Program-made: the position numbers and the translations under genes | The notes under the pieces: generated by a model | Told to the model about the DNA's origin: nothing | Databases searched by the model: none | Seen by the model: only the letters and a program-made list of their open reading frames with translations | Part shown: positions 1-64,000 of the stretch, one piece after another | Position numbering within the stretch: position 1 is the first letter of the stretch | Layout of the letters: every line of letters begins with the position of its first letter | IMG/VR virus record: IMGVR_UViG_3300005573_001166 | Coordinates: 1 to 64,000 of that record | DNA length: 64,000 nt | Direction: 5' to 3' (one strand) | From: a virus

Positions 1-150
1 AGGGAGTTGAAACAACATTTTGGATTTGGTGATTATCAAAGCACAACTCCGCTTTCTATAATTAGATTTGTTAATCTTTCTTGTATATCATTATGTTTGT
101 GTAGTTTGATGTTATTTCAACCTGTACTCTGCCAACGTCAGTATTAGAAT

Positions 151-166
151 GGGGGCGTAAGCCCCC
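151..166. terminator. GC-rich hairpin GGGGGC-GTAA-GCCCCC (terminator or processing site)
   Basis: Perfect 6-bp stem just past the stop of the minus-strand ORF 174-299. A sister hairpin at 655-675 has the same GTATTAGAAT flank. Confidence 0.45.
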
Positions 167-173
167 TAATGTT

Positions 174-299
174 TCACCTCCTCTTTTTTTTGGGGGGCCA
201 ATAAACCCGGCCCTTTGTGTCTATTTGGACACCCCTTTCCAGCAGGGCGTCCAGTGATACCATTTGTATTGCCGGTTTTGTCTTTTTTCGTACTCTCAT
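174..299 (-). CDS. small basic hypothetical protein, 41 aa (MRVRKKTKPAIQMVSLDALLERGVQIDTKGRVYWPPKKKRR)
   Basis: Translated by hand; below the ORF-track cutoff. GGAGG SD upstream of the ATG at 299. Confidence 0.6.
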   Translation of the reverse strand: MRVRKKTKPAIQMVSLDALLERGVQIDTKGRVYWPPKKKRR

Positions 300-316
300 T
301 TATAATCCTCCTTTTT

Positions 317-511
317 TTAGATTTGCTCCCTCAGGTGACGAGGGAGCTTTCTCTTTAGCTCCATGTACAGGGGGATATCCCCCTTTCTAAGAGCCCTTAG
401 CGCCTCCTTAGCTGCCTTCTTGGCTGCCTCCTTATCGGCAGCCAAGTACTTCTCCTCTGACACTATACCCGACTTGTACATATAACTTCCTAGCTTCATT
501 TTCTCTTTCAT
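317..511 (-). CDS. small hypothetical protein
   Basis: ORF with GGAGG SD embedded in the repeated leader. Confidence 0.7.
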   Translation of the reverse strand: MKEKMKLGSYMYKSGIVSEEKYLAADKEAAKKAAKEALRALRKGDIPLYMELKRKLPRHLREQI

Positions 512-583
512 TTTTAAAATCCTCCTTTGGCTTTCTACTAAAAAAGGAAAGGAAGCCGAAAGCCAAAAGCTTCTTTTTCCTAC
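512..583 (-). promoter_or_regulatory. repeated structured 5' leader, copy 1 of 4
   Basis: Minus strand GTAGGAAAAAGAAGC-TTTTGGCTTTCG-GCTTCCTTTCCT...GAAAGCCAAAGGAGG. Near-identical copies at 861-929, 1152-1224 and 2652-2724. Confidence 0.85.
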
Positions 584-585
584 TT

Positions 586-651
586 ACAGGCTTGCCTGCC
601 TCCAGAGAGGCTTACACCGGCGCCGCAAGCAAGCCTGTTAAATGCCGGTAT
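586..651 (-). ncRNA. putative pseudoknotted RNA motif, copy 1
   Basis: Interleaved pairings ATACCGGC/GCCGGTGT and ACAGGCTTGC/GCAAGCCTGT, plus a GCCTC/GAGGC hairpin. Covaries with the copy at 1241-1307. Confidence 0.55.
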
Positions 652-654
652 TAG

Positions 655-675
655 AATGGGGGCTTACGCCCCATT
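655..675. terminator. GC-rich hairpin (GGGGC-GTAA-GCCCC on minus strand)
   Basis: Directly follows the stop of ORF 678-860; homologous to 151-166. Confidence 0.45.
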
Positions 676-677
676 GT

Positions 678-860
678 TTAGTCTTCAAGTTTGATTGTGA
701 TTGTGATCTCACTATCGTTTAACGTAATACTGTTTACTAGAGTTTTTTCCTTCTCGATCTCCTCTAGTTCAGAGGGGCTCAATAATAAAAAGAACTCGTG
801 CGTCTTTGGTCGGTCTTCGCACTTGTAGCAGTAGTAGTGATCACACAAAAATGATATCAT
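678..860 (-). CDS. small CxxC/His protein, paralog of 954-1151
   Basis: CYKCEDRPKTH...LSPSELE aligns with CTSCEHREKEH...LSRSELE. SD present. Confidence 0.75.
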   Translation of the reverse strand: MISFLCDHYYCYKCEDRPKTHEFFLLLSPSELEEIEKEKTLVNSITLNDSEITITIKLED

Positions 861-929
861 TTCAATCCTCCTTTTGGCTTTCTGTAAGTTTAGAAAAGAA
901 GCCGAAAGCCAAAAGCTTCTTTTCCTACT
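861..929 (-). promoter_or_regulatory. repeated structured 5' leader, copy 2
   Basis: Stem GAAAAGAAGC/GCTTCTTTTC. The CTTTTGGCTTTC segment is complementary to GAAAGCCAAAAG, which abuts the SD. Confidence 0.85.
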
Positions 930-953
930 AGCAAGCTGGTTGAAATGTTTGTG

Positions 954-1151
954 TTAACGGTTTACTGTTTTTAAATATGCAACAACAGTAGCTTCATTAA
1001 TTATAAACGTATCCTGATAGTATACAGGGATACGTTTTTTAAGCCTCTCTAGCTCAGAGCGGCTTAATGTTATTGTGAGTTTATGTTCTTTCTCCCGATG
1101 TTCGCAAGAGGTGCAAACACCTTCATTGAAATGTTTCAAAAACACTTTCAT
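954..1151 (-). CDS. small CxxC/His protein, paralog of 678-860
   Basis: Shared CxxCE-x-R-x-K-x-H and LSxSELE motifs. Confidence 0.75.
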   Translation of the reverse strand: MKVFLKHFNEGVCTSCEHREKEHKLTITLSRSELERLKKRIPVYYQDTFIINEATVVAYLKTVNR

Positions 1152-1224
1152 TTTAAAATCCTCCTTTTTGGCTTTCTAAACGAGTTTAGGAAAAGAAGCC
1201 GAAAAGCCAAAAGCTTCTTTTTCC
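1152..1224 (-). promoter_or_regulatory. repeated structured 5' leader, copy 3
   Basis: Same stem, loop and SD arrangement as copies 1 and 2. Confidence 0.85.
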
Positions 1225-1240
1225 CGCTACATCTTTTTAT

Positions 1241-1307
1241 ACAGGCTTGCCCTCCTTTTTGCAGAGGGCTTATGCCGACACCTTCAGCAAGCCTGCAATG
1301 CCGGCAT
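1241..1307 (-). ncRNA. putative pseudoknotted RNA motif, copy 2
   Basis: Pairings ATGCCGGCA/TGTCGGCAT, GCAGGCTT/AAGCCTGT and GCCCTCT/GGAGGGC. Begins immediately after the TAA of the DHH gene. Confidence 0.55.
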
Positions 1308-2114
1308 TTAGTCGTTCAGAAATAAAAGGTCAGCCGATTGAAATCCAGCTGCTCCTTTGTGGCCGCCTCCTCCATACTCGGCGGCTATACTCGATACATC
1401 GATGGCGTCAGAGTATATTGTTACTGTCCAATACCTTTTGTTGTTATCTGCAACCATTCTAAAGGTCATCCAGATAACAACGTCAGGTGCAAACTCCTTC
1501 ATAAACTCAGCCGATTTTATTAGGTCTGAGTTTACGGCAAGAGTTCTGTACCCACGCCATTCCAACAAAAAGCTGCGCTCTTTTAACACAGCTAACGATT
1601 GCTGCCTTATGTATTTGTAGATAGCAGCGCCTTTATCGATGATGGGTTGGCAGTCCTCGGATACTGTATTCCATATTTTTGACGTTGGGCTGGTGTCTTC
1701 TGCATGTATACCATAGGAGAAGTACATCGTACTATCTCCATACTGCCATGCCCATACATCCCTATCCCCTATTAGTTTGATGTACATAGGTACATCAGTA
1801 AAGGGGAACAGATATTCCCAAGTTAGCTCACACGCAGCTGTCCCCACCCGCCTTATGCCAGGAATGTGAGTGGGGAGGTTTTCTATAGCTGTCTTATGGT
1901 GGTCTATCCATATAACACACTCTTCCATTAGAGTAGTAAGCTGTTCCGGGGGAATAGCTATATCAAGAATGTATACTATATCTGCCCCCGTTCCATCGAT
2001 GGCAATATCACCGTGATGTAACGGGGCAAACTCTACATTTTTGTAGCAAGTGCCGACAAGATGGGCGCTTGCACGTCCATCCATGTCGTCGTGATATGCA
2101 ACCTTTACTTTCAT
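1308..2114 (-). CDS. DHH/DHHA1 family phosphoesterase
   Basis: YHDDMDG, ILD, IDHH and C-terminal GGGGHKGAAGF motifs. Confidence 0.9.
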   Translation of the reverse strand: MKVKVAYHDDMDGRASAHLVGTCYKNVEFAPLHHGDIAIDGTGADIVYILDIAIPPEQLTTLMEECVIWIDHHKTAIENLPTHIPGIRRVGTAACELTWEYLFPFTDVPMYIKLIGDRDVWAWQYGDSTMYFSYGIHAEDTSPTSKIWNTVSEDCQPIIDKGAAIYKYIRQQSLAVLKERSFLLEWRGYRTLAVNSDLIKSAEFMKEFAPDVVIWMTFRMVADNNKRYWTVTIYSDAIDVSSIAAEYGGGGHKGAAGFQSADLLFLND

Positions 2115-2126
2115 TTTTCACCACCC

Positions 2127-2651
2127 CTATGTGATGCTGCGGAGTTGCACAGCATCATTGTTTATGGTTAGTACGTATTTGTTACCGATAACAACTTCGT
2201 TATCGGTAACTTCTGTGCTGTCCGTAAACTTGATCGACTCAGGAAACGGCACTTTTCTAATCACATTTCCCTGAAGGTCTACTACCTCGGCTTTATGTAA
2301 CCGTACTACTACCCAATAGGTAGTAGTACGTACTACCAGCTCGCGACCCGCGTCGCCGCTGTAGTAGATCTGTTTTACATTATCCTCCACTCTGTAAATA
2401 ATGAGGGATACCGCGGAGGATAATGTAAGTGTTGCAAATTCTTCTGATACTGTTACAGACATGTCGTTTACCGGCACCCTTAGGCGCTCATGGTAAACAA
2501 CATGCCCGTTTGGCTTGTATACCGTGAAGTCCTTATCATACACTACAGCAACTAAGCCGCATATAAGGGTAGCTAAGTCGCCGTAAAAGCTGTTGACGAG
2601 GATGCCCTCTTGGTATAGAAATATTCTATTCTCTTTCTGTTCTAGCTTCAT
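2127..2651 (-). CDS. hypothetical beta-rich protein
   Basis: Start placed at ATG 2651, directly below the repeated leader and SD. Confidence 0.7.
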   Translation of the reverse strand: MKLEQKENRIFLYQEGILVNSFYGDLATLICGLVAVVYDKDFTVYKPNGHVVYHERLRVPVNDMSVTVSEEFATLTLSSAVSLIIYRVEDNVKQIYYSGDAGRELVVRTTTYWVVVRLHKAEVVDLQGNVIRKVPFPESIKFTDSTEVTDNEVVIGNKYVLTINNDAVQLRSIT

Positions 2652-2724
2652 TTTCAATCCTCCTTTTTTGGCTTTCTAATAAATAACTAGGAAAAAGCCG
2701 AAAGCCGAGAAGCTTCTTTCCTAC
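2652..2724 (-). promoter_or_regulatory. repeated structured 5' leader, copy 4, with a partial pseudoknot motif at 2727-2753
   Basis: Stem TAGGAAAGAAGC/GCTTTTTCCTA. Loop GGCTTTC is complementary to GAAAGCC before the SD. Confidence 0.8.
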
Positions 2725-2762
2725 TTACAGGCTTGCCTCCAGAGAGGCTTACAACTCCGTCC

Positions 2763-2827
2763 TTTTACTAAAAAAGATAATTATCCGGATAATCTCTTTA
2801 TCTGAGATAATACCCTTTTTAGTAAAA
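2763..2827. repeat. nested palindrome: 12-bp inverted repeat enclosing two TTATC/GATAA palindromes
   Basis: TTTTACTAAAAA (2763-2774) / TTTTTAGTAAAA (2816-2827); inner ATTATCCGGATAAT and TTATCTGAGATAA. Confidence 0.8.
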
Positions 2828-2878
2828 ATTGTTTTTTGTTATACTATCTCCACTAATTTCCACCCTACCGCACGCAAT

Positions 2879-3082
2879 CGACAAACAAAAACCTGCTGTA
2901 GAAAAAATCGACATATATATATTAGAGGGTATATTAGACCCGACACATATTAGAGGGCATAATTAGACCGACAAACAAAAAACTGCCGTAGAAAAAACCG
3001 ACATATATATTAGAGGGTATATTAGACCAACATATATTAGAGGGCATAATTAGACCGACACACATATTAGGGTACATATTAG
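2879..3082. repeat. about 90-bp tandem duplication with ATATTAG(AGGG) sub-repeats; candidate origin iterons
   Basis: Units 2879-2968 and 2969-3055 plus a partial third, in the non-coding point where transcription diverges. Confidence 0.8.
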
Positions 3083-3474
3083 GAGAGCCCTCACATCAGA
3101 CCGACAAAAACCTGCTATATTTAACATACTTACAACACAATTTCTTACAGATTTTTTACAAAAGGCGGTTTCAAGTATTACGATACGGGGTCTATTTAGC
3201 GCCCCAGACCCCTGTCTTTCTGGCAACAGATTTAGATATTCTCAGACAACCAAGCTTCGACTTTGGGCAGCCATATACAAAGCAAAACCTGCCGTAGAAA
3301 AAATCAACACTGGTATAAAAATTACGCAGCGGTAATAATCTTACTATAAAAAAATTTTACAGGGGAATGGGGATTTTGGTTTTGGGCAGCCGTATAATAA
3401 ATTCGAGACCGCCATAGAGGAGGCCAACATACGGTATAACAATACAGAGGAAGATCAACTACAGGAGGAGGGGC

Positions 3475-4023
3475 ATGTTTAGGGAATTAATATTTAGGGG
3501 ATTAATAGGCTTACGGGACGCAACGAGTGCCATTTTTTCAAGATTCAGGCAGGAGACGAGCTGGGAGCCTCAGGCACCTGGGAGCATAGAGGACTTGGAA
3601 CATTTTTTACAGCAGGCATACAGATGGAAACGGGACGCGGCACACGGGCTACTGGACAACATGCAAACGATACGCCACATGAACTGGCAACTGGAGACCG
3701 CCAACCGGATAGAGGGGGACTGCGACGACTTCGCCAAATACACCAGTTACATACTACACAGGATGGGCTACAGGGACATATACATAGCCAACATACTAAC
3801 GATGAGGCACGTAATAGTCATATACGGCACGGGGGAGGCATACAACGTATTTTCCAACCACATACACTACCCAATTAGGGCACAGGACCTGGACGACGCG
3901 ATACAGGAATACGCGGCAGCAAACGGCAAGCGTACAAACAGGCACGGATACTTGGTAGAGAGTGCATCAAGATACTTAAGGAGGGAGGGACTTGAGGACA
4001 GCCCTCGGGGAGAGAACACATGA
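3475..4023 (+). CDS. transglutaminase-like (papain-fold) cysteine protease domain protein
   Basis: GDCDDFA motif and downstream HVIVIY; strong SD. Confidence 0.65.
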   Translation: MFRELIFRGLIGLRDATSAIFSRFRQETSWEPQAPGSIEDLEHFLQQAYRWKRDAAHGLLDNMQTIRHMNWQLETANRIEGDCDDFAKYTSYILHRMGYRDIYIANILTMRHVIVIYGTGEAYNVFSNHIHYPIRAQDLDDAIQEYAAANGKRTNRHGYLVESASRYLRREGLEDSPRGENT

Positions 4024-4044
4024 GAGCGTACAGGAGGGAAGGAG

Positions 4045-4356
4045 ATGGAATTTCCTACAGAGATAAAGATAGGCAGGACAATATACGAGATAAGCGGGGA
4101 CGACACATATTTAAACGGCGACATGGGTGTAATAATAGAGGGCGACCCAACAATATACATGGATTTGGACACGGACACACCTGGGGAGGTACTACTACAC
4201 GAGATATGCCATGCGATAGAGGACGCATACAACTTACGGATATTATGGAACAGCCCTAGGCACACAGCATTCATAAAGATACTATACACGGTATTAAGGG
4301 AGAACAACTTACTAAGCGAGAGGTTATACGGGAGGGACAGGATAGAGGAGCGATGA
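4045..4356 (+). CDS. small HEXXH zinc metallopeptidase-like protein
   Basis: VLLHEICHA. Confidence 0.65.
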   Translation: MEFPTEIKIGRTIYEISGDDTYLNGDMGVIIEGDPTIYMDLDTDTPGEVLLHEICHAIEDAYNLRILWNSPRHTAFIKILYTVLRENNLLSERLYGRDRIEER

Positions 4357-4718
4357 TAGAGGACGAGGAATACATAACGGCATTAGCTGCATACGACTTA
4401 CTACCAGAGGAGGACTTAATACTATACTGTGGGGAGACGGGCAACATACTAACATCTGACTACGACACGGTAAACATTTTGGAGAGGCGGGGCATACTAC
4501 AGAGGGCAGACAACAGATACATACTAACCAGGAGGGGACAGGCATACTGGCAATCGTTACACAAGCCTACATTACTAACAAACGAGCGGGTACGTGGGGA
4601 CACGATACTATTAGAATTTTTACTACAGGACATACCACCAGATTACTTACCTCCGTTACTAGTGCACAGCAACGAGCACATACGCCAGCTAGCCAGGCAC
4701 AGGGTACTACGGGTATAG
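4353..4718 (+). CDS. hypothetical protein with C-terminal HEAT-like motif
   Basis: ATGA coupling to the upstream gene. C-terminus resembles that of 39072-39635. Confidence 0.65.
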   Translation: MIEDEEYITALAAYDLLPEEDLILYCGETGNILTSDYDTVNILERRGILQRADNRYILTRRGQAYWQSLHKPTLLTNERVRGDTILLEFLLQDIPPDYLPPLLVHSNEHIRQLARHRVLRV

Positions 4719-4744
4719 GTATATTTTTTTACAGGAGGCAGAGG

Positions 4745-5389
4745 ATGAACCGGATAGTGGAACAATTTATAGAATCGGGTGCTATTATAGAGTACGGCCA
4801 TTGGCAGGAGTGCAGGTCCAGGTTAGGGAGGCCATCGGGGAAGCACTCGGTACCATACTACAAGCTACCTGAATCGGAGAGGGAGGCATACAGGAAGCGG
4901 GCAAGGGGATACATACCATTATTGGGGAGGGTCATAGAGGAACTGGAACAGGAGAAGGAGAGGGAGATATTTTTCATAGAGAGCACATACAGGCACATAG
5001 CTTTGGTACAGAGGGCAGCCTACAGGATTGCGGAGGCGCATCCTGAATTCAACAGTCTAATGGACATATGCCAACAGCATGACATAAGTAAATTCAGCGA
5101 ACCGGAGAGAGCGGCATACATAGAGTTATTACGGAACAGGAGAACGGATTCGGTTGTATTGGAGATACACGCAAAAGCAAACAGCCATCATCCTGAGTAC
5201 TGGAGCAGGGGAACGGACGTAACGGGGATGCCGGCAATATGCATAGCGGAGATGGTAGCCGACTGGCAGGCAACGGAGGGGGATGCGAGGCAACTATTCA
5301 ACAGGATAAGGAACAAGAGGTGGCATTTCAGTTTAGAGCAGGAGGCATTAATAGACAAACTACTTTCTACCTTTGAGGGGGGTGATTAG
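4745..5389 (+). CDS. HD-domain phosphohydrolase, DUF5662-like
   Basis: RHIALV, HDISKFS, NSHHPEYW and EMVADW motifs. Confidence 0.75.
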   Translation: MNRIVEQFIESGAIIEYGHWQECRSRLGRPSGKHSVPYYKLPESEREAYRKRARGYIPLLGRVIEELEQEKEREIFFIESTYRHIALVQRAAYRIAEAHPEFNSLMDICQQHDISKFSEPERAAYIELLRNRRTDSVVLEIHAKANSHHPEYWSRGTDVTGMPAICIAEMVADWQATEGDARQLFNRIRNKRWHFSLEQEALIDKLLSTFEGGD

Positions 5390-5456
5390 TCGGCGGGAGA
5401 AAGGATTCGGTTGGGATGGTTTTTTAACACAGGAAAGTTTTCAGAGGAGGATTCAG

Positions 5457-5750
5457 ATGAGTAGGGACACAATAGCAAAAAGGGTAGCGGAGTTAACAGG
5501 CGAGAGTGTTTTACGCAGCAAGGCAACGGTAAGGGCGGTACTAGCGGCAATAGTACAGGAGGTAGAGGAGAAGGGCAGTGTAACATTACCTGGCTTCGGA
5601 CGATTTTACTTGGGGAAGTTAAAGGAGACTAGGCGTTTCGACATAACGACTCGAGAATTCAGGCCTGTACCTCCAAGGACGCGTTTACGATTCAAGCCTG
5701 GGACTACATTTAAAAGGTTGGTAGAGTCGGAGGAAGCAGAGGAGGCATAG
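5457..5750 (+). CDS. HU/IHF family DNA-binding protein
   Basis: MSRDTIAKRVAELTG...VTLPGFGRF...RLRFKPG. Start moved to ATG 5457 after GGAGG. Confidence 0.9.
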   Translation: MSRDTIAKRVAELTGESVLRSKATVRAVLAAIVQEVEEKGSVTLPGFGRFYLGKLKETRRFDITTREFRPVPPRTRLRFKPGTTFKRLVESEEAEEA

Positions 5751-5751
5751 G

Positions 5752-6540
5752 ATGATAGGCATTGCGATAGTAACAGGCCACCGCCTTAACTACTTACAGA
5801 TAACTTTAGACTCTTTATTTAGGGTAGACGGGATAGGGGACTGCTACAAGTTGCTTTTCCAACTACCTCAGACACCAGAGGAGAGGCGGGAGAAGGCATG
5901 GGTACTATCGCAGTACCCATTAAACGAGATACGGGACACAGCCTACAGGGGAAGGGATGTATTTTTCGAGGCATACCGATATTTATTTTCTTTGGGAATG
6001 GAGCGGGCAATAGTAACATCCGACGACATAATACATAGGCCTGACTTACTGGAATACATAGAGGGCAACCGGAACAGGAAGGCATTTTTACACAGCTTAA
6101 GTGTATTATGGCCAGGATCTATCTCTCAACTTGCTTTCGAATTTTTCAACTTAGGTTTTTTAATAGACAGGGAAGCATTTGAGGAGGTAGACAGATGGTA
6201 CAGGACGGGGTTATATTTGGGGGCAAGGACAAAACACGGCAACTTATTAAAGGATTACGAAACTATACACAATTTTGATACTATAATGGAGACATACATA
6301 ATGACGCACGGTGCATTAAGTAGTTTTCCTGACAAACCTTACATAGCGCATATAGGTTTAACGGGAATATACAGCTACAATGATGAGGTTTGCCTAGAGT
6401 ACGAGAAAAAGCTATTTACAGGCCCACCTAATACTTGGTTAAGGAACGCGATAACATTGATAGAGAGTGAGGAGACATACCCTCCTGAGATAGAGAGGAT
6501 GTTAATACCTAGAACATTCAGATACGGAAGGGAAATATGA
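5752..6540 (+). CDS. GT-A fold glycosyltransferase
   Basis: N-terminal IAIVTGHRLNYLQITLDSL, xDD motif (TSDDI) and HIG motif. Confidence 0.7.
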   Translation: MIGIAIVTGHRLNYLQITLDSLFRVDGIGDCYKLLFQLPQTPEERREKAWVLSQYPLNEIRDTAYRGRDVFFEAYRYLFSLGMERAIVTSDDIIHRPDLLEYIEGNRNRKAFLHSLSVLWPGSISQLAFEFFNLGFLIDREAFEEVDRWYRTGLYLGARTKHGNLLKDYETIHNFDTIMETYIMTHGALSSFPDKPYIAHIGLTGIYSYNDEVCLEYEKKLFTGPPNTWLRNAITLIESEETYPPEIERMLIPRTFRYGREI

Positions 6541-7133
6541 ATAGGGGGATAGGCATAATAGTAAACCAACTAGATTTTTTACAGGCAACTTTAGAGAGTA
6601 TATACGGGATGGATGGGATAGGGGATTGGAATACATACTTATACTTCAACGGCCCTTTAACTACGCAGGAGTACGCAGAGACGATAAACACGATATCTTG
6701 CTACCCTACCACAAAGGCATCATTCAGCCCAAAGCATTTAGGCACATTAGAGAATTACGTGAGGGGGATAAGGGATTTATTTTACATAGAGAAATGCGAT
6801 TTGATATTAGTAACAGAGGCAGGGGTAATACTAAAAAGGGAGACATTAACTTTTTTACAGGATTTCGTAAAGCAGGATGCTTTTTTTTATTGCTTATGCC
6901 CCGGACCTACCTCACCTTTTAGTTACTTACCTACCTTTAATTCTTTAGTTTGGGCAATGGAGAGGGAATGCTTTGAGGCACTAGACCATTGGTTAAAGCT
7001 AAGGAGTTACATACCTCCAACAGACCGGCCACTTAACGAGGTATTTAGTTTATTTTTAGAGAGAACGGGGGCAAAGGCAAAAATGGGAACAGAGAGCTAC
7101 GGAACTTTACTAAAAGACCTGCTATGCATCTAA
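6537..7133 (+). CDS. diverged GT-A paralog of 5752-6540, DD motif lost
   Basis: LQATLESIYGMDGIGD aligns with LQITLDSLFRVDGIGD; ERECFEALDHW aligns with DREAFEEVDRW. Confidence 0.6.
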   Translation: MNRGIGIIVNQLDFLQATLESIYGMDGIGDWNTYLYFNGPLTTQEYAETINTISCYPTTKASFSPKHLGTLENYVRGIRDLFYIEKCDLILVTEAGVILKRETLTFLQDFVKQDAFFYCLCPGPTSPFSYLPTFNSLVWAMERECFEALDHWLKLRSYIPPTDRPLNEVFSLFLERTGAKAKMGTESYGTLLKDLLCI

Positions 7134-7200
7134 TGCCGTTTATGGTGTATTAAAATGGTTATAGGGGGATATCTTTTTCTAGAGTGCGAGGTAAAAGGAT

Positions 7201-8166
7201 ATGTACAGCAAGAATATAGGGATAATGGGCTTGGGGGGTATAGGCGACACTATAATGTTATCCGACATAGCGAAGAAGGTTTACGAGCATACAGGAGACA
7301 AGCCTACTCTTATAATAAGGGAGGGGGCAGAACTATTTACCGGCAATCCGCATGTATTGGATATAGTGCAGGTAGGGGATCAACATTGGGTAGACTGTTT
7401 TTTACAGAATAGGTATAGATATAGACTTTTTTGTGTAGTAAGGAATTTTACGGCAAGATTTTACAACGGGGATATAGGAACAGAGCCCCACAAGCAGTTG
7501 CAATTTGCATACGACAATCATATAATATACCGCTTTCCTCAGATTACATCTATATTTGATACAGAGTCTTTACGCATGTTTCGATCTCAGATGGTAGCAT
7601 TAAGTGTAGGTTTACCTACGGATATAGCAGTAAAGGCATATGCAGACAATTATTTTGAAGTACCTAAAGAGTTCCTTGTAATAAGTAGCGTGAGGCATGT
7701 AGGATCATCTAAAAAGTTATGGAATACTAGGCAGTGGCCGTTACATCATTGCATGACTTTTATATCTTTACAAAAAATGCCTGTATTGCAGCTGGGCACA
7801 AAGGAGGATACAGCTATCCCCGGTGCAATAGATTTAAGGGGGAAGACCAGCTTATTGCAGGTATTGTACATATTAAAGAAGGCAGCGTGCATAATATCGA
7901 TAGAGGGGGGATTAATGCATTTAGCATATGCTGTTAATGCTCCTAGGGTTGTAATACTACAGGGACCTACAGCATCATATGAAACTGCATATCCAGGACA
8001 TGTTATAATAGAGCCTTACGTTTGCAAGGGGTGTTGGGGGCAATGCACAGATTGGCATACAAAGTGTATAAGGGAGATAGACATGTTTTGCATGAGATCT
8101 ATAACTCCTTACAGGGTAAACTATGCAGTTAGGAGGTTACTGGATGAAGATTTGGCTGAGAATTAA
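7201..8166 (+). CDS. GT9 (heptosyltransferase-like) glycosyltransferase
   Basis: GGIGD, RQWP, DLRGKTSL, EGGLMHLAYAV and GPT motifs; Cys-rich tail. Confidence 0.85.
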   Translation: MYSKNIGIMGLGGIGDTIMLSDIAKKVYEHTGDKPTLIIREGAELFTGNPHVLDIVQVGDQHWVDCFLQNRYRYRLFCVVRNFTARFYNGDIGTEPHKQLQFAYDNHIIYRFPQITSIFDTESLRMFRSQMVALSVGLPTDIAVKAYADNYFEVPKEFLVISSVRHVGSSKKLWNTRQWPLHHCMTFISLQKMPVLQLGTKEDTAIPGAIDLRGKTSLLQVLYILKKAACIISIEGGLMHLAYAVNAPRVVILQGPTASYETAYPGHVIIEPYVCKGCWGQCTDWHTKCIREIDMFCMRSITPYRVNYAVRRLLDEDLAEN

Positions 8167-9169
8167 TGCTTTGGAGCCTATAAGTAGTTGGGTAATTGTT
8201 TGGCAGGAATTGGTAAAAGCTTTAAAGGAGGTAGGGCATACAGTACATTCCGATTTAAACACTATACCTCCATCTCCGGAAGAGTATATAGAGTTTTGGT
8301 GGGGGGATCCTATTTTTTGGGAATGGAGTCCGGAGACTGTATTATATAGGGTAGGTTATGCGTTATCGGAGGCAAGATCTTTATACAAAAAGAGTTTTGC
8401 AATAAAGGGGGTACAGAAATGCAATCTTTTACTTTGCCCTTCATTCCATGCTTCTATTGCTTTTTTAGAGGCTCCTATAGACATTCCTATAGAGATAGTA
8501 CCTTTTGGCGTAGATACTAAGCATTATCATTATGTAGACAGAAGCAACTTAACACCCTTCAAATTTTTACATTTGGGAGCGGCACAATTCAGGAAGGGGA
8601 GTTGGTTAGTACCGGAAGCATTTATAAAGACATTTACTAGAAAGGAGCCGGTACATTTAACTATTTCTTCCTTTCACGATACAGAGATGGCAAGATCTTT
8701 GGAGAAGGAGTATGGAGGGCATCCTAATATAACTTTTAACATAAAGATGGAACCCGACTCCTTTCCTATATATCAACAGCACCACGTATTAGTCTCTCCC
8801 CATTTAAGTGAGGGATGGGGTATGTGTATAACGGAAGCAATGAGTACAGGGATGGCTTGTTTAGTAGCAAGATGTTATACTCCTAGAGAGTTTTTTAGAC
8901 CAGATTTCGGTTGGTGGATAGAGATGAGTGAGGATTACGCACCTGTATCTAATTGCTTACCTGGAACAGGAGGTTTATGGAGGATACCTGATATAGAGAG
9001 TTTAGCAGCAGGTATGAGATATGCAGCTGACCATCCGGAGGAAGTAATAAGTAAAGGTAAGGCAGCATCTGCATACATAGGGAGTAACTATACTTGGGAA
9101 CTGACGGCAGAGAAAATAACATCTATTTTATCTCAGTATGTATTTGGTTCTACAATGCACTGGCAGTAA
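8144..9169 (+). CDS. GT4 (GT-B) glycosyltransferase
   Basis: PFGVD, FRKG and EGWGMCITEAM (E-x7-E). Start at ATG 8144 after GGAGG. Confidence 0.9.
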   Translation: MKIWLRINALEPISSWVIVWQELVKALKEVGHTVHSDLNTIPPSPEEYIEFWWGDPIFWEWSPETVLYRVGYALSEARSLYKKSFAIKGVQKCNLLLCPSFHASIAFLEAPIDIPIEIVPFGVDTKHYHYVDRSNLTPFKFLHLGAAQFRKGSWLVPEAFIKTFTRKEPVHLTISSFHDTEMARSLEKEYGGHPNITFNIKMEPDSFPIYQQHHVLVSPHLSEGWGMCITEAMSTGMACLVARCYTPREFFRPDFGWWIEMSEDYAPVSNCLPGTGGLWRIPDIESLAAGMRYAADHPEEVISKGKAASAYIGSNYTWELTAEKITSILSQYVFGSTMHWQ

Positions 9170-9180
9170 GGAGGTAGATA

Positions 9181-10110
9181 ATGAGGATTGCGGTGCAAAG
9201 ATTGGACGGTTTAGGGGGGACAGCAACAGTAACAGATCAAGTAAAGAAGATATACGATATTACAGGCATGCCTGTTACTTTGGTAATAAGAAGGTATAAG
9301 GAGTTATTCTTGAACAACCCTTACATAGAAGACGTTATTGAGGTAGGTGATGAGTATTTTAAATCTGTTACCGACAAATACAGCAAACAATTTGATATAT
9401 ACTGCGATATTAGATTTGTCGTAGGAAAGTGGTATTTTAGTATACCTGATATCTCTGTTGATTTTACTAAGTGGCAGGTGTTATATGACAGGCATCCCAC
9501 CCATAGAGATAAGTATTGCAAAGAGGCAAACGATATAGATTTATTAGGTTTAAACCAAATACAGATCGTAGATATGAGTTTGGGATTACCTTATGATACT
9601 ATGGATGTTAAGCTGTATACTGATTATAAGATAGACCTCCCCTATCGTTTTGTGGTTGTTGCTGCAGGGGCAGACGAAGTACATAAGGGGAAGGAGCTAA
9701 CCAAGCAGTGGTATGGTTGGGATACTCTTGTCTCCTTAATGCCTAAAAGAGTAGTACAAGTAGGCACATCATACGACCCTTACATATCGGGTGCTTATGA
9801 TTACAGAGGTAAAACTTCTATACCTGAGTTAATATATGTATTAAAGAAAGCGGATTGCGTGATATGTATAGAAGGAGGCATAATGCACTTAGCATATGCA
9901 GTAGGTGCAAAGACTATAGTTTTAAGAGGACCTACTGCAAGTGACGTATACAGATATCCCGACCAAGTATGTATAGACTCGTACCCTTGCAAAAACTGCT
10001 GGGGAACAGAGATAGACTGGTTTAAGAAATGCCCTTTATCTTTAAACAAGGTATGCATGCGATCAATAACCCCAGAGAGAGTTTTAAATGCATATTACGA
10101 GGTCGATTAA
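9181..10110 (+). CDS. GT9 glycosyltransferase, paralog of 7201-8166
   Basis: DYRGKTSIPEL, EGGIMHLAYAV, GPT and CMRSITPERV. Confidence 0.85.
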   Translation: MRIAVQRLDGLGGTATVTDQVKKIYDITGMPVTLVIRRYKELFLNNPYIEDVIEVGDEYFKSVTDKYSKQFDIYCDIRFVVGKWYFSIPDISVDFTKWQVLYDRHPTHRDKYCKEANDIDLLGLNQIQIVDMSLGLPYDTMDVKLYTDYKIDLPYRFVVVAAGADEVHKGKELTKQWYGWDTLVSLMPKRVVQVGTSYDPYISGAYDYRGKTSIPELIYVLKKADCVICIEGGIMHLAYAVGAKTIVLRGPTASDVYRYPDQVCIDSYPCKNCWGTEIDWFKKCPLSLNKVCMRSITPERVLNAYYEVD

Positions 10111-10365
10111 ATGGATTTCCACCAACTACTAGATCTTTATTTAAGAATATTAGAAGACATACATATACACGTATCCCCTAAAATAAGACAACATGCCCAA
10201 TATATCCCACATAAAATAACAGAAGAGATAGAGAAACATCCTAATAAAATACGTATAATTAAACAGTATATAAGATATTACAATAAACAATCCCCTTTAG
10301 ACAGTATTGAGCTTCCTACTTTACGAGACTGGCTAGACACTTCTAATCGGAGGCCTCGTATATAA
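10111..10365 (+). CDS. hypothetical protein
   Basis: Abuts the upstream stop; GAGG upstream. Confidence 0.45.
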   Translation: MDFHQLLDLYLRILEDIHIHVSPKIRQHAQYIPHKITEEIEKHPNKIRIIKQYIRYYNKQSPLDSIELPTLRDWLDTSNRRPRI

Positions 10366-10417
10366 TTACATATAAAATTTATAAAAGGCCTTTATAGGGG
10401 GGAATAGGCCGGTTTTT
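10361..10417 (+). promoter_or_regulatory. conserved intergenic element, copy A
   Basis: TAATTACATA-N8-ATAAAAGGCCTTTATAGGGGGGAATAGGCCGGTTTTT matches 63717-63771 and 35501-35521. Confidence 0.55.
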
Positions 10418-10516
10418 AGGGGGATTTTCAGTCCATTCTTTTGCGGGGGATATATTTTACAGAGGGGAGAGTTACTTGGTTTGTATAATGGGTTTATAAA
10501 AGGGAGGTAGTGCTTT

Positions 10517-10768
10517 TTGACTGATACAGAATTGCAAACATTTTTTTCTAAGGTATTAAAAGTTTCTGCAGGTAGTGTTATATGTTTATACACGCGAGGG
10601 CATAAGCTGGTGTTAACGGATGTAGTGGCTATTACTCCTATAGTGATAGACAAGGATGTAATACTTCAGATTACGTATTCAGGAGGAGTTTCGGTATTTA
10701 GGGAATGGGAGGGTATAACTATAGATACGAAAAGTCCCAGACCTGATTTTCAAGTAAAGGGGGTATAA
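10517..10768 (+). CDS. hypothetical protein
   Basis: TTG start with GGGAGG SD. Confidence 0.65.
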   Translation: MTDTELQTFFSKVLKVSAGSVICLYTRGHKLVLTDVVAITPIVIDKDVILQITYSGGVSVFREWEGITIDTKSPRPDFQVKGV

Positions 10769-10773
10769 TAAAA

Positions 10774-11121
10774 ATGGGAGACGATAGACCTGTAGTAGTG
10801 AGACGTTTAGTGGAGCCTGAAGAGCAGAAGGTAGAGCATACTACCTCAGAGAGTGTACCTGGAGTAGTTTTAATATCTCATTTTCCTGATACATATTTGG
10901 TAGTACCTTTAGGTTTTCAGGTAGGAGGGGATAACGTACAGGAAAACGGGGTAGATCAGGAGACTGCTAAAAGTTTAATAATTAGGTTTCTTGGCATTAG
11001 AGAGCTTGGGGAGTCGGTATTGACTGCATTTAATAGATTATGGATGGGGGCATTAGAACGTGTTCAGAGAGGCGAGAGGGCGATTTTTGTTATAGAAGAC
11101 GGGGATGTAAGGTTATTATGA
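10774..11121 (+). CDS. hypothetical protein
   Basis: ORF in operon. Confidence 0.65.
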   Translation: MGDDRPVVVRRLVEPEEQKVEHTTSESVPGVVLISHFPDTYLVVPLGFQVGGDNVQENGVDQETAKSLIIRFLGIRELGESVLTAFNRLWMGALERVQRGERAIFVIEDGDVRLL

Positions 11122-11351
11122 CAGAGAATTTTAGGGTAGAGGGTTTTTGTTCTATATGTAACAGCCCTCTTATATTTATGGCAGGTAAGCAGATAAAAAG
11201 CAATGTATGGATGTTGCTGGAGCCTATAAAATGCAGCCATTGCGGCTTTACCCTTACAGCAGTATTGCAGGACAATCTGAGTCGATTTTGGGGAAGGAGT
11301 AGTGTTTACAGTGGATGGGACAAGAAAGGCAGTAGATTTGAGTTCTCTTAG
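11118..11351 (+). CDS. small zinc-ribbon protein
   Basis: CSIC...CSHC; ATGA overlap at 11118. Confidence 0.6.
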   Translation: MTENFRVEGFCSICNSPLIFMAGKQIKSNVWMLLEPIKCSHCGFTLTAVLQDNLSRFWGRSSVYSGWDKKGSRFEFS

Positions 11352-11517
11352 AGGACAAAAATCATTTACATGCGAGGTTTGTAATAGTATTTTATCTTTT
11401 CTGGAGGGCAGGTTACATACAAGTATTTGGTACTGTACTAAATGTAATCTATACAAGGAGTACTCCAAAGAGGGAATACTTTTAAGGACATTTTTCAGGG
11501 AGGAGAAGGATGGCTAG
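11302..11517 (+). CDS. small zinc-ribbon protein
   Basis: CEVC...CTKC; GTG start after AGGAG. Confidence 0.6.
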   Translation: MFTVDGTRKAVDLSSLRGQKSFTCEVCNSILSFLEGRLHTSIWYCTKCNLYKEYSKEGILLRTFFREEKDG

Positions 11518-11821
11518 TATAGAGGAGATTTTTGCTACCAAGCAGCAAGAGCTTGCACCAGTGGGGTATACTTTTTACTCCAAAAAGATTACAGATAGTA
11601 TTTCGACTTTAGTTTTATACAATACTATTTCTAAGGGGTTTACTGTTTTTACGTATACAGGCGGGCAGTTAACTAGAACGGACATGTTTTTATGTGTTGG
11701 AGAGGATAAGGCAGAAAAACTTGGAAAAAAGGTTATATCTCCTTATACTGTATATAAGAATGAGGAGGGTTTTTGGGTTGTTAAAGCTCTTCAATCTTCA
11801 GATTCCCATATCCCAGATTGA
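11510..11821 (+). CDS. hypothetical protein
   Basis: SD present; ORF in operon. Confidence 0.6.
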   Translation: MASIEEIFATKQQELAPVGYTFYSKKITDSISTLVLYNTISKGFTVFTYTGGQLTRTDMFLCVGEDKAEKLGKKVISPYTVYKNEEGFWVVKALQSSDSHIPD

Positions 11822-12716
11822 GTCTGATTTAAGCAGGTATTTGAAAAAGGATGTTAAGATTGAGGGTATACAGGTAGATATAGCTAGAGAAACTTCAGGC
11901 AGCAGATTGGCAATTGCAACTATCTCTACTCCAAAGAAGTATGTATTCCTTGTTAAGGAGAGTACGGAGCATGAGTTAAATATTTTACATATAGTAAATA
12001 AAGTAGTAGGAAAGTTTGTGCCTAGGGTACTTAGGTGGGATAAGGGGGAGAGTGTATTTATTTGGCTGGAGAATGTGCCCGGTTGGCTAAATCCCTTTTT
12101 GTTTAAAGTAGCGGAAACATTGATAGATGTTATTTTTGAGTATCATTCTTATACTATTTTCAATTACAAAGAGGTGGGGGAAACATTCTCGCTACAGCCT
12201 CCGGATAAGGGATACATAACATCTGTATGTGACAAAGCGTTGGAGGCATTATATAGGGATCAGATAATAGAGAAATCGGATTTAGATTGCATAAAGAAGA
12301 GGTTAGGAGATACTTTAAATGCGTTTAAGCAGGCTACTTTTCCTTTAGTGCTAGCCCACGGATACTTTGTACCTAGCGTTATAAGAGCGGAGGGAGACAG
12401 GGTAGTTTTTTATGATTGGAATTGTTCTTCATTAACATACCCACAGATAGACTTGGTATTGCTGATGGACAGAATAATAACTATAAGTAACTACCAGAGG
12501 TATCCGTGTGATACCGATTTTTTATTACATAGATACTTAAGGGAACTTGATGATTTAGGAGTAAAGGGCGACTTTTATTCTATTTACAATACTTGTTATT
12601 TCTTTAAGATACTGCCGCTACTTAGGCATTGGTCATTATGCAAACCAGTAGACGAACGAGTAGAGGCAGAAGTCAAGAGTAAGATAGCAACTATGAAGAG
12701 GCTGGAGGTGATATAG
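11778..12716 (+). CDS. aminoglycoside/choline kinase (APH)-fold protein with degenerate catalytic loop
   Basis: VKE...HEL, VPRVL, WLENV, LAHGYFVPSVI (HGD-x4-N expected), FYDW and DL. Start uncertain: TTG 11778 after GAGGAGG. Confidence 0.65.
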   Translation: MLKLFNLQIPISQIESDLSRYLKKDVKIEGIQVDIARETSGSRLAIATISTPKKYVFLVKESTEHELNILHIVNKVVGKFVPRVLRWDKGESVFIWLENVPGWLNPFLFKVAETLIDVIFEYHSYTIFNYKEVGETFSLQPPDKGYITSVCDKALEALYRDQIIEKSDLDCIKKRLGDTLNAFKQATFPLVLAHGYFVPSVIRAEGDRVVFYDWNCSSLTYPQIDLVLLMDRIITISNYQRYPCDTDFLLHRYLRELDDLGVKGDFYSIYNTCYFFKILPLLRHWSLCKPVDERVEAEVKSKIATMKRLEVI

Positions 12717-13009
12717 TGGAGGCTTTTAAGTTGTGGGGAGAGGAGATAAGACCAGAAATTCCTTGGTTATCCCAAGAAAAGCAATATTTTCAGATGTGGA
12801 GAAATTCGGAGGTATTGGCAAGTATGTCATTTGCTGTTTGCACTCAATGTCAGAAACCTTTTGGTATTTTCTCGGAGTTATGTCAAAAACAGTTAAAATG
12901 CCCCTACTGTGGAGAGAGTGCAGTATTAGAAAAGCCTGCTCCCTTACTAACCAAAATACTTAAGGAGATTTTAAAATTAAAGAAATGCCAGAAACGTTTA
13001 AGACCTTAA
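12716..13009 (+). CDS. zinc-ribbon protein
   Basis: CTQC...CPYC. Confidence 0.6.
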   Translation: MEAFKLWGEEIRPEIPWLSQEKQYFQMWRNSEVLASMSFAVCTQCQKPFGIFSELCQKQLKCPYCGESAVLEKPAPLLTKILKEILKLKKCQKRLRP

Positions 13010-13860
13010 TAATAGATTCCTCCTACCTAGCATATCGCTCCTATTTTGCATTAGCAGATGCGGAAGCAGAGCAGCATATGGTTCAAAGCTTTATAAGGAG
13101 TTTATGGACAACAGTATTTAGGTTTGAGATACAACAGGTTATATTAGCTTGGGATGGGGGGCATGTTTATAAGTCACAGCTATATGAAGGGTATAGACAG
13201 AAAGTTGACATTCTTACTCCATCCCAAAGGCAGGATTTCAAATCTCAATTTTCTTTATTGAAGGAGATACTTTCGGGTATAGGGTTGAAAAGTTGCATGC
13301 AGGACGGTGTAGAGGCAGACGATGTGATAGCTTTTTTATGTAGAAATAAACACATACCCACTAAAATTGGAGAGGGCTACGAGGTACAGTATCCTATTCT
13401 GATACTATCAAGCGACCATGATTTATATCCTTTACTTTCTAAAGACATTGCTATGCTTAAAGGCAAGGGCATACCTTATACAGAGGACTCTTTCCGAGAG
13501 GAATTTTCCGGGTTGAGTCCTGATAAATATCATATAATGCAGTCACTTATGGGATGTAGCAGTGATAAGGTGCCTGGAGTTAAGGGGGTAGGGGTAAAGC
13601 ATGCAATCAAGCTTATAAGCAGATATGGCAGCCTAGAAGAGTTAAGGAGTGCACCTAGAGTCGATAGGATAATATCTTTGGTGCAAGATAATTGGGAAAG
13701 TGTAGAGCTCAGTTATAAATTGGCGATTTTCCAGGAAGTTTCTCCAGTATTAGAGATAGGTGTTAAGGATTTGCCCCGTGTAAGAAGGCTTTTATACAAA
13801 CATCAGTTATATATGTTGTTAGACAATTGGAACAACATAGTGAAGTTATCTGTTTTGTGA
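12985..13860 (+). CDS. 5'-3' exonuclease / flap endonuclease (PolI N-terminal type)
   Basis: IIDSSYLAYRSYFA, AWDGG, EADDVIA, SSDHDL and SDKVPGVKGVG (H3TH). Confidence 0.92.
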   Translation: MPETFKTLIIDSSYLAYRSYFALADAEAEQHMVQSFIRSLWTTVFRFEIQQVILAWDGGHVYKSQLYEGYRQKVDILTPSQRQDFKSQFSLLKEILSGIGLKSCMQDGVEADDVIAFLCRNKHIPTKIGEGYEVQYPILILSSDHDLYPLLSKDIAMLKGKGIPYTEDSFREEFSGLSPDKYHIMQSLMGCSSDKVPGVKGVGVKHAIKLISRYGSLEELRSAPRVDRIISLVQDNWESVELSYKLAIFQEVSPVLEIGVKDLPRVRRLLYKHQLYMLLDNWNNIVKLSVL

Positions 13861-13870
13861 GGATAGAGAT

Positions 13871-14887
13871 ATGGATGCAAGTCGTTTAAAACAGGGGGTG
13901 CCTACCAGAAAAGACGGAGGCTATGAGCGATTAGCAAAGTTATTAAAGGCAGAAGCAAGCAAGAAGTTACTATACGAATCTCCCATTTCTTATTCTTCCG
14001 CTACTGCTAAAAGTAAGGCTATATACCGGAAAATAATGCAGTGTATAGAGAAGACGAAATCTACAATAGAGGAATTTGCAACTTTTGTTTTTTTAAATGA
14101 TTGGAGTTGGATGAGGGAAGGCGTACCTAATCTTGGGTATCTAGGTAGCGATCAATTTTTAGATACTTTCAAATGGTATGTCTCTAACAAACAGGAGTTA
14201 ACGAGGAGTAAGGAAGTATTAGATTATTATAATAACACTTTCAAGGCGTCATTAAACGATATAGCCTCTCAAAGACTAGCTCTTAAGATACATCACTTTT
14301 TGAAAAAGCATTTCGCTTCTGTATCTTCTTTTTTCTCATACATTAAAAGCATTAACTGGAGAAACGGACGTCCCTCTCTTACTTACCTAGCTTCAGATAC
14401 CTTTCTTAATCAGTTTTATGCAAGCGGTGGTTATTTGCAAGTGAGGAGAAACGGAGCTACCTACTTAAGTAGAATATTAGAAAGACTGAAGACTTATGCT
14501 ACAGGCAACTCTGAGTGTAATTTTGAAGATTTTAACTGGGAGATAGCCGAATTAATCTTAAAGCCTCTAAGTTCGAGTAGTATTCCAAAAAAATACCAGC
14601 CTCTTTTAAACAAATTACTAACCCTCCTTTCTAATACAGAATCACCTTCATTGGGGAAGTACGTGGTAACGCCGCAGGGACGGTTGACTCCTTTGGGCGT
14701 TTTTTGGATAGCACTAGCTGCTTTTAACGTCGAAAATTTTTATGTGGGGAGTTGGAGGCAAGAACTTTGTAAATATATACATCAGGATGTAAATTCTTCT
14801 TATATTTTGGAGGTTAGACATGTTTCAAGAAGAACACGGGTTGATAGTACAAGAGTATCTGGAGTTGGGGTCAAAGATCAAAAGTGA
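13871..14887 (+). CDS. hypothetical protein, candidate replication initiator
   Basis: Lies before DnaC-like, DnaB and DnaG. Internal duplication W-x2-3-G-x-P-x-L-x-YL-x-SD-x-FL. Confidence 0.5.
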   Translation: MDASRLKQGVPTRKDGGYERLAKLLKAEASKKLLYESPISYSSATAKSKAIYRKIMQCIEKTKSTIEEFATFVFLNDWSWMREGVPNLGYLGSDQFLDTFKWYVSNKQELTRSKEVLDYYNNTFKASLNDIASQRLALKIHHFLKKHFASVSSFFSYIKSINWRNGRPSLTYLASDTFLNQFYASGGYLQVRRNGATYLSRILERLKTYATGNSECNFEDFNWEIAELILKPLSSSSIPKKYQPLLNKLLTLLSNTESPSLGKYVVTPQGRLTPLGVFWIALAAFNVENFYVGSWRQELCKYIHQDVNSSYILEVRHVSRRTRVDSTRVSGVGVKDQK

Positions 14888-15455
14888 TCTTTTAGCTAAA
14901 TCATTGCCTCCGGAAGAGTTCGACAAACAGTTTTCTCTTTACTTGGCTTATACGTATGCCCGTATTCCTCCAGAGTATTGGGAGTTTAATCCCAGTATGG
15001 GTAGGTCGGTATCTAGGGTAGTTAATAAGTTTATAGAAGAAGCTGCTGTGGGTGTGGGTTTGACGTTAGCAGGGAGTCATCCTTTTGCAAAAACGGATAT
15101 TTTATACTACATAGCTAGGAAGTTAACAGAAAAGGGACACACTTGTTTTACGTTATACTTCGATGAGTTTCTTTATATAGTGAAGGAGAGTAAAGAAAGT
15201 AGGGTTTTAAAGTTAGAGCTAGCAGATAGGATTAAATCTTCTTACTTCTTTTTACTAGATGTTCCAGAGGTTGTAGATGCAAGCCCTTTTATCCAAGATG
15301 CAATTGCTTTGATGCTATTACGTAAAGGAAGTCGGTTATCTACCTCCTTCTCAGTCAATACTAGTTTTTCTTTAGAAGACATCTCTGTTTCTTCTTTTTT
15401 AGGCAGACTTATCTTACCTTTCAACAAAGTAAATAAGTTTTTAGTAATAGATTAA
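14820..15455 (+). CDS. DnaC/IstB-like helicase loader, degenerate AAA+
   Basis: YARIPPEYW, then GLTLAGSHPFAKT at the Walker A position and FFLLDV at the Walker B position; directly upstream of DnaB. Confidence 0.6.
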   Translation: MFQEEHGLIVQEYLELGSKIKSDLLAKSLPPEEFDKQFSLYLAYTYARIPPEYWEFNPSMGRSVSRVVNKFIEEAAVGVGLTLAGSHPFAKTDILYYIARKLTEKGHTCFTLYFDEFLYIVKESKESRVLKLELADRIKSSYFFLLDVPEVVDASPFIQDAIALMLLRKGSRLSTSFSVNTSFSLEDISVSSFLGRLILPFNKVNKFLVID

Positions 15456-15487
15456 AGAAGCGGACTTTTTTTAGAGGGAGAGTACCA

Positions 15488-16816
15488 TTGCCAAAGTTTA
15501 ATACTTACAGCGATCCGGAGTTAGAGCAGAAAGTATTGGCAGCTTGTATACAAAGCTCAGAACCTTTTGCTTTACTAGATATGCTCCAGTCCCATTACTT
15601 TACTAATGAAGTAACGAGGGATCTTTTCACTGTTATAAAAGGACTTTCTCTATCTATAGGAGTACTGCCTACAGAAGCTGCTCTCAAATTAGAGCTTCAG
15701 AATAGATACATCAACTCCCCTCAAATAATAGATACCCTACTTACTACTTACACCCAATTACAATCTCTGCCTATAGACGTACCCCCTTCCTTCTTGGTTA
15801 AGAATCTTATTAACTTTGCCAGAGCTAGAGAAATGTTGTCTAGTATAGATAGAGCTGTTGCTAAGCTGTCTGAAGGAGATATAGAGGGCGCGATAAAGGA
15901 TTACCAGGCAGATGCTTTATCTTTACAGGCTTCCGATCCTGTTGTTACAGTATCTAGGGGTGAGTTTTTAGAGGAAGTTAATAAGAGGAAGGAGCTTCTT
16001 GAAGATATAAAACTGCATCCGGAGAAATACAGAGGCATACCTACAGGTATAGAGGAACTAGACGAGTTAACTCAGGGGTTATGGAGGGGGGAGTTAGGTT
16101 TCGTTTTTGGACGAACTGGTATAGGTAAAAGTTTCTTTCTTTTAGAGGTAGCACTAGCTGCTTTCAAATATGGATGTAAAGTTCTGGTAGTGACTGTAGA
16201 AATGCCTAAAACACAGTGGGAGAGAAGGTTGGATAGTAGGGTTTCTCATGTACCTTATGCCCATTTTAAAAGGGCTAGTTTGGATGAAATTGAATATAAG
16301 CAGTGGGAACGGTCTCTTGAGCACTTGAAAAGTAGGTACTATACAAAAGGGGCTAGGTTGTGGGTAACGCACATACCTTTTGGGTGTACTGTAGGGTCTA
16401 TAAGAGCTGAGATAGAATATTACAGAGGGCAAGGGACCCCTGTAGATATAGTAGTAATGGATTACGGCGATCTTATAACACCTTCCAGGCATCTATTTAG
16501 TGAGCAGGCAGAATTGACTTCTATATTCAGAGAGTTAAAAGGGCTTGCGCAGTTATATAATATACCTGTATGGACAGCAAGTCAATCTAAGGTAGGTACT
16601 TACAGATCGGCAAAATTAGATGTAGAGGATGTAGGGTATGCAGCAGGTAAGGCACACGTATCTGACCTAGTAGTAGGTATCTCGTGTACGGATGAGGATC
16701 AATTGGCAGGTAGAATGTCTCTACATATCGTAAAGTATAGAGATGGGGTAGCTAGTAAGCCTATAACCCTTAAACCGAAATTTGAAATATCTATGATAGA
16801 TTCTAAGGGCGTGTAA
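15488..16816 (+). CDS. dnaB: DnaB-like replicative helicase
   Basis: IPTGIEELD, GRTGIGKS, TVEM, VMDYGD, TASQ and KYRDG. Confidence 0.95.
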   Translation: MPKFNTYSDPELEQKVLAACIQSSEPFALLDMLQSHYFTNEVTRDLFTVIKGLSLSIGVLPTEAALKLELQNRYINSPQIIDTLLTTYTQLQSLPIDVPPSFLVKNLINFARAREMLSSIDRAVAKLSEGDIEGAIKDYQADALSLQASDPVVTVSRGEFLEEVNKRKELLEDIKLHPEKYRGIPTGIEELDELTQGLWRGELGFVFGRTGIGKSFFLLEVALAAFKYGCKVLVVTVEMPKTQWERRLDSRVSHVPYAHFKRASLDEIEYKQWERSLEHLKSRYYTKGARLWVTHIPFGCTVGSIRAEIEYYRGQGTPVDIVVMDYGDLITPSRHLFSEQAELTSIFRELKGLAQLYNIPVWTASQSKVGTYRSAKLDVEDVGYAAGKAHVSDLVVGISCTDEDQLAGRMSLHIVKYRDGVASKPITLKPKFEISMIDSKGV

Positions 16817-16820
16817 AAGT

Positions 16821-17759
16821 ATGAAAGATATTTTTATAGATATAGTAGTTGTTTGTCAACGGTTAGGATTGGATTTAAAAAAAGCAGGAAGTAGGTATGT
16901 ATGTAGTTGCCCCTTACATGTAGATGCAAATCCTAGTTTTACAGTATACCCTGATACAAATAGTTTTTATTGTTTTAGCTGTCATATAGGTGGAACGCCT
17001 TTACATTTGGCAAAAGTTATAGATCCCAACATCGATTCGTGGGCAGCATTAGTAAGTTGGTACAATGCAACAGAGCCCGCCTTAGTTAGGCTCCCCCGAA
17101 AATATCCTCCCTCACTGCAAAAAATCAAAGAGTTATTAACCGACAATCCTGTAACGCTTCCTGAATCAGAACCTTCTAAAGATTCTTTCTTAAGCATGTT
17201 TGGTATTAGGTATGTGAAAAGGGGGCAGCTCGTGGGGAGGCATATTATACCTATATACTTTGATGGCGAGTTAATTGCATACGAAGCACGATGCTTTACG
17301 GGTCAACTCTCCCCCAAAACCCTTATCTTGCCTTCTGATGTGAAGATACATTCTTTTTTGTGGAATTACGACAATGTTTTACCTAGCCATCCTATTATTT
17401 TGGTTGAAGGTATAAAGGATGCTTTAGCTGTAATGTCGTTCGGCTATTATAATGTAGTCTCTAGTTTTGGCGCCCAGTTATCTAGAGAGCAAGCGTTATT
17501 ATTACTTTCCAAACAGCCTACGGAGGTAATCATAACATATGATGCAGATGGAGCAGGGGATAAGGGAGCGGAGGATGCGATTTCTTATTTGTTGTCTTGG
17601 GTGCATGTTTCCAGAGTTTACCTGCCTAGAGGCACTGATCCCTGGGATATAAACACTATAACCTGGCAACGGTGTTTTAGTAGTAGAAAAACTATTGACA
17701 ATAAAAGTTTTAGACAAGCATTCCTGGAAAAGTTTAGGCGTGAGGTTTTAGAGGAATAA
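16821..17759 (+). CDS. dnaG: DnaG-type primase (CHC2 zinc finger plus TOPRIM)
   Basis: CPLH...PSF...YCFSC, LVEGIKDA and YDADGAG. Confidence 0.93.
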   Translation: MKDIFIDIVVVCQRLGLDLKKAGSRYVCSCPLHVDANPSFTVYPDTNSFYCFSCHIGGTPLHLAKVIDPNIDSWAALVSWYNATEPALVRLPRKYPPSLQKIKELLTDNPVTLPESEPSKDSFLSMFGIRYVKRGQLVGRHIIPIYFDGELIAYEARCFTGQLSPKTLILPSDVKIHSFLWNYDNVLPSHPIILVEGIKDALAVMSFGYYNVVSSFGAQLSREQALLLLSKQPTEVIITYDADGAGDKGAEDAISYLLSWVHVSRVYLPRGTDPWDINTITWQRCFSSRKTIDNKSFRQAFLEKFRREVLEE

Positions 17760-17791
17760 TTTTGTTAAAGAATAAGAGGGAGGGAGTTAAG

Positions 17792-18550
17792 ATGTTTTGT
17801 ACAGTAACAAGTACTACCATTGAAAAGTCTAAGAGTCTTACCTCGGAGGAGCTACAGGAGAAGACAGATTTATTTGAAACCTTACTACCCAAGCTGATGA
17901 AATATATTCAGAAACAGGCTTCCTCTCGGGCATCAAAGGGATTAGACGCTATTTTAGATGAAGATGATTACGTTTCTTTAGGGTTGGCTCAGTTGTGGGC
18001 TGCCGTACTTGATTACGATGTACAGAAAGGCGATTTAGAGGGGTGGGCAAAACGCCGTATTTGGACTAATATGTCTGTCTTACTTAGCAACAGTTTCCAT
18101 CAGAAGCGGGTACCTAGAGTAAAGGTAGGGGACGAAATTATATTATCTCCGGCTGTCTCTATAGAAGCTGCCGGATTATTGGATATAAAAGCGGTTGAGG
18201 AACCGGAGTGTATTTGTGATTTAATGCAGCAGGAGATTTACGGTTTTCTAGTTACTAGGTTGAAGTCTTTTAGGGACCGAGTTGCTTTAGCGGTTTTAAG
18301 GCTTTGTTTGGAGCCGGATGACGAGCTGTTGGGTTTATGTAAAAGTAGAAAAGATGTTAAGCTTACAAATAAAAGTATTGCAGCTAGGTTGGGGGTTGCA
18401 GTATCTAGAGTAGCTAAAGCAAAAAAGTTGATATACCTTTTTATACATAATTATGAAAGATGTAGTGGGTGTAAATATTTCAAGAAATGCATACTTAATA
18501 CAGCATGTAGTGAGGTGTTAAAATGCGATATTTATCGACAAATGAAGTAA
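17792..18550 (+). CDS. phage sigma-70 family RNA polymerase sigma factor
   Basis: Region 2-like EDDYVSLGLAQLWAAVLDYDVQKG...WAKRRI; region 4 HTH TNKSIAARLGVAVSRV; Cys-rich tail. Confidence 0.75.
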   Translation: MFCTVTSTTIEKSKSLTSEELQEKTDLFETLLPKLMKYIQKQASSRASKGLDAILDEDDYVSLGLAQLWAAVLDYDVQKGDLEGWAKRRIWTNMSVLLSNSFHQKRVPRVKVGDEIILSPAVSIEAAGLLDIKAVEEPECICDLMQQEIYGFLVTRLKSFRDRVALAVLRLCLEPDDELLGLCKSRKDVKLTNKSIAARLGVAVSRVAKAKKLIYLFIHNYERCSGCKYFKKCILNTACSEVLKCDIYRQMK

Positions 18551-19140
18551 GTGATATACTAAATATTAGCGGTAATCAGGTAAGGTATTTAATTAGGAAT
18601 GGTAGATTAGTAGCTTCAAAGGAGCTGGGTAAAGAGTTTCAGGTGCATACTGTAGATGCTGCTAGATTTAAAGTGCTGAATGATATGTATATTAGACAAG
18701 ATCCCGGCGAACCGGATATTGTTTGGATTTTTGAGGCAAGTAAATATTTGGTGGATTTGGTAAAAAAGAGCTCCTTTGTACCCCATCAGTTAGTAGCTGT
18801 TGCTATGGGGGGGCTTGTACCGGCTGCTATAGTTGCCTCTTTGTTGAGGATTCCTATGTATGTAATAGAACTTTCGCATTACGAAGGGAGGGAAAGAAAA
18901 GAGGAAATTACTGTTACGTATAAACCTTCAGATATAAAAGATGTGCCTACATTAGTAGTAGATGATATAGTAGACACAGGAGAAACTTTGAAGGCAGTAG
19001 TAAATGAGTTAGTGGAAGTAGGTGTTAGTACTGATAATATTAAAGTAGGCGTTTTGCATAAAAAGCCGGGGGCGTGTTTTGAGCCTGACTGGTATGTTTA
19101 TTTGACCAAGGATTGGGTTGTATATCCTTGGGAAAGGTAG
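18523..19140 (+). CDS. HTH_17 (excisionase-like) domain fused to a Gpt-like type I phosphoribosyltransferase
   Basis: YLSTNEVSDILNIS...VRYLIRNGRL; VAMGGLVPA, VVDDIVDTGETL and WVVYPWE. Confidence 0.85.
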   Translation: MRYLSTNEVSDILNISGNQVRYLIRNGRLVASKELGKEFQVHTVDAARFKVLNDMYIRQDPGEPDIVWIFEASKYLVDLVKKSSFVPHQLVAVAMGGLVPAAIVASLLRIPMYVIELSHYEGRERKEEITVTYKPSDIKDVPTLVVDDIVDTGETLKAVVNELVEVGVSTDNIKVGVLHKKPGACFEPDWYVYLTKDWVVYPWER

Positions 19141-19152
19141 GAGGAGGTTAAT

Positions 19153-19959
19153 ATGGGAGACTGTTTTGGTAAACTATATGACCCAGATGCTTTAGAATGT
19201 CAACCTGAAAATTGCGATGCATGGAAGGAGTGTAAAGAAACTATGTTGAAAATAGAGGATAGAAAATTGCCTTGTTTCGGAAAGCCGGCTCCTGAGGGAT
19301 ATGAGCCTGGTAATCCAGCGTGCGAAAACGTTTGCAAGAGGAGGGATGCTTGTATAGAAGCTCAGAAGGCTGCTACTGCAGTAAAGCCTTCAGCTGCTAT
19401 ACCAGATACTTCTACTGAATATGATTTAAAGGTAGATGCTCGGGTTTATGCAAAAGAGCCACGAGCTTCTAGGGATGTTGTTGGGACTGCAAAAGAGGAA
19501 CCGGTTGTAGAAGAGAAAGTTACAGAAATCACAGAACCGGTTGTAGAAGAGAAAGTTACAGAAATCACAGAACCGGTTGTAGAAGAGAAAGTCACAGAAA
19601 TCACAGAACCGGTTGTAGAAGAGAAAGTCACAGAAATCACAGAACCGGTTATAGAAGAGAAAGTCACAGAAATCACAGAACCGGTTGTAGAAGAGAAAGT
19701 CACAGAACCAGATACAGGACAAAGCCAACTTGGTAAACCTACTAAAAAGGCGACAGTTAGGGAGGCTATAGCCTATTTAAAGAAGTTTACTAAGGAAGAT
19801 TTGGTTCAAGTACTTATAGACAAAGGACTGATAGAAGACACGGAGGCGGATAGAAGTAAGAACAGGGCTCTTATAGGTCAGTGGCTGTCAGAATTTAAGA
19901 GGACAAAGGAGTTCCCGTTAACTAAAATACCCAACTCTGATTACTTTACAATTCTTTAA
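19153..19959 (+). CDS. hypothetical protein: two CFG..Y.P..C..C..C modules, acidic repeat linker, basic helical C-terminal domain
   Basis: Motifs read from the translation; strong SD. Confidence 0.75.
   Translation: MGDCFGKLYDPDALECQPENCDAWKECKETMLKIEDRKLPCFGKPAPEGYEPGNPACENVCKRRDACIEAQKAATAVKPSAAIPDTSTEYDLKVDARVYAKEPRASRDVVGTAKEEPVVEEKVTEITEPVVEEKVTEITEPVVEEKVTEITEPVVEEKVTEITEPVIEEKVTEITEPVVEEKVTEPDTGQSQLGKPTKKATVREAIAYLKKFTKEDLVQVLIDKGLIEDTEADRSKNRALIGQWLSEFKRTKEFPLTKIPNSDYFTIL
19498..19709 (+). repeat. 36-bp in-frame tandem repeat (EPVVEEKVTEIT), nearly 6 copies
   Basis: GAACCGGTTGTAGAAGAGAAAGT(T/C)ACAGAAATCACA units without spacers. Confidence 0.95.
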
Positions 19960-19976
19960 GAATTAGGAGGTAGAAA

Positions 19977-20684
19977 ATGCCCGTATGTGACAGATGTGGA
20001 TGTGAAACATCTACAATCTTTAAAGTAGGAGATGTTGTTTACAATTTATGCCCATCTTGTGCAGCAATATTGGATCGAAACATGTCTGCTTTTATGAGTC
20101 AGTTTGCAGCAAACAGTACTATAGTAAAGGGGGCAGCTCTTATATTAGAGGGGCTAAAGGAGCTGTATGGTTTAGAGACTACAGAAGATATGAAAAGTAC
20201 TCCGTATAGAGTAGCTAGAATGTTTGCAGAGTTATGTTCAGGTTTAAAAGATGATCCTGCAAACATTCTTTCTGTCACATATCCTGCCCCCTCTCCCCCT
20301 AATCTAATCGTCTCTAAAAACATAGATTTTGTATCTCTTTGTCGCCACCATTTAGCTATTATACTAGGTCAGGTCCATATAGGGTACCTGCCTAAAAGTA
20401 AAATAGTAGGTTTGTCGAAGTTGGCTAGATTGGTAGACTGTTTTGCTAAAAGGCCTCAGATACAAGAGGAGATGACTAATCAGATAGCAGATGCTATAGT
20501 TGATTATTTAGATCCGGCAGGTGTCATTGTTTTCGTTTCTGCTCAACACGGTTGCATGTCTCATAGAGGCGTACTAAAGCAGGGGGCAGTAACGGAGACA
20601 TCTGCAGTTAGAGGAGTATTTTTACATAATACTGCGGGTTGTAAAGATGAGTTTTTTGCTATGATTGGAGGTTACAATGGATAA
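19977..20684 (+). CDS. folE: GTP cyclohydrolase I with N-terminal CxxC...CxxC extension
   Basis: TPYRVA, SLCRHH, GLSKLAR, RPQIQE and HGCMSHRG. Confidence 0.95.
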   Translation: MPVCDRCGCETSTIFKVGDVVYNLCPSCAAILDRNMSAFMSQFAANSTIVKGAALILEGLKELYGLETTEDMKSTPYRVARMFAELCSGLKDDPANILSVTYPAPSPPNLIVSKNIDFVSLCRHHLAIILGQVHIGYLPKSKIVGLSKLARLVDCFAKRPQIQEEMTNQIADAIVDYLDPAGVIVFVSAQHGCMSHRGVLKQGAVTETSAVRGVFLHNTAGCKDEFFAMIGGYNG

Positions 20685-21018
20685 AATTAGAAGGCCGACA
20701 GCAGCTGATTACATAAACACCAGTATACTGCTTCATGATGTCCCTACTTACGATGAGTTTATGGAAGATTTAAAGAAGCAGTGGCAGGATCAGTTTACAG
20801 AGGCAGAGAGATTGGGAGTTAACGGTAACGCTCCTATCTCTTTTTACTACTACATAAACTTAAGTATGGAGACTATTAAAAAGCAGATAGAAGAGGTTAT
20901 ACCTCAGAAATATAAGGAGGGGACTCTTTCAGCTGAAGATGCTGCTGCCAGTACAGAGCTGCTGACTATTTTACTAAGTTATGAGGAAAGGGCATTAAGG
21001 GAGAAGAATTTCTTCTAG
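20677..21018 (+). CDS. hypothetical protein
   Basis: ATG 20677 after GGAGG. Confidence 0.65.
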   Translation: MDKIRRPTAADYINTSILLHDVPTYDEFMEDLKKQWQDQFTEAERLGVNGNAPISFYYYINLSMETIKKQIEEVIPQKYKEGTLSAEDAAASTELLTILLSYEERALREKNFF

Positions 21019-21031
21019 AAGGAGAAATACT

Positions 21032-21844
21032 GTGAAAATTGCACATGTAGTACCTGCAAGTAATTTAGATTTAAGTTTTGCAGGGGACTTTTATTTCTGT
21101 TTGGCACATTTAGCTTTACAGGATCCAGAGTACAAGAAATTTTTTATTGACAGAGTAAAAGAGGGTAGGGAGGTATATCTAGATAACGGGGTTTGGGAGA
21201 CGGGTACTCCTATAGAAGAGACATCCATGATTGAGTTAGCTATAGAGATGCAACCTGCTTATGTTTACGCTCCTGATTATATGAACGACTTTCAGTCTAC
21301 TGTTGAAGCTACTATATCGTTCGGTGATAGGGCTTCTAATACTAGAGGATTCAATTCTAAGATTATCGGTGTTATGCAAGGTAATACGATGCAGGAATGG
21401 ATAAAGTGTGCTTTAGTACTGAGTAAGCTGCCTGAGAATATATGTCATACTATTGCTGTTAACACTTTGTTTTTGCAAGATGCATATGAGTATGAGATAG
21501 AGGAGGGGGCTAGGCGGTCTAAAACAAGGTTAGAGGTTTTGATGTATATAGAAAGGCATATACATAGCTTTAAGAAGCAAATTTATTGTACCGGGTTTGG
21601 AGCTCCTGTAGATGCAGAAGAGTTACCTAAGTTTACCTGGATATCTGGAGTTGATACTGCAATAGCATGTGCATTAGCTGCGGAGAATACTGTTATCACC
21701 CCTAATAACTATAAAAGTATTAAACCTAAAAGCAAGATAGATACTATTACGTTAACAGAAGAGCAGATTTCTTTTGCTAAGTATAATATCCGGGTTCTTA
21801 ACGCTTTTACAAAGGGGCGAAATCCCTTTAAGGAGGTTGTGTAA
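21032..21844 (+). CDS. TGT-fold 7-deazaguanine transglycosylase, DpdA-like
   Basis: Ordered TGT-type motifs LDNGVWE, APD, VMQG, YCTGF and SGVDT; located near folE. Confidence 0.7.
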   Translation: MKIAHVVPASNLDLSFAGDFYFCLAHLALQDPEYKKFFIDRVKEGREVYLDNGVWETGTPIEETSMIELAIEMQPAYVYAPDYMNDFQSTVEATISFGDRASNTRGFNSKIIGVMQGNTMQEWIKCALVLSKLPENICHTIAVNTLFLQDAYEYEIEEGARRSKTRLEVLMYIERHIHSFKKQIYCTGFGAPVDAEELPKFTWISGVDTAIACALAAENTVITPNNYKSIKPKSKIDTITLTEEQISFAKYNIRVLNAFTKGRNPFKEVV

Positions 21845-22407
21845 TGTATGTTTTATTTGAGGGATTTGATAGAGCAGGCAAATCATCTACAATAGATTTT
21901 TTGAAAAACAAATTTAAGCCCTCTGTAGTTCTTCATTCTGATACTCTTTTAGGTATATCCCTACCCTCTTTAAGGGATAAAGTATCCCCTGAAGTTCTTT
22001 ATATGCTCTTTTGGCAGGCTATTAGGGAGACAGATCTTAAGGTTGAGGAATGCTTAAATAACCGAGTAAATGTGTTAGTAGACAGAGGATTTATGTCTAA
22101 TATAGCATATAGTTTTCATATAGACAGTAGCTTTAAAACTACTATGGATGACATTTACTTGCATAAATGTATTAAACCTGATCTTATTTTATATTTTTCT
22201 GTGTCGTATAATGCTTTCTTACACCGGGCAAAAGAGGAGCGAGTAGATTTGTCGTTTTACAGTAATGTAGTAGATGGGTATAACCACTTAATTTCCAAGT
22301 TAAAGGGTTTAGGGTATACTATTTACGAGATAGATGGCGACAAGCTCTTGTCCCAAGTATATGAAGATGCTTTTCTTGCAATAGAAAAATATAGGAGGAC
22401 ATTATGA
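21844..22407 (+). CDS. thymidylate kinase-like nucleoside monophosphate kinase
   Basis: FEGFDRAGKSS, VDRGFMSNIAY and KPDLILY. Confidence 0.85.
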   Translation: MYVLFEGFDRAGKSSTIDFLKNKFKPSVVLHSDTLLGISLPSLRDKVSPEVLYMLFWQAIRETDLKVEECLNNRVNVLVDRGFMSNIAYSFHIDSSFKTTMDDIYLHKCIKPDLILYFSVSYNAFLHRAKEERVDLSFYSNVVDGYNHLISKLKGLGYTIYEIDGDKLLSQVYEDAFLAIEKYRRTL

Positions 22408-22838
22408 GCGATTTTATTGTAGATTCCGAAGTTGAAGATATCGCGAGGCGTCTAGTTCTAAGATTTCCCGATATTCTATCCCACATTGATGTAGATAGGA
22501 TACTTTGTGTAAGGGAGATTAGCAGAAGCCAAAAGAATCAGTTAGGTGCTTGCAGACCTGTTAAACCCCCTTTTAACTTATTAAATCCTAACATTATCTA
22601 TATAATAGTTATTTATTACAAAGCTAAGTGGGATGATTTGCTTATAGGTCAAAAGCAACTACTTGTGCTACATCAACTACTGCATATCCATCCCGAGTTT
22701 GATGGTAGTACAGTACCTCACGATGCTAGTGATTGGTCTTTTATTTTGGATACCTTTGGCAGTAATTATATGGAGAGGAATGACGTTCCCAATTTGCTGT
22801 CTAATAGGGAACAGGAGGACAGCGGTGGACAAGCTTGA
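22404..22838 (+). CDS. phage metallopeptidase-like protein (HQLLH variant)
   Basis: W..L...Q..LLVLHQLLHI...PHD pattern; HEXXH Glu replaced by Gln. Confidence 0.65.
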   Translation: MSDFIVDSEVEDIARRLVLRFPDILSHIDVDRILCVREISRSQKNQLGACRPVKPPFNLLNPNIIYIIVIYYKAKWDDLLIGQKQLLVLHQLLHIHPEFDGSTVPHDASDWSFILDTFGSNYMERNDVPNLLSNREQEDSGGQA

Positions 22839-25290
22839 GGAGCTCGATTCGGAGGAAAATGTAGAGCAATGGTTGAAAGATGTAGATTTTACATGCTGCA
22901 CTAAATGCTCTATCAGCTCTGAGAGGCCTTTAAGGTATTATGTATCTCCTAAAGGGCGGTTAGATGCTCCTATTGTATTAGTAGGAGAAGCACCTGGAGC
23001 ACAGGAAGAGGATTTAGGGGAAGTGTTTGTAGGGCCTGCAGGAAAGAGGTTACAGGAATCTTTGCAAAGAGCTGGAGTAGATTTAGATCTTTTGTATATA
23101 ACTAATACCGTTAAATGCAGGCCTCTCGCTAACAGGTCTCCTATTGCAGAGGAGTGTAGAATTTGCAGAAGTCTTTTTTTAGAGAAGGAGATTAAAGCTT
23201 ATCCTCGGAAACTTTTGGTAGGTATTGGAAATATAGGTTATTACGGGATTGTACCTAAAGGAGTACCCAGTGGGATAACATCCCGTACCGGCCTTTTTGA
23301 ATATAATGAGGAGTTCAGTTGCTATGTTCTCCCTTGTATCCACCCGGCTGCTGTTTTGCGGACTCCCAGTTATCAATCCCTCTTAGACGATGTCGCCGAT
23401 AAGATATCTCGGTTTATAAGGGAGGGGTATACAGTTCCAGCTAAGACAAGTGTCTTTTACAAAGAGATCAGAGATCTTGCATCTTTTAAGGAGTTTATTT
23501 CGGAAGTAAAAGAAGTAAAGAGGTTTGTGGTAGATATAGAGACAGAGGGCTTTAATTATTTTAAAGATCATATAATTTGTATCGGCTTTTCTACAGCTCC
23601 TTATACAGCTTACTATCTTCCTATATTAGAAGAGGATGATTTGGCGTGGTCTAAGAATGAGTGGTGTCTAATACAGGAGGGTTTAAGGGAGATATTTGAA
23701 GATGCTTCTATTCAGAAGATAGGCCACAATTTAAAATTTGACCTGAAGTTTCTTGTGCATAAATTTGGTTGGGATGTAAAAGGGCTTTTGGACGATACCA
23801 TGCTGATGCATTTCATGCTAGACGAGAATACATCTCATGGTTTAAAAGAACTTGCAGCTAGATTTACAGATATGGGGAACTATGCTGCTCCGTTAGAAGA
23901 GGCATTTACGCAGATAAAGAGGTCTAGGATACCTGTGGAAGAGAAGCATTACGGCAAAATACCAGTCGATATACTTAAGCATTATGCTTCTGCAGATGTA
24001 GATGCAACTTTCAGATTATATGAACTCTTCAAAAAGCAGCTGGTGGAGCAAGACTTATACCGTGTATATAGATTCCTTTGTATGTCGGTAATGCCTGTAT
24101 TGATGCATATGGAGCTGACAGGTGTCAGGGTAGATGTATCTAAGATAGCTTCATTGAAGGAAGATTTCGAGTATCAGTTAGAAGAGTTGCAAAAAAAGAT
24201 AAACAGTTATACAGCCGAGTCTATCAATATTAGATCTGCCGCCCAACTACGTAAACTTCTTTATGAGGACTTAAATCTTCCGGTATTGGGGCGTACAGAT
24301 AAGGGGGAAGCTAGTACGGATGAGGAGACTTTAAGGCAGTTACAAGAGAAGACAGGTCATCCAGTTGTAACCGATTTATTAGAATTTAGGCGTATATCTA
24401 AACTCTATACTACTTATATCCAAGGGCTAAGTAATTATATAGCTCCAGATGGCCGTATACATACAAGTTATATGCAACATGGTACAGCAACAGGCCGCCT
24501 AGCTTCTTCCGAACCAAACTTACAACAAATTCCTAGGGAGTCTGCTATCAGGCAGTTATTTGTTGCTACAGAGGGATGGTATTTTATAACAAGCGACTTT
24601 AAACAGTCTGAGTTAAGAGCATGGTGCGCTTGTAGTAAAGATGAGAAGTTTTTAGAGGCATTAATATCTACAGACGTACATAATACTATCGGATCTCAGT
24701 TGTTAGGTAAGCCTCCCGATCAGATAACTTCTGATGAGCGTACTAAAGTAAAGATGGCAGTATTTGGCATAGCATATGGGAGGGGTGCTAACAGTTTAGC
24801 AGCAGAGTGGAACATGTCTAAGCAAGCTGCTCAAGAGTTTATTGATAAATTTTTTATGCAATATCCTAAAGCTGCTCAATGGCTATTAGAGCAAGAGCGT
24901 ATAGCTCAAGAGCAAGGGTTTGTAAAGAGCATGTTTGGTAGAGTAAGGAGGTTACCTACTGTAAAGAGCGAGGATGAGGGGGTAAGGGCTCAAGCGCTTA
25001 GGCAAGCAAGAAACAGTTGTATCCAAAGTCTAAGTTCTGATATTACTAACCTCGCTTTAGTAAGGTTACATAATACGTTTAAACAAAAGGGAATGAAGTC
25101 TAGGATCTTATTGCAAGTGCATGATGCTATTTGCATAGAATCGCCCCCAGAAGAAGTAAAACAAGCTGTAGCTATTTTAAAAGAGTGCATGACAGCTCAG
25201 CCCCACAGAGATTATGATGTCCCTTTAATGGTTGATATTAAGGTATCTACTTGTTGGGGGGGCGAGGAGATACCTATAGACAGCCTTTAG
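22825..25290 (+). CDS. polA: family A DNA polymerase with N-terminal family-4 uracil-DNA glycosylase and 3'-5' exonuclease
   Basis: UDG: CTKC, GEAPG, FVGPAG, KCRP, HPAA. Exo: DIET, HNLKFD, YASAD. Pol: DFKQSELR, RTKVKMAVFGIAYG, QVHD. Start at GTG 22825 after AGGAGG. Confidence 0.95.
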   Translation: MDKLEELDSEENVEQWLKDVDFTCCTKCSISSERPLRYYVSPKGRLDAPIVLVGEAPGAQEEDLGEVFVGPAGKRLQESLQRAGVDLDLLYITNTVKCRPLANRSPIAEECRICRSLFLEKEIKAYPRKLLVGIGNIGYYGIVPKGVPSGITSRTGLFEYNEEFSCYVLPCIHPAAVLRTPSYQSLLDDVADKISRFIREGYTVPAKTSVFYKEIRDLASFKEFISEVKEVKRFVVDIETEGFNYFKDHIICIGFSTAPYTAYYLPILEEDDLAWSKNEWCLIQEGLREIFEDASIQKIGHNLKFDLKFLVHKFGWDVKGLLDDTMLMHFMLDENTSHGLKELAARFTDMGNYAAPLEEAFTQIKRSRIPVEEKHYGKIPVDILKHYASADVDATFRLYELFKKQLVEQDLYRVYRFLCMSVMPVLMHMELTGVRVDVSKIASLKEDFEYQLEELQKKINSYTAESINIRSAAQLRKLLYEDLNLPVLGRTDKGEASTDEETLRQLQEKTGHPVVTDLLEFRRISKLYTTYIQGLSNYIAPDGRIHTSYMQHGTATGRLASSEPNLQQIPRESAIRQLFVATEGWYFITSDFKQSELRAWCACSKDEKFLEALISTDVHNTIGSQLLGKPPDQITSDERTKVKMAVFGIAYGRGANSLAAEWNMSKQAAQEFIDKFFMQYPKAAQWLLEQERIAQEQGFVKSMFGRVRRLPTVKSEDEGVRAQALRQARNSCIQSLSSDITNLALVRLHNTFKQKGMKSRILLQVHDAICIESPPEEVKQAVAILKECMTAQPHRDYDVPLMVDIKVSTCWGGEEIPIDSL

Positions 25291-25311
25291 AAAAGAGATA
25301 GGAGGTAAATA

Positions 25312-27453
25312 ATGCCGCATTTTAACGAGAACGTTTTAACTATACTGAGGAAAAGATATTTTGCTAAAGACCCGCAAGGTAATATAGTAGAGGATTGGGA
25401 AAAGCTGTGTAATCGGGTAGCTACAGCTGTTTCTAAAGGGGAGCCAGACGCCGATGCTTATGTTGAAAAGTTTTATGACATGATTTATAATTTGGAGTTT
25501 TTACCTAACAGTCCTACTCTATTTAATGCAGGCCTTCCTCTGGGCCAACTAGCAGCTTGTTTTGTTTTACCTATTGCAGATTCTATGGAGGGAATTTTCG
25601 ATACTCTTAAAAAGGCAGCTTTAGTATTTGCTTCAGGGGGAGGGTGCGGATATAACTTTTCTACCCTTCGTAGAAAAGGGGCTCCTGTTAGTAGAACTTT
25701 TGGAGAGTCTAGCGGACCTGTTTCTTTTATGCAGGTTTTTGATGCTGCTACAGAAGTTATAAAGCAGGGGGGTAGACGTAAAGGTGCAAATATGGGGATT
25801 TTAGATATCTCACACCCGGATATAGAAGAGTTTATGGATGCTAAGAAGAAAGAAGGCTGTTTAAGTAATTTTAATATATCTGTAGCAGTTACAGATGATT
25901 TTATGAATGCTGTTGTAGAGAACGGTTCTTTTGATTTGATAGATAATTATAAGAAATGTGTATATAAGACGGTTAAAGCATCTGACTTGTTTTCTAAAAT
26001 AGTCTCAGGTTTATGGCTTAATGGAGAGCCCGGAGTGATTTTTATAGATACCATTAATAGGCACAACCCTCTTCCTAGCCTTGGTAGAATAACGGCTACT
26101 AACCCCTGTTCAGAACAACCTTTACTTCCATATGAGTCTTGCACTTTAGGCTCCATTAATCTAGTTAAGTGCACCTCAGGGAAGCTGGGAGATAGTATCT
26201 CTAATTTTAATTGGGAAAAGTTGGCTGAGTTAGTAAAGTGGGCTGTTAGGTTTTTAGACTGCGTGCTTTCTGTAAACAAATCTCCTGTTAAAGAGATTTA
26301 CGAGGCTAGTATTAAAACTCGTAAGATAGGTTTGGGAGTAATGGGACTTGCTGATGTTTTCCTTATATGCGGTATAAGATATGACTCGGATGAGGCTTTG
26401 GCATTTGCCGAGAAGTTAATGGAGTTTATAACGTTTCATGCTTATACGGAATCGGTTGCATTGGCAGAGAAGTGGGGACCTTTTCCTGCTATAGATCAGT
26501 ATGTTATTCCTGAAAAAATTAAAAAGTGGCCGGACCTTTGCAGTAAAATACAAAGTGTTGGTTTACGTAATGCAACGCTTACAACTATCGCTCCTACAGG
26601 ATCCTTATCTCTTATAGCAGGTGTAAGTTCTTCCATAGAGCCTAACTTTCAATGGCAGTATAGTTATCATAGGGTAGATAGTGAGTTCTCTGAAACACAC
26701 CCACTTGCATCCTCTTTCATAAAGAATGGACAGCCTTTACCGGAGTATTTTGTTACTGCTTTAGATATAGCACCTGAATGGCATGTAAGAATGCAAGCAA
26801 CCTTCCAGAAGTGGGTGGACTCGGGAATTTCTAAAACGATAAATATGCCTAATGATGCCACTATGCAGGATGTATATAATGCTGTTATAACTGCATGGAA
26901 GCTGGGATGCAAGGGCATTACTATATATAGAACCGGCTCCAGACAGGAAGAAGTTCTAGTTAAGCAGGATTCTAAGGTACAGGATTCTGTCAAACTACAT
27001 CCTAGACGTCGTCCTGAAGTTACTTTAGGTAAAACAATTCAGGTTCCTGTAGGAAACTGCGGTCATTTATATGTTACTGTTAACTCAGATGAGAAAGGTC
27101 CCTGTGAAGTGTTTATCAGCTTGGGGAAAAGCGGAGGATGTTTGACTGCTCATGCAGAATCTTTAGGGCGTGTTATATCTGCTGCTTTAAGATCTGGGGT
27201 AGATGTACAGGAACTGATTGAGCAGTTAAGTAATATTAGGTGTAGTAAAACGGTATTTCATTCGGGTACTACTATAAAGTCATGTGCAGACGGTGTTGCA
27301 TATGCCTTAAAGAAGGCATTGGATGTAGATGTACAAAAGGGCAGTGTTATAGATTTAGGGAGTAGTCCTGAATGCCCTGAGTGCGGTGCTAACCTAAAGA
27401 GAGAGGGAAAATGTTTGTCTTGTACTTCTTGCGGCTTCAGTCAATGTGTATAG
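25312..27453 (+). CDS. nrdJ: class II (adenosylcobalamin) ribonucleotide reductase with TSCPD-type C-terminal domain
   Basis: PNSPTLFNAG, ACFV, TNPCSEQPL, IAPTG, SKTIN, KSCAD and a terminal zinc ribbon. Confidence 0.93.
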   Translation: MPHFNENVLTILRKRYFAKDPQGNIVEDWEKLCNRVATAVSKGEPDADAYVEKFYDMIYNLEFLPNSPTLFNAGLPLGQLAACFVLPIADSMEGIFDTLKKAALVFASGGGCGYNFSTLRRKGAPVSRTFGESSGPVSFMQVFDAATEVIKQGGRRKGANMGILDISHPDIEEFMDAKKKEGCLSNFNISVAVTDDFMNAVVENGSFDLIDNYKKCVYKTVKASDLFSKIVSGLWLNGEPGVIFIDTINRHNPLPSLGRITATNPCSEQPLLPYESCTLGSINLVKCTSGKLGDSISNFNWEKLAELVKWAVRFLDCVLSVNKSPVKEIYEASIKTRKIGLGVMGLADVFLICGIRYDSDEALAFAEKLMEFITFHAYTESVALAEKWGPFPAIDQYVIPEKIKKWPDLCSKIQSVGLRNATLTTIAPTGSLSLIAGVSSSIEPNFQWQYSYHRVDSEFSETHPLASSFIKNGQPLPEYFVTALDIAPEWHVRMQATFQKWVDSGISKTINMPNDATMQDVYNAVITAWKLGCKGITIYRTGSRQEEVLVKQDSKVQDSVKLHPRRRPEVTLGKTIQVPVGNCGHLYVTVNSDEKGPCEVFISLGKSGGCLTAHAESLGRVISAALRSGVDVQELIEQLSNIRCSKTVFHSGTTIKSCADGVAYALKKALDVDVQKGSVIDLGSSPECPECGANLKREGKCLSCTSCGFSQCV

Positions 27454-27465
27454 GAGGTCAGGAAA

Positions 27466-27918
27466 TTGATTAGCTTTTTGAAAAGGCTTCGTAAAAAGAG
27501 CGTCCTTGTTGAAATAAAGTTATTACCAAATGCCATTTTTCCTTCACAGCCTTATAAAACGGATGCATGTTGGGATTTATATGCTATAGAGGATGTAGAG
27601 ATACCTCCTGGAAGGACAGTAGAGGTGCATACCGGTGTTTTTATGCACATTCCTGCAGGGTTTGAGGGAGAGCTGAAATGTAGGTCATCTTGGGGAAAAA
27701 AAGGTTTGAGTATACATCATGGAGCTATTGACTCGGGCTACCAAGGAGAAATCTACCCCTTTGTATATAACTTTTCCTCAGAAACTTTTTATATACATAG
27801 AGGAGATAGAGTAGTACAGTTTTGTTTAAGGGAGGTCATACCTATTTCTTGGATTGAGGTAAATACCTTTACTCCTTCTGCTAGAGGTGTAAAGGGGCAT
27901 GGGTCTAGCGGTAGATAA
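27466..27918 (+). CDS. dut: trimeric dUTPase
   Basis: ACWDL, RSS, GAIDSGYQGE, GDRVVQ and RGVKGHGSSG. Confidence 0.93.
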   Translation: MISFLKRLRKKSVLVEIKLLPNAIFPSQPYKTDACWDLYAIEDVEIPPGRTVEVHTGVFMHIPAGFEGELKCRSSWGKKGLSIHHGAIDSGYQGEIYPFVYNFSSETFYIHRGDRVVQFCLREVIPISWIEVNTFTPSARGVKGHGSSGR

Positions 27919-27985
27919 AAAATATTTATAGATGGGATATTTTGTAATAAAATCTGTAATTAATCTAGAGAGGAGGTGATTATTT

Positions 27986-28561
27986 TTGTTGGGTAAAGAG
28001 GGTGCAATTGATATGATGTTAGAGAGAAGAAGTCAGATGGAGTTTAATTCTGAGTTTGATAGCAACATATCTGTTAATTTGTATGACGAAGTAAATATAA
28101 ATGTAGAGGATTTGGACACCGAATTTATTATACTTCCTAGTCAGATTGCTTATTGGACGGTAGTTACAGCTCGATTTGAACAGGTTGTATTAAAAATGGA
28201 GAGGGACTATGAGTTGTGGTATGCAGGTGTCTATAATCAGGCTTTCGATAAACTAGAGCAACTCTCAGGTAGGAAGCCTAATATGAGTTCTGTAGATTAT
28301 TATGTAAAGATGTACCATAAGGACTTATGGTTAGAGAAGACGACTGCATTAGAGAAAGCTAAGTCAGATCTCACTGTTATAAGAGGCTTGTTGACAGCTT
28401 TAAATACTAAATTACAGTGTTTAATGCAGCTATCAAAACGTAGGTTAGGAGAAGTGAATGCTCTTGAACCTATTATAAGGATGCCAGAGGAGTTACCTAA
28501 AGGCACTAGTGTTCAAGCGGCTAAGGAACTTTTTAAACAAATGAAAGGAAGGACAACATGA
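27986..28561 (+). CDS. UvsY-like recombination mediator
   Basis: INVEDLDTEFIILPSQIAYW followed by helical segments; directly upstream of the SSB. Confidence 0.6.
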   Translation: MLGKEGAIDMMLERRSQMEFNSEFDSNISVNLYDEVNINVEDLDTEFIILPSQIAYWTVVTARFEQVVLKMERDYELWYAGVYNQAFDKLEQLSGRKPNMSSVDYYVKMYHKDLWLEKTTALEKAKSDLTVIRGLLTALNTKLQCLMQLSKRRLGEVNALEPIIRMPEELPKGTSVQAAKELFKQMKGRTT

Positions 28562-29388
28562 ACATTTCAAAGTTTACAGCTAAAGTAAGTAGCATGCATA
28601 CCAGGAACGCCTGGGTACAGCTAAAAGAGGGAAGGAACAGGTTTAGGTTTTTATGCCAAAACTCGGAAGAGGATCCGTGGGTAGAAACTTATAGGCATTT
28701 TATACCTAAGGAATTTACCGTAGAGAATTTCCCTAGGGTTCCTTTGTGTTTAGGGACTGATTGTCCTGCATGTGCGTTAGTGGAGGAATTCAGGAAAAGG
28801 GGCAATGAACGGGTTGCCGATATGCTCAGGGCGCAACATAGGTTTGTATGGCCCGTCTTTTTCAGAGATTCTCCTTTGAATGAAGTGGGAGACTTGTGTA
28901 TAAAGTTATACGAGATGCCTCAATCTGTTTTTACAGGGCTAGGTAAGGTATACGAAGAGTGGGGCGTCGATTTCACCGATCCAGATAAGGGCTATGATAT
29001 CGAGGTTCTGAAAACAAACGCCGGTACTTTTACTAAGTATGAAGTGAGAGCTGTAACTCAAAGGGAAAAGGGATCTATGTCGTTACTTGAAACTCCTTTA
29101 ACAGAGGAGGAGCGTTATCTAGTTGCAAATGCCTATCCTGATCTGTCGCAAGAGCTTGCACTGCCGGATAGGGAGACATACACTCGGGTAATGGCGTCCT
29201 TGTTGGATGAACCAGATCTTTTTATTCCGGGACGATCTACACCGTCTACGGATCCGAATCAGTGTCCCCAATTTGGAATTGGTTATAATCCCGAGTTGGA
29301 TGTTTGTATAGAATGTGCAGATGCGGAGGAGTGTAAGGAGGAGTTGTCTAAGTCCGCTAGATCCCCTAGAAAAATGGGAGGAGCATAA
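28558..29388 (+). CDS. gp32-like single-stranded DNA-binding protein
   Basis: LKEGRNRFRFL, HF, C...CPAC, DFTDPDKGYDI and TKYEV. Confidence 0.8.
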   Translation: MNISKFTAKVSSMHTRNAWVQLKEGRNRFRFLCQNSEEDPWVETYRHFIPKEFTVENFPRVPLCLGTDCPACALVEEFRKRGNERVADMLRAQHRFVWPVFFRDSPLNEVGDLCIKLYEMPQSVFTGLGKVYEEWGVDFTDPDKGYDIEVLKTNAGTFTKYEVRAVTQREKGSMSLLETPLTEEERYLVANAYPDLSQELALPDRETYTRVMASLLDEPDLFIPGRSTPSTDPNQCPQFGIGYNPELDVCIECADAEECKEELSKSARSPRKMGGA

Positions 29389-29391
29389 AAG

Positions 29392-29934
29392 ATGAGGACT
29401 CCGGTATCTGTTGTTAAAAATAATTTTCAGTGGTATATTTTACGTGTAGAAGGTGCATATGAATATAAAGCGGCTTTGGCGTTACAGGCCTACGGAGCTG
29501 CAGGTGCTATACCTGATTTTTATTTGGTTAAACAACTTTGGGTACCGGAGGTACCTACTGCTACAAAAAAGCGGGCAACGTTGTTACCTGGTTATCTTTT
29601 CATAAATGCGTTGTTAAGTACTAAGTTATATTCTTCACTAAAGAAGCCTGACTTCCCTCATATTTTTGGGTGGGTTCAGTGTAAAGGTAGTTGGCCATCG
29701 ACTGTTTCAGAAGAAGAGATGAATTATCTGTTTTCTTTAGAAGATCCTACTTCTAAGCAATCAGCAAATACTTTTAATGTAGGAGACAAGATATATATCC
29801 CAGGTTTAAATATGACTGGGATCGTTATGGGGCTGGCGACCGATTTTATATATTTAAGTATCACTATGTTCCATAAAACTTTTGTAGTCAAGTTTGATTG
29901 GCAGCATCTAAAGGAGGCAGTTCTTGTACATTAG
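29392..29934 (+). CDS. NusG-family transcription elongation factor (NGN plus KOW-like domains)
   Basis: WYILRVEGAYE, LLPGYLFI, PSTVSEEEM and FNVGDKIYI. Confidence 0.8.
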   Translation: MRTPVSVVKNNFQWYILRVEGAYEYKAALALQAYGAAGAIPDFYLVKQLWVPEVPTATKKRATLLPGYLFINALLSTKLYSSLKKPDFPHIFGWVQCKGSWPSTVSEEEMNYLFSLEDPTSKQSANTFNVGDKIYIPGLNMTGIVMGLATDFIYLSITMFHKTFVVKFDWQHLKEAVLVH

Positions 29935-29946
29935 GGGGGTTTTTTA

Positions 29947-30930
29947 ATGATTAGAGCTAGAGCGCCTGTACGTATTGATTTTGCAGGTGGGTGGACTGAT
30001 GTTCCTCGATTTTATAAGGAACATGCAGGTAGTGTAACAAATGCCGCTATAAACATATATACATACGCCTCTGTAAGTTTTCAAGAGGTAGGTATTAGTA
30101 TTCACAATATTAATACCCGTCAAAAGTTTTTTGCACAAAGGCAGCAGGATATTGTATATAATGGAGAACTAGATATACCTAAAGCTGTTTGTAAGAAATT
30201 AGGGGTTGATAACGTTTCTATTGTTATTAGTACTGAGGCTCCTATAGGATCGGGGCTAGGTACATCTGCTTCCTTAGAGACGGCTTTAATAACTGCCTTA
30301 TTGCAGTATAAAGGGTATAGGGAGTGTGCTAGCAAGGTTGCAGAGATTGCTTTCGAGGTAGAGACGTTGGAATTAGGCTTAAATAGTGGGAAACAGGATC
30401 AATATGCTTCTAGTTTAGGAGGAATACGCACTTACTATTTTGATGAAGGCTCCGTTCGTTTGGGGATTGCCTCTCCTTCTAAAGAATTCTGTATGTTGCT
30501 AGAGAAATGTTTAGTTTTATGTTGGACAGGTACATCTAGACTTTCTTCTGATATACATTCCTTGGTTTACGAAAATTATGACAAAGGTCTTAATAAGCAT
30601 GCTCTTGCCCAGCTGAGGTATTCTAGTTTACTAGCTGAAGATGCTTTGTTCTGTAACAACTTGGAAGCGTTAGCGGATGCTGTAAACGTAAGTTGGCAGG
30701 CGCAGAAGTCTCTACATCCTAGTATAGATGATGAGGTAACTCACCGGCTTTTTGATGCTGCTATAGAGAGTAAAGCTTTTTTGGCAGGAAAGGCTACAGG
30801 TGCAGGAGGAGGATGCTTATTATTTGTAGCTAAACCGGATATGGAAGTTGTACTTAAGGAGTTTTTAACAAAAGCAGGGGCTAGTATAATAAACTTTAGT
30901 TTCGATTTTGCAGGAGCCCGAGTTTTTTAA
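29947..30930 (+). CDS. GHMP sugar kinase, HddA (heptose-7-phosphate kinase)-like
   Basis: RAPVRIDFAGGWTD, PIGSGLGTS, GKQDQY and GKATGAGGG. Confidence 0.85.
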   Translation: MIRARAPVRIDFAGGWTDVPRFYKEHAGSVTNAAINIYTYASVSFQEVGISIHNINTRQKFFAQRQQDIVYNGELDIPKAVCKKLGVDNVSIVISTEAPIGSGLGTSASLETALITALLQYKGYRECASKVAEIAFEVETLELGLNSGKQDQYASSLGGIRTYYFDEGSVRLGIASPSKEFCMLLEKCLVLCWTGTSRLSSDIHSLVYENYDKGLNKHALAQLRYSSLLAEDALFCNNLEALADAVNVSWQAQKSLHPSIDDEVTHRLFDAAIESKAFLAGKATGAGGGCLLFVAKPDMEVVLKEFLTKAGASIINFSFDFAGARVF

Positions 30931-30941
30931 GAGGAGGAAAG

Positions 30942-31157
30942 ATGATGGAAGGAGTATTAGACAGGAAAGTGGATCTGTTGAGGCAAAGTACAGACTATCA
31001 GCAATTACTACAAGCAGCTTCTGCGGCACTTTTGCAGGGACTAGAGATGTCTGCTGTAGCTGATGCAGTTCTTAGACCTATTGCAGCAGATTTATCTTCT
31101 CTTAACAAAGGCAAAATAATTTTACACATGTACATAGTACCGGGAGGGAGTTACTAG
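30942..31157 (+). CDS. hypothetical protein
   Basis: Strong SD. Confidence 0.6.
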   Translation: MMEGVLDRKVDLLRQSTDYQQLLQAASAALLQGLEMSAVADAVLRPIAADLSSLNKGKIILHMYIVPGGSY

Positions 31158-31402
31158 TGTGCGAGTATTTGTCGGGTGTCGAGCCGCCTGAGAAAGTGTA
31201 TACTCCATGCTGCGTTTATCTAAGAAGCCGTATTAGATCTAAAGATTTGAATTTTATAAAGGATTTGTGCCGTTCATTGAGTTATAAATGGAAGGTATGT
31301 TATAGAGGCTTTCCTCCTTATTGGGAGTTGTATATAGCTGAAGAAGATTTAACTGAAGAAGAGTTGTCGATGTTAAAAAACGGAGAGCTAATTAAGCTTT
31401 AA
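31157..31402 (+). CDS. hypothetical protein
   Basis: Coupled GTG start with GGGAG SD. Confidence 0.55.
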   Translation: MCEYLSGVEPPEKVYTPCCVYLRSRIRSKDLNFIKDLCRSLSYKWKVCYRGFPPYWELYIAEEDLTEEELSMLKNGELIKL

Positions 31403-31419
31403 AAAGGAGTTTTAAGATT

Positions 31420-32868
31420 ATGTGCTTTATTGCCGGTATAGTATCTCCCAATTACATAAAACCGGGTCTTTTATATGAGTTTATTGATTCTGTCAAGCAG
31501 GCCCTTTTATACAGGGGTAGGGATGCTATAGGTGCAGTTGTTCTGACAGGAGATTGTGTAACAGAGATAAGGAGGCCTATAGATAAGGAAGAAGACGTAG
31601 CTATAGTCTTAAATCGGGTATTAAGTACGCCGGAATATGTAAGAGGAGTGTTTTTACAGACCCGCGCAGTACCTGAAGCCGAGTTTGCAACAGCTGGCAA
31701 TCTTTTGAAAAACGTCCAACCTTTTTACAGGGAGGGTTGGATTACTTCGCATACGGGAACTATAGCAAACTTTGAAGCACTAAAGGAGAAATATTTTGCA
31801 GGGTTTATGTTTGATGACTTACCTGAGGTAGATTCTTTCATAGTAACTTTGTTGTTTAGCAAGTTAGACGATTTAAAGGTTTTGCAACAGATACAAGGTT
31901 CTTTTTCTATAGCTGCCTATAATGTGAACAGTTCTGTTTTTTGGCTAGCAAAGAACTTCCAGCCTTTATACTACAATAGGATAGGAGAGGTTGTTGTTTA
32001 CTCCTCTCTACCCACAAAACTTGCATCTACAGTGTTTCCAGCATACACCGCTTTAAAATTTAGGGGGGAATCTGTAAAAGAGTTCTCTCTTACAAAGGAT
32101 CGACCTAAAAGTGTTCTAGTTTGCCTTAGTGGGGGGTTAGATTCTGCTGTTACTTTAAGATTGTATCAGGCTCTAGGATACGAAGTTGTTGCTTTGTTTT
32201 TTGATTACGGCCAAGCAGCTAGATTGCTAGAGAACCACTGCACCAGGCAGCTTTGTAGGGCTATGAAAGTGGTAAGGTATACGCAGAAGCTTAATATGGA
32301 TGCTTTCACATCTCCTCTACTTGAGGATACATCTGCGTCTACAGATAGTTTAACGGATGCAGAAACCACTTTTTCTTACGTACCTCAGCGGAATTTGATA
32401 ATGGCTGCATATGCGTTAGGATATGCAGAGCAGTTAGGTTTGGGGGGAATAGCTTTAGGTATGAATTTGTCAGATGCATCTGCATATCCAGACAACGGAG
32501 TTCCTTTCTTAGAGGGTTTAAATAACATTACTCCGTATTCCTCTAATTGGGGAAGTAATTTAAAAGTGTCAGCCCCCTTAGTAAACATGATGAAATCTGA
32601 GATTGTAAAGCTGGGACTTTATTTAGGTGTTCCTTTTCCTTATGTATGTTCTTGTTATTATCCCAAGTTAGAGGGTGATTTGCCTGTATATTGCGGGAAG
32701 TGCGGCTCCGACCTTTTATATAAGGCTGCTTGGAATAAGCTGGGATATGATCCCCCTAATTTAGGTTTGGAGCCCACTTTATATAAATCTCCACCTACAG
32801 TAGAGATGAAAGACTCTTATAAGGTGTCGGATTTACCTTTCTACTCTGTGTTTAAACTTAACTTGTAA
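31420..32868 (+). CDS. queC: Gat-QueC: class II glutamine amidotransferase fused to 7-cyano-7-deazaguanine synthase
   Basis: Gat: N-terminal MCFIAG (Ntn Cys), RGRD, QPF, HTGTIAN. QueC: LSGGLDS, DYGQ, YVPQRN, YPD, SCY, CGKC. Confidence 0.92.
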   Translation: MCFIAGIVSPNYIKPGLLYEFIDSVKQALLYRGRDAIGAVVLTGDCVTEIRRPIDKEEDVAIVLNRVLSTPEYVRGVFLQTRAVPEAEFATAGNLLKNVQPFYREGWITSHTGTIANFEALKEKYFAGFMFDDLPEVDSFIVTLLFSKLDDLKVLQQIQGSFSIAAYNVNSSVFWLAKNFQPLYYNRIGEVVVYSSLPTKLASTVFPAYTALKFRGESVKEFSLTKDRPKSVLVCLSGGLDSAVTLRLYQALGYEVVALFFDYGQAARLLENHCTRQLCRAMKVVRYTQKLNMDAFTSPLLEDTSASTDSLTDAETTFSYVPQRNLIMAAYALGYAEQLGLGGIALGMNLSDASAYPDNGVPFLEGLNNITPYSSNWGSNLKVSAPLVNMMKSEIVKLGLYLGVPFPYVCSCYYPKLEGDLPVYCGKCGSDLLYKAAWNKLGYDPPNLGLEPTLYKSPPTVEMKDSYKVSDLPFYSVFKLNL

Positions 32869-32884
32869 AAAAGGATGTGTGATT

Positions 32885-33952
32885 ATGGAAGAATTAGAAC
32901 GGGGCGATCTTGAGTCTAAAAAGAAGGATCTCGCTCTTATAGCCGACAAAATCAGGAAGGCTCAAAAAGATAGTGCTGTTGTCCTCATGCATGGAGATAA
33001 AGCTTTACTAGAATCTGTTGATTTTATATCGACAGGGTCTTGGGTATTAGATGATATACTAGGAGGCGGGATGCCTAGGGGTAGGATAGTAGAACTTTAC
33101 GGCTTAGAAGGAGGGGGCAAAACAAGTATTGCATTAAGTGTCATATCTCAGGCGCAAAAGAAGGGGTATTATTGTCATTATATAGATGCAGAAAATTCTT
33201 TTGTAGCTGAGTGGGCAAAAAATTTAGGAGTGAATCTTGATTTTTTACTTTTAAGCCAGCTTAACTGTACTCAGGATGTTTTTAACTTAATAGAGAATAG
33301 TATAGACTCTGGAGTCAATGTTGTTGTAGTAGACTCTTTAGCCGCATTGTCTCCTAGGGAAGAGTTGGAAGGTGAAGTAGGGGATTGGCATGTAGGTTTG
33401 CAAGCGCGTTTGGTAGGTCAGGGGCTGAGGAAGCTCTCTGATAAAGCGGGTAAAGCAGGTGCATTGATTATATTTATTAATCAAATAAGGCAGCAGGTAG
33501 GTGTAATGTTTGGTAATCCTGAAACGACTCCGGGGGGGAGGGCTCTTAAGTTTTTTTCCTCTGTTAGGTTGGATGTAAGGTCTAGAGGTCATTTAAAGGC
33601 AGAGAACGGTGCTGTGGTAGGTATTGTAGTTCATGCTACCGTTATCAAAAACAAGATTGCGATTCCTTTTAGGAAGGCTGAAATTGATTTCTACTTTAAT
33701 AGGGGTTTTGACAACGAGTCCAGTATGTTCGATTTAGCCCTAAGTAAGGGCGTCATAACGAGGCGAGGGAGCTATTACGTATTTCCTCTATTCGATAATG
33801 AAAATAGGCGCAAACAGGATTGGGTTCAACTGTTTAAAACAAATGCTGCAGCCCTTAAGTTACTTTACGATGAGATGGCTAAAAAGAAGGACGCAGGTGC
33901 TGTAGAGGTAAGCGGTGAGGTGGTTGAAGATGAAATTTCCGACGTACAGTGA
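32885..33952 (+). CDS. recA: RecA recombinase
   Basis: GGMPRGRIVELYG, GKT, IDAE, VVDSLAAL, INQIR and PETTPGGRALKF. Confidence 0.96.
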   Translation: MEELERGDLESKKKDLALIADKIRKAQKDSAVVLMHGDKALLESVDFISTGSWVLDDILGGGMPRGRIVELYGLEGGGKTSIALSVISQAQKKGYYCHYIDAENSFVAEWAKNLGVNLDFLLLSQLNCTQDVFNLIENSIDSGVNVVVVDSLAALSPREELEGEVGDWHVGLQARLVGQGLRKLSDKAGKAGALIIFINQIRQQVGVMFGNPETTPGGRALKFFSSVRLDVRSRGHLKAENGAVVGIVVHATVIKNKIAIPFRKAEIDFYFNRGFDNESSMFDLALSKGVITRRGSYYVFPLFDNENRRKQDWVQLFKTNAAALKLLYDEMAKKKDAGAVEVSGEVVEDEISDVQ

Positions 33953-34211
33953 AGTAAAGAAGTTTGATGAGGTACATGGAACAAAGTGGCTTGCAAGTAT
34001 AGAGGAAATGTGTCGTCTTCATACCCGTAAGGGAGAGCCGGGTCCATATTACCAGTTTAGAACTGATTGGATTAATAAGGGGCTCCTTTTCGCATTAGCT
34101 CAAACTCTTGAGTATGTGGGATATGGGTATGCGGATGCTATGGTGTTTAAGGATGTTGGAAGTGTTTTGGGTTTAATGTTGAAAGATTTCGAGAGTAAAG
34201 GAGTGTATTAA
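33930..34211 (+). CDS. hypothetical protein
   Basis: ATG 33930 after GAGGTG. Confidence 0.6.
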   Translation: MKFPTYSEVKKFDEVHGTKWLASIEEMCRLHTRKGEPGPYYQFRTDWINKGLLFALAQTLEYVGYGYADAMVFKDVGSVLGLMLKDFESKGVY

Positions 34212-34637
34212 ATGTATTTTTTACATACGGAAGCGTCTTTTGATATGGCTCATAGGTTGTTGGGGTATGAGGGTAAATGCAGTAACTTGCATGGGCACAC
34301 TGTCAAGATAGAGGTTACTGTTTCTAATAGGACATTGCAGCCTATTGGCTTTGTAGTTGATTTTCAGATACTTGACCGCTTGATAAAGAAATGGATTAAC
34401 GATAATTGGGACCATGTTACTATTTTATCGGCATCCGATAAGTTGTGCGAGCAGCTTGTAGATACTAAGGTTTATAAAATGGAAAGCAATCCCACAGCAG
34501 AGAATTTAGCATATGAACTATATAATAAGTTGTCTGCCCTTTTCGAAGAACAGCAAGAAGGATACAAGATAGATAGTGTGACTGTCTGGGAGACTCCAAA
34601 ACACGCAGCCACTTATATTAGAGAGGAGATTGGATGA
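34212..34637 (+). CDS. queD: 6-carboxytetrahydropterin synthase
   Basis: FDMAHRL, CSNLHGH, DF, DH, PTAENLA and VWETP. Confidence 0.95.
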   Translation: MYFLHTEASFDMAHRLLGYEGKCSNLHGHTVKIEVTVSNRTLQPIGFVVDFQILDRLIKKWINDNWDHVTILSASDKLCEQLVDTKVYKMESNPTAENLAYELYNKLSALFEEQQEGYKIDSVTVWETPKHAATYIREEIG

Positions 34638-35428
34638 TGGCAGAAACTATCTGCCCCTGGGCGATATCAGAAAAAGAGCAATTAAAATGTATTATATCTT
34701 TGATGTCAGATTGTCCTTTTGCAGGAGATAATGTAAAATGTGATATCTTGCAGTTTGCTCCATATGACAAAGAAGCAGAAATGGATATAGTGGAGATATA
34801 CCCTGCTATTTCAGGTGAAGGGGCTTCTACAGGTAAGGTATGTGTTATAGTTCGAACAGCCGGGTGTAATTTAAGGTGTAGTTACTGCGATACAACATAT
34901 GCGTATGAGGGAGGCATTAAGAGGAAAACACAGGATGTTGTAGATGAAGTGCTTTCATATGGAATTAATACAGTGTTGTTTACAGGAGGAGAGCCCTTGT
35001 TAAACAGGCAAATAGCTTCCAACTTCTTGAGGGCTATGTTGGAGTATAATATAGATGTATATGTAGAGACTAATGGATCTGTTGATGTAAGAGGCGTTAA
35101 ATTATTAGCGCATATTGTTTTAGATGTCAAAACTCCCTCATCTGGTATGCATGAGTATATGTACTGGAGAAATCTCGGAGTGATAGGTAATCAAGATGAG
35201 GTTAAATTTGTACTCTCCGATAGAGCTGATTATGAGTATGCTAAAAAGATTATAGAAGAATACCGCTTACCGAATAAAACCCCTTATATATTTTTCTCCC
35301 CTGTATGGAAGGATGATATGTCTTTTGTAAAAGAGTTAGCAGGTTGGATGATAAATGATAAGGTTGTTGCAAGGTTGATGCTGCAGCAACACAAAGTAAT
35401 TTATGGTAAGGATATAAGGAGTGTCTAA
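34634..35428 (+). CDS. queE: 7-carboxy-7-deazaguanine synthase (radical SAM) with Cys-rich N-terminal extension
   Basis: ISGEG, RTAGCNLRCSYCDT, TGGEPL, ETNG and QQHK. Confidence 0.93.
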   Translation: MMAETICPWAISEKEQLKCIISLMSDCPFAGDNVKCDILQFAPYDKEAEMDIVEIYPAISGEGASTGKVCVIVRTAGCNLRCSYCDTTYAYEGGIKRKTQDVVDEVLSYGINTVLFTGGEPLLNRQIASNFLRAMLEYNIDVYVETNGSVDVRGVKLLAHIVLDVKTPSSGMHEYMYWRNLGVIGNQDEVKFVLSDRADYEYAKKIIEEYRLPNKTPYIFFSPVWKDDMSFVKELAGWMINDKVVARLMLQQHKVIYGKDIRSV

Positions 35429-35521
35429 AACCCCTTTTAAAAACCTTTTTTAAAGAGTTTTTTGAGAAAGGGTATGTATTATTCCGACTTTCCTTTCAAC
35501 GGGGGTTTTAGGCCGGTTTTT
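35425..35521 (+). promoter_or_regulatory. conserved intergenic element, copy B
   Basis: CTAAAACCCC...TTTGA...TATGTA...GGGGGTTTTAGGCCGGTTTTT with a terminal inverted repeat; matches 63666-63771. Confidence 0.55.
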
Positions 35522-35545
35522 GGCCGGTTATGGGGGGATTATTTA

Positions 35546-36694
35546 GTGATCACTAAACTTGCTATTACTAATTTTCAAAGCTATGAGAAGGCTGTTATAT
35601 ATCCGGGCAGCATAAATATAATTATAGGTAGGAACAATTCGGGTAAAACGGCTATCTTAAGGGCGTTAAGGCTTTTGTTCTTTAACGAGCCTGAGGGATC
35701 AGACTTTGTTAGGTACGGTGCGAAAGATGCTATTGTAGAGGTAGTATATGACGGGCATGTTATTAAAAGGGTAAAGGGGGCCCAGAATATATACGAGTTA
35801 GATGGCAGTGTCTTTAGCAACTTCGGCAGAGATATACCCCAGGAGATAGTATCTGTTTTAGGTTTTTCTGCTGTAAAGGTTGATAGAAAAGTTTACGAGT
35901 TAAACTATGAATCCGCCCACGAAGCTCCTTTCTTTGTTTCCGAGACGCAGGTAACAGCAGGCAAGATATTCAGTAAGTTGGGAGAAAAAGTGATTGGTGA
36001 TTTGGTTGTTCTAGATTTAGCTATTAATGCAGCTAACAGCGAGCTTAGGAAGTTAAATACAGAGTTAGCTGTTCTGTCTAAGCAGAAGGAGAATGTTTTA
36101 AATGAGGTCTCTAAATACAGTAAGTTGGATGAAATTGATTTACAGGTATGTAGAGATCAACTAATCTTTTATGAGAAGTTGTCCTATCACCTTGAAACAG
36201 TTAAGAATATAAAACAAGAGCTAGATTTATGTGATAAAGACATATTGCTATACGAGCAGTTAATTGATGTAGATGTTGCAAAATTAGAAGAGGATTTTTA
36301 CCTTATGTCTCGTTTGCAGGAGCAGTTAGATATGCTGATGAATGTAGAAGATGAGTTGAACTATATAGAGCGTAATATGAAAAGTGTAAATGAGCTGGTA
36401 AATGTAGATATGTCGGTTTTAGAGTCCCAAATTTTTGAGTTGCAAGGGTTGCAGGAAAGTTTGGCTTCGTTGTCTAAACTACAGCAAGATTTAAGTACTG
36501 TAGACTTTGAAATGTCTAGGGTAGAGAGCCTTATCTCCTCTAACTTGAAGGAATATGAGGCCTCTTTAGAGGATTACAAAAAGTGGCTGGTATTTCAGCA
36601 AAAATGCCCTGTTTGTTACAGAGATATTTCGGAAAGGGATATATATTATATTTTGGAGGAGCTTAGAAATGACAAAAGATCAATTGCTCCATAA
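35546..36694 (+). CDS. Rad50/SbcC N-terminal half (Walker A, coiled coil, zinc hook)
   Basis: ITNFQSY, GRNNSGKT, a long heptad region and CPVC near the C-terminus. Confidence 0.88.
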   Translation: MITKLAITNFQSYEKAVIYPGSINIIIGRNNSGKTAILRALRLLFFNEPEGSDFVRYGAKDAIVEVVYDGHVIKRVKGAQNIYELDGSVFSNFGRDIPQEIVSVLGFSAVKVDRKVYELNYESAHEAPFFVSETQVTAGKIFSKLGEKVIGDLVVLDLAINAANSELRKLNTELAVLSKQKENVLNEVSKYSKLDEIDLQVCRDQLIFYEKLSYHLETVKNIKQELDLCDKDILLYEQLIDVDVAKLEEDFYLMSRLQEQLDMLMNVEDELNYIERNMKSVNELVNVDMSVLESQIFELQGLQESLASLSKLQQDLSTVDFEMSRVESLISSNLKEYEASLEDYKKWLVFQQKCPVCYRDISERDIYYILEELRNDKRSIAP

Positions 36695-36950
36695 GTTGTT
36701 AGAACTGAAAGAAAAGTATGAGCAGTCTGTAGGCAAGGTAACAGATATTTGGCTGCCTTTTGAGTTATTGCAGGTGATCGATGATAGAGATTTTCTTGAC
36801 CGACTTATTTCTCCCGTTTTATTAGGAGAAACTTATATTACAGCGTTTTACCCAGACGAGCCTAATCAGATTAGGATAGCTTTTTTAACTAAATTAGAGG
36901 TAGATGATGAAACTACTAGCACTGACGGACTTACACCTGACATCGAATAA
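36669..36950 (+). CDS. hypothetical protein
   Basis: GGAGG SD. Confidence 0.6.
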   Translation: MTKDQLLHKLLELKEKYEQSVGKVTDIWLPFELLQVIDDRDFLDRLISPVLLGETYITAFYPDEPNQIRIAFLTKLEVDDETTSTDGLTPDIE

Positions 36951-37779
36951 ACCTGTAAGCAGGATAGGCGACTTTATAGCGGATGTAGATGCTAAGTTGT
37001 CTGAAGTAACTAAGATTGCAAAGGAATATAATGTTTCTGCCGTTCTGTGCGCAGGGGACGTTTTCCATAGCCCTAACGTTACATATATTACAGTTGTTCG
37101 GTTTCTTTCCTTTCTAGAGAAATTGGGGGTCAGGTTTATAACTATTACAGGCTCTCATGATTTGTTTGGTAGAAACATGGATGCGCTATATCGAACAGCT
37201 TTAGGTTTATTAGAGAGATTGAGAGTAATAGAATTGTTATATGAGGGGGTGCGACCTACCACTAGAGTAGGCAGTATTACTATAGGTATACCAGGTACTA
37301 TTACAGACATAGAGATGGTACATGGTTCTGTGCTGCCCTTTAAAGATGTAGGGGAATATACGCTTCTACAGGATTATAAAACCAATGCTAAACTAGTGAT
37401 AGTAGGGCATTATCATAACGGTTATCCTATAAGCACTGTAAATGGAACTACGTTTATATGCCCCGGTTCATTAGTTCGAGTTTCTGCTGCAGAGTCAGAA
37501 CTTACCAGAATCCCTAGAGTAGCTATAATAGACGACGATTTTAGTGTAGAGTGGGTTTATCTTAAATCAGCTAAAGCGGGAAAATCTGTACTTTCTGCTC
37601 CTATGGTATACAAGCAACCCGATTTTAAGGGGTTGGTATCTGATTGGAGGGTAAGTAGTATAGAAAACATAGATGCTGCGTCTCTTCTTAAAGAGATAGC
37701 TGCAAAGGAAGGTGTATCGGATCAGGTTCTTGCTTTTGCATTGAACTTTTTGGCTAAACAAGGAGGCGCACATGGGTGA
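36904..37779 (+). CDS. Mre11/SbcD metallophosphoesterase nuclease
   Basis: TDLH, AGDVF, GSHD, GHYH and PGSL. Confidence 0.9.
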   Translation: MMKLLALTDLHLTSNKPVSRIGDFIADVDAKLSEVTKIAKEYNVSAVLCAGDVFHSPNVTYITVVRFLSFLEKLGVRFITITGSHDLFGRNMDALYRTALGLLERLRVIELLYEGVRPTTRVGSITIGIPGTITDIEMVHGSVLPFKDVGEYTLLQDYKTNAKLVIVGHYHNGYPISTVNGTTFICPGSLVRVSAAESELTRIPRVAIIDDDFSVEWVYLKSAKAGKSVLSAPMVYKQPDFKGLVSDWRVSSIENIDAASLLKEIAAKEGVSDQVLAFALNFLAKQGGAHG

Positions 37780-38035
37780 TATATCGGTTATATCCAAAAA
37801 GATAAACAACTTGAAAGCGCAGATTGCAAAGGAGCAGGGGCAGTTAGAGGCATTTAAACAGCGAAGAGAGGTATTAATAAATCAGTTAAGGGCTTTAGGT
37901 ATTACTCCTAATTCTCTGCCTGAACATATTGCTAATATAGAGAGTCAGTTAGAAGATTTGGAGAGCAGGTTAGAGAGGCAGCTTGCAGAGATAGAAGCTA
38001 AAAGGAGAAGTATAGTAGATGAACTTAAGAGATAG
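37772..38035 (+). CDS. coiled-coil protein, probable Rad50 middle segment
   Basis: Heptad pattern throughout; lies between Mre11 and the Rad50 C-half. Confidence 0.65.
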   Translation: MGDISVISKKINNLKAQIAKEQGQLEAFKQRREVLINQLRALGITPNSLPEHIANIESQLEDLESRLERQLAEIEAKRRSIVDELKR

Positions 38036-38645
38036 GTTGGAGGATTTATCGCAATCTTTAGCTGTATTGCAGGGAAAGAGGGAACAGTTAAAAGCTACAT
38101 ATGAGGATTATACCTACAGGGAAGCTGCCATTAAGGAAGAGATAGAGTTGCTTTCCAAAGCGAGAGAGTTATACCAGAAAGGATCTACTGCTTTAAGGTT
38201 GAAGTTATCGGAAAAGTTTGCTGATCTAGCAACTAGAGCACTTAGGTATATTTTTCAGAGAGAAGATATTACCTTTGTTGTGGATTTAGATGTTCGTACA
38301 AATTTACCGGCTGCAACTTTTTGGGTAGAGATTGGAGGCTGTAAGAGGGATCCTAAAGAGGCATTAGGAGGATCTGTATATGAGATCATAGGTTTGTGTT
38401 TGAGGTTGGTGTGTTTAGAGGTTTTTGATCTTAAAGGACCTCTTATGTTAGACGAGCCTTTAAGATCTGTAGACGGCACAAACCTCTCAAATGCTTTAGA
38501 GTTTTTATATGAATACTGCCGTGCTTCTGGAAGACAGCTGTTTATTGTAACGCACAACGATCAGATAGTCAAATCTGGAGATAAGGTTTTTACAGTGACC
38601 CAGAGAGACGGAGTTAGTTTCATAGAGGAGGAAAAATATGTCTGA
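38019..38645 (+). CDS. Rad50/SbcC C-terminal half (signature, Walker B, H-loop)
   Basis: ALGGS, LMLDEP and IVTH. Confidence 0.88.
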   Translation: MNLRDRLEDLSQSLAVLQGKREQLKATYEDYTYREAAIKEEIELLSKARELYQKGSTALRLKLSEKFADLATRALRYIFQREDITFVVDLDVRTNLPAATFWVEIGGCKRDPKEALGGSVYEIIGLCLRLVCLEVFDLKGPLMLDEPLRSVDGTNLSNALEFLYEYCRASGRQLFIVTHNDQIVKSGDKVFTVTQRDGVSFIEEEKYV

Positions 38646-39075
38646 TTATGATTTAGATAGTCAATCTGCAGTATTGTTAGGGATGTCTTATCCAAATTGG
38701 TATAAGATTGTTATACCTGATATTGATAATGTTTTTGGGGCTTTATTGTCTGCGGATATTACTCTAGCTCCCTTTATATACGCTAAGCTGCCTCAAGGGT
38801 TTGACATTTTATCTACTGCTCCTTATTTAGAGGCAAAAGATCCGGTATTAGCGATACAACCGGCAGCAGGAGGGAGGGCTTTACAAGTTATTGCTTTAAC
38901 TCAAATAGGGAAGGTATCTTTTTGTGGTGAGAACGAGCCTACATGTTATATAGCTAGAAACCAGATAACTGTTGTAATTCCTATAAATCCTAAATGCAGT
39001 ACGGCTTCTTTATTAGAGGATACTATAAGGGAAGTTTCTTTAATAGCTCCGGAGCCGTCGTTATTACAGGTATGA
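38638..39075 (+). CDS. hypothetical protein
   Basis: GAGGAGG SD. Confidence 0.65.
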   Translation: MSDYDLDSQSAVLLGMSYPNWYKIVIPDIDNVFGALLSADITLAPFIYAKLPQGFDILSTAPYLEAKDPVLAIQPAAGGRALQVIALTQIGKVSFCGENEPTCYIARNQITVVIPINPKCSTASLLEDTIREVSLIAPEPSLLQV

Positions 39076-39635
39076 AGGTGTTATCTCTTAAAGACATAGA
39101 GAATAGGTTGAATAAGCTGGTTGAAGGAGACTCGACTAGATTAAGAATAGAGGTAAAAGATTCTACATTAAAAGCCGAGTTATCTAGTAAAGTCTATACT
39201 TACTTCATATTTGCTAAAGAGTGGCATGGTTTAGAGGAAGAGAGTTTTACGTATTTAGGAGGTACGTGCCTTCGTAAGGATTTAGCTCCTGGAGAGGAGT
39301 GGCCTGAGGGAACAGATTTGCCGTCAGGCCCATGCGACGAGGAAACGTGGCAGGAAATAGTATACGCAATACTTTCCAACGAGTTAACGACTCCTTTGCA
39401 TACTGATAGCATTGCAGAGCATGTACTTGCAGCAGCTGTAAAAACGCTTACAGATTGTTTAAGAAGTATTTATGCAATTATAGGGAGGGAAACAACTGTA
39501 GAGGACATGAGATCGTTTGTAGTGGATAGTTTGTCCTCTTTTCTCTGCAAAATACCTAAATCTTATTATACTATTCTGTTAACACACGATGACATGTTTG
39601 TAAGGGAGGCAGCAAGAAAGGCGGTAAAGGTGTAA
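39072..39635 (+). CDS. hypothetical protein with C-terminal HEAT-like motif
   Basis: ATGA coupling at 39072. Confidence 0.65.
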   Translation: MKVLSLKDIENRLNKLVEGDSTRLRIEVKDSTLKAELSSKVYTYFIFAKEWHGLEEESFTYLGGTCLRKDLAPGEEWPEGTDLPSGPCDEETWQEIVYAILSNELTTPLHTDSIAEHVLAAAVKTLTDCLRSIYAIIGRETTVEDMRSFVVDSLSSFLCKIPKSYYTILLTHDDMFVREAARKAVKV

Positions 39636-39636
39636 C

Positions 39637-40155
39637 ATGAAACCAGGTAGAGGCAAAGCTAAAGGGCGTTCTTTTGAAAACGAAGTAGCTAAACTGCTTA
39701 CAGAGTGGTCTGGGGTAACTTGGAAAAGGGTTCCTATGTCTGGAGGTTGGCATAAAGACATAATAACGGGAGATATATTTTGCAGTGCTGAGTATGAGAA
39801 GGGGTCTACCATAAGAGTGCCTATCTCTATAGAGATAAAGAAACAAGAATCCTTTAACATAATACACCTATTCAAAGAGACTACCGGATTGGTAGACAGT
39901 TGGTGGGAGCAAGCAACGACAGATGCCAAAAAAGCATCTAAAGTACCTGTAGTGATATTCTCAAAAAACTATTGCCCTGTATTTATAATAGCACCGACTA
40001 AATTACTCAACAGGATTTCAAATCTTTATAAAAAGAGAGGTCTTTTTGATAATCTATGTCAAATTCGGTGCTTTTTAAGGGGGGAGGCTGTTACTATTTT
40101 GTTGTTAGATGATTTTCTAGAGAAGGTTGAGTTTAAGGTTTTGTTACAGGTTTGA
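39637..40155 (+). CDS. Holliday junction resolvase, Hjc-like PD-(D/E)xK nuclease
   Basis: KGRSFENEVA, RVPMSGG, GDI and IEIK. Confidence 0.85.
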   Translation: MKPGRGKAKGRSFENEVAKLLTEWSGVTWKRVPMSGGWHKDIITGDIFCSAEYEKGSTIRVPISIEIKKQESFNIIHLFKETTGLVDSWWEQATTDAKKASKVPVVIFSKNYCPVFIIAPTKLLNRISNLYKKRGLFDNLCQIRCFLRGEAVTILLLDDFLEKVEFKVLLQV

Positions 40156-40705
40156 TAGGTTTTAGTTTTAGTTGTCTTGTATTTACGCAAGACCATCCGG
40201 GCAATTTATTTCTTTTCAACTTTGCATAGTCCAAATTATGTTTTCTACAAAAATCTGCTAAATTAGTTATATACCTTTCCACTCCTTTTCTTGTTACTAT
40301 CCACCTATTACTTACTTTTTTACACATTTGTTGTTTCTCGGGGGACGCGTAAAAACATCGCCAACCTTTGTAAGGTTTATAAGACAAAGCAGATTGTCTT
40401 ATATTTTGATAGGGAAGGTTGTTGCGTTTACAGAATTTGAGTAGGTTTAAAGTCAATATTTTTTTGCCTTCAGGTGTAAGTATTACCCATCCCCTTTTTT
40501 TCACATGCTCCCTCATTCTTTTAGCTGCTTCTTCCCTCCTAACAGGGTCGGCATATACGCATTTCCACCCTTTGTGATGCCTCGTCTTTCCGGTTGCTAC
40601 AGATCTCAGGCATTCGAAGTTTAAGCCATGCTCTATTGCAAATTTAGTTAAGCCTTTTACCTCATATTGGTTCCCCTTAGGATCCGTTACTATGAAATTA
40701 TACAT
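40133..40705 (-). CDS. protein of three NUMOD1-like DNA-binding repeats, no nuclease domain recognised
   Basis: Three repeats of T-x-P-x-G...L-x-KFC...L-x-Y...KGW-x-C; AGGAG SD. Confidence 0.7.
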   Translation of the reverse strand: MYNFIVTDPKGNQYEVKGLTKFAIEHGLNFECLRSVATGKTRHHKGWKCVYADPVRREEAAKRMREHVKKRGWVILTPEGKKILTLNLLKFCKRNNLPYQNIRQSALSYKPYKGWRCFYASPEKQQMCKKVSNRWIVTRKGVERYITNLADFCRKHNLDYAKLKRNKLPGWSCVNTRQLKLKPIKPVTKP

Positions 40706-40731
40706 TGGCGTTTTTCTCCTTTCGTAATATT

Positions 40732-40780
40732 ATTATACACAAAAGCGTAGGTTGATCTAAGCAAGCTTTATGTGTATAAT
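40732..40780. promoter_or_regulatory. sigma70-type promoter TTGATC-N17-TATAAT (plus strand) inside an inverted repeat that gives a mirrored TATAAT on minus
   Basis: -35 at 40752-40757, -10 at 40775-40780; arms ATTATACACA-AAAGC and GCTTTATGTGTATAAT. Confidence 0.7.
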
Positions 40781-40836
40781 TAAGAGTAGTAGGAAGGCTG
40801 CGGGTCTTGTCAAAAATAGATTTTTAAGGAGGAAAT

Positions 40837-41463
40837 ATGGGGAATACACAAACACTTCCGTCTCATGTATTACCTACAGATTCTAGGAATCGTGTTGATT
40901 CTAGTCCTGTAAGGTATGAGGTAGTAAGGATGATATCGGATGGAATGTCTTACGAGCAGATTTCTGCAAACTTGAAAAGCTTTTTTGGCGTGGATTTTGG
41001 TGTTAGTACTATTGCAGAGTTTAAAAAGGGGTGGTATCCTTACTACGAAGAGCTTATCGATAAGTGGGATAAATCTAGGTATCCTTCTTTAATAGCTAAG
41101 TTATCTACTGCTGTTAAGGAGAGGGCCCAAAATTTGGCTCAAGAGGTTGTTGAATTGCAGAAAATGATTCAGCTAATAGACGATCGCATTAAGGAGATAC
41201 AAGACAATAAGGAAAGTAGTATAGGACATGAGAGGGTTTTAAATGATTATATTAAGACGAAGGCAGCCTTATTAGAAAGAGCTACAAAACTTGTAGGAGC
41301 ATCTGGGTTAGAAGGTAAGCTTAAGAACGTTGTAAAACAAACTGCATTAGCTGCTCAAAGGTCCCTAATTCCTTATCTGAAAGAAGAAGACAAAGCGAAG
41401 GCGTTTGCTTTATTTGAGCAGGAAATATCTTCTATACTAAATAATATAGAGGCAGGTTTTTAG
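40837..41463 (+). CDS. probable terminase small subunit
   Basis: N-terminal HTH-like segment plus helices; immediately upstream of TerL. Confidence 0.55.
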   Translation: MGNTQTLPSHVLPTDSRNRVDSSPVRYEVVRMISDGMSYEQISANLKSFFGVDFGVSTIAEFKKGWYPYYEELIDKWDKSRYPSLIAKLSTAVKERAQNLAQEVVELQKMIQLIDDRIKEIQDNKESSIGHERVLNDYIKTKAALLERATKLVGASGLEGKLKNVVKQTALAAQRSLIPYLKEEDKAKAFALFEQEISSILNNIEAGF

Positions 41464-41470
41464 GTAAGAT

Positions 41471-43450
41471 ATGGAACTAAACAGCGAAGATATTTTAGTA
41501 GAGTTAAGACAATTTAGGAATCAATTAGAAGATCCGGAAGATAGTATATGGAGAGAGCATCCTGTACTTCTGAGAGAATTTGTAGAGTCTCCTGAGTACT
41601 GTAACTTACCCTCTTTAACCCCTATACAGTACAGGGATGCTGTTGCTGTGTTAGGGGACGATCCCAAGAAAATGTTTGATGTTAAAGAGAATAACGGTAT
41701 CAATATAGCAGTACTACTTTGGGGGAAAGGATCTGGGAAGGACTACTTGACATCTATAATACAATTGTATTGTATTTATGTAATACTGTGCTTAAGAGAA
41801 CCCCAGATATACTTTAATCAGGCACCGGGAGAACCTCTAGATGTTATAAATGTTGCATATAGCGGAGAACAGGCAAGAAATGTATATTTCACTAAGTTTT
41901 TGGAAAGATTAAAGAGGTGTAAGTGGTTTAGTACTCATTTTAACATTTTCCAATCTGGTAGGTTAGTTGCTAAGCGCAATCCTAATGCTTTAGGTAACAT
42001 ACAGATTGGAGCCTCAATGGTAACTTTTCCGCATAACGTTAGAGCTATTTCCGAGTCTTCCGAAAATGAGAGTTATGAAGGTTATAATATTATAGTATGG
42101 ATCATGGATGAAGCTTCTGCATTTAAGTCATTGAAACGTATAGAGAATGCAGGAAGTATATATAACACCCTGAAAACGTCTGCTAATACCCGATTCGCGA
42201 ATAGGTGGAAAGGCTTCGTATTATCGTACCCCAGAGCAGAAGAAGATTGGGATTTTACTATAAAGCTGTTTAAAGAGTCTAAGCTGCCTACCTCTACCAA
42301 CATGTACAGCAGTAGACATGCATCTTGGGAGGTTGCTCCTAAGTCTCTATATCCTGGAGGCACTTTTAAATTTAGATATGAAGTCGGTGAGCAGGCAATA
42401 GAGCTAGATGTACCTACCTGTTTACGAGAGGAATTTGAGAAGTTTCCTGAGAAATCTTTAAGCACTTATTGTTGTATTCCAGTAAGAGCAGAGGGCGCGT
42501 TTATTGAGGCTCCCGGTATAATTTCAAAAGTTTTCAGCGACAGAGAACCTATTTTCCTTGTAGAGTCTATAATACTTGAGACTGACTCCTCCTCCGGAAC
42601 CCCTTTTAGAAGTTTAGGCTATAGAATCGTAAAGTGGAATCAACTTTTATTCGATAAAAGTAAAAGATATGTAGCTCATATAGATTGTGGATTAAGTCAA
42701 GATAGGGCAGCTTTAGTAGTAGCACACGGGGAATACTCTTTAGTTGAAATGTTATATAGTGACGGCCATACAGAAAAACATTGGGTTCAAAAGGTGGTAG
42801 AAGATGCACATGTTGTTTATGAACCTGATCCGAAGAGTAATTTAAGAGTCTCACTTAACAATATTGCAGATTTGTTGCTTGATATAGCTGCTGTTGTTCC
42901 TTTAGCTGCAGTTACGTTCGACCACTGGCAATCAGCTTCCTTAGTAGAGACTTTGACGTTTAAGGGTTTGAGTGTAAAAGAGCATAACATAAATAGAGAT
43001 GACTATGAGTTATTAAAAAGCCTTATATATACAGGTGATATAGATTTACTTAGATCTGATCTAACGGAGAAGGAATTGTATCAATTAAGAAGAGTGGGAG
43101 GTAATATAGACCATCCGCAGGGAGGGAGTAAGGACCTTGCAGACTGTTTAGCAGGTGTAGTTAGGCTGTTGGTAGGGAATACTAGAGTTACAGAACCCAA
43201 AGGGGAGATAAAATCAGTACCTGTAATCGCTCCTGCATATACACACAGCCCAACTGATTTTAAGGTAGGTCCGAGTACAGGTGTTGTAGGCAAACCTAAA
43301 ACAACTAATATTTCTCCCAAACTTCCAGAGATACCTTCTCTAGACAGTTTTAGAAGGCAAGATTATCCTTCTGCCCGTACATTTACAAACCAGTCCAGTT
43401 ACGCACGTAACGGAAAGATATATTCCCCTAGAATAAAGGAGTTAAGATAG
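41471..43450 (+). CDS. terL: terminase large subunit
   Basis: WGKGSGKD, WIMDEAS, HIDCGLSQD, FDHWQS and IDHPQGGSKDLAD. Confidence 0.9.
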   Translation: MELNSEDILVELRQFRNQLEDPEDSIWREHPVLLREFVESPEYCNLPSLTPIQYRDAVAVLGDDPKKMFDVKENNGINIAVLLWGKGSGKDYLTSIIQLYCIYVILCLREPQIYFNQAPGEPLDVINVAYSGEQARNVYFTKFLERLKRCKWFSTHFNIFQSGRLVAKRNPNALGNIQIGASMVTFPHNVRAISESSENESYEGYNIIVWIMDEASAFKSLKRIENAGSIYNTLKTSANTRFANRWKGFVLSYPRAEEDWDFTIKLFKESKLPTSTNMYSSRHASWEVAPKSLYPGGTFKFRYEVGEQAIELDVPTCLREEFEKFPEKSLSTYCCIPVRAEGAFIEAPGIISKVFSDREPIFLVESIILETDSSSGTPFRSLGYRIVKWNQLLFDKSKRYVAHIDCGLSQDRAALVVAHGEYSLVEMLYSDGHTEKHWVQKVVEDAHVVYEPDPKSNLRVSLNNIADLLLDIAAVVPLAAVTFDHWQSASLVETLTFKGLSVKEHNINRDDYELLKSLIYTGDIDLLRSDLTEKELYQLRRVGGNIDHPQGGSKDLADCLAGVVRLLVGNTRVTEPKGEIKSVPVIAPAYTHSPTDFKVGPSTGVVGKPKTTNISPKLPEIPSLDSFRRQDYPSARTFTNQSSYARNGKIYSPRIKELR

Positions 43451-43451
43451 A

Positions 43452-43694
43452 GTGACTATGATTAATATAGCATACTTTTTAAAAGACGTATCTGAAGAGC
43501 TGCAAAACTGTGAACAATACTTACGCAATTATGTGATAGATTTACAACTTCTTCGGAAAAGTATTGAAGACTTAGAGGCTTTTATATCAGAGTTAGAAAA
43601 ATCTTCTGAATACAAGTTAGAATACTATGAAAGTTACGGAATTCCAGAAGATGAGGATATCGAGGATATTGAAGGAGAGGATGAGAATGGCTAA
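43452..43694 (+). CDS. small acidic coiled-coil protein
   Basis: ORF in operon. Confidence 0.55.
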   Translation: MTMINIAYFLKDVSEELQNCEQYLRNYVIDLQLLRKSIEDLEAFISELEKSSEYKLEYYESYGIPEDEDIEDIEGEDENG

Positions 43695-44247
43695 AGAGTT
43701 TGAAACCAGTACTGTAGTTAGTCATATTACAGCACCTATTAGAGAGGGAGGGGGCAGAACTCAACTAGTGTCAGGTGCTCCAGTTAAGATTGTTAAAGCG
43801 CGTCCGGGGTCTAGGGGACAGGATACAGAGGTTACTGTTGTAAACCCGCCCCCAGATGATTGGATACCTACTGATCTTTCTATACCAGAAAGAGGACGAG
43901 AGACTGGATTTGCAGAGTTTTATAGAATGTATAAGTCTGCATATGAGAGCGATACGGATACCTACCCTGTAGAAGGTATGTTAGATGAATCCGAGTATAA
44001 GAGGATCTTAGAGGCAGCTGAAAAACAAACAGATCGCTTTAGAGTCTCAAGAGATCCTGTAACTAAAGTACCAAATAATTGGGCTGCTATAGATAGGCAA
44101 CCTGACTCCGATAAGTTTTTCGGCGATAATAAGGAACCCGAGACTGATGCAGCTTTAAATCGTATACAGTTTATTGAACAACCCAAAGAAAAGGTGGATT
44201 ATAAGACATCTAAAGCAGTCCCTATTAAGTTTTTGGGAGGCAAGTGA
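43687..44247 (+). CDS. hypothetical head-module protein
   Basis: Start probably ATG 43687 after GAGG. Confidence 0.65.
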   Translation: MAKEFETSTVVSHITAPIREGGGRTQLVSGAPVKIVKARPGSRGQDTEVTVVNPPPDDWIPTDLSIPERGRETGFAEFYRMYKSAYESDTDTYPVEGMLDESEYKRILEAAEKQTDRFRVSRDPVTKVPNNWAAIDRQPDSDKFFGDNKEPETDAALNRIQFIEQPKEKVDYKTSKAVPIKFLGGK

Positions 44248-44471
44248 TGAAGCTGCAAAATATGACAGGTAGTTATATAAAGATTACAGCTTTAGGGATA
44301 TCTGTTGCCCCAAAGGAAGTTATAGATTTAGGAGACATAAAGGAGAAGCAAGTTCTATACGAAATAAACAGGGCAATAGATAAGGGTTGGTTTAGTATAC
44401 AAAAAGATGCTTCTAATGTAACTACCCCCAAATTAACAGGCCTTCGTAGAGCTGTTTTCGTTTCCACCTAA
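44244..44471 (+). CDS. hypothetical protein
   Basis: GGAGG SD; coupled to the upstream gene. Confidence 0.6.
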   Translation: MMKLQNMTGSYIKITALGISVAPKEVIDLGDIKEKQVLYEINRAIDKGWFSIQKDASNVTTPKLTGLRRAVFVST

Positions 44472-44507
44472 AACCCACTTTTCTAGATAAAAAGGAGAAT
44501 TTTAATT

Positions 44508-45236
44508 ATGTTTATAGAAGATGACTTTCAAACTGCACCTGATTCTGACCTCCCTTCTATAGGTCGGGTATATGGTGCTGTAGATTTTAACGGTATTAAA
44601 GATGCCATACCAGATTGGATGTTATTGGAGGAAGTACCTGAAGATTGGACTCCGGGGGCTATAAAGCAAGAGGACGAGGATGATGTACCTGAGTTTATTA
44701 AAAATTTACCTGAAGACGCTTTTACTGACAAAGCTACTGTTAGGGTAATCCAACTTAATCCAGATAAGAATCCTACCAAAGTAGTAGATAGGGAGTATCT
44801 TTTGTCAGACAAATCTGATCTTATAAAAGATTCTGCAGAGCTTCTAAAGCACGTACTGCATTCTTTAATGCCTACCATTTTTGCTGCACAGCCTAATTTA
44901 ACTCGTATAGAGGTAGGAGATGTAGATGAAGATGGGCATGTAAATTCTGGAAGGGTAATATGGACAGTAGAGCTGTCAGCTTCAAATCAACCAGGTATCT
45001 ATAGAACACAGCAGTCCACCCCTTTAAGGAAGTCTAGGGTAGAAATTCCTATAGTTGTAAAGGATGGTTTGTTAGTAAGACCTATGGTAATGGTTACGGC
45101 TTCCAATAAGCTGTTCCCGCTTACTGTAGAAGGATGTCAATTGTTGTTAGGTTGGAAAAGTAAACCTGTTGTTAAAAAAGGACCGCCAAGGGTAGAATTA
45201 TCATGGCAGCCAGAAAGAGATTATAGAGCATTTTAA
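44508..45236 (+). CDS. hypothetical head-module protein
   Basis: AGGAG SD. Confidence 0.7.
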   Translation: MFIEDDFQTAPDSDLPSIGRVYGAVDFNGIKDAIPDWMLLEEVPEDWTPGAIKQEDEDDVPEFIKNLPEDAFTDKATVRVIQLNPDKNPTKVVDREYLLSDKSDLIKDSAELLKHVLHSLMPTIFAAQPNLTRIEVGDVDEDGHVNSGRVIWTVELSASNQPGIYRTQQSTPLRKSRVEIPIVVKDGLLVRPMVMVTASNKLFPLTVEGCQLLLGWKSKPVVKKGPPRVELSWQPERDYRAF

Positions 45237-45258
45237 TTTTTAGGGAGGTCAGAATAAG

Positions 45259-48200
45259 ATGGCAGAGTCTTTGATTAAGGGAAATGTTCCTGATTGGTTT
45301 CAAGTAGAAGGTGACCTAGATGAGTCTACTACTCCTATTATTGTAAGGGAAGAGGAGAACGGTACTTGGTCTGTTGTCAGGGCACATCTAGGTAAGGATT
45401 TGGAAGTAGATGCTGGGTATCCTACAAAGGAGGCTGCATACCATGCTGCTTTGTTAGGAGATGAAGGAAGCGGTATTGTAATAGAGTCCCGCCGTCGGTC
45501 TTTAGTTAAACATGCAGATATAAGACCGGGTATGGTTGTAGAGTATGCAGAGGAGCCTGTTACTGTTATAGCTGTAGATGGCGATACTGTAGAGGTAATT
45601 ACTCAAGAGGGCAAGCGCTTCTTTGTAGATCGCAGCCAAATAGATGCTAAAGAATTACCTGCTTCCGAGACTACAGAAACATCTTGTGGGCTAGAGGAAG
45701 TCAAGGAAACATCTTGTGGTCCAAAAGAGTCAGAAGAGGAGAAAAGCGAAGAGGAAATGAAGGAAGGTCCTCCAGTTACTATTGTTACGATGCCCTCTTA
45801 TCCGGGAGAGCGTTTATATCCTACAGGCATTAAAGTGATACTTACTGCTCTTCGCATTCCTTATAAAGAGGCTGCAGGAACCATTTGGGTTAAAGTAGCA
45901 GATAAGTTGGAGTATAATCCACAGAATAGTACTTACAGAGTTTTCGACTCTGAGGGTAATCCTGTTTCCAATGTTATGAATAGAGACGAGGCGGAAAAAT
46001 GGTTGTTGGAGAATTACCCTATAGGCAGAGAAACTGTAAGCTCCTTACTCCATAAAGCAGCTTACCCTCCAGGAACGACTGTAGAACTACCTGCAAAACA
46101 GGAAACAAGTATAAGCCCTTCTACCAAGGTTATGCCTGCTGAAAATGTAGAGTTGTATCCTGAACAGGTTGCTTCTGTATCGCCTGCAGTATCGGCAATA
46201 CTTAAACAGAGGAAAGCATCTATTAACATAGTAAGGTTGGCAGAGGTATTAAAACAGTCTCAAGATGAACTAGTGCAAGATCAAGCTTTAGATGAGATGG
46301 CTGCTAAGTCACCTCCAGTTTGCAAAAAGTGTGGAAAACCCCACTGGCCTTTCCAAAAGTGCCCCACTGAGGAACCAACTACCGAAAAATCCGCTGCAGT
46401 GTATATAGGCAAGGGCAGTTTTGTTTATGTTCCTGCATACGACGAAGAGGCAGAGGTTGTAGGCAAAGAAGGGAACATGCTCCATATAAAAAGGCCTGGA
46501 GGAACTTACGATTACGTTCGTATGCAAGATGTAAAGTCAATAGACAGCCAGGAGCCTGTTAAATGGGCTGGCGGAGTACTTTCTGCCTCTCAAGTAGCAG
46601 CTTACTCTACCGCAGTAGCTGAAAAAATGCAGGAGTTGGGTATAAAGACTATAACTGCTGAAGAGCTTTCCGATATATTAGAAGCTGAAGAGCTTGAAGA
46701 GGAAGAGGCTGAAGACACAAACGAAACAGATGAAGAGACTGAAGACACAAACGAAACAGATGAAGAGGAACTCAAGCAAATAATAGAGGATATGGTTGAG
46801 GATATACAAGCAGAACTTGCTGAAAAAGAGGCTGTTAAGATAGGACAAACCGAGGAAGCACCTATAGACGAGGTAGGGCAATTTGGTACTAATGAAGAGG
46901 AACTTCAATCCTATGTAGATGAGGTAGGACGTAAAGTTGTATTTAAAGGAGATCATTGGGAATATGAGGATACAGGAGAAGAGGCTCCTGCTCCTCCAAG
47001 TAGCCCTCAATCTCCTCTATTCGGAACAGCAGGTAAGGTAACTATGAAATTCGACTGGGCAGAATTTTTCAACGACGTTTTGCCTCAGTTGTCTAACAAA
47101 GAGTTCCAAACCGTTTACGAGCATACCCTAAACAGCCCTCCTGAAGTAACTGCAAGCCAGGAGGAGCATGATTTGTATAAAGAGGAGATTCTTAAATTTA
47201 CTAAAGAGGCCAGCAGAAGAGGACTTCCCGATCCTACTGAGCTAGCTTTTGGTATACAGGACATAGTTCGCTCTAAAGTTTCGCCCATTGTAGAGGGAGT
47301 AGTAACAGAGTATAAAAAGGAAGGACGTAAGGTTAAATACTTAGTAGCTAGTGGACGAAACGAGCTTTGGTTTGAAGAGAAAGAGCTTTCTCCTGTATTA
47401 GCAGCACAAGGACCTCCCCCTCCTGGAGCTAGAGGAGTAGATGTTTGTGTGTGTCCCGTTTGTGGAAAGGAATATCCGCATCAAAGAGGAGTTCCTTGTA
47501 GCTTACAAGTTTGTACAGAACACCCAAATACTAGGCTAATGGGTAAACCATCTCAACCCCCTGAACCTCCTAAAAGTCCACAGCCTCCTAAAGGACCTCA
47601 ACCTCCTAGAGGCCTCCGGCCTGGAGGTCCAGGACCGGTTCCTAAAGCTGCATCAGCTGACGTAATATACGAACGTACTTCTGAGGTAGCAGGTCCAGAG
47701 AATAAGGAACAACAAAAGGAATTTAACAAAGAGTTGGAACAGAAGACGGGTTCGAGTACGGAAGACGAAAGCGAGCAGCAGGGGAGGAAGCAGCCTTCTG
47801 CTTCCTCCCTGCAAGTAGAAGCAGACATAATCAAGGAATGTACTATTCGTAAATGTAAGCCGGGAGATAAAAAAAGCTCTAAAGACGTTTGGTGTTTATA
47901 TACAAAACATAAGCCGGAAAGGTTGCTAGGGAGGCATTCCACTTATGAGGAAGCATTAGCGCAAGAAAGGGCGATAAAGGCGCAGGGTATGAAGATTGCA
48001 GAGACTGTGAATACAGAGGAAGTTATATCACCTGCTTCTCCTAAAACTCCCATATCTCCTACAGTACCTAAAGTTCCAAGGACTCCTATACCAGTTCCTG
48101 TTCCTAGAGAGGCTCCGAAAAAGTTTGTATGTCCTATAGATGGAAGGGAGTATACCGAAGCACAGGTAGGGGAAGATAGAGAATGCCCTGATCATCCAGA

Positions 48201-49482
48201 TGTAAAAGTTATAGAGAGAAAAGTAGTTGCTCCTAAACCTACTAAATCTCCCAAACAAACTGCAGCATCTTGGGAGGCAGTCTGTTTTGTAGATAAGGCG
48301 TTTAAGGACATACAAGAGGGTTGCCAACTCTCTGAAGTGTTGGCTAGTCTGCATAAATCCTCCTATACTGAAGAGGATATAGCCTTTATAAAGAGTGCTT
48401 TGTTGGAGAGGACAGCTAATGATTATTTAGAGGGAACTGTTCCTGAAGATATAAGGGAGCAAGTAACTGCTGTATATTTGAGGGAGAGCCCTGCAGATGC
48501 TTTAGTATATCTTAAACAGATGATCCCTGAATATCAAGGGGATTACAAGGAGTTATTGCAACAGATTGTAAATGAAGTTGGGTATAAACCTGAACTGATA
48601 ACTGAACAAGTCCCTTCTGAGGCAACTGCAGAGACTTATAAAGAGTCGGAATTTCTTAAAACATCTGATCATACAAAAGAAATAGCTTTATGTTTTAAGG
48701 GTGATAGATACCACATATATGATTTAGATTTCGGTGACATTACTCCGGAGGGTGCAAAAGAAAAAGATATAAGGGAAAAGTTAAAGTCGTTGGGTGTTTC
48801 AGAAGATAAAATAGACGAAGCTTTGAAGCAGGTTAGGGAGTTGCAGGTAACTCTACGAGTAAAAGTGGCAGAAACAGAACCCGGAGTGTATATAAGAGAT
48901 ATAGATATTGCAGTTTCGACGGCTTTAACGGAACTTGGGCCTCAAGCACCTAGGGCGTCTTTGATGATGAGGGCAATGGAAAAGTTTGCAGAACTTAACT
49001 CGGAGGAGTTAGCAAGGGCATATCAATCCGAGATAAAGGAGCGACTTAATAAAGAGTTAGAGTTGTATGAGGGAGCTAGAGCAGAAATTCCTGGTACTCA
49101 TAAGGAAATAGGTACCCAGCAGGGTATGAATCCTATAGCTGCAAAACAAGCAAAAACACCGGATCCGAAAAAGAAGAAGGAATTAGTGGACAAGTTTAAA
49201 GAACAAGGAGTGCCTTTAGAACAGGAAGTCAAAAAGAAGCCTAAACCGTGGGAAGTATCTGAAGACAGGCAACTTACTACAGTTGGTTTTAAGTTATACG
49301 ATAGGGTACGTGATCAGGCTAATCCCAACTTGACGGGAACTGTTATAGGTTTTGAGGGTGATAACGTAGTTGTGGCTATGGACAAGTCTATTTACTGCGA
49401 GGCAGGAGCCGAGGGTTTATATCTACCAGACGCCCTTTTGAAGATAGAAGAGACTGATGCTGAGGATCTTAACTTGTGGTAG
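45259..49482 (+). CDS. giant (1407 aa) multidomain, probably virion-associated protein with small SH3/KOW-like and Zn-finger modules
   Basis: Lies between TerL and portal. Modules are separated by Pro/Glu linkers and K/R-x-A motifs. Zn-like motifs CKKC..H...C, CVCPVC..H..C..C and CPID..CPDH. Confidence 0.7.
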   Translation: MAESLIKGNVPDWFQVEGDLDESTTPIIVREEENGTWSVVRAHLGKDLEVDAGYPTKEAAYHAALLGDEGSGIVIESRRRSLVKHADIRPGMVVEYAEEPVTVIAVDGDTVEVITQEGKRFFVDRSQIDAKELPASETTETSCGLEEVKETSCGPKESEEEKSEEEMKEGPPVTIVTMPSYPGERLYPTGIKVILTALRIPYKEAAGTIWVKVADKLEYNPQNSTYRVFDSEGNPVSNVMNRDEAEKWLLENYPIGRETVSSLLHKAAYPPGTTVELPAKQETSISPSTKVMPAENVELYPEQVASVSPAVSAILKQRKASINIVRLAEVLKQSQDELVQDQALDEMAAKSPPVCKKCGKPHWPFQKCPTEEPTTEKSAAVYIGKGSFVYVPAYDEEAEVVGKEGNMLHIKRPGGTYDYVRMQDVKSIDSQEPVKWAGGVLSASQVAAYSTAVAEKMQELGIKTITAEELSDILEAEELEEEEAEDTNETDEETEDTNETDEEELKQIIEDMVEDIQAELAEKEAVKIGQTEEAPIDEVGQFGTNEEELQSYVDEVGRKVVFKGDHWEYEDTGEEAPAPPSSPQSPLFGTAGKVTMKFDWAEFFNDVLPQLSNKEFQTVYEHTLNSPPEVTASQEEHDLYKEEILKFTKEASRRGLPDPTELAFGIQDIVRSKVSPIVEGVVTEYKKEGRKVKYLVASGRNELWFEEKELSPVLAAQGPPPPGARGVDVCVCPVCGKEYPHQRGVPCSLQVCTEHPNTRLMGKPSQPPEPPKSPQPPKGPQPPRGLRPGGPGPVPKAASADVIYERTSEVAGPENKEQQKEFNKELEQKTGSSTEDESEQQGRKQPSASSLQVEADIIKECTIRKCKPGDKKSSKDVWCLYTKHKPERLLGRHSTYEEALAQERAIKAQGMKIAETVNTEEVISPASPKTPISPTVPKVPRTPIPVPVPREAPKKFVCPIDGREYTEAQVGEDRECPDHPDVKVIERKVVAPKPTKSPKQTAASWEAVCFVDKAFKDIQEGCQLSEVLASLHKSSYTEEDIAFIKSALLERTANDYLEGTVPEDIREQVTAVYLRESPADALVYLKQMIPEYQGDYKELLQQIVNEVGYKPELITEQVPSEATAETYKESEFLKTSDHTKEIALCFKGDRYHIYDLDFGDITPEGAKEKDIREKLKSLGVSEDKIDEALKQVRELQVTLRVKVAETEPGVYIRDIDIAVSTALTELGPQAPRASLMMRAMEKFAELNSEELARAYQSEIKERLNKELELYEGARAEIPGTHKEIGTQQGMNPIAAKQAKTPDPKKKKELVDKFKEQGVPLEQEVKKKPKPWEVSEDRQLTTVGFKLYDRVRDQANPNLTGTVIGFEGDNVVVAMDKSIYCEAGAEGLYLPDALLKIEETDAEDLNLW
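46711..46767 (+). repeat. 30-bp in-frame tandem duplication (EDTNETDEE)
   Basis: GAAGACACAAACGAAACAGATGAAGAG occurs twice. Confidence 0.9.
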
Positions 49483-49494
49483 GAGGGACATACC

Positions 49495-49803
49495 ATGTAC
49501 AAATATGCAGAGAAGGAGTTCGGTTTTACAGACGTAGCTCCCGATACAGGAGTTCCTCTTAATTTATTTGAGGAGCATACTTTTCCTAAATACAGTACAG
49601 ATGAAACCAGAGAGCAGTCGCTTTTAGAGCTAATTCCCCATTTAGTAGATGTTGTAAAGTCTGCAGTAGATGATTACGGTGTATTACCTCAGGATGCTTT
49701 CGATTCTATAATAAACGAGTACGAGTTAGACCAGTTTCCTGAAGTTATACACTACTTTTGGAGGCAACTGCCTAAGGAGCTTCAGATTGATATCTCTTAC
49801 TAA
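49495..49803 (+). CDS. hypothetical protein
   Basis: GGAGG SD; begins MYKYA. Confidence 0.7.
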   Translation: MYKYAEKEFGFTDVAPDTGVPLNLFEEHTFPKYSTDETREQSLLELIPHLVDVVKSAVDDYGVLPQDAFDSIINEYELDQFPEVIHYFWRQLPKELQIDISY

Positions 49804-50599
49804 ACTACCTGATTTGTCCAATCCACCTTTGTGTGCTTGCGGTTGTGGAAAGAAGGTAAAGTGGGACTATCATAGAAGAAGATGGTCCAGATTTGTACTA
49901 GGGCACGGATCGAAAAGAGTGCCTTTTAACTTCTTACATGGGAAACCTCCAAAATGTGCTTGTGGCTGCGGCAAACCTGTAAAATGGGATGATAGCAGAG
50001 CTCAATGGTCTAAATATTTAAAAGGACACAGACCTAAAATCCCTTCCAGAAGAAGGGTATACCCCAAACCGAAAAACGCCCCTCCAAAATGCGTCTGTGG
50101 TTGTGGTAGAAGAGTACCTTGGAACTATTATACAGGTCGGTGGCGCAGATTTGCAACAACGAATTGCTTTATTAAGGTACTTGTACAAAGCAGGTTTAAT
50201 CTCTCTATTCTCTTAGGTAGACTTTCTGGAGAGCCCCCAAAATGTGCTTGCGGTTGCGGTAGGAGGGTAAGGTGGAACTTTCTTGAGAACAGGTGGAATA
50301 CATATGCTCGGAATCATGGGCCCATACCTGTAGATGCAGGAGAGGCTCCTTTATGTGCTTGCGGTTGTGGACAGCCTGCAAGATGGAACCATGGGGAGAA
50401 AAGATGGAATAAATACTTGCAAGGGCATTTTTCTGTAGAGAGGGCTTTAAAGCTTTTGACAAAAGCAAAAACTGCAAGGTCTTTTAATCTCTTTTTCCAT
50501 TTATTTAGAACTGTTGCAAACAAAGCGGGTATTCCTATTACACATCAAAATGAGTTGTTAAGAAGTATAGGTGTTATCCCTATAGATATGTTAAGATAA
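49787..50599 (+). CDS. basic protein with five CxCGCG...W...W...H/C zinc-finger-like repeats
   Basis: P(L/K)C(A/V)CGCG occurs five times. Confidence 0.75.
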   Translation: MISLTKLPDLSNPPLCACGCGKKVKWDYHRRRWSRFVLGHGSKRVPFNFLHGKPPKCACGCGKPVKWDDSRAQWSKYLKGHRPKIPSRRRVYPKPKNAPPKCVCGCGRRVPWNYYTGRWRRFATTNCFIKVLVQSRFNLSILLGRLSGEPPKCACGCGRRVRWNFLENRWNTYARNHGPIPVDAGEAPLCACGCGQPARWNHGEKRWNKYLQGHFSVERALKLLTKAKTARSFNLFFHLFRTVANKAGIPITHQNELLRSIGVIPIDMLR

Positions 50600-50618
50600 A
50601 AAAGGCGGTGAGTATCTT

Positions 50619-52619
50619 TTGAGTGATACAATTATAGTTAGGAACTTAGAGGAAGAGTTCAGAAAGAGTAGGCGGTTTCATCAAATAAAAACTGCTGCCT
50701 CTCAAGAAGGGTCTGGGGGGGTAAACTATTCTTATCTTGCTCCAGGTTTGTTTAGGGAGCCCCCTACAGTAGACGCTCCTTATTCTAGACGGGTAGGTGT
50801 AGTATCTGGTATAGGTAGTAGATCTGTAGAGTCAGACAATCTTACAAATGTAGAAAAACGGGCTATTATGAAGAGTGCTAGTCATATACTGTATACAGAT
50901 CCTGAAATGTATGGGCCCCTCTTTGATCCTATTAACTGGTATCTGCCTTATACATATAAAGTATTGAATAGATGGATTAGGTATTGGGATAGGTTTGATC
51001 CTTGGATAGGCAATGCCATTGATATGCACAGTGAAATCCCCTTATCGCGGTTTACGTTAACCGGGGTAGAGGATGAGGCTATTCAGAGGGAATATGAGGA
51101 TATAGTAGATCAATTAGAGTTATATCAAAGATTATTAGAGATTACAAGAGAGTATTGGCTTTTAGGGGAGGCATTTCCTTTTGCTCATTGGAATGAGGGA
51201 TGGTTAGCTTATGATCAGTTGTCTTTACTTAATCCTGATTATGTACATGTACGCTCTTCCCCGTTAGTGCATGGGAATATGATACAGTTTGAATTAGAAC
51301 CTGACGACGCCACCCTTTCACTTGTTAAGAGTAGCGATCCTGCCGACTTAGAGGTAAGGGAGCTATTAGATCCTGTTGTAATACAAGCAGTAGAAACAGG
51401 AACAAATATACCTCTATCTAGTTTCAACGTTTCCCATATAGCTCGTAAAGCGTCTCCTTATGATTTGAGAGGTACAAGTATTGTATTAAGATGTTTGAAA
51501 GATATGCTTTATATGGATAAGGTAAGAGAGGCGCAGATGGCAATCGCAGATAGACTTATCGTTCCTTTGCAGATATTTAAGTTGGGAGACCCGAAGGGAG
51601 AGTGGTTGCCGTCTCAAGCTCAGCTGGATGAGTTTGCAGAACTGTTAGCATCAGGAAGAGATGACCCTAATTTTGCTATTGTAAGTCATTATGGGTTACA
51701 GGTAGAATATGTAGGTGCTACAGGCAAAATTATACCTACAACACCCGAATTTGATTTTGTCCGCGATAGAATTTTAGCTGCTCTGTTTACCAACAGAGCT
51801 ATGATGGACGGTTCCGGACCTACATATGCAAATGCATCTGTTGCTTTTGAAGTACTGCAGCTGAGGTATATGTCGCTTAGAGGCCTATTAGAGATGTGGG
51901 TCAAACAGAAAATATTTAAACCTATTGCACAAGCGAGAGGTTACTACACCAAATCCTCTAAATCCCGTACTAAGCAGCTAGTAGTTCCGGACATTAAGTG
52001 GCTGGAGAAGATAAGATTGTTAGATGATGTGCAAATGAAGAGATTCCTACTACAGCTTCGTATGAGAATGGAAGTGCCTTTAAGTACCATATGTGACATT
52101 TTTGACCTTGACTATGAAACTCTTAAAAAAGACTTAGCTAACGAGCTTGGAACTGTAGCAGACCCTGTTTGGAGGCAAGCTATGAGCAAGGAAATAGCAT
52201 TAAGTGCTTCCGCTCCAACTCCTCAACCCTCCTTCGCTATGCCCGGTATTGCTCCAGGTATGGGTATGCCTTTTGGGGAGATGTTTCCCGGTGCTACAGG
52301 GCCTAGTGCCAGAGAGGTTGCCCCTGAGGGAGGTGTTTCTCCTGGAGGTCCAGAGCTTCCAGGTTTACAGCCCGAGATGATAGGGCCTGGTGCAGGAGTG
52401 GAGGCTAGTAAAAAACCTTCTAATTCGGAGGAATTAGCTAATCTTATAGCATATAGGGAGGCTTTAGAGAGAAAACATGTAGAAGCTGTAAAGAAGATAG
52501 AAGAAGAGGTCAAGTCAAATGGGAAAATGTACCGTAGGGTGTTTGGTGTAGCTAGAAACGATAATAAACACGGAGTCAAAAGAATGGGGGATTCTTTTTA
52601 TGTAGTAGATAGAGGTTAA
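50619..52619 (+). CDS. portal protein
   Basis: DPWIGNAIDMH, EYWLLGEAF, LNPDYV, HIAR...RGTSI..R and G-P-T-Y-A-N-A patterns of large-phage portals; downstream of TerL. Confidence 0.8.
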   Translation: MSDTIIVRNLEEEFRKSRRFHQIKTAASQEGSGGVNYSYLAPGLFREPPTVDAPYSRRVGVVSGIGSRSVESDNLTNVEKRAIMKSASHILYTDPEMYGPLFDPINWYLPYTYKVLNRWIRYWDRFDPWIGNAIDMHSEIPLSRFTLTGVEDEAIQREYEDIVDQLELYQRLLEITREYWLLGEAFPFAHWNEGWLAYDQLSLLNPDYVHVRSSPLVHGNMIQFELEPDDATLSLVKSSDPADLEVRELLDPVVIQAVETGTNIPLSSFNVSHIARKASPYDLRGTSIVLRCLKDMLYMDKVREAQMAIADRLIVPLQIFKLGDPKGEWLPSQAQLDEFAELLASGRDDPNFAIVSHYGLQVEYVGATGKIIPTTPEFDFVRDRILAALFTNRAMMDGSGPTYANASVAFEVLQLRYMSLRGLLEMWVKQKIFKPIAQARGYYTKSSKSRTKQLVVPDIKWLEKIRLLDDVQMKRFLLQLRMRMEVPLSTICDIFDLDYETLKKDLANELGTVADPVWRQAMSKEIALSASAPTPQPSFAMPGIAPGMGMPFGEMFPGATGPSAREVAPEGGVSPGGPELPGLQPEMIGPGAGVEASKKPSNSEELANLIAYREALERKHVEAVKKIEEEVKSNGKMYRRVFGVARNDNKHGVKRMGDSFYVVDRG

Positions 52620-52696
52620 AGCAGTACCTTCTACTTTTTGCCCAATCTTAAAAATACTTCAAATGTACTTTTTTAAGCAGCTGGATCAGCACACCT

Positions 52697-52903
52697 TTGT
52701 GGTTTTTAAAAATGAAGAGAGCAGAATTTTTCGAGCGCTTAAAGTCTTGGAAGAGAGCTGATGTTATACATCTTGTAATAGCTTTATTGTTTAACCCTAA
52801 CGTGGATAAAGGTAAAATAATTTCTTTTATAGAGAGTACGTTTCAGGATTACGAAATCAATAAAGCATTAAAGGATATAGGGAGAGAGGAAAGACTTGTA
52901 TAA
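52697..52903 (+). CDS. hypothetical protein
   Basis: ORF; start uncertain. Confidence 0.45.
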   Translation: MWFLKMKRAEFFERLKSWKRADVIHLVIALLFNPNVDKGKIISFIESTFQDYEINKALKDIGREERLV

Positions 52904-52916
52904 GGAGGTAGGAAGG

Positions 52917-53027
52917 ATGAAAAAGAAAAAGATAAAAAAGGTAGTAGTTGGAAAAATCAAATCTTCTTTCGAGGTAAAACCCAAGCCTAAAGAAGAGGCT
53001 AATCCTAAACCGGATAAGGAGGAATGA
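52917..53027 (+). CDS. 36-aa lysine-rich peptide (MKKKKIKKVVVGKIKSSFEVKPKPKEEANPKPDKEE)
   Basis: Translated by hand; AAGGAGG SD. Confidence 0.55.
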   Translation: MKKKKIKKVVVGKIKSSFEVKPKPKEEANPKPDKEE

Positions 53028-53030
53028 CAA

Positions 53031-56000
53031 ATGCTGTCCAATCCTGTGAAAATGCAGTGGGATTATAATGAATGGATGCAGCTTGTTAATTTTCTCAGGC
53101 CTCTTAGAAAGGCGGGAATAAGCCAGGTTTTTGATAAAGAGGATCCTTTAGTTAGCCTACTGCAAGAATATAAAAGAACTAATAAAATGAAAACTGCAGG
53201 TTCTTATGAGGACTTACTAGCTGCTGTAGAAGGAAAACTACTTATTGCGTCCATTAAAATAGACGGTGTATTGACTTGTATAGGTTACAAAGATGGAAAG
53301 GCTAAATTAGTAACATTGGAAGGTAGGATTATTACTGATTTGCCTGTTACAGATGAAATAGAACATATTTTAGAAGGAAAAGAAGAAACTATTTTTATAG
53401 GCGAGTTGTATGGGGTTGATTTGGCAGGTAAAGAACTTCCTTTTAACAAAACACTTTCGCTTGTACGAAAACCTGAGAGTGAAGCAGATGAAAAAAGAAT
53501 AAGGGTGGCTGTTTTTGATGTTCTTAAATACGATGGTAAGGATGTATCCCAACTTCCCTACGCACAAAGGTGTCCTATTATAGAAGATGTGTTTGGTTCA
53601 GGTGCGTATATTACTCCTGTTTATACTAAAGAAGGGGACGAGAGTACGGTTGCAGCGTTGTGGAAGCAAAAAGTACTTAAAGAAGGAAGAGAAGGGATTG
53701 TTGTCAGAACGGACGGAACTTATAAACTTAAACCTGTACAAACAGCCGATTTAGCTGTAATAGGGATGGAAATATCAGATAGGCACCCGAATTGGGCAGG
53801 AGCTTTGTTATTAGCAGCTGTAGATAACGATGGTATCTTTTTAGATGCAGGTAAAGTAGGAACCGGCTTAACTCTAAAAGACAGAAGAGACTGGTTTAAA
53901 AAGATAATGGATAAAAAGGTAGTACAAATAGGTAACAAGGTTTTTGTAGACCCCTATGCTTTTGATACCGTAGTCGAGGTAAAATATAAAGGGGTTAACT
54001 TGGAAGGAAGGAATGCTTGGGAGTTTACAGCAGGTAAGCTTGTACCTATAGGTAAAAGGCGTTTTACGGCTTTAAGGCATCCAAGCCTGGTAAGGGTTAG
54101 AGAAGATAAGCATGTAGAGCATTCAGACGTATCCGATGAGCAGATACCTGAAGTGCGTAAGGGATCCCTTACAAGAAAAGCATACGTACCTACCAAAAAA
54201 GAGAGATTGCGTAATAGAGTATACGAGGGCTCTATAGTAGCAGAAGATTATGGCAAGCAGCTTGCTGATTTTACATTAAAGAGGATAGCTTTAGAAGAGG
54301 CGCAGTTAAATGAGGGAACTTTAGATATAATATGGAGTAAATATAACGTACCTCTTAATTATTACGTAACTACAAAGACAAGGGACAAAAACTACTTTCC
54401 TTCTACCTTAGACCAAAATACGTTCTCAGAACTTGCTCCAATAGCCAGAGACGCTTATGCAAGATATCTAAGATTCGGAACAAAGTTAACAGACTATGAT
54501 AAAAAGTTAGCTAAGGAGTTAAGTAAGTATGTTAATATACCCCACCAAGACGATGTCGATGAGTCATATTATTTTGCAGTGCTCAATGCTTGGAACAAAA
54601 AGTATATAAATCCTTTAATGAGTTATACTATTTGGGAGTACTGGGATGAAGCATCCTCTATACCTGTTTCCACTTCACCTCAAGAGTATATAGAGCAAAT
54701 GAAAAATAATTTGGCACTTTCAGAGAAACTAGATGATATAAATAATTCGCAGGCTTTATGGGAACAGCAATTTGCTACTGTTAAAAAAGTAGAGGATGAC
54801 CGAGGGGAGTTAGTGTATGAAACTACAACTCCTAATAACGTGTCTACTGTATATGGATATCTAGCTCCTCAAAGAAGATTCAGGATTCTGTTGTACTACC
54901 TAACTAATACCCAGAGGCCAAACGCTGTCGTTATGGCGGGGTACCTACATACGTTAAAAAGTATGGGTGTTCTTATACCCGAGAACACAGAGTTGCCTGT
55001 TCCTGTAGAAGTAGCAGACAAAGAAGTAAAAACTTTTGAGGAATTAGTAGACGTGGTAGTGGATAGAGGCATACTTTCCAATCAAGAAAGAACAGATCTC
55101 CTAGCTCTATATCAAAGTTTAGACAAAAGAGAAGAAGATGCATTAGACTTTGAAAAAGCGCTTGTACCTTATGTTAGAACGGTTATTACGGAAGAAGATG
55201 AGATAGAGACTGAAATGGCATCTGTAGAACCTGTAGAAGTTACTCCTGAAACAGAAGCAAGAGATCTAGTAAGAACGTACTGGCAAATGAGTGAATTTGG
55301 TAGTCCTCTTCTTATTACTATTGGCTCGGAGTCTCCTATATTAGAATTGGATACTCCAGTTGTTTTTAATAGAAAGAAAAGAGGAAATTTTGCAGAGTTA
55401 GCTAATGCCCTCGTTTTTACAGATAGGTTGCATAGAAACATGGGCAACATTATACTTATAAACCCTCTACTAGGCAGCGATTTCAAAATAGAACCGATCA
55501 CAGAGGAGGGGTTGAGGCAACTTAGCCATGTATATGAAGGAATGTGGTGGGAAACTGAAGGAAAGGAGTTAAAGGGGGTAGGGGATGTTGGAGAGTTTGC
55601 TCGTTATTATTTTGAAGAGGATTTAGGTGCTGTTAAGAACGCGTCGGATATGTTAAAGAGTATAGAGGAATATATACAAAACTCTCCTGGAACTGTATTG
55701 GTCTATTATAAGGAGTCAGGTGTGTTAGATAGGGTTGACACTTTTACAGGTGCTTTAAGTGTACTAGCTGCCGACTACCCAGGAGTTTATTTTGCAAGGA
55801 CGCCTGAGTTAACTACAGAGTATGTTGTGTATGCCAATTTACCTTCTCCAATAGAAGAACAAATACTTGAAGGAAGGGGCGTTCCCAACCTTTCCGAAGT
55901 ACAACAAGCTTTGAGCATTGCAACCCCTTTACAGATAGAAGAGGTACCTGAAGAGCCTGAACAACCTACTCCTGAACAACCTACTCCTGAACAACCTACT

Positions 56001-58421
56001 CCTGAACAACCTACTTCTGAACAACCTACTCCTGAAGAGCCTGAAGAAAAGTTGGGTATGAGGCTACCAGACAACGAGTCAGATTTTCTTAAACTTCTCT
56101 ATGCTTTAGATATACCAAAGTTGTACGAAGAAGAGGAAGGCATACCCCCAGAGGAAAAACAGTTGGAAGATGTACCTGAACCTGAAATACATGAACAACC
56201 TGCTCCTGAGGTGCCTACACAACCTGAACTTGAGCCTCAGATGTTCGAGCCTAACGAATTTCCTGAAGGGGCGATACATATACCGGACTCTTTAGATAGA
56301 GAAAAGGTATTGGCGGATGAGGAGGTAGAAAATTTGGAAGGTAGTCTTCCAGGTTACCTAGATGCTTTATTCGCTCATCCGGAATACAGGTTTGAAGTTG
56401 AAGGTAAAAGGGTATGGGATCTTACTATAAAGCTCAGATCTTATAATGTAAGTAGAAAAGAATATATAAAGAGTGTAGTATACTCTATTTTAGAGGAGAG
56501 GGCTCCAGGTCAGGACTTTAATATTCGCATATTACCAAAAGACATAGACGATCAGTTAGCTTCTGATGAGAAAGCTGTTACACCTGTTTTTGTAGCAACG
56601 GTGCCTCCAAAGAAAGAAAAAGAGGAAGCGGAACCTCCTGTTTTTCCTTCAGTATCAGAATCAGAGTTTCTCAGTAATGTAACTGCCTCTACACTTACAG
56701 AGGTATTAAGTAGTATACTTACTGCTTTAAATATACCTGTAACTATTTCTCCCACTATAATTGCTCCACCAGACGAAATTGTAAGCAACCGTTTTACGGC
56801 TATTTCAAATATAATGAGAGATCTATTTGAAAAAGAGCCTGATTTGTATAGCATAGTAGTCGACCTAACTGCAGAAAAGTTTGGGTTGACAGGCGAGGAG
56901 GTAGACGAGTACATTCGCAACCTCCTTAACATAAAGGTACTTACACTAGTACCCAGAGATCTTGTACCTGAAGATGCAGATCATACAGGGGAAGAAGGTA
57001 CTTTTCTTCCAAAAGTTTACCTTTCAGATACAGCCTCAGAGTTGTTAGCAACCAGGCGTAGAATAGATAATATGAAAGATGCTTTAAATGATGCGATAGG
57101 GAAGGCAGAGGGGCAGAAAATAACTATATCTTTACCTTATTACGATAGAGATATATACGAAGCAGCGCTCAAAGAGGTTCAGATACCGAAGGGCGTAACT
57201 ATAGTACCTCAATGGACTAATACAGAAAATGATTGGCATTTTGAAGTGTCTTATGCAATGCCTAGAGAATTAGGTACAGCTCCTAGAAACTCGATCCCAT
57301 CTCGCAGATTTTTCAAGATCATACCTGAAGTAGAGGAGGTAGAGTTTCCTATCGATGCTTTAGTAAAGACTATACAAAAAACCGACAAGCGGCCTTTACT
57401 TATTTATGTAAATCAAGCCGATTATGAAGCAGTTAGAGACATGTCGAATCAAGTAGGAGAGTTAGCGAACGATCCTGGCATATTTATAGCGATGGATAAT
57501 TCAATAGATCCTATAGACAATAATAGAAGGTTTGAGGTTAAAGTGCTTCCTAAGAGTACATCTTTATACTTTCCATATAAAAATGCATGGGAACCAACAG
57601 ACGTCTCTATACAGGATAAACTGGAAGAGCAATATGATCGTAATGTACAACGTTTACACGAAATAGAAGGACAGCAAACGCCCGCTCTTGTTAATATGCT
57701 GTCGACAGAAAAGGTAATGGATCTAAATAAGGCCGTAACAGGACCTATAGCGTCGTTTAAAGGTTATAGTAGACAGATTCCTTTAAACTTACAAATGACT
57801 TTTAATAACAACGGTATAGAAATCTCGCCTTTTGCTAAGCTATACCGTTTAGAGGAAAACGTTTACTATGTTACTGATCCAGCTTTAATAAGGGAAAAGG
57901 AAGGAGAGGCTTTTATAATTAAGGTAGATCCTAACTCTAAAACATCAGAAGTTTACAAAGCATCAGATGAATTTACCTCATTTACAGATGTATACAAATT
58001 TCGTCAGGGCATGCAGGAAGCATATAACTACTGTACATCTAGTACTCCATCTCCTGAACAAGTTGTACGTTATTGGTTGCAGGAAGAGGTACATAAAGCA
58101 TCATATCCGGAGCAACTCGGCTGGCTAAGAATGATGCATTTATTTGGCTTTCCTGTTAAATACAGAGTTAAGGGCATTCGTCCTTCTTCAACATCTTACA
58201 AAGCGTTAGGAATATCTGATGCGGTTTCTTTTATGTCTCGATATACTGCAGGTGTGCAACCTAATGCAGAAGAAATAAAAGCTCAAATTGCAACGTTACA
58301 AGAAGACATACCTGAAGAACTTCGCAGTGTATACGAGACAGGCTGGGTAGAGGGTTTAATGCAGTATGGTTATCCTGTAGATGATCTAGGTGTAAAAGGA
58401 TTCCCTATATTATCGCTTTAA
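53031..58421 (+). CDS. giant (1796 aa) protein with an N-terminal ATP-dependent DNA ligase module (about 53199-54182)
   Basis: Motif I KIDG (Lys codon at 53256), III FIGELY, IIIa VFDVL, IV EGIVVR, V YKLKP; OB fold GKVGTG, VVEVKY, LRHP..VRVREDK. Remainder acidic and unassigned. Confidence 0.88.
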   Translation: MLSNPVKMQWDYNEWMQLVNFLRPLRKAGISQVFDKEDPLVSLLQEYKRTNKMKTAGSYEDLLAAVEGKLLIASIKIDGVLTCIGYKDGKAKLVTLEGRIITDLPVTDEIEHILEGKEETIFIGELYGVDLAGKELPFNKTLSLVRKPESEADEKRIRVAVFDVLKYDGKDVSQLPYAQRCPIIEDVFGSGAYITPVYTKEGDESTVAALWKQKVLKEGREGIVVRTDGTYKLKPVQTADLAVIGMEISDRHPNWAGALLLAAVDNDGIFLDAGKVGTGLTLKDRRDWFKKIMDKKVVQIGNKVFVDPYAFDTVVEVKYKGVNLEGRNAWEFTAGKLVPIGKRRFTALRHPSLVRVREDKHVEHSDVSDEQIPEVRKGSLTRKAYVPTKKERLRNRVYEGSIVAEDYGKQLADFTLKRIALEEAQLNEGTLDIIWSKYNVPLNYYVTTKTRDKNYFPSTLDQNTFSELAPIARDAYARYLRFGTKLTDYDKKLAKELSKYVNIPHQDDVDESYYFAVLNAWNKKYINPLMSYTIWEYWDEASSIPVSTSPQEYIEQMKNNLALSEKLDDINNSQALWEQQFATVKKVEDDRGELVYETTTPNNVSTVYGYLAPQRRFRILLYYLTNTQRPNAVVMAGYLHTLKSMGVLIPENTELPVPVEVADKEVKTFEELVDVVVDRGILSNQERTDLLALYQSLDKREEDALDFEKALVPYVRTVITEEDEIETEMASVEPVEVTPETEARDLVRTYWQMSEFGSPLLITIGSESPILELDTPVVFNRKKRGNFAELANALVFTDRLHRNMGNIILINPLLGSDFKIEPITEEGLRQLSHVYEGMWWETEGKELKGVGDVGEFARYYFEEDLGAVKNASDMLKSIEEYIQNSPGTVLVYYKESGVLDRVDTFTGALSVLAADYPGVYFARTPELTTEYVVYANLPSPIEEQILEGRGVPNLSEVQQALSIATPLQIEEVPEEPEQPTPEQPTPEQPTPEQPTSEQPTPEEPEEKLGMRLPDNESDFLKLLYALDIPKLYEEEEGIPPEEKQLEDVPEPEIHEQPAPEVPTQPELEPQMFEPNEFPEGAIHIPDSLDREKVLADEEVENLEGSLPGYLDALFAHPEYRFEVEGKRVWDLTIKLRSYNVSRKEYIKSVVYSILEERAPGQDFNIRILPKDIDDQLASDEKAVTPVFVATVPPKKEKEEAEPPVFPSVSESEFLSNVTASTLTEVLSSILTALNIPVTISPTIIAPPDEIVSNRFTAISNIMRDLFEKEPDLYSIVVDLTAEKFGLTGEEVDEYIRNLLNIKVLTLVPRDLVPEDADHTGEEGTFLPKVYLSDTASELLATRRRIDNMKDALNDAIGKAEGQKITISLPYYDRDIYEAALKEVQIPKGVTIVPQWTNTENDWHFEVSYAMPRELGTAPRNSIPSRRFFKIIPEVEEVEFPIDALVKTIQKTDKRPLLIYVNQADYEAVRDMSNQVGELANDPGIFIAMDNSIDPIDNNRRFEVKVLPKSTSLYFPYKNAWEPTDVSIQDKLEEQYDRNVQRLHEIEGQQTPALVNMLSTEKVMDLNKAVTGPIASFKGYSRQIPLNLQMTFNNNGIEISPFAKLYRLEENVYYVTDPALIREKEGEAFIIKVDPNSKTSEVYKASDEFTSFTDVYKFRQGMQEAYNYCTSSTPSPEQVVRYWLQEEVHKASYPEQLGWLRMMHLFGFPVKYRVKGIRPSSTSYKALGISDAVSFMSRYTAGVQPNAEEIKAQIATLQEDIPEELRSVYETGWVEGLMQYGYPVDDLGVKGFPILSL
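55956..56030 (+). repeat. 15-bp in-frame tandem repeat (PEQPT) x5
   Basis: CCTGAACAACCTACT units. Confidence 0.95.
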
Positions 58422-58437
58422 AAAAGCCGGAAAGGAC

Positions 58438-61400
58438 TTGCAGAGTAAAATGACTACAGCTGATTTTATACAACTTTTAAGACAAGCAGACGAAAGCAAT
58501 CCTATACAACCCGACGAACCTAATGACGACATATGGGAGGCGATAACCGAGTTTGTTCCTCTGCCTCCTGATGTCATTGAAGGGGCAGGGGCAGACTTAG
58601 TACAGAAGGTTGTATCTGCATATAAACAATTACAAGAGTCAGATTCTCCGGAAAAAGAGAGCTATTTGCAAGAAATATTAAACGATTTCTTAAATCAATA
58701 CCAAGAGTTACCCCCCGATCAACAGCAAATTGCAGAAGATGTACTAAAAGAATATCAGGGTGACTATCCTGAGATCGTCCCTGCTTTCAATCAAGCTCTT
58801 ACTGATTTTATAAAGCAGATGCAGCCGATAGAGCAACCAGTACAGCCGGTGCAGCAAGTACAGCAAGTACAGCAAGAACAGCCTATACAACCTGAGATGC
58901 CTGCTGTAGTAAGAACTTACAGTACTAACATTTTAAATGCATTAAGTCAGTTAGAGGAGAAGAATCCTGAACAAATTAGAGACATTCTGGCTAACAAGCT
59001 CAACGATATCTTCAATCATGCTCTTAGAGAGGAAGAGAGGCAAGAGTACTTCCAAATCTATACAGACATAATGAACAATGTATTAGCCAACTTTCCTGAT
59101 TTACAGAATCAAGTGGACGTGGGTCAAATATGGAATGGGGAGTTGGAAGTCAGAGAGAAGGGCTTGCAATTAGCAGGAGATTTGGCCGCTTCTTTAAAAG
59201 AGGGATTGAAAGCAGGAGGCACAGCGTACGACTTACAATCTATTATACTAGATAAGCTGATGCCTTTAATAGAGGAGTACAGTAAAGGCGATGAAAAGCA
59301 AAAGCGTGAGATATTATCGGCATATAATGCACTACGTTATGCCTTTCCTTCTGTTTACGGCGATGCTGTAACAGCTAAAACACTCACATCTGTTATTGAA
59401 AACATTTGGAAAGAAGGGCAAGAATGGTTATCTCCTACCCCTTGGGTGAACATTATAAAATCGCAAATAGGGGCGGAGGATCTTGTAAACTATGATAGAA
59501 TAGTAAACATATTTGAACGAAATGCAACCAGATTCCTAAAAAGTAATTTACCCTTTCTACGTACCCCTGAACAGCGTAAAGCTTTTATAGACTCTTTTTT
59601 AAACAGTGTCAGTACTACTCCGTATATAAGAGATCTAGTTAAAGAGGAGTTATATGATTGGTTGGATGATTTAGAAAGAGAAAAACCTGAACCTGGAACA
59701 CCTGAATACGATGCTGCTGAAGGTTTAGGAGGATTAAAGCAAGATGCTTTAGGTAGGGCCTCAGAGTACACAGCCATACCTGCTAGATTCGATAAAGCAT
59801 TTATTTCATTTTTAAGTCAGTTGCCTAGGCAAGTTGATGTAGATACAGCAGCTAACGAGTACAAAGAAAGGTGGCTTTCTGCGTTAGAGGAGGCTATACC
59901 TACTGAAAACACGACAGCTGCTACCTACAATAAAGCAGTTTTGAATTGGTTACAGAAACAGATAGACAATGTTTATAATAAGCGCCTTTCAGAATACAAA
60001 CAGAGGCCTGAAACAGTAACTCCTGCTTGGTATGGTGCTTTAGCTGTAGGCAGTTTCGAGAAAGATGCTTTTGGAGACGTAACTACAAAACCTGAGGTTG
60101 TTGCAGATAGGTTTGAAAAAGGATTGACTGCTTATTGGAACGAGTTTACTAGAGAGCAAAGAGATGAATACTATAATGCTTTTGTAAATCAGTTGAAAAG
60201 TGAATTAGGAGAGGCAGCACAAGGTTACGTTAAAGAGGTAGACAAAAGGTATGAAGAGTTAAAACGGAGTAAAGGTACGGGAAAAGTTATAGGTCCTACC
60301 GATCCGACTATAAGAGCGATTGAGGGTTACATAGATAAGGGAAACTTTCCCGGATTAGCAAGTTTTTGGATCCGCTATGATGCTTCTAATGCATCTCCTC
60401 AAGAGAAACAACAAGTTTGGGATACTATTGTAGGGCACTCATTAGTAGATAGTATAAATACTAATATGGAGGCTCTAATGAATCAGTTAGATGCGGGAGA
60501 AGTCCCTGACGAGATAAAAGACATTATAAACACGAATGCAGTAAAAGTAGATGATGCACAGGTTGTTGGTAAAGAGGGCAACCAGTGGAAAGTATTAGTT
60601 AAATCAGGAGACAGTGAGTATCTTTTTAATATAAGGTTTGAGCTCTACAAAGGAAACGAGCAGATAGGAATACATTATAGTGATATAGATACTGCTGATT
60701 TTGTTAGAAGGGAATATTATAGAAATAAAGTTGTAAACAAAGTATTTAGTGAATTAGCAGATAAAGACCCCGAAACTTGGCAGGGGGAAGATTGGTATGC
60801 TTTTGGTGATCAGTTAGTAGGTTTAATTAAGAAAAGCTACGAAGGTTCTAAAAAGTCAGAAGACTTTATAAACAAACTAACTGCTCAACAACTGGTCGCA
60901 CTTACTAGAAACATGCCTAAAGATGCATATACAACTTTTGTAGGTTATCTACCTCCAGAGATAGCTGCTTATATGCCTTATAGATCTAGTACTTTAACAT
61001 CTTTACTTTTCGAGTGGTTGGATAGGAAAGGTACAGCCGCCTCTAGAGCAGAGATAGAGAAGAGAATGAGAGCAGGTACTACGCCAACTCCGCCTCCTTC
61101 CACACAACCTCCTCCTACAGCAGGTACTCCACCTTCTACACAACCTCCTGCAACAGGTACTCCACCTTCTACACAACCTCCTGCAACAGGTACTCCACCT
61201 TCTACACAACCTCCTGTAAAAGGTACTATAGAAGTTAAGTATGATGATGAAAAAGGGTACGTTCTTGATTTAAGCAAAAAGGACGAGCTTATACTGAAAG
61301 ACGGTAGGACGGTTACTCCTCTTTCTACTTATGTAGATCCTCTCGGGTTTTTATTGGTAGCAGATGAAAACGGTAATAGGGATGTTATAAATTTGAAAGA

Positions 61401-63669
61401 TATTGAACATGTCTTGAAAAAAGGGAAGAGGTACTACTCCTTAGAGATGCCACAGACTCTTCCTGACTACGTAACATCAGCTAAAAATGTACTAAGTAAT
61501 CCGGAGGAGTTCAGTAGGTTTGATCCTGACACTCAGAACCAAATAATAGATATATTAATTGATAATATCGCTTTAAAACTGTTTTCGAAGTTAAATGTTG
61601 ACGAATTAAAAGGATTAAGAGACATGTATAAAAACCGAAACTGGACGGGCTTTTATGATTTCTTTGATAGTAAAATAAACGAGGTTGTTAAAAGGGATCC
61701 TGAATATGCTGAATTAGATAAGTTGCTAAAGGGGTTGCCTATATTCCCTTCAGATATCGGCGATCGAGTAGTTGAGTATATAAAGAAGATGGGTATACCT
61801 AAGAAAGGGAGTATCGTTACAGCTCAAGAGTACTACTCGTCTTATCCTGAAGGCATGGGAGCAGAGCTTTCACCTAACATATTTACTTCTAGGTCTCCTG
61901 TGTTGTTTCCTTACAAAGCAGGGGAGGAATGTACGTTAGAGGAGTTGGACTTTCCGATTGTAGCTCATTACTTAAATCAAGTTGCTTCTGATAACTATGG
62001 TATAGAAAACTTTACTCAAAAAGTTTCTGAAGGGGAGAATCGTAAAACCATTTGCTTTGTATACAATTCAACCTTTCCGCACGCTAAATGGGTAGATGAT
62101 CAGCATTTACATGTTAACTTATATCGTGTTAAAGACTTAGCTGATTTATTAGGAGTATTGGTACACGAGTTTAGGCATGTACTTACTGTAATGACAAATG
62201 AACCCTCTTCCGACTTACAAGAAAGAGTAAATGCATCTCCTTCCGAGTATGTAAAGCTGCCTGAGGAAAATATTGCTTTTCCAGAGATGATATCTTTTAT
62301 GCTTTATACTTTAAGACTGCCAAAAGATGTGGTAAGGGATAAGATTATATCGATTATAGGAGAGGAGAACACGTATAAAGTAGATGAGTGGTTTAAGCAA
62401 TTAGGAATAGAGAAAAGTGCTGGATTTCCCAGTCACCCTAAGAATATCGTAATACCGAGAAATGAGTATTACCCTAAAGGTTTAACAGAGGAAGACGTTT
62501 GGAATTATTACAACAGTGTTAGAAATAAGATACTTCCTTATCTAAAGGGCCAGCCCGTAATGCTTGTACTAAATGCAGATGGAGAAGTTTACAAGAGGCA
62601 TGATAAAGATCCCGAGTCTTTTATAGATATAAATACTGAGAAGGAGTTCGACCGATTTAATAACGGTAGGGTTTTGGAGTTTCATAAGGTATTAGAGGAT
62701 ACTTCAAACTATGGTTTTGTAGATGTTGATCCTAGAGAAGACGTTCCTTTTGACAAAGTAAAAGAAGTAACAGGAATGCTTTACGACTTACTTTCGTCAC
62801 TACCTGAAGTCGAAGAGGTAGATTTAATATACTCAGGCGGTAGGGGTTTCCATCTGTACCCTAAATATAGGAGCTACAAAGACGTCGATGGGTTAAGGAG
62901 AGAGTTAAGAGACATACTTGAAGCTTTTGCAAACAGCGTGGACGCTAACTTAACTACCCACCGAACCACCAGTAGCGATCAAATAAGGTTGGATGTATCT
63001 ACTTTAAAGAGTACAGGCTCACTTAGGGCAGTATATTCGTTAAACGGGAGAACAGGTTTGAGGTGCATACCTGTCTCCAGAAGAGATTTAGATGACTTCG
63101 AGAAAGAGGATGCTAAAATAAAGACGGGTATAAAGACAGCCCAGGATACAGGTCAAGGGGTTTTTGTACCTACTACCTCTGAGAGTTTAGGAGAATATAC
63201 TTCCTCTATACAAGAGGTCTTACTTATGGCTATATCAGATGAGTGCCATGCTATAGCAACTTACAGTGCTATGATAGATGCATTACCTGAGGACGATACT
63301 AACAGGTCTATTTTAGAAGAGCTTAAGTTTGATGAACAAGTTCACGAACGAGTTCTATTAAGGATGTTAGGACGTGAGTTGCCGATAAAAGAGACTCCTA
63401 TAGCAGAAGAAACTTTGCCTCCTGTTCGGTTTAGACCTGACTACAATGATTTAGAGGAAAGAGGTAAGTTCTTTGCCAAGTTTATAGACCTTGTATCTGT
63501 AGCAATAGCAGACGAGAGGCATGCTATATCATTCTACGATACTATATTGGACGGTATGAATGTAACAGATCCGAATTATAGAGTCATAGAGAAGATAATG
63601 AGGGATGAACAGGATCATGAGAGAAAACTGCTTAACATGCTAGGAGAGGAAGTTCCCACCTTGGATTAA
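58438..63669 (+). CDS. giant (1743 aa) protein: long helical region, HEXXH module, LigD-type primase-polymerase, ferritin/rubrerythrin-like C-terminus
   Basis: HEFRH at 62164. AEP module: LTEEDVWNYY, LPYLKGQPV, LEFH, FVDVDP, SGGRGFH, IRLD, VYSL. Ferritin-like: DE..A..Y and DE..H, twice. Confidence 0.85.
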   Translation: MQSKMTTADFIQLLRQADESNPIQPDEPNDDIWEAITEFVPLPPDVIEGAGADLVQKVVSAYKQLQESDSPEKESYLQEILNDFLNQYQELPPDQQQIAEDVLKEYQGDYPEIVPAFNQALTDFIKQMQPIEQPVQPVQQVQQVQQEQPIQPEMPAVVRTYSTNILNALSQLEEKNPEQIRDILANKLNDIFNHALREEERQEYFQIYTDIMNNVLANFPDLQNQVDVGQIWNGELEVREKGLQLAGDLAASLKEGLKAGGTAYDLQSIILDKLMPLIEEYSKGDEKQKREILSAYNALRYAFPSVYGDAVTAKTLTSVIENIWKEGQEWLSPTPWVNIIKSQIGAEDLVNYDRIVNIFERNATRFLKSNLPFLRTPEQRKAFIDSFLNSVSTTPYIRDLVKEELYDWLDDLEREKPEPGTPEYDAAEGLGGLKQDALGRASEYTAIPARFDKAFISFLSQLPRQVDVDTAANEYKERWLSALEEAIPTENTTAATYNKAVLNWLQKQIDNVYNKRLSEYKQRPETVTPAWYGALAVGSFEKDAFGDVTTKPEVVADRFEKGLTAYWNEFTREQRDEYYNAFVNQLKSELGEAAQGYVKEVDKRYEELKRSKGTGKVIGPTDPTIRAIEGYIDKGNFPGLASFWIRYDASNASPQEKQQVWDTIVGHSLVDSINTNMEALMNQLDAGEVPDEIKDIINTNAVKVDDAQVVGKEGNQWKVLVKSGDSEYLFNIRFELYKGNEQIGIHYSDIDTADFVRREYYRNKVVNKVFSELADKDPETWQGEDWYAFGDQLVGLIKKSYEGSKKSEDFINKLTAQQLVALTRNMPKDAYTTFVGYLPPEIAAYMPYRSSTLTSLLFEWLDRKGTAASRAEIEKRMRAGTTPTPPPSTQPPPTAGTPPSTQPPATGTPPSTQPPATGTPPSTQPPVKGTIEVKYDDEKGYVLDLSKKDELILKDGRTVTPLSTYVDPLGFLLVADENGNRDVINLKDIEHVLKKGKRYYSLEMPQTLPDYVTSAKNVLSNPEEFSRFDPDTQNQIIDILIDNIALKLFSKLNVDELKGLRDMYKNRNWTGFYDFFDSKINEVVKRDPEYAELDKLLKGLPIFPSDIGDRVVEYIKKMGIPKKGSIVTAQEYYSSYPEGMGAELSPNIFTSRSPVLFPYKAGEECTLEELDFPIVAHYLNQVASDNYGIENFTQKVSEGENRKTICFVYNSTFPHAKWVDDQHLHVNLYRVKDLADLLGVLVHEFRHVLTVMTNEPSSDLQERVNASPSEYVKLPEENIAFPEMISFMLYTLRLPKDVVRDKIISIIGEENTYKVDEWFKQLGIEKSAGFPSHPKNIVIPRNEYYPKGLTEEDVWNYYNSVRNKILPYLKGQPVMLVLNADGEVYKRHDKDPESFIDINTEKEFDRFNNGRVLEFHKVLEDTSNYGFVDVDPREDVPFDKVKEVTGMLYDLLSSLPEVEEVDLIYSGGRGFHLYPKYRSYKDVDGLRRELRDILEAFANSVDANLTTHRTTSSDQIRLDVSTLKSTGSLRAVYSLNGRTGLRCIPVSRRDLDDFEKEDAKIKTGIKTAQDTGQGVFVPTTSESLGEYTSSIQEVLLMAISDECHAIATYSAMIDALPEDDTNRSILEELKFDEQVHERVLLRMLGRELPIKETPIAEETLPPVRFRPDYNDLEERGKFFAKFIDLVSVAIADERHAISFYDTILDGMNVTDPNYRVIEKIMRDEQDHERKLLNMLGEEVPTLD
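61072..61215 (+). repeat. 33-bp in-frame tandem repeat (GTPPSTQPPAT), 3-4 copies
   Basis: CAGGTACTCCACCTTCTACACAACCTCCTG units. Confidence 0.9.
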
Positions 63670-63771
63670 AACCCCCTTATTCCCCTTTTTACCCAATTGT
63701 TTGACTTTGGAATATGTAATTACATACCAGAGCCCATGAAAGTGGTTTATAGGGGGTTTTAGGCTGTTTTT
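63666..63771 (+). promoter_or_regulatory. conserved intergenic element, copy C
   Basis: TAAAACCCCCT...TATGTAATTACATA...TTTATAGGGGGTTTTAGGCTGTTTTT. Confidence 0.55.
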
Positions 63772-63785
63772 CAAAGGAGGTTTTA

Positions 63786-63863
63786 ATGGCTGTAGCTAAA
63801 AAGAAGTCTAATCCGAAAAAAAGGAAACGCAAAATTCTTAAGCGTATGCAGAGAGGTTATTAG
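63786..63863 (+). CDS. 25-aa highly basic peptide (MAVAKKKSNPKKRKRKILKRMQRGY)
   Basis: Translated by hand; AAGGAGG SD 5 nt upstream. Confidence 0.55.
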   Translation: MAVAKKKSNPKKRKRKILKRMQRGY

Positions 63864-63885
63864 TATTATGGAGGGCGGAGTAAAA

Positions 63886-64000
63886 ATGACTGGTTTAGCG
63901 GTTAAGATGAAGGTAGCGGTAACTGATTTTAAGAAGCAGTACCTGTTTGACTTTTATGGCACAGCCTTCCTGCCTATTACTCAGCCTCCTGGAAGAATGG
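63886..64000 (+). CDS. 5' part of a gene running off the window
   Basis: GGAG SD; MTGLAVKMKVAVTDF... open to the window end. Confidence 0.5.
   Translation, partial: MTGLAVKMKVAVTDFKKQYLFDFYGTAFLPITQPPGRM

Follow-up and report, generated by a model that had tools for sequence, protein, structure and literature searches.

Why should several otherwise unrelated small genes of one phage start behind the same short stretch of RNA? The question arose from an uncultured Yellowstone hot-spring phage, represented by a 159-kb contig, of which a 64-kb stretch (the window) was studied. An earlier note on this DNA had described four copies of a 5′ leader upstream of the ATGs at 511, 860, 1151, and 2651, each with a hairpin loop complementary to bases adjoining the Shine-Dalgarno (SD) sequence, and all four were confirmed on the minus strand. 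The leaders (n = 4, ~75 nt each) have the same orientation, and each terminates in GGAGGA and an ATG; the 22-nt hairpin core has 0.00 chance occurrences expected in the window. The note had also called for the copies to be counted genome-wide, and the count for the whole 159-kb genome is these four only, all of them in the window. We refer to the leader family as F1, to the hairpin stem as S1, to the 3′ half of the loop as S2a, to its complement beside the SD as S2b, and to the spacer that follows the stem as L3. The leaders and the genes of this region are as follows.

509 to 581, minus strand: F1 leader of the 64-aa gene, with ATG at 511-509, SD at 520-525, A-run at 526-528, L3 at 536-545, S1 3′ arm at 546-556, loop at 557-568, and S1 5′ arm at 569-580
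558 to 564, minus strand: S2a (GGCUUUC, the loop 3′ half) of this copy
529 to 535, minus strand: S2b (GAAAGCC, the complement of S2a) of this copy, 3 nt upstream of the SD
858 to 926, minus strand: F1 leader of the 60-aa gene, with ATG at 860-858, SD at 866-871, S2b at 876-882, L3 at 883-892, S2a at 904-910, and S1 arms at 915-925 and 893-902
1149 to 1225, minus strand: F1 leader of the 65-aa gene, with ATG at 1151-1149, SD at 1159-1164, S2b at 1170-1176, L3 at 1177-1188, S2a at 1201-1208 (one extra U), and S1 arms at 1213-1225 and 1189-1199
2649 to 2722, minus strand: F1 leader of the 174-aa gene, with ATG at 2651-2649, SD at 2658-2663, S2b at 2670-2676, L3 at 2677-2689, S2a at 2700-2706, and S1 arms at 2712-2721 and 2690-2698 (containing a G-U pair)
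317 to 511, minus strand: 64-aa gene behind an F1 leader; its orthologue in the related contig L060 (85% amino acid identity) likewise lies behind an F1 leader
678 to 860, minus strand: 60-aa Cys-rich gene behind an F1 leader, a paralogue of 954-1151
954 to 1151, minus strand: 65-aa Cys-rich gene behind an F1 leader, a paralogue of 678-860
1308 to 2114, minus strand: DHH/DHHA1 phosphoesterase gene, which has no leader of its own
2127 to 2651, minus strand: 174-aa gene behind an F1 leader, the first gene of the leftward block; its orthologue in the related contig L046 is 80% identical

A gap of 12 nt separates the ATG of the DHH/DHHA1 gene from the 174-aa gene's stop. The roughly 10-bp stem of the original description was borne out in all four copies, where it has 9 to 11 pairs and usually one bulged base, because the A-run and the U-run differ in length. 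The loop measures 11 to 13 nt, and its 3′ half, GGCUUUC, is exactly complementary to a GAAAGCC segment upstream of GGAGG, with 3 to 6 A's in between. The pairing between loop and flank had been put at 7 to 12 bp; the 7-bp GGCUUUC/GAAAGCC core is present in 4/4 window copies, but the 12-bp length is not conserved and occurs in only two of them (12 bp at 860, 12 bp including one G-U at 511, ~8 bp at 1151, and 7 bp at 2651). The spacer had been thought to vary freely, whereas it belongs to a few AU-rich types of 10 to 15 nt.

Relatives were found by way of the DHH gene, using a protein database and a metagenome scan; a protein-pattern search of IMG/VR with the same gene gave no match. Related Yellowstone phage contigs contain 14 further F1 copies, bringing the family to 18 distinct copies in six contigs, which stand before about ten unrelated protein families. 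The earlier view of a leader common to otherwise unrelated genes is supported. All 18 copies are co-oriented with their gene, and all terminate in an SD and an ATG. Exact-motif scans of IMG/VR and of species genomes returned only chance matches inside coding regions, BLAST of the leader against cultured phages returned no match, and a search for tRNA or tRNA-like genes found none.

Variation was analyzed in the 17 of the 18 F1 copies that parse. S2b is invariant in 17/17, and S2a deviates only in the copy at 1151, which has the extra U. Differences in length are confined to L1, the variable 5′ bases of the loop (3 to 7 nt), to L3 (10 to 15 nt), and to the A-run (3 to 6 nt), so that insertions and deletions fall solely in what would be the loops of a pseudoknot. 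Because these length differences are not multiples of three, the leader is noncoding, and a coding reading was rejected since the indels shift the frame. The G-U pair of the copy at 2651 is allowed on the sense strand only. There is no covariation within F1, in which S1 changes by homopolymer slippage only and S2 never varies, and pairing and sequence-specific recognition are therefore inseparable from F1 alone.

Two more leader families, F2 and F3, have the same layout with sequences unrelated to F1. Their loop and flank pairs are GCUCCUG/CAGGAGC in F2 and CCCGGCA/UGCCGGG in F3. In both, the loop is 12 to 14 nt with S2a at its 3′ end, a U-rich spacer of ~8 to 16 nt follows the stem, and S2b is 4 to 9 nt from GGAGG. 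The F2 stem is 100% paired and includes one compensatory change from G-C to U-A. Orthologues of one 104- to 125-aa gene carry F1, F2, or F3 in different phages. A blind scan for the architecture gave 8 matches in the genome, whereas shuffled sequences averaged 0.2 and the reversed sequence gave 2, and it recovered F2 and F3 unprompted; of four extra matches, the one at 40007-40102 was dismissed as lying inside an open reading frame. Nulls in which the loop was shuffled gave P values of 5e-4 (F1), 0.015 (F2), and 0.0026 (F3). The exact 7-nt complement between loop and flank is found in 17/18 F1 copies, all F2 copies, and 2/3 F3 copies. The two copies in which S2 is not intact are an F1 copy in contig L056 (8848-8924), which lacks the 7-nt loop unit, and the F3 copy of contig L053, in which only 4 bp are left.

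These observations support the leader as a cis-acting noncoding RNA shared by unrelated genes. Because three families unrelated in sequence keep one geometry, they also support a compact H-type pseudoknot beside the ribosome-binding site. A pseudoknot between the hairpin loop and the SD-adjacent bases, as the earlier note had suggested, is on this comparative evidence the best structural reading, and the confinement of indels to the would-be loops is consistent with it. The 12-bp helix of the proposed two-state switch did not hold up: loop U-to-C changes (the UCUC variants) are uncompensated in the flank, and the lengths of the U-run and A-run are uncorrelated.

We hypothesize that each copy is a portable mRNA leader that folds in this way. 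From the 5′ end, it would consist of the S1 stem of 9 to 11 bp, an L1 of 3 to 7 variable bases, the S2 helix of GGCUUUC with GAAAGCC, an L2 of 1 nt, an AU-rich L3 of 10 to 15 nt that crosses back, 3 to 6 A's, a long SD (AAGGAGG), and the AUG. Such a leader would act in cis on translation initiation. By holding the sequence just before the ribosome-binding site in one fold, the leader may shield the purine-rich SD region and keep off competitors, namely, the pyrimidine-rich 3′ arm of the stem and the U-rich spacer, and any gene placed behind the leader would gain the same open, strong start site. The role would be that of an insulator or an activator, similar to that in ColIb-P9 repZ. We put a rough probability of 0.5 on this reading of the leader as both an initiation module and a recombination joint, in which we infer folding in vivo and a positive effect on translation. 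Several copies have a minimum-free-energy fold in which the SD region is paired with the 3′ arm or the U-rich spacer, which is the problem that an insulating fold would solve. A crude accessibility model, in which S2 was engaged or masked, gave inconsistent results, with the SD freer in most F1 copies and less free in F2. The stem is only marginally stable at 65 to 75°C (−2 to −6 kcal/mol), and its extension by the flanks, seen in some folds, is not conserved.

The same features can be read in other ways. The leader may be a regulated operator or switch whose conserved loop is contacted by a trans-acting phage or host factor, either an RNA-binding protein or an antisense RNA in a kissing interaction. 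With the pseudoknot blocked by this factor, or the alternative long helix favored, all the early genes that carry a leader would be silenced together. The invariance of the loop core and flank across 17 F1 copies, which is beyond what pairing alone needs, would fit such a factor, as would a minimum-free-energy fold that in 2/4 window copies is the alternative 12-bp helix, covering 1 to 2 SD bases. The antisense Inc RNA of ColIb-P9 targets a loop of this kind (PMC4705826), and the genes here resemble early accessory or anti-defense genes, which phages often switch off. However, the three unrelated sequences interchange before orthologous genes, which excludes a single sequence-specific regulator as the shared function, and the extended helix is not conserved, its UCUC loop variants being uncompensated. 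Neither of the signs of an antisense RNA sought at the F1 leaders, an antisense promoter (promoter scan) or a full second complementary site, was found in the sequence; the genome holds no second site complementary to the loop except one 10-mer within a large open reading frame. We regard this explanation as unlikely. It is distinctly less probable that the leader is a terminator joined to a ribosome-binding site, that is, a promoter-early stem-loop (PeSL) without its promoter, in which the hairpin and a U-rich tail attenuate or end upstream transcription and protect 3′ ends while the match between loop and flank is secondary. A U-rich tract does come directly after the stem in F2 and F3 and in most copies of F1, so that the hairpin could also act as a weak terminator, the related contig L070 has an F2-like hairpin with a U7 tail alone after a gene, without S2b and without an SD, and PeSLs join a terminator stem-loop to an SD and ATG and mediate similar cassette shuffling. 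Yet loops of 11 to 16 nt and AU-rich stems are atypical of terminators, for which a GC-rich stem and a loop of 3 to 8 nt are expected, the terminator scan flagged 0 leaders, and spacer types b and c are U-poor. Sequence downstream of the U-tract cannot affect the termination decision, and a loop complement at a fixed SD-adjacent place in three families would be left unexplained.

We consider it very unlikely that the leader is mainly a 5′ stabilizer. By analogy, after an endonucleolytic cut of a polycistronic RNA (perhaps in the upstream element B, described below), the pseudoknot would block a 5′-to-3′ exonuclease such as RNase J and leave a stable, translatable monocistronic mRNA. The leader is indeed placed between a structured upstream element and the ribosome-binding site, and a stem-loop with a pseudoknot to downstream sequence is common to it and to the luteo/tombusvirus-type exonuclease-resistant RNAs (xrRNAs) of plant viruses, whose apical loop and a strand farther 3′ make a short pseudoknot (PMC7668246). 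The xrRNAs, however, function in eukaryotic RNA viruses and are built on a conserved tertiary core, with a ring that encircles the 5′ end, whereas no such core is conserved in the leaders, whose L1 and L3 vary, and the likeness is one of secondary structure only; nor does stabilization alone need an S2b that abuts the SD. Small H-type pseudoknots beside the SD are typical of the preQ1 and SAM-II riboswitch classes. This resemblance, together with a stem of marginal stability at hot-spring temperatures, is what speaks for a ligand riboswitch (e.g., for preQ0 or preQ1) or an RNA thermometer, both raised in the earlier note and both highly improbable. Neither the length nor the sequence of the unpaired regions is constant, and these regions contain no conserved pocket bases, the three sequence families are interchangeable, and the genes behind the leaders are unrelated to queuosine. 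The Rfam search that the note had suggested gave no match in the 64-kb window at gathering score and, for positions 1-3600 with E values up to 10, returned noise only, with no preQ1-I/II/III, SAM-II, fluoride, pistol, or twister RNA and no RNA thermometer. A thermosensor is further disfavored because the SD lies in neither S1 nor S2; 1 to 2 of its bases can join the nonconserved extended helix, in two copies only. The note had named recent DNA duplication without constraint as the finding that would overturn a structural reading, and the chance of this is close to negligible. The genes at 860 and 1151 are paralogous, and at least one leader copy thus came from tandem duplication, but the coding sequences of these paralogues are only ~51% identical in nucleotides compared with 78% for their leaders, about ten unrelated gene families across six contigs carry the leader, and the architecture recurs in F2 and F3. 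DNA-level readings were likewise rejected. Consistent hexamers are lacking for a sigma-70 promoter, whether in the spacer or immediately before the stem, and for a T7-like promoter at the ...UAGG junction, and distances to the hairpin differ by up to 17 nt; the promoter readings also fail because the conservation of S2 implies a single RNA that carries both hairpin and flank. A DNA operator palindrome was set aside because the spacing of its arms varies by 5 bp or more.

By analogy, the closest mechanism to the proposed pseudoknot leader would be the activator pseudoknot of ColIb-P9 repZ, in which pairing between a hairpin loop and the stretch directly before the SD holds the start site open (PMC4705826). 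The rep leaders of the IncI-alpha, IncB, and IncL-M plasmids (ColIb-P9 repZ and pMU720 repA) share with ours a hairpin loop whose complement directly precedes the SD; in them, the pseudoknot opens the initiation region, and the loop is the natural target of a competitor (PMC4705826, PMC8053102). The rep-leader pairing is 4 bp, long range, and dependent on translation of a leader peptide, whereas that of the phage leaders is 7 bp across a 10- to 15-nt spacer. Rep leaders have a weak SD and a GUG start and are opposed by an antisense RNA, in contrast to the strong SD, AUG start, and many copies per phage found here. A leader peptide of the ColIb-P9 type was also sought, and the leaders contain no conserved upstream open reading frame ending near the SD; their indels, as noted, are not multiples of three.

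In their arrangement, the leaders resemble the PeSLs of T4-like phages, which are repeated intergenic cassettes of ~70 to 100 bp that contain a stem-loop and finish in an SD and a start codon, neighbor orphan accessory genes of variable regions, and serve as crossover points for cassette shuffling (PMC2839356, PMC4122927). What defines a PeSL, however, is a sigma-70 consensus promoter together with a GC-rich terminator stem-loop, whereas the leaders have an AU-rich stem and a large conserved loop, and pairing of the loop with the SD flank is not a PeSL feature. A promoter scan found no −35/−10 site common to the four leaders, and the candidate hexamers of the spacer are inconsistently spaced and do not have the T that is invariant at position 6. 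The SAS/ESAS elements of Cluster K mycobacteriophages are likewise conserved motifs that contain the SD and closely precede many start codons; at half of the sites, an inverted repeat with variable spacer comes before the motif, and a role in translation is suspected (PMC3203893, PMC12699233). The leaders do not have the 13-nt SAS consensus or the 17-bp inverted repeats, and the resemblance is architectural only. ESAS differ in sequence and host, have no described complementarity between loop and flank, and keep to the same gene family at their sites, whereas the leaders are shuffled. Among translational operators, the T4 gene 32 leader and the Escherichia coli rpsO/S15 leader have a pseudoknot near the ribosome-binding site that governs access of the 30S subunit. 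These operators are single-copy autoregulatory sites bound by their own gene product, unlike the phage leader, one of which serves many unrelated genes.

The leaders may double as homology patches for the exchange of accessory-gene cassettes among related phages, because the same ~75 nt recurs before many genes. Blocks of homology between phages start or stop within ~10 nt of the leader edges in the comparisons of the window with L046, of the window with L060, and of L046 with L056. Leaders before unrelated genes have a mean identity of 79%, while the adjoining paralogous or orthologous coding sequence falls as low as 51 to 55%. A broader and more tentative proposal is that these hot-spring phages use at least three interchangeable families of leaders with a pseudoknot beside the ribosome-binding site, defined by structure and independent of sequence, as a generic module for expressing accessory or anti-defense genes (through translation and perhaps mRNA stability) and as recombination joints, with loops that, in each family, could serve as handles by which a phage factor shuts the genes off in a coordinated way.

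If the pseudoknot works as proposed, the leader would be a natural, compact plug-in ribosome-binding module of ~75 nt, by which a newly acquired gene could be expressed at a set level and which would also supply the homology for swapping. This would tie RNA-based control of translation to the modular evolution of phage accessory, probably anti-defense, regions, two subjects that are usually treated separately, and would extend the activator pseudoknot of the ColIb-P9 type from single plasmid genes to multicopy phage leaders. Three unrelated sequences with one geometry would then amount to an unusually clean natural experiment on the requirements of a pseudoknot beside a ribosome-binding site, and the leader would be a candidate thermostable part for synthetic biology.

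The earlier note had also placed another pseudoknot motif directly upstream, forming a two-part intergenic unit with the leader. This motif, element B, is absent at 860 and truncated at 2651, and the two-part arrangement stands in full at 511 and 1151.

2723 to 2757, minus strand: element B, truncated, with the P3 hairpin and the 3′ strand of P2 only
582 to 650, minus strand: element B, full copy, with three helices, P1, P2, and P3, of which P1 and P2 cross
1226 to 1305, minus strand: element B, full copy; relative to 582-650, P1 is changed on both sides and P3 has a matched insertion

Each of the minus-strand ATGs at 511, 860, 1151 and 2651 is preceded by a leader of one family, F1, which on re-reading and segmentation proved to be as the earlier note had described it. 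These four are the sole F1 copies in the whole genome, a linear IMG/VR contig of 159,386 bp whose first 64 kb make up the window. The stem, S1, has 9 to 11 pairs and in most copies a one-base bulge. Pairing of the loop with the bases flanking the Shine-Dalgarno sequence (SD), claimed at 7 to 12 bp, was borne out (12 bp in two window copies, about 8 bp in a third and 7 bp in the fourth), and the chance expectation for the 22-nt hairpin core was 0.00.

Segments of the F1 leader, 5' to 3'
S1a, the first segment: purine-rich 5' arm, 10-13 nt
Loop: L1 (4-5 pyrimidines in the four window copies), the 7-mer GGCUUUC (S2a) and one G
S1b, after the loop: pyrimidine-rich 3' arm
L3: AU-rich spacer, 10-13 nt in the window copies
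S2b, after L3: GAAAGCC
3' end: 3-6 A's, GGAGGA, 5-8 nt, ATG

The related contigs derive from metagenomes of Yellowstone hot-spring mats, an origin documented for Ga0078972 and Ga0068707 (PMC8986864, PMC12324236). Homologs of the DHH gene (1308-2114) on other contigs are 91-94% identical and have the leader in their contexts too, and further F1 copies were recovered in one metagenome scan using the hairpin plus flank as the pattern. With same-phage duplicates left out, there are 18 distinct copies on six contigs, all 18 lying directly upstream of a gene and in its orientation. The proteins behind them fall into about 10 unrelated families, including WD40-like, ankyrin and small Cys-rich proteins, and the leaders that front unrelated genes have a mean identity of 79%. 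The leaders of the paralogs at 860 and 1151 are 78% identical versus only 51% for the coding sequence, and those of one orthologous pair on related contigs (L053a and L060a) 83% versus 55%. Recent duplication without constraint, raised earlier as one way the idea could fail, is therefore highly improbable, since the leaders are better conserved than the adjoining coding sequence.

Among the parsed F1 copies, S2b is invariant (17/17) and S2a nearly so (16/17, the 1151 copy having one extra U). Copies differ in length only in L1 (3-7 nt), in the A-run (3-6 nt) and in L3 (10-15 nt), which comes in a few AU-rich types; because lengths are not multiples of three, the leader is non-coding. A classical H-type pseudoknot requires dimensions of just this kind, with L1 of 3-7, S2 of 7 bp, L2 of 1 and L3 of 10-15 over an 11-bp S1. 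In seven copies UCUC replaces the UUUU of L1 and the flank does not change to match, and U-run and A-run lengths are uncorrelated, so the 12-bp helix of two window copies is not selected; of the long pairing proposed earlier, only the universal 7-bp core stands. No covariation was found within F1, where S1 varies by homopolymer slippage alone, apart from a single G-C to G-U change at 2651. The spacing between the S1 arms shifts by up to 5 nt and that from loop to flank by more, which disfavors a DNA operator. In the copy at L056 8848-8924 the 7-nt loop unit has been lost. A start-stop mini-ORF (AUG followed by UAG or UAA) abuts the 5' side of S1 at window 1227-1232 (minus strand) and is also present 5' of the copies at L046 116 and 3139, L056 8848-8924 and L060 1774-1860; elsewhere its place is taken by CUG or there is no start codon.

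Two further families in the relatives, F2 and F3, have the layout of F1 with stems unrelated in sequence.

Layout of the F2 and F3 leaders
F2: 14-bp stem; 14-nt loop ending GCUCCUG; U-rich spacer of about 8-14 nt; CAGGAGC 8-9 nt before GGAGG
F3 hairpin: 12-bp stem; 13-nt loop with CCCGGCA then one G
F3 3' part: 15-16-nt U-rich spacer; UGCCGGG (UGCCGG in one copy); four A's; GGAGG

In a position-by-position alignment of the three families, each of the seven S2 pairs is Watson-Crick throughout and the identities of the pairs differ between families. We consider F2 and F3 the decisive evidence for the loop-to-flank architecture. Both were recovered unprompted by a blind scan for a stem of at least 9 pairs whose loop has, in its 3' part, a complement of at least 6 nt located 0-9 nt before the SD, which gave 8 matches in the genome versus 2 in the reversed sequence and a mean of 0.2 in 20 local shuffles. 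Loop shuffling gave P values of 5e-4 (F1), 0.015 (F2) and 0.0026 (F3) for the observed complementarity. The F2 stem is 100% paired in all six copies, where a G-C pair is once replaced on both sides by U-A and once becomes G-U; S2 is down to 4 bp in the L053 copy of F3. Orthologs of a single 104-125-amino-acid gene lie behind F1 in L058 and L072, behind F2 in L046, L056, L070 and L071, and behind F3 in L053, L056, L060 and L074, and the families are thus functionally interchangeable. Single scan matches at 79577-79654 of the phage genome (minus strand, beyond the window) and at window 33010-33081 could be due to chance, as the reversed genome gives 2. The scan also picked up an intergenic dyad element of another kind, around GTAATTAC (L046 8433-8585 and phage genome 109378-109491).

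The leaders coincide with joints in pairwise BLAST homology. Homology between the window and L046 opens exactly where the 2651 leader does and breaks off 8 nt short of the 1151 ATG; the genes beyond differ. With L060, it spans the divergent region, stops 4 nt past the 2651 ATG, and returns just past the stop of the 860 gene to continue through the 511 leader and gene. Blocks shared by L046 and L056 likewise start and end at leader edges. Spacer or loop types differ from phage to phage before orthologous genes, and crossovers therefore take place within the leaders. The same shuffling behavior has been described for the promoter-early stem-loops (PeSLs) of T4-like phages.

At 37°C the hairpins have predicted energies of −15 to −20 kcal/mol and the S2 duplexes −9 to −13; at 70°C the respective values are −5 to −8 and −3 to −7. 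A pseudoknot fold at mat temperatures is plausible on this modeling, though not rigid. The pyrimidine-rich 3' arm of F1 looks like an anti-SD and its 5' arm like the A-run followed by the SD, and nested minimum-free-energy folds of several copies pair the SD region with the 3' arm or the U-rich spacer. In view of this predicted capture of the SD region, we favor a leader that would act in cis as an insulator or activator: S1 and S2 together would lock the bases upstream of the ribosome binding site (RBS) in one compact fold, and the A-run, the SD and the start codon would stay open. A crude accessibility model gave mixed results for this idea, with S2 engagement predicted to free the SD in most F1 copies but to have the opposite effect in F2. 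The same logic operates in repZ of ColIb-P9, where a hairpin loop pairs with bases just 5' of the SD and keeps the start site unfolded (PMC4705826).

A less probable reading is that the leaders carry a shared handle on which a shut-off factor acts. That they are terminator-RBS cassettes is more doubtful: a terminator scan flagged 0 leaders, as their loops are too large, but most copies nonetheless have a U-rich tail. A lone F2-like hairpin 3' of a gene at about 13760-13830 of L070, with a U7 tail, an A-U to G-C compensatory change and neither complementary flank nor SD, looks like a plain terminator and may be the source of the F2 leader; together with the U-rich tails, it makes a secondary attenuator role conceivable. 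A block to exonucleases is unlikely. The riboswitch or thermosensor suggested earlier has very little in its favor, since the unpaired parts vary freely, three unrelated sequences serve the same role, and the SD lies in neither helix. The suggested Rfam search gave no match at the gathering score, its hits at E values up to 10 were noise, and a promoter scan showed no consistent sigma-70 promoter within the leaders or next to them. The leaders were not described in the sources searched (Rfam, BLAST against cultured phages, literature); their general kind, RBS-side pseudoknots and repeated phage regulatory cassettes (PeSL, SAS/ESAS), is known.

A second structure, element B, lies 5' of some F1 leaders and corresponds to the other pseudoknot motif mentioned in the earlier note.

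Element B and neighboring hairpins in the window
582-650, minus strand: element B
1226-1305, minus strand: element B
2723-2757, minus strand: element B, truncated
640-675 and 140-175, minus strand: GC-rich hairpin just 3' of stop codons, then a conserved UCUAAUACCGGCA stretch

In element B, helix P1 (CCGGC/GCCGG) crosses P2, a 9-bp long-range helix, with hairpin P3 in between. Across eight copies, P1 changes from A-U to G-C via a G-U intermediate and P3 has a matched C/G insertion; element B has the appearance of a genuine structured RNA. In several copies, deletion has removed P1 and the P2 5' strand. In relatives, the UCUAAUACCGGCA stretch recurs as the F3 loop (L060 571-655), so a common ancestry of element B and F3 is possible.

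The terminase of the phage shares no more than 28% identity with its counterpart in any cultured phage. A short leftward block of genes (minus strand) occupies bases 1-2750, and the remaining genes of the window are all rightward. The leftward block originates at a divergent, repeat-rich intergenic region (2760-3470) that is probably the seat of control signals for both blocks; this iteron-like region is about 85% identical in a related phage (L060/L074) with a different first leftward gene. The paralogs at 678-860 (60 amino acids) and 954-1151 (65 amino acids), minus strand, match no Pfam or PHROG family and have a common CxxC...H...LSxSELE core (46% identity over 28 amino acids). The leader-bearing block, which looks like an accessory or anti-defense island, includes the DHH/DHHA1 phosphoesterase (window 1308-2114). 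Those of relatives encode a 96-amino-acid Csx3-like protein (PF09620; L046 3788-4078 and L072 2217-2507) and, generally in L046, L070 and L071, many ankyrin-repeat proteins as well as WD40-like proteins.

What the first reader, a model, noticed from the sequence alone, without database searches (positions are those of the whole stretch)
586..1307. Repeated pseudoknot RNA with covariation and HDV-ribozyme-like topology, placed just after stop codons
Seen on the minus strand. Copy 586-651: ATACCGGC-ATTTA-ACAGGCTTGC-TTGCGGC-GCCGGTGT-AA-GCCTC(TCTG)GAGGC-AG-GCAAGCCTGT. Copy 1241-1307: ATGCCGGCA-TT-GCAGGCTT-GCTGAAGG-TGTCGGCAT-AA-GCCCTCT(GCAAAAA)GGAGGGC-AAGCCTGT. The helix order is A, B, A', hairpin, B'. 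Helix A shows a compensatory A-U to G-C change, the hairpin differs in sequence but keeps pairing, and G.U wobbles work only on the transcribed strand. A 3' half-copy lies at 2727-2753 and a decayed remnant at about 930-953. Established: this order matches P1/P2/P4 of HDV-like ribozymes, which cleave at the 5' end of P1. Here that point lies directly after the DHH stop codon. The canonical L3 (UCCNCG), the GG of P1.1 and the J4/2 spacing are not cleanly present. Inference: a divergent self-cleaving RNA, nuclease-blocking structure or ligand sensor that subdivides the leftward transcript.
Basis: partly seen in the sequence, partly recalled or inferred. Interest (0 to 1): 0.75.

Follow-up and report, generated by a model that had tools for sequence, protein, structure and literature searches.

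The report
Repeated structured RNA between phage genes
A roughly 65-base RNA element with three conserved helices recurs between genes of one accessory-gene cluster in a few uncultured phages; it is real and in no RNA catalogue, but it lacks the defining parts of an HDV-type ribozyme and most likely marks off and stabilises pieces of a long messenger RNA.

Summary
Both copies (651-586 and 1307-1241, minus strand) have the stated helices in the order A, B, A', hairpin, B'. The half copy at 2753-2727 is real.

I found 12 distinct copies in related metagenomic phage contigs. 95% of pair cells stay paired, against 31-42% when partners are slid. Covariation is thin:
- Helix A has one compensatory pair.
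- The hairpin has two.
- Helix B, on which the pseudoknot depends, has none.

The HDV reading fails. There is no P3/L3, the P1-equivalent helix starts with A-U rather than G.U, and the J4/2 equivalent has no cytosine. No Rfam ribozyme or riboswitch model matches, even at E <= 10.

The element is the upstream half of a two-part intergenic cassette. The downstream half is a conserved 5' leader present in four copies. Cassettes occur only in this leftward cluster (DHH phosphoesterase plus small ORFs) and sit where gene units have been swapped between relatives.

Best reading, which is inferred: mRNA punctuation, with module 1 capping the 3' end of the upstream message, comparable to T4 PeSLs and T7/SP82 RNase III sites.

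This scan has noted analogous, not homologous, gene-boundary pseudoknots in other phages.

The parts
586..651 (-). Module 1, copy A. Helix A 651-644/621-614, helix B 638-629/595-586, hairpin 611-598 (5 bp, loop UCUG).
   Evidence: Sequence; nhmmer E = 1e-19; CM 81.8 bits; pair counts.
1241..1307 (-). Module 1, copy B, starting at the base after the DHH stop codon (1310-1308). Helix A 1307-1299/1280-1272, helix B 1296-1289/1248-1241, hairpin 1269-1249 (7 bp, loop GCAAAAA).
   Evidence: Sequence; nhmmer E = 2e-18; CM 74.6 bits.
2727..2753 (-). Half copy C: hairpin 2748-2735 plus B 3' arm 2734-2727. It has no A helix and no B 5' arm. It lies in the leader of the first gene of the cluster.
   Evidence: nhmmer E = 1e-6; alignment.
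930..953 (-). Decayed remnant: a B 5'-arm-like ACCAGCTTGCT joined directly to the start of module 2.
   Evidence: Alignment of the four intergenic regions.
509..585 (-). Module 2, copy A. Conserved 5' leader: polypurine/hairpin H1, loop GGCUUUC complementary to GAAAGCC next to the Shine-Dalgarno, then the ATG of the 64-aa ORF.
   Evidence: nhmmer E = 4e-18; alignment A5.
1149..1228 (-). Module 2, copy B (leader of the 65-aa ORF).
   Evidence: nhmmer E = 5e-20.
858..930 (-). Module 2, copy D (leader of the 60-aa ORF).
   Evidence: nhmmer E = 2e-18.
2649..2726 (-). Module 2, copy C (leader of the 174-aa ORF).
   Evidence: nhmmer E = 7e-19.
655..675 (-). GC-rich hairpin ('hairpin 0', AAUGGGGC-GUAA-GCCCCCAUU) between the stop codon of the 60-aa ORF and copy A. 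Relatives have hairpins of different sequence at the same position.
   Evidence: (I3).
1308..2114 (-). DHH-family phosphoesterase gene, upstream neighbour of copy B.
   Evidence: phrog_4771 E = 1e-37; Pfam DHH/DHHA1, weak.

Best explanation
Module 1 is a real RNA-level element on the coding (minus) strand. It has three helices: A (8-9 bp), B (7-10 bp) and a hairpin (5-8 bp). A and B interleave, so both can form together only as an H-type pseudoknot with the hairpin embedded in loop 3.

Module 1 is the upstream, 3'-UTR side of a two-part intercistronic cassette. The downstream part, module 2, is a conserved 5' leader ending in the Shine-Dalgarno sequence. Cassettes separate the gene units of one leftward accessory-gene cluster. 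They mark the joints at which units were exchanged between related phages.

Most likely mechanism (inferred): the cluster is transcribed as a long RNA. A host endonuclease cuts in the A/U-rich single-stranded linker (UGUAAGUAGG) between the modules. Module 1 then protects the new 3' end of the upstream message from 3' exonucleases, and the hairpin at the start of module 2 protects the new 5' end of the downstream message. Each gene unit therefore carries its own stability and translation context wherever recombination places it.

Shown: the repeats, the pairing, the modest strand bias, the restriction to this cluster, cassette-linked gene shuffling, and the absence of HDV features and Rfam matches. 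Inferred: transcription as one RNA, cleavage in the linker, the protective role, and whether A and B form at the same time.
For: - **Repeats and architecture.**
- **Pairing.** 12 distinct copies keep 95% of 302 pair cells, against 31-42% with slid partners; no shuffle (0 of 500) reached the observed paired fraction or covariation score.
- **Helix A.** It passes through A-U, G.U and G-C at one pair and U.G, U-A and C-G at another.
- **Hairpin.** The stem is kept while the loop varies from 3 to 9 nt. At some positions it is replaced by a hairpin of unrelated sequence.
- **Column variation.** 38% of stem columns vary, against 68% of unpaired columns. The sense strand pairs better than the antisense strand.
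- **Distribution.** No further copy exists in the 159-kb genome.
- **Shuffling.** Gene units between cassettes differ in content and order among relatives.
- **Break point.** L076 and L093 are identical through the upstream gene's 3' end, hairpin 0 and module 1, then diverge exactly after ...CCTGTA. Module 1 therefore travels with the upstream gene and module 2 with the downstream gene.
- **No promoter or terminator.** No plausible sigma-70-like promoter lies in the cassettes on this strand; the one weak 9-of-12 match overlaps the ribosome-binding site. No hairpin plus U-tract terminator lies in module 1.
- **Precedent.** In B. subtilis, RNase Y prefers A/U-rich, weakly structured G/A sites with structure downstream. 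A downstream hairpin stabilises the cleaved product against RNase J1 (PMC11780869).
Against:
- Helix B has no covariation. Its only indels are uncompensated (L094:11-84, L093:3849-3919).
- A crude energy sum puts the pseudoknot about level with the best nested folds, so the knot is not established.
- The 3' arms of A and B stay conserved in copies that have lost their 5' partners. This points to a sequence-specific role, such as protein or RNase recognition, beyond pairing.
- The copies are close relatives (72-85% identity), so statistical power is low and gene conversion may inflate apparent conservation.
- The host, and hence its RNase set, is unknown.
Confidence: 0.5

Rival explanations
1. 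DNA-level explanation. The cassettes are mainly recombination scaffolds, or leftovers of unit duplication and gene conversion. The helices are inherited from one ancestral palindromic sequence and have no RNA function of their own.
For: - Cassettes lie at synteny break points.
- Several copies are partial or decayed: the A 5' arm is lost in L076:2679-2752 and L093:4521-4593, and both A arms are deleted in L064:3070-3124. There are also half copies.
- Module 1 evolves faster than the adjacent DHH gene: 85% against 94% nucleotide identity.
- Antisense pairing is only 5 points lower than sense pairing.
Against: - The substitutions seen in stems preserve pairing through G.U intermediates, which work only on the coding strand.
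- Hairpins of unrelated sequence occupy the same position.
- Three independent inverted repeats in 65 nt fold better than shuffles (z = -2.5 and -3.8).
Confidence: 0.15
2. Protein-recognised regulatory RNA. Module 1, with or without module 2, would be a shared binding site for a phage or host protein. Candidates are a translational or decay operator that shuts the whole cluster off together, or a put/nut-like antitermination signal that carries RNA polymerase past the intergenic hairpins.
For: - A 3' and B 3' arm sequences, and the repeated UGUAAG on both sides of the hairpin, stay conserved even without their pairing partners.
- The linker between the B 5' arm and the A 3' arm is always exactly 6 nt.
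- The cluster has GC-rich hairpins between units.
- An unchecked scan note reports a NusG paralog and a sigma factor elsewhere in the window.
Against: - No partner protein has been identified.
- The element is absent from the rest of the genome, including the long rightward block where a NusG paralog would be expected to act.
- Processive antitermination signals normally need to be transcribed only once per operon.
Confidence: 0.15
3. Composite terminator-promoter cassette of the PeSL type. Each unit would have its own promoter inside the cassette, for example around AAGCCTGTAAGTAGG, read by a host or phage sigma factor. The hairpins would attenuate transcription from upstream.
For: - The layout matches PeSLs: stop codon, stem-loop, Shine-Dalgarno, start codon, between small variable genes, with shuffling (PMC2839356; PMC4122927).
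- AAGCCTGTA plus the start of module 2 is the most conserved stretch and survives in half copies.
Against: - No plausible sigma-70-like -35/-10 pair lies in the cassettes on the minus strand; the only weak match overlaps the ribosome-binding site.
- The motif occurs nowhere else in the genome.
- An 11-14 nt insertion between AAGCCTGTA and the leader is tolerated.
- No hairpin in module 1 has a U-tract.
Confidence: 0.12
4. Self-cleaving ribozyme, either HDV-like or of a new class, that cuts at the 5' edge of helix A just after the stop codon.
For: The order A, B, A', hairpin, B' resembles P1, P2, P1', P4, P2' of HDV-like ribozymes. Three copies start directly after the DHH stop codon.
Against: - There is no P3/L3 or P1.1: only 6 nt lie between the B 5' arm and the A 3' arm in all copies.
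- The J4/2 equivalent is AG or absent, with no C.
- The first pair of helix A is an invariant A-U.
- Very few unpaired nucleotides are invariant.
- No Rfam ribozyme model matches at E <= 10.
- Some copies have lost helix A entirely yet are otherwise conserved.
Confidence: 0.05
5. Ligand-sensing riboswitch with an H-type pseudoknot and embedded hairpin, the topology I recall for the class II preQ1 riboswitch. The phage reportedly has a 7-deazaguanine pathway.
For: The topology is the same (from memory). The deazaguanine genes are reported only by an unchecked scan note.
Against: - No Rfam riboswitch matches.
- Junctions vary in sequence and length, and copy B lacks one junction altogether.
- The B 3' arm is not the Shine-Dalgarno sequence.
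- The element follows genes rather than leading them.
- It is not associated with the deazaguanine genes.
Confidence: 0.03

Closest known systems
PeSLs (promoter-early stem-loops) of T4-type phages (Arbiol et al. 2010, PMC2839356; Comeau et al. 2014, PMC4122927)
   Same: Both are short repeated intergenic cassettes spanning stop codon, stem-loop, Shine-Dalgarno and start codon. Both are concentrated among small variable genes and sit at the joints where gene units were swapped between related phages.
   Different: No sigma-70-like promoter is detectable in the cassette. There are two separable modules. The upstream module has three helices with pseudoknot potential instead of a simple G/C stem-loop. 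Only about 4 copies occur, in a single cluster, against about 50 per T4-type genome.
Intercistronic RNase III processing signals of phage early transcripts (T7 early region, from memory; SP82 sites cleaved by B. subtilis RNase III, Panganiban & Whiteley 1983, as cited in PMC4838370)
   Same: Both are repeated, irregular stem structures placed between cistrons of an early polycistronic RNA. After cleavage they would leave a protective structure at the 3' end of the upstream message. Helix B plus the hairpin forms a two-stem structure with an internal loop.
   Different: Cleavage is untested. The stems are short (7-10 bp plus 5-8 bp). The internal loop is very asymmetric, with 17 nt on the 5' side. 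That loop pairs with an upstream arm (helix A), which is not a feature of RNase III sites.
HDV-like self-cleaving ribozymes
   Same: The order of three helices is the same: P1 5', P2 5', P1 3', P4 hairpin, P2 3'.
   Different: P3/L3, P1.1, the catalytic C of J4/2 and the G.U at the cleavage site are all missing. There is no covariance-model match.
REP-type and other 3'-terminal stabiliser structures, and exonuclease-resistant pseudoknots (xrRNA/coremin class) (from memory; an unchecked scan note, e1-5511788, reports coremin-like knots in other phages)
   Same: Both are compact, stable structures placed just after coding regions that would stall exonucleases.
   Different: There is no sequence or size similarity, and resistance is untested.
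Class II preQ1 riboswitch fold (H-type pseudoknot with a hairpin embedded in loop 3; from memory)
   Same: The topology of two interleaved helices plus an embedded hairpin is the same.
   Different: The helices are much longer, there is no conserved binding-pocket junction, the 3' arm does not hold the Shine-Dalgarno sequence, and no Rfam model matches.

Membership tests
HDV-like ribozyme | P3 stem with L3 loop and P1.1 between the P2 5' strand and the P1 3' strand | tested here: not met
   Exactly 6 unpaired nt (U-N-N-N-R-G) lie between the B 5' arm and the A 3' arm in all 12 distinct copies. There is no room for a stem-loop.
HDV-like ribozyme | Catalytic cytosine in J4/2 | tested here: not met
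   The segment between the hairpin and the B 3' arm is AG in 11 copies and absent in window copy B. It contains no C.
HDV-like ribozyme | G.U wobble closing P1 at the cleavage site | tested here: not met
   The first pair of helix A is A-U in 12 of 12 copies.
HDV-like ribozyme | Match to the Rfam covariance models of the family | tested here: not met
   No match at gathering score in the window or in relatives. No ribozyme family matches at E <= 10 in 3.4-kb and 0.83-kb searches.
HDV-like ribozyme | Site-specific self-cleavage | not testable with these tools
   This needs in vitro transcription.
Other small self-cleaving ribozymes (hammerhead, twister, pistol, hatchet and others) | Covariance-model match and a conserved unpaired catalytic core | tested here: not met
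   No Rfam match. Only U30, G35, A45, A46 and usually A70, G71 of alignment A6 are invariant unpaired positions.
PeSL-type mobile regulatory cassette | Repeated intergenic cassette (stop, stem-loop, Shine-Dalgarno, start) among small variable genes | tested here: met
PeSL-type mobile regulatory cassette | Cassettes at the joints of gene-unit exchange between related phages | tested here: met
   Unit order and content differ among the window, L064, L076, L093, L072 and L074. The L076/L093 break point lies exactly at the module 1/module 2 junction.
PeSL-type mobile regulatory cassette | Strong sigma-70-like early promoter inside the cassette | tested here: inconclusive
   The consensus scan finds no plausible promoter on the minus strand within the cassettes. 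However, the host and its promoter type are unknown, and a scan note reports that the phage has its own sigma factor.
Intrinsic terminator | GC-rich hairpin followed by a U-tract | tested here: not met
   No minus-strand terminator-like site lies in module 1. The hairpin is followed by AGGCAAGCC.
RNase III processing signal | About two turns of near-continuous duplex with an internal loop at the scissile site, and cleavage by RNase III | tested here: inconclusive
   Helix B plus the hairpin gives 15-18 bp, interrupted by a 17-nt/2-nt loop. Cleavage cannot be tested here.
Riboswitch with H-type pseudoknot and embedded hairpin (preQ1-II) | Rfam model match, conserved ligand-pocket junctions, and a 3' arm that sequesters the Shine-Dalgarno sequence | tested here: not met
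   No match. The junctions are variable. The Shine-Dalgarno sequence lies about 70-90 nt further downstream, in module 2.

The most novel reading that the evidence does not exclude
Module 1 is a self-sufficient RNA device of a new class. It would be either an exoribonuclease-blocking pseudoknot or a self-cleaving fold unrelated to known ribozymes. Without help from proteins, it would cut or insulate a phage polycistronic mRNA at gene-unit boundaries, and it would move together with the genes it serves.
Probability: 0.08. Interest if true: 0.75.

Novelty: new variant of a known kind. Interest (0 to 1): 0.38.

Why it matters
Phage accessory and anti-defence regions are built from swappable gene units, and how each unit keeps working after being moved is poorly understood. 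This cluster offers a compact, testable example. A two-part RNA cassette gives every unit a 3' cap and a 5' leader, and its parts separate exactly at a recombination joint. If the processing model holds, the two modules would be portable mRNA insulators for Shine-Dalgarno-using hosts. They would also extend the PeSL idea from promoter/terminator DNA signals to RNA-structure signals. The practical result for the scan is negative but useful: this is not a new home for HDV-like ribozymes.

Tried and rejected
- **Rfam.** No match at gathering score in the whole window or in four related loci. No ribozyme or riboswitch at E <= 10, only weak unrelated hits.
- **Cultured phages.** DNA search found no match. 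The DHH protein found only relatives below 33% identity, in unrelated phages, so it gives no host clue.
- **IMG/VR.** The peptide scan found nothing. Three DNA-pattern scans gave only chance hits, checked by script, or no hits.
- **Genome collection.** The pattern scan gave one low-complexity chance hit in an Acidobacteriota MAG.
- **Metagenome pattern scan.** Of 16 loci, 5 were true relatives (L070, L072, L074, L076, L078). The other 11 were not matched by the model.
- **Distant DHH homologues (about 40% identity).** Their genes are tightly packed and carry no element, so the element is not tied to DHH.
- **Promoter or motif elsewhere.** The linker motifs occur only in the cassettes, apart from chance short matches.
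- **MITE or transposon reading.** Rejected, because the helix A 5' arm lies outside the B inverted repeats.
- **ToxI-like antitoxin or CRISPR-repeat mimic.** Rejected, because the copies are dispersed between genes rather than tandem.
- **Stop-codon read-through or frameshift signal.** Rejected, because a read-through frame ends after 7 codons and most copies are not adjacent to a stop codon.
- **'Cassettes are more conserved than genes'.** Not upheld: module 1 is 85% identical against 94% for the adjacent DHH gene.
- **Pseudoknot versus nested fold by energy.** Undecided.
- **Other tools.** Relatives cannot be drawn for a virus record.

Full report
**Setting**

The window is the first 64 kb of a 159,386-nt IMG/VR virus record with 39% G+C and no terminal repeat. 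The finding lies in the only leftward gene cluster at the left end. Its genes are:
- a 174-aa ORF (2651-2127);
- a DHH-family phosphoesterase (2114-1308; phrog_4771, E = 1e-37);
- four small orphan ORFs (1151-954, 860-678, 511-317, 299-174).

All six have GGAGG-type ribosome-binding sites.

**The observation**

- Copy A: helix A 651-644/621-614, helix B 638-629/595-586, hairpin 611-598.
- Copy B: helix A 1307-1299/1280-1272, helix B 1296-1289/1248-1241, hairpin 1269-1249. It starts at the base after the DHH stop codon (1310-1308).
- The half copy at 2753-2727 (hairpin plus B 3' arm) is real.
- The 'remnant' at 953-930 is a B 5'-arm-like stretch fused to the next leader.

Nested folding picks helix B in copy A and helix A in copy B, with z-scores of -2.5 and -3.8 against shuffles. 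Both helices are therefore thermodynamically credible in both copies.

**What the repeat unit is**

Aligning the four long intergenic regions shows a two-module unit.
- Module 2 is a roughly 75-nt leader in four copies (585-509, 1228-1149, 930-858, 2726-2649). It has a polypurine/hairpin stem, a loop GGCUUUC complementary to GAAAGCC next to the Shine-Dalgarno sequence, and then the start codon. Both heptamers are invariant in 14 copies.

An earlier scan note (e1-5659101) describes module 2 in the same way.

Module 2 can occur alone. Module 1 is always followed by module 2. Neither module occurs anywhere else in the genome, by nhmmer or by covariance model.

**Relatives**

Cultured phages and IMG/VR gave nothing. 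Relatives came from three routes:
- the DHH protein led to contigs with 94% and 91% identical proteins;
- one metagenome pattern scan gave more;
- a second protein family gave more still.

A covariance model (R1) then collected 14 hits, 12 of them distinct full-length or nearly full-length copies (5' arm of helix A decayed in two). There were also half copies and a copy lacking helix A.

**Structure test**

I used pseudoknot notation on the 12 distinct copies.
- 95.0% of 302 cells are standard pairs, against 31-42% when partners are slid. No shuffle (0 of 500) reached the observed paired fraction or covariation score.
- Helix A: one pair runs A-U, G.U, G-C. One runs U.G, U-A, C-G. One runs G-C, G.U.
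- Hairpin: two pairs change on both sides. The loop varies from 3 to 9 nt. At two positions a hairpin of unrelated sequence takes its place.
- Helix B: the only variation is A or G opposite U. The indels that occur in it are not compensated (L094:11-84, L093:3849-3919).

On the 7-copy alignment A2:
- 96.6% of cells pair on the sense strand, against 91.5% on the antisense strand.
- 38% of stem columns vary, against 68% of unpaired columns.

The copies are 72-85% identical, so power is low. The data fit a sense-strand RNA structure and give fair support to helix A and the hairpin. They do not establish helix B beyond conservation, so they do not establish the pseudoknot. A crude energy sum puts the knot about level with the best nested folds.

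**Pattern of loss**

- Both arms of helix A are cleanly absent in L064:3070-3124, leaving helix B plus the hairpin as one irregular stem.
- The A 5' arm has decayed in L076:2679-2752 and L093:4521-4593.
- The B 5' arm is missing in the half copies.

The universal core is the hairpin, then AAGCCUGUA, then module 2. The 3' arms stay conserved without their partners, which pairing alone does not explain.

**Why it is not an HDV-like ribozyme**

HDV-like ribozymes need P3/L3 and P1.1 between the P2 and P1 strands, a catalytic C in J4/2, and a G.U at the cleavage site (established knowledge). Here:
- the corresponding segment is always 6 unpaired nt;
- the J4/2 equivalent is AG, or missing;
- the first pair of helix A is always A-U;
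- only four to six unpaired positions are invariant;
- Rfam gives no match at gathering score, and no ribozyme or riboswitch at E <= 10 even in an 831-nt search.

From memory, the topology is closer to an H-type pseudoknot with a hairpin embedded in loop 3, as in the class II preQ1 riboswitch. The variable junctions and the position after genes argue against a sensor.

**What it most likely does**

The units between cassettes differ in content and order among relatives:
- window: [174 aa + DHH], [65 aa], [60 aa], [64 + 41 aa];
- L064: [179 aa + DHH], [WD40], [186 aa], [ankyrin + Csx3-like ...];
- L076: [144 aa], [WD40], [62 + 41 aa] ...

L076 and L093 are identical through the end of the WD40 gene, a GC-rich hairpin and module 1. 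They diverge exactly after CCTGTA into different leaders and genes. Module 1 therefore belongs to the upstream gene and module 2 to the downstream gene.

No plausible sigma-70-like promoter and no terminator lie in the cassettes on this strand. The one weak promoter-like match overlaps a ribosome-binding site. The linker motifs occur nowhere else in the genome.

The simplest reading is RNA punctuation of a polycistronic message:
- a cut in the A/U-rich single-stranded linker UGUAAGUAGG;
- module 1 as a 3' cap for the upstream message;
- the module 2 hairpin as a 5' cap for the downstream message.

This matches what is known for RNase Y sites and downstream stabilising hairpins in B. subtilis (PMC11780869). 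It also matches the intercistronic RNase III sites of phage early RNAs (SP82, cited in PMC4838370; T7 from memory). In architecture and evolution the closest described system is the PeSL cassette of T4-type phages (PMC2839356, PMC4122927). The differences are that no promoter is visible here and that the signal is a multi-helix RNA.

**Verdict**

This is a real, uncatalogued, clade-restricted structured RNA. It forms the 3' half of a mobile two-part intercistronic cassette. The ribozyme reading is not supported. The pseudoknot is possible but unproven.

The scan has noted analogous, not homologous, gene-boundary pseudoknots in other phages. A look-up by sequence found no look-alike outside this genome.

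Noticed in passing
window 509-585, 858-930, 1149-1228, 2649-2726 (minus strand): Module 2 is a conserved 5' leader in four copies, with 14 distinct copies across relatives. The loop GGCUUUC and the GAAAGCC abutting the Shine-Dalgarno sequence are both invariant, so the leader itself could form an H-type pseudoknot or a two-state switch. It gives weak sub-threshold hits to Rfam caiA RNA (22.8 and 17 bits, gathering score 55.5).
   Followed up: partly
window 1305-1310; L064 1550-1555; L066 2717-2722: All DHH-linked copies read UAA-AUG. The A-to-G change that covaries in helix A also creates a start codon right after the DHH stop. This opens a 7-13-codon mini-ORF through the 5' arms of helices A and B. 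It may be a termination-reinitiation device or a coincidence.
   Followed up: no
window 655-675 and 151-166: There are two GC-rich hairpins (GGGGC-GUAA-GCCCC type) whose cores are exact reverse complements of each other. One precedes module 1 copy A and one closes the cluster. Relatives carry hairpins of different sequence (CUGACGU...ACGUCAG) at the same position.
   Followed up: partly
window 2763-2827: A 30-nt imperfect inverted repeat holds TTATCCGGATAA and sits just upstream of the first cassette. It is conserved, and the TTATCCGGATAA box is duplicated, in L076. It looks like an operator at the head of the leftward cluster.
   Followed up: no
window 2879-3120 and about 3262-3400: Iteron-like direct repeats (units ATATTAGAGGG(C/T)ATA and GACAAACAAAAACCTGC(T/C)GTA) lie in the divergence region between the leftward cluster and the rightward genes. 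The promoter scan flags several as promoter-like on the plus strand.
   Followed up: no
window 954-1151 and 678-860: The 65-aa and 60-aa ORFs are paralogues (46% identity over 28 aa, E = 3e-5) with a CxxC...H motif. This indicates tandem duplication of a gene together with its leader.
   Followed up: partly
L064 1699-10543: In the closest relative, the cluster downstream of DHH holds WD40-repeat, ankyrin-repeat and Csx3-like (PF09620) proteins instead of the window's small ORFs. Together with the DHH phosphoesterase, this looks like an anti-defence or host-takeover island.
   Followed up: no
P0126: A 46%-identical homologue of one cluster gene (the 144-aa ORF of L076) is named as from Bacillus alveayuensis/Aeribacillus and lies on a 256-kb contig. 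With the GGAGG ribosome-binding sites and 39% G+C, this hints at a Bacillota host, possibly a thermophilic one.
   Followed up: no

Follow-up and report, generated by a model that had tools for sequence, protein, structure and literature searches.

The 64,000-nt window analysed here (positions 1 to 64,000 of IMG/VR record IMGVR_UViG_3300005573_001166) comes from an uncultured hot-spring phage, a myovirus related to phage G with a 159-kb genome that is 90% complete. Features placed within the window are all on the + strand, and those beyond position 64,000, namely a phosphoesterase (PE), the prohead protease and the major capsid protein (MCP), are given in genome numbering, which continues that of the window. 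The head module starts with the terminase large subunit (41471–43450; PHROG phrog_9, E 1e-5) and includes a phage G gp14-like portal (50619–52619; PHROG portal, E 1e-63) that is 38% identical to the portal of Bacillus phage G and carries an IKTA motif at aa 23–26. Directly 3′ of the portal are two giant open reading frames, of the lengths given in the initial annotation. Giant protein 1 (1796 aa; 53031–58421) is made up of a leader, a ligase and an acidic carrier, and giant protein 2 (1743 aa; 58438–63669) of a carrier, a zincin, a polymerase and a ferritin-like module, with a TTG start codon and an ATG four codons further on. These are followed by a 595-aa helical protein that starts in the window (63868–64000; genome 63868–65655) and is a paralogue of aa 228–770 of its 782-aa neighbour (45%, E 3e-148), the ORF that holds the phosphoesterase (genome 65639–67987). 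Further downstream are a prohead protease-scaffold of the phage G gp19 family (genome 70141–74715; PHROG E 1e-16), in which His90 and Ser141 are invariant and for which no sequence match was found in PDB or Pfam, and the MCP (genome 79749–80738; PHROG E 7e-45; PDB 6wkk E 7e-56). The ligase, polymerase and phosphoesterase all lie between the portal and the prohead protease and MCP, with none in the replication block, and domains of LigD's three enzyme kinds are spread over three large head-region proteins of 780–1800 aa.

An assembly artefact or frameshift as the origin of the giant reading frames was ruled out by comparison with other strains. In three further runs (X3, X4 and X7, ~95–99% identity) the indels within both frames are all multiples of 3, and frameshifting ones are confined to the intergenic gap; a further run, X2, may stem from the source sample itself. 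The carrier regions are acidic (pI 4.4–4.9), like scaffold. No shared late-promoter motif was evident when the intergenic gaps were read by eye.

The ATP-dependent DNA ligase module occupies aa 29–384 of giant protein 1 (53115–54182) and consists of NTase and OB folds without the N-terminal DNA-binding domain (PF01068 at aa 56–232, E 6e-16; PF04679 at aa 254–360, E 8e-9). It was annotated as complete, and motifs I, III, IIIa, IV, V and VI are indeed all present, with KIDG at 53256–53267; across 10 homologues Lys76 (motif I), Glu125 (III), Asp163 (IIIa), Glu221 (IV) and Lys232/Lys234 (V) are invariant, and Arg355/Arg357/Asp359/Lys360 of motif VI are kept at at least 90%. Apart from this module the genome has no ATP ligase, and it has no NAD ligase either; the initial annotation had already remarked that the replication block is without a ligase. 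Archaeal ligases are its top matches by sequence and by fold, and it scores 59 bits against TIGR02779, for which the cut-off is 228; its catalytic core appears to be nearer the archaeal type than LigD LIG. The N-terminal end of the module had been placed at MKTA (aa 53–56), but this motif lies inside a strand of the folded model and its Ala is not conserved, and it was rejected as a cut site. The predicted N-terminal cut site is LRKA (53103–53114; Ala = aa 28), with the ligase running from nt 53115 to its end at TRKA (54171–54182), and the structure model (pLDDT 87.6) is confident between the motifs only. The ~1400 aa beyond the ligase form an acidic carrier (pI 4.6) that matches no known family and contains an L-P-x-T/N-E-x-x-F helix motif (56061–56105), a candidate prohead-targeting tag of the clade. 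A second copy opens an 84-aa ORF at genome 67991, and a profile of the motif trained on relatives gave 21–22 bits at two head-module sites against a shuffled maximum of 12.8.

Giant protein 2 begins with ~1130 aa of acidic carrier, followed by a zincin-like metallopeptidase module between IVTA and EKSA (61825–62421), with its HExxH as HEFRH at 62164–62178. The zincin is conserved ahead of POL in relatives, and its Atlas neighbours (SprT-like and LPD23 at 0.90) are a lead only. The AEP polymerase module that follows belongs to the LigD/Prim-PolC clade (aa 1329–1568; 62422–63141) and is bracketed by EKSA (62410–62421) and IKTA (63130–63141), between which the model is confident, with low confidence in the flanks. 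An intact LigD-type polymerase had been proposed here, and family, catalytic residues and fold all agree: PF21686 matches aa 1352–1569 (E 5e-15), the motifs DxD (62722–62730), SGGRGFH (62833–62853) and RLD (62986–62994) are present, and Asp1429, Asp1431, His1472 and Asp1519 are conserved in 81–100% of 150 homologues. The nearest fold is LigD POL (VIA Z 24.0, rmsd 2.5, 229 aligned), with Z of 24.0 for Mtb LigD, 22.6 for M. paludicola, 22.0 for Prim-PolC and 15.6 for replicative primases. In the 5′-phosphate pocket, the equivalent of LigD Lys26 is Glu1351 (Glu in 75% of the family), and the equivalents of Mtb Asn13 and Lys16 are presumably His and Asn, counting back along the sequence. The protein ends with a ferritin/rubrerythrin-like di-iron four-helix module (63142–63666; PF02915, E 5e-9) that falls under the cut-off for the EncB family (E 1e-7) and is free-standing in one relative (L020, a 191-aa gene).

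No LigD phosphoesterase had been recognised in the initial annotation, which is correct for the window, but one is found ~2 kb past its edge. A minimal LigD 3′-phosphoesterase (PF13298, E 4e-29) occupies aa 103–230 of the 782-aa ORF (genome 65945–66328), bracketed by IKTA and IVTA, and its best structure match is the archaeal PE 3p4h (E 9e-28). The His-His-Asp metal triad, the Arg and the His are all present. The 3′-phosphatase determinants of PE are an N-terminal Arg14/Glu21 arm, Glu82 and Tyr88 (PMC8656161, PMC3082917); here the arm is absent and the other two are changed to Gln154 and Phe160, both rare substitutions in a family with Tyr in 90% and Glu in 76%. The phosphoesterase looks weak as a 3′-phosphatase from these residues and may leave behind 3′-phosphates, which the ligase could not seal. 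Nor did the genome yield a HAD phosphatase module. All three enzymes fall below the NCBIfam LigD cut-offs, and the original description of a split LigD-like set fits the LigD-clade polymerase and the phosphoesterase beyond the window, and the ligase less well.

The motif that separates these modules, K/R-x-A, is placed at domain ends and is shared with portal, scaffold and MCP (a candidate site in the MCP is QKEA), and de novo motif discovery in just the portal, protease and MCP recovered K.A and R.A. Head-module proteins contain 90 copies of K-x-A vs 61 expected (z 4.0, or 3.3 with the protease left out), and genes for replication, sugar and tail functions show no enrichment (z 0.8–1.5). Chance copies (MKTA, RVA and RNA) are found within the folded ligase. 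For the polymerases, the motif was tested on 65 diverged N-fused sequences, each standing for one 50%-identity cluster. In 46/65 of them Ala is found where free homologues have their start Met, and K/R-x-A falls at that position in 27/65 vs 2.0 ± 1.4 by chance, the polymerases so preceded having 18 unrelated upstream partners. The C-terminal signal is weaker (21/73 vs 9.8 ± 2.8). Among the ligases, all seven fused ones that carry a genuine leader upstream show an Ala, with K/R two or three residues before it, 1–2 residues ahead of the Met position in nine free N-termini. The K-x-A-like brackets first annotated, EKSA and IKTA round the polymerase and TRKA at the ligase end, are far above chance and are retained, with the exception of the internal MKTA. 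A fossil Shine-Dalgarno (SD) sequence or internal start was also considered as the source of the motif and rejected, as 10 sites share no SD and draw between them on all four Ala codons. The module separators resemble the motif in other substrates of the prohead protease and would point to that enzyme rather than to the zincin, and we infer that the gp19-type protease cuts after K/R/V-x-Ala. The correspondence of Ala to Met also provides exact predicted mature N-termini and a predicted specificity for this uncharacterised protease.

A survey of relatives for fusions near the portal had been suggested, and it showed that close relatives keep the head-module position. In three further phages, ligase and polymerase again come after the portal, either as separate genes or joined in a single 2498-aa protein, and another four lineages (L024-28, L029, L032 and L041) have a related polymerase next to portal, protease, MCP or terminase. 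No PE was found in the loci examined of the closest relatives, and several portal/MCP relatives have none of ligase, POL and PE in their head loci. Modules have been shuffled, gained and lost among relatives; among 150 homologues we counted 32 POL-PE, 11 LIG-POL and 8 LIG-POL-PE combinations, in many orders, and the kit of ligase, POL and PE is optional. A free-standing polymerase clade has ~27 members, and a complete 312-kb jumbo genome with no match to the gp19-type protease has its LIG, POL and two PEs at dispersed positions. The enzymes can therefore be of use without the gp19-protease packaging route. The polymerase family is large, with 241 clusters (50% identity) at E up to 1e-30 and 912 at E up to 0.001, where distant cellular relatives may be included, and among 50,697 records no cultured phage has this POL or PE. 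Viral contigs scanned with LIG and PE gave no matches, and finding no PE within proteins over 1370 aa is weak evidence.

The presence of three enzymes in the head module, together with the motif statistics and the match to natural termini, suggests that this phage packages its own DNA-repair kit in its head. Specifically, we give an even chance to the enzymes being head-packaged cargo that is freed by the prohead protease and serves as a Ku-free nick and gap repair kit for the phage's own DNA. The head module would then make beads-on-a-string proteins of acidic carriers and compact enzyme modules. Given their position, the giant proteins would be late products, synthesised alongside the other head proteins and incorporated in the prohead core, where the gp19-type protease, if the strong sequence statistics are a guide, would cut after K/R/V-x-Ala to yield a 40-kDa ligase, a 28-kDa polymerase, a 15-kDa phosphoesterase, the zincin and the ferritin-like domain, with ends close to those of free-standing homologues. 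By the precedent of T4 and SPN3US, the folded pieces would remain in the head and exit with the DNA. Their residues and the lack of Ku point to a LigC/Prim-PolC-like action, in which the polymerase would fill short gaps, probably with ribonucleotides, the phosphoesterase would trim the RNA tract and the ligase would seal nicks. Before phage genes are switched on, the kit would act on single-strand breaks, on abasic gaps and on staggered breaks that have annealed in the incoming DNA, with heat, oxidation, and host nicking or restriction enzymes as possible sources of damage.

Bacterial LigD combines POL, PE and LIG and has Ku as its working partner. The phage set resembles LigD and the split NHEJ set of Methanocella paludicola in its three enzyme kinds, POL fold and PE metal ligands, but unlike LigD it has no Ku, its domains are embedded in three head-module proteins, its POL is ~240 aa with Glu at Lys26, and its PE is minimal, with the Tyr88 and Glu82 equivalents changed. 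Mycobacterial LigC and Prim-PolC, for which Ku-free gap repair is established (PMC7470946), also offer a core-only ATP ligase and a LigD-clade AEP polymerase, whereas the phage set is virus-encoded, has a PE and sits in predicted cleavable polyproteins. Phage polyvalent proteins, for which packaging, processing (including self-processing by zincin) and injection were proposed by Iyer et al. 2017 (PMC5512222), are likewise large and multi-domain, with a virion-gene neighbourhood and a zincin metallopeptidase; unlike here, the main text of that paper is without LigD, has ligases only as RNA ligases and places Primpol in conjugative elements only. By Pfam/PHROG, no MuF, SNF2, methylase, ART or N4 RNAP was found in our three proteins, and ~2500 aa of carrier had no family match. 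In SPN3US and T4 it is established that packaged, ejected proteins are cut by the prohead protease (PMC10052503), and the likeness extends to a three-residue motif, long acidic propeptide-like regions and head-gene-linked cargo. Here, in contrast, the motif ends in Ala and not Glu, and the predicted cargo would be excised mid-polyprotein on both sides and serve DNA repair, as against the RNA polymerase and core proteins of those phages. The head module of Bacillus phage G (Donellivirus) has the same gene order (portal 38–39%, protease 37% and MCP 38% identical), but its portal and protease are separated by small genes, and the phage lacks a ligase of this kind. No cleavage sites were found in PMC12484599.

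The initial annotation had proposed circularisation of the genome or resealing of restriction/CRISPR breaks, and had seen no Ku in the window; Ku is likewise without a match in the rest of the 90%-complete genome (two models) and in all 31 related virus records, four of them complete. Because there is no Ku, polymerase Lys26 is replaced and the phosphoesterase looks weak as a 3′-phosphatase, double-strand end joining, circularisation and anti-CRISPR sealing appear less likely functions than nick and gap repair. A packaged kit that truly joins double-strand ends or circularises the genome on entry, whether with Ku from the host, with a phage end-binding protein that has escaped recognition or with neither, would fit with the prediction of all three LigD-type activities in one phage and with the single-protein fusions of LIG, POL and PE in the family; the polymerase fold is that of LigD POL, a type able to synapse ends, and related polyproteins carry anti-defence-type modules (e.g., Acb1-like 2H domains). 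With the synapsis-pocket Lys replaced by Glu in most of the family as well, a ligase closer to archaeal-type cores and far under LigD cut-offs, and RecA and SbcCD supplying recombination in this phage, we consider it unlikely. The wider proposal that a widespread phage G-related lineage combines a K/R-x-Ala loading code with Ku-independent end repair of restriction/CRISPR breaks before gene expression seems similarly doubtful.

The enzymes might instead not be ejected but act late in the cytoplasm, in repair or in the finishing of replication, and their fusion into head-module polyproteins would then be just a means of expression and of release by the prohead protease or zincin. Okazaki or recombination nicks and concatemer repair before or during packaging are plausible tasks for the genome's only DNA ligase, POL/LIG pairs that are free-standing in jumbo relatives have glycosyltransferase genes and not the portal as neighbours, and the zincin is directly ahead of POL, with zincin self-processing proposed for polyvalent proteins (PMC5512222). 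However, the motif is shared with the prohead substrates portal, scaffold and MCP, such head proteases normally act within the prohead (PMC10052503), and acidic carriers of 130–160 kDa would be costly if expression were the sole need. Fused polymerases also co-occur with gp19-type protease (in records G009/G010, G015, G017 and G025; not found in G014 and G016), whereas free ones are in 13 records without a match to it, most incomplete, and on balance we think this account improbable. Less probable again is a structural role for the giant proteins, in the core or in ejection, with the enzyme modules as hitch-hiking cassettes of little current function and the PE already decaying. The shuffling, gain and loss of modules and the two rare active-site substitutions in PE would suit this, but all ligase and polymerase catalytic residues are kept across homologues at 30–60% identity, reading frames are kept in other strains, the PE metal ligands are intact, and archaeal PEs keep some diesterase activity when this Tyr is lost (PMC3082917).

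If a ready-made DNA-repair kit is carried in the capsid, such virion cargo is undescribed in searchable papers; LigD with a phage virion, portal or prohead protease is not described in this literature, whose coverage leaves out most subscription journals. Under the end-repair reading it would be a pre-packaged form of anti-defence that acts by repair, not by nuclease blocking. The packaged-cargo reading, if right, would also provide a natural scheme for multi-enzyme capsid loading, and this hot-spring virus may be a source of compact ligase, polymerase and phosphoesterase modules. A scan of GTDB genomes for the host gave one weak archaeal match. A search for Mu Gam found no match in the genome, with the controls likewise without a match. 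Elsewhere in the genome, the phage PolA carries a fused UDG domain.

The virus record (159,386 bp, ~90% complete) occurs in hot-spring, sediment and microbial-mat metagenomes. Its host is probably a bacterium, because its replication block encodes PolA with a UDG domain, DnaB, DnaG, RecA, an SbcC-like ATPase and ribonucleotide reductase; the family A DNA polymerase, with its N-terminal uracil-DNA glycosylase domain, lies at 22663-25290. The head module runs from terminase (from 41471) and portal (from 50619) through the two giant genes (53031-58421, 1796 aa; 58438-63669, 1743 aa), a 595-aa gene, a 782-aa gene and small genes to the protease-scaffold (from 70141; positions above 64,000 continue in genome numbering), a 1302-aa gene, a 170-aa gene and the MCP (from 79749). 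The portal, the protease and the MCP each share 37-39% identity with their Bacillus phage G counterparts. The repair enzymes embedded in these proteins are real, and ligase (LIG), polymerase (POL) and 3′-phosphoesterase (PE) are all encoded, divided among three of the four large genes that follow one another in the head module.

The initial annotation placed an ATP-dependent ligase at the start of the first giant protein, and this holds: Pfam identifies NTase and OB domains, all six ligase motifs are kept in ten homologues, and the structure model is confident (pLDDT 87.6). It matches archaeal ligase cores best (Z 26.6; rmsd 4.2 over 322 aligned residues) and LigD LIG less well (Z 21.4; rmsd 4.6 over 278), but domain orientation affects these scores and the archaeal affinity is tentative. 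The module has no DNA-binding domain and in this resembles LigC and LigD LIG. The replication block had been said to contain no ligase, and with no second ligase found in the ~90%-complete genome, this copy is the sole one.

The second giant protein contains a zincin (HEFRH), the AEP polymerase and a ferritin-like domain. The polymerase is a member of the LigD/Prim-PolC clade, as first proposed, with catalytic residues intact and a fold nearest to LigD (Z 24.0), followed by Prim-PolC (Z 22.0) and replicative primases (Z 15.6). Mtb POL holds the 5′-phosphate during end synapsis via Asn13, Lys16 and Lys26 (PMC8656161). By alignment, the Lys26 position is Glu1351 in the phage enzyme, and Glu is the family norm there (75% of POL relatives). 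The numbering offset for Lys26 was set by the catalytic aspartates. The ferritin-like module (63142-63666) has two di-iron helix pairs, its top NCBIfam match, under cut-off, being an encapsulin ferritin-like cargo, and it could shield packaged DNA against iron damage.

No PE had been recognised in the window, which is correct for the window, but the genome search found one beyond its edge (65945-66328, E 4e-29), nearest to stand-alone archaeal PEs. It has no N-terminal arm and carries Phe at the Tyr88 position and Gln at the Glu82 position, where 90% and 76% of PE relatives have Tyr and Glu, respectively. In archaeal PEs, losing the arm or Tyr weakens the 3′-phosphatase while part of ribonucleotide trimming remains (PMC3082917). 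The reported absence of Ku extends to the ~90%-complete genome, where two models gave no match, and to all 31 related virus records.

Both enzymes had been described as bracketed by K-x-A-like motifs, which stood for the POL ends and, as LRKA at aa 28, for the ligase start; MKTA was rejected as the ligase boundary, its Ala being unconserved and inside the fold. K.A and R.A are enriched pairs in the portal, protease-scaffold and MCP sequences taken alone, and K-x-A occurs 90 times in the head module against 61 (z 4.0), with no enrichment elsewhere in the genome. Thirteen free polymerases (~229 aa) begin and end where the phage POL module is bracketed. Among 150 POL representatives, each from a different 50%-identity cluster, free N-termini have Met five residues ahead of a conserved His-Pro in 17 of 23, and N-fused polymerases have Ala at that position in 46 of 65. 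K/R-x-A lies one or two residues from it at most in 27 of the 65, compared with 2.0±1.4 at random places within the same proteins (2000 draws, maximum 7). The Ala-bearing fusions have 18 unrelated upstream partners and are scattered over the tree; the C-terminal motif is weaker (21/73 vs 9.8±2.8). Nine free ligases share one start position; in each of the seven fused ligases that carry a genuine leader, Ala precedes this position by one or two residues, and K/R lies two or three residues upstream of that Ala. IKTA and IVTA flank the PE, and the module that follows IVTA resembles a paralogue, with the similarity starting at the paralogue's own MKVA.

A protease site is the simplest reading of this motif. 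An ancestral structural Ala may account for any one domain, but it leaves unexplained why domains of unrelated kinds, as well as portal, scaffold and MCP, share the motif. The enzyme that would cut at K/R-x-Ala is likely the gp19-type protease, in which His90 and Ser141 are invariant; cleavage after Ala by herpesvirus assemblins of the same fold is a lead towards this.

LIG and POL follow the portal in three other phages, as two genes or one fusion. POL or all three enzymes adjoin portal, protease, MCP or terminase in loci L024-L029, L032 and L041 and lie in the neck and tail region in L030, L055 and L058, and LIG-POL-PE is a single protein in 8 of 150 representatives. Companion domains include HAD, HNH, nucleotidyltransferase, GGDEF, mCpol, CCA/HD, SLT and Acb1-like 2H. 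Phage G has no ligase of this family, the head loci of several portal/MCP relatives contain no kit enzyme, and in a jumbo clade LIG, POL and PE are free and scattered and the protease gives no match, all of which argues against a strict link.

We consider packaging plus cleavage probable. Carrier-enzyme proteins would be made late and enter the prohead through acidic carriers (pI 4.4-4.9), perhaps helped by an L-P-x-T-E-E-x-F helix that is recurrent and nearly confined to head genes; cutting at K/R/V-x-Ala would release small enzymes that exit with the DNA, and T4 and SPN3US provide precedent for cleavage and ejection of head proteins (PMC10052503). The full account, in which the ejected kit repairs nicks, gaps and annealed staggered breaks, we put at about even. 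True end joining by packaged enzymes would suit the presence of all three LigD activities, yet is unlikely: the Glu at the Lys26 position and the PE's loss of arm, Tyr and Glu would shift the job towards gap filling and nick sealing, so that it is likely closer to that of LigC with Prim-PolC (PMC7470946). Since Ku is absent and the POL pocket altered, the set falls outside LigD/NHEJ as defined and may work like part of it. Late repair by unpackaged enzymes, to which the free genes of the jumbo clade are congenial and the presence of the motif in portal, scaffold and MCP is not, seems to us comparably doubtful; that the enzymes are passenger modules, given their varied partners but the intact catalytic residues of LIG and POL, is the least credible.

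In outline the strategy is already familiar from polyvalent proteins, but the main text of the paper on them names neither a DNA ligase nor LigD among the cargo (PMC5512222). The jumbo-phage survey leaves LigD unmentioned, our literature searches, which took in few subscription journals, found no description of LigD-type enzymes in phage head polyproteins, and among 50,697 records no cultured phage has this POL or this PE.

About 20 copies of L-P-x-T-E-E-x-F, a candidate prohead-targeting tag, occur in the clade's head-module proteins, often at a terminus or just before a cut site (56061-56105; 67991-68245; L018, L020, L022; a portal tail copy is weaker). Two further giant acidic proteins of the head module (1407 aa, 45259-49482; 1302 aa, 74734-78642) are rich in K/R-x-A sites and lack any known domain. 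A second HExxH protein (69460-70128) lies immediately 5′ of the protease, and a basic protein of 270 aa (49787-50599), which repeats Cys-x-Cys-Gly-Cys-Gly five times and has a DUF6527 match, lies just 5′ of the portal. Tiny Lys/Arg-rich ORFs of 36 and 25 aa (52917-53027; 63786-63863), with good ribosome-binding sites, sit directly 5′ of the ligase-bearing giant gene and of the 595-aa gene, respectively, and are candidate DNA-condensing core peptides.

Related polyproteins P0004, P0006, P0034 and P0044 add CCA-type nucleotidyltransferase with HD, GGDEF, minimal CRISPR polymerase, SLT and Acb1-like 2H domains to LigD-type modules, which points to putative nucleotide-signal counter-defence cargo using the same loading route. 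The locus L016/L017 encodes a 1531-aa LIG-POL-PE protein (10001-14596), and no head gene was recognised in the 10 kb around it. Long insertions, probably inteins, interrupt the portal in L009, L020 and L024, the protease in L013 and L041, and the L030 ligase immediately after KxDG.

The region 19977-35428 contains genes of the 7-deazaguanine pathway, with GATase-QueC at 31420-32868 (Pfam) and FolE, QueD and QueE by sequence appearance, a candidate second anti-restriction strategy. A stretch of ~33 kb between MCP and neck genes (81587-114700) holds sugar-nucleotide and glycosyltransferase-like genes, and Ser-rich proteins are encoded in the tail region; in jumbo relatives, the free-standing genes for POL and LIG also lie among glycosyltransferase genes. 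A ~50-bp intergenic repeat (63712-63764) with a T-tract, a G-run and an inverted GGCC arm has similar text near 10366-10420, 92870-92910, 109440-109490 and 157540-157580; it stands 5′ of several genes of different modules, gives rise to loose ends in three runs, and is possibly a promoter or regulatory hairpin.
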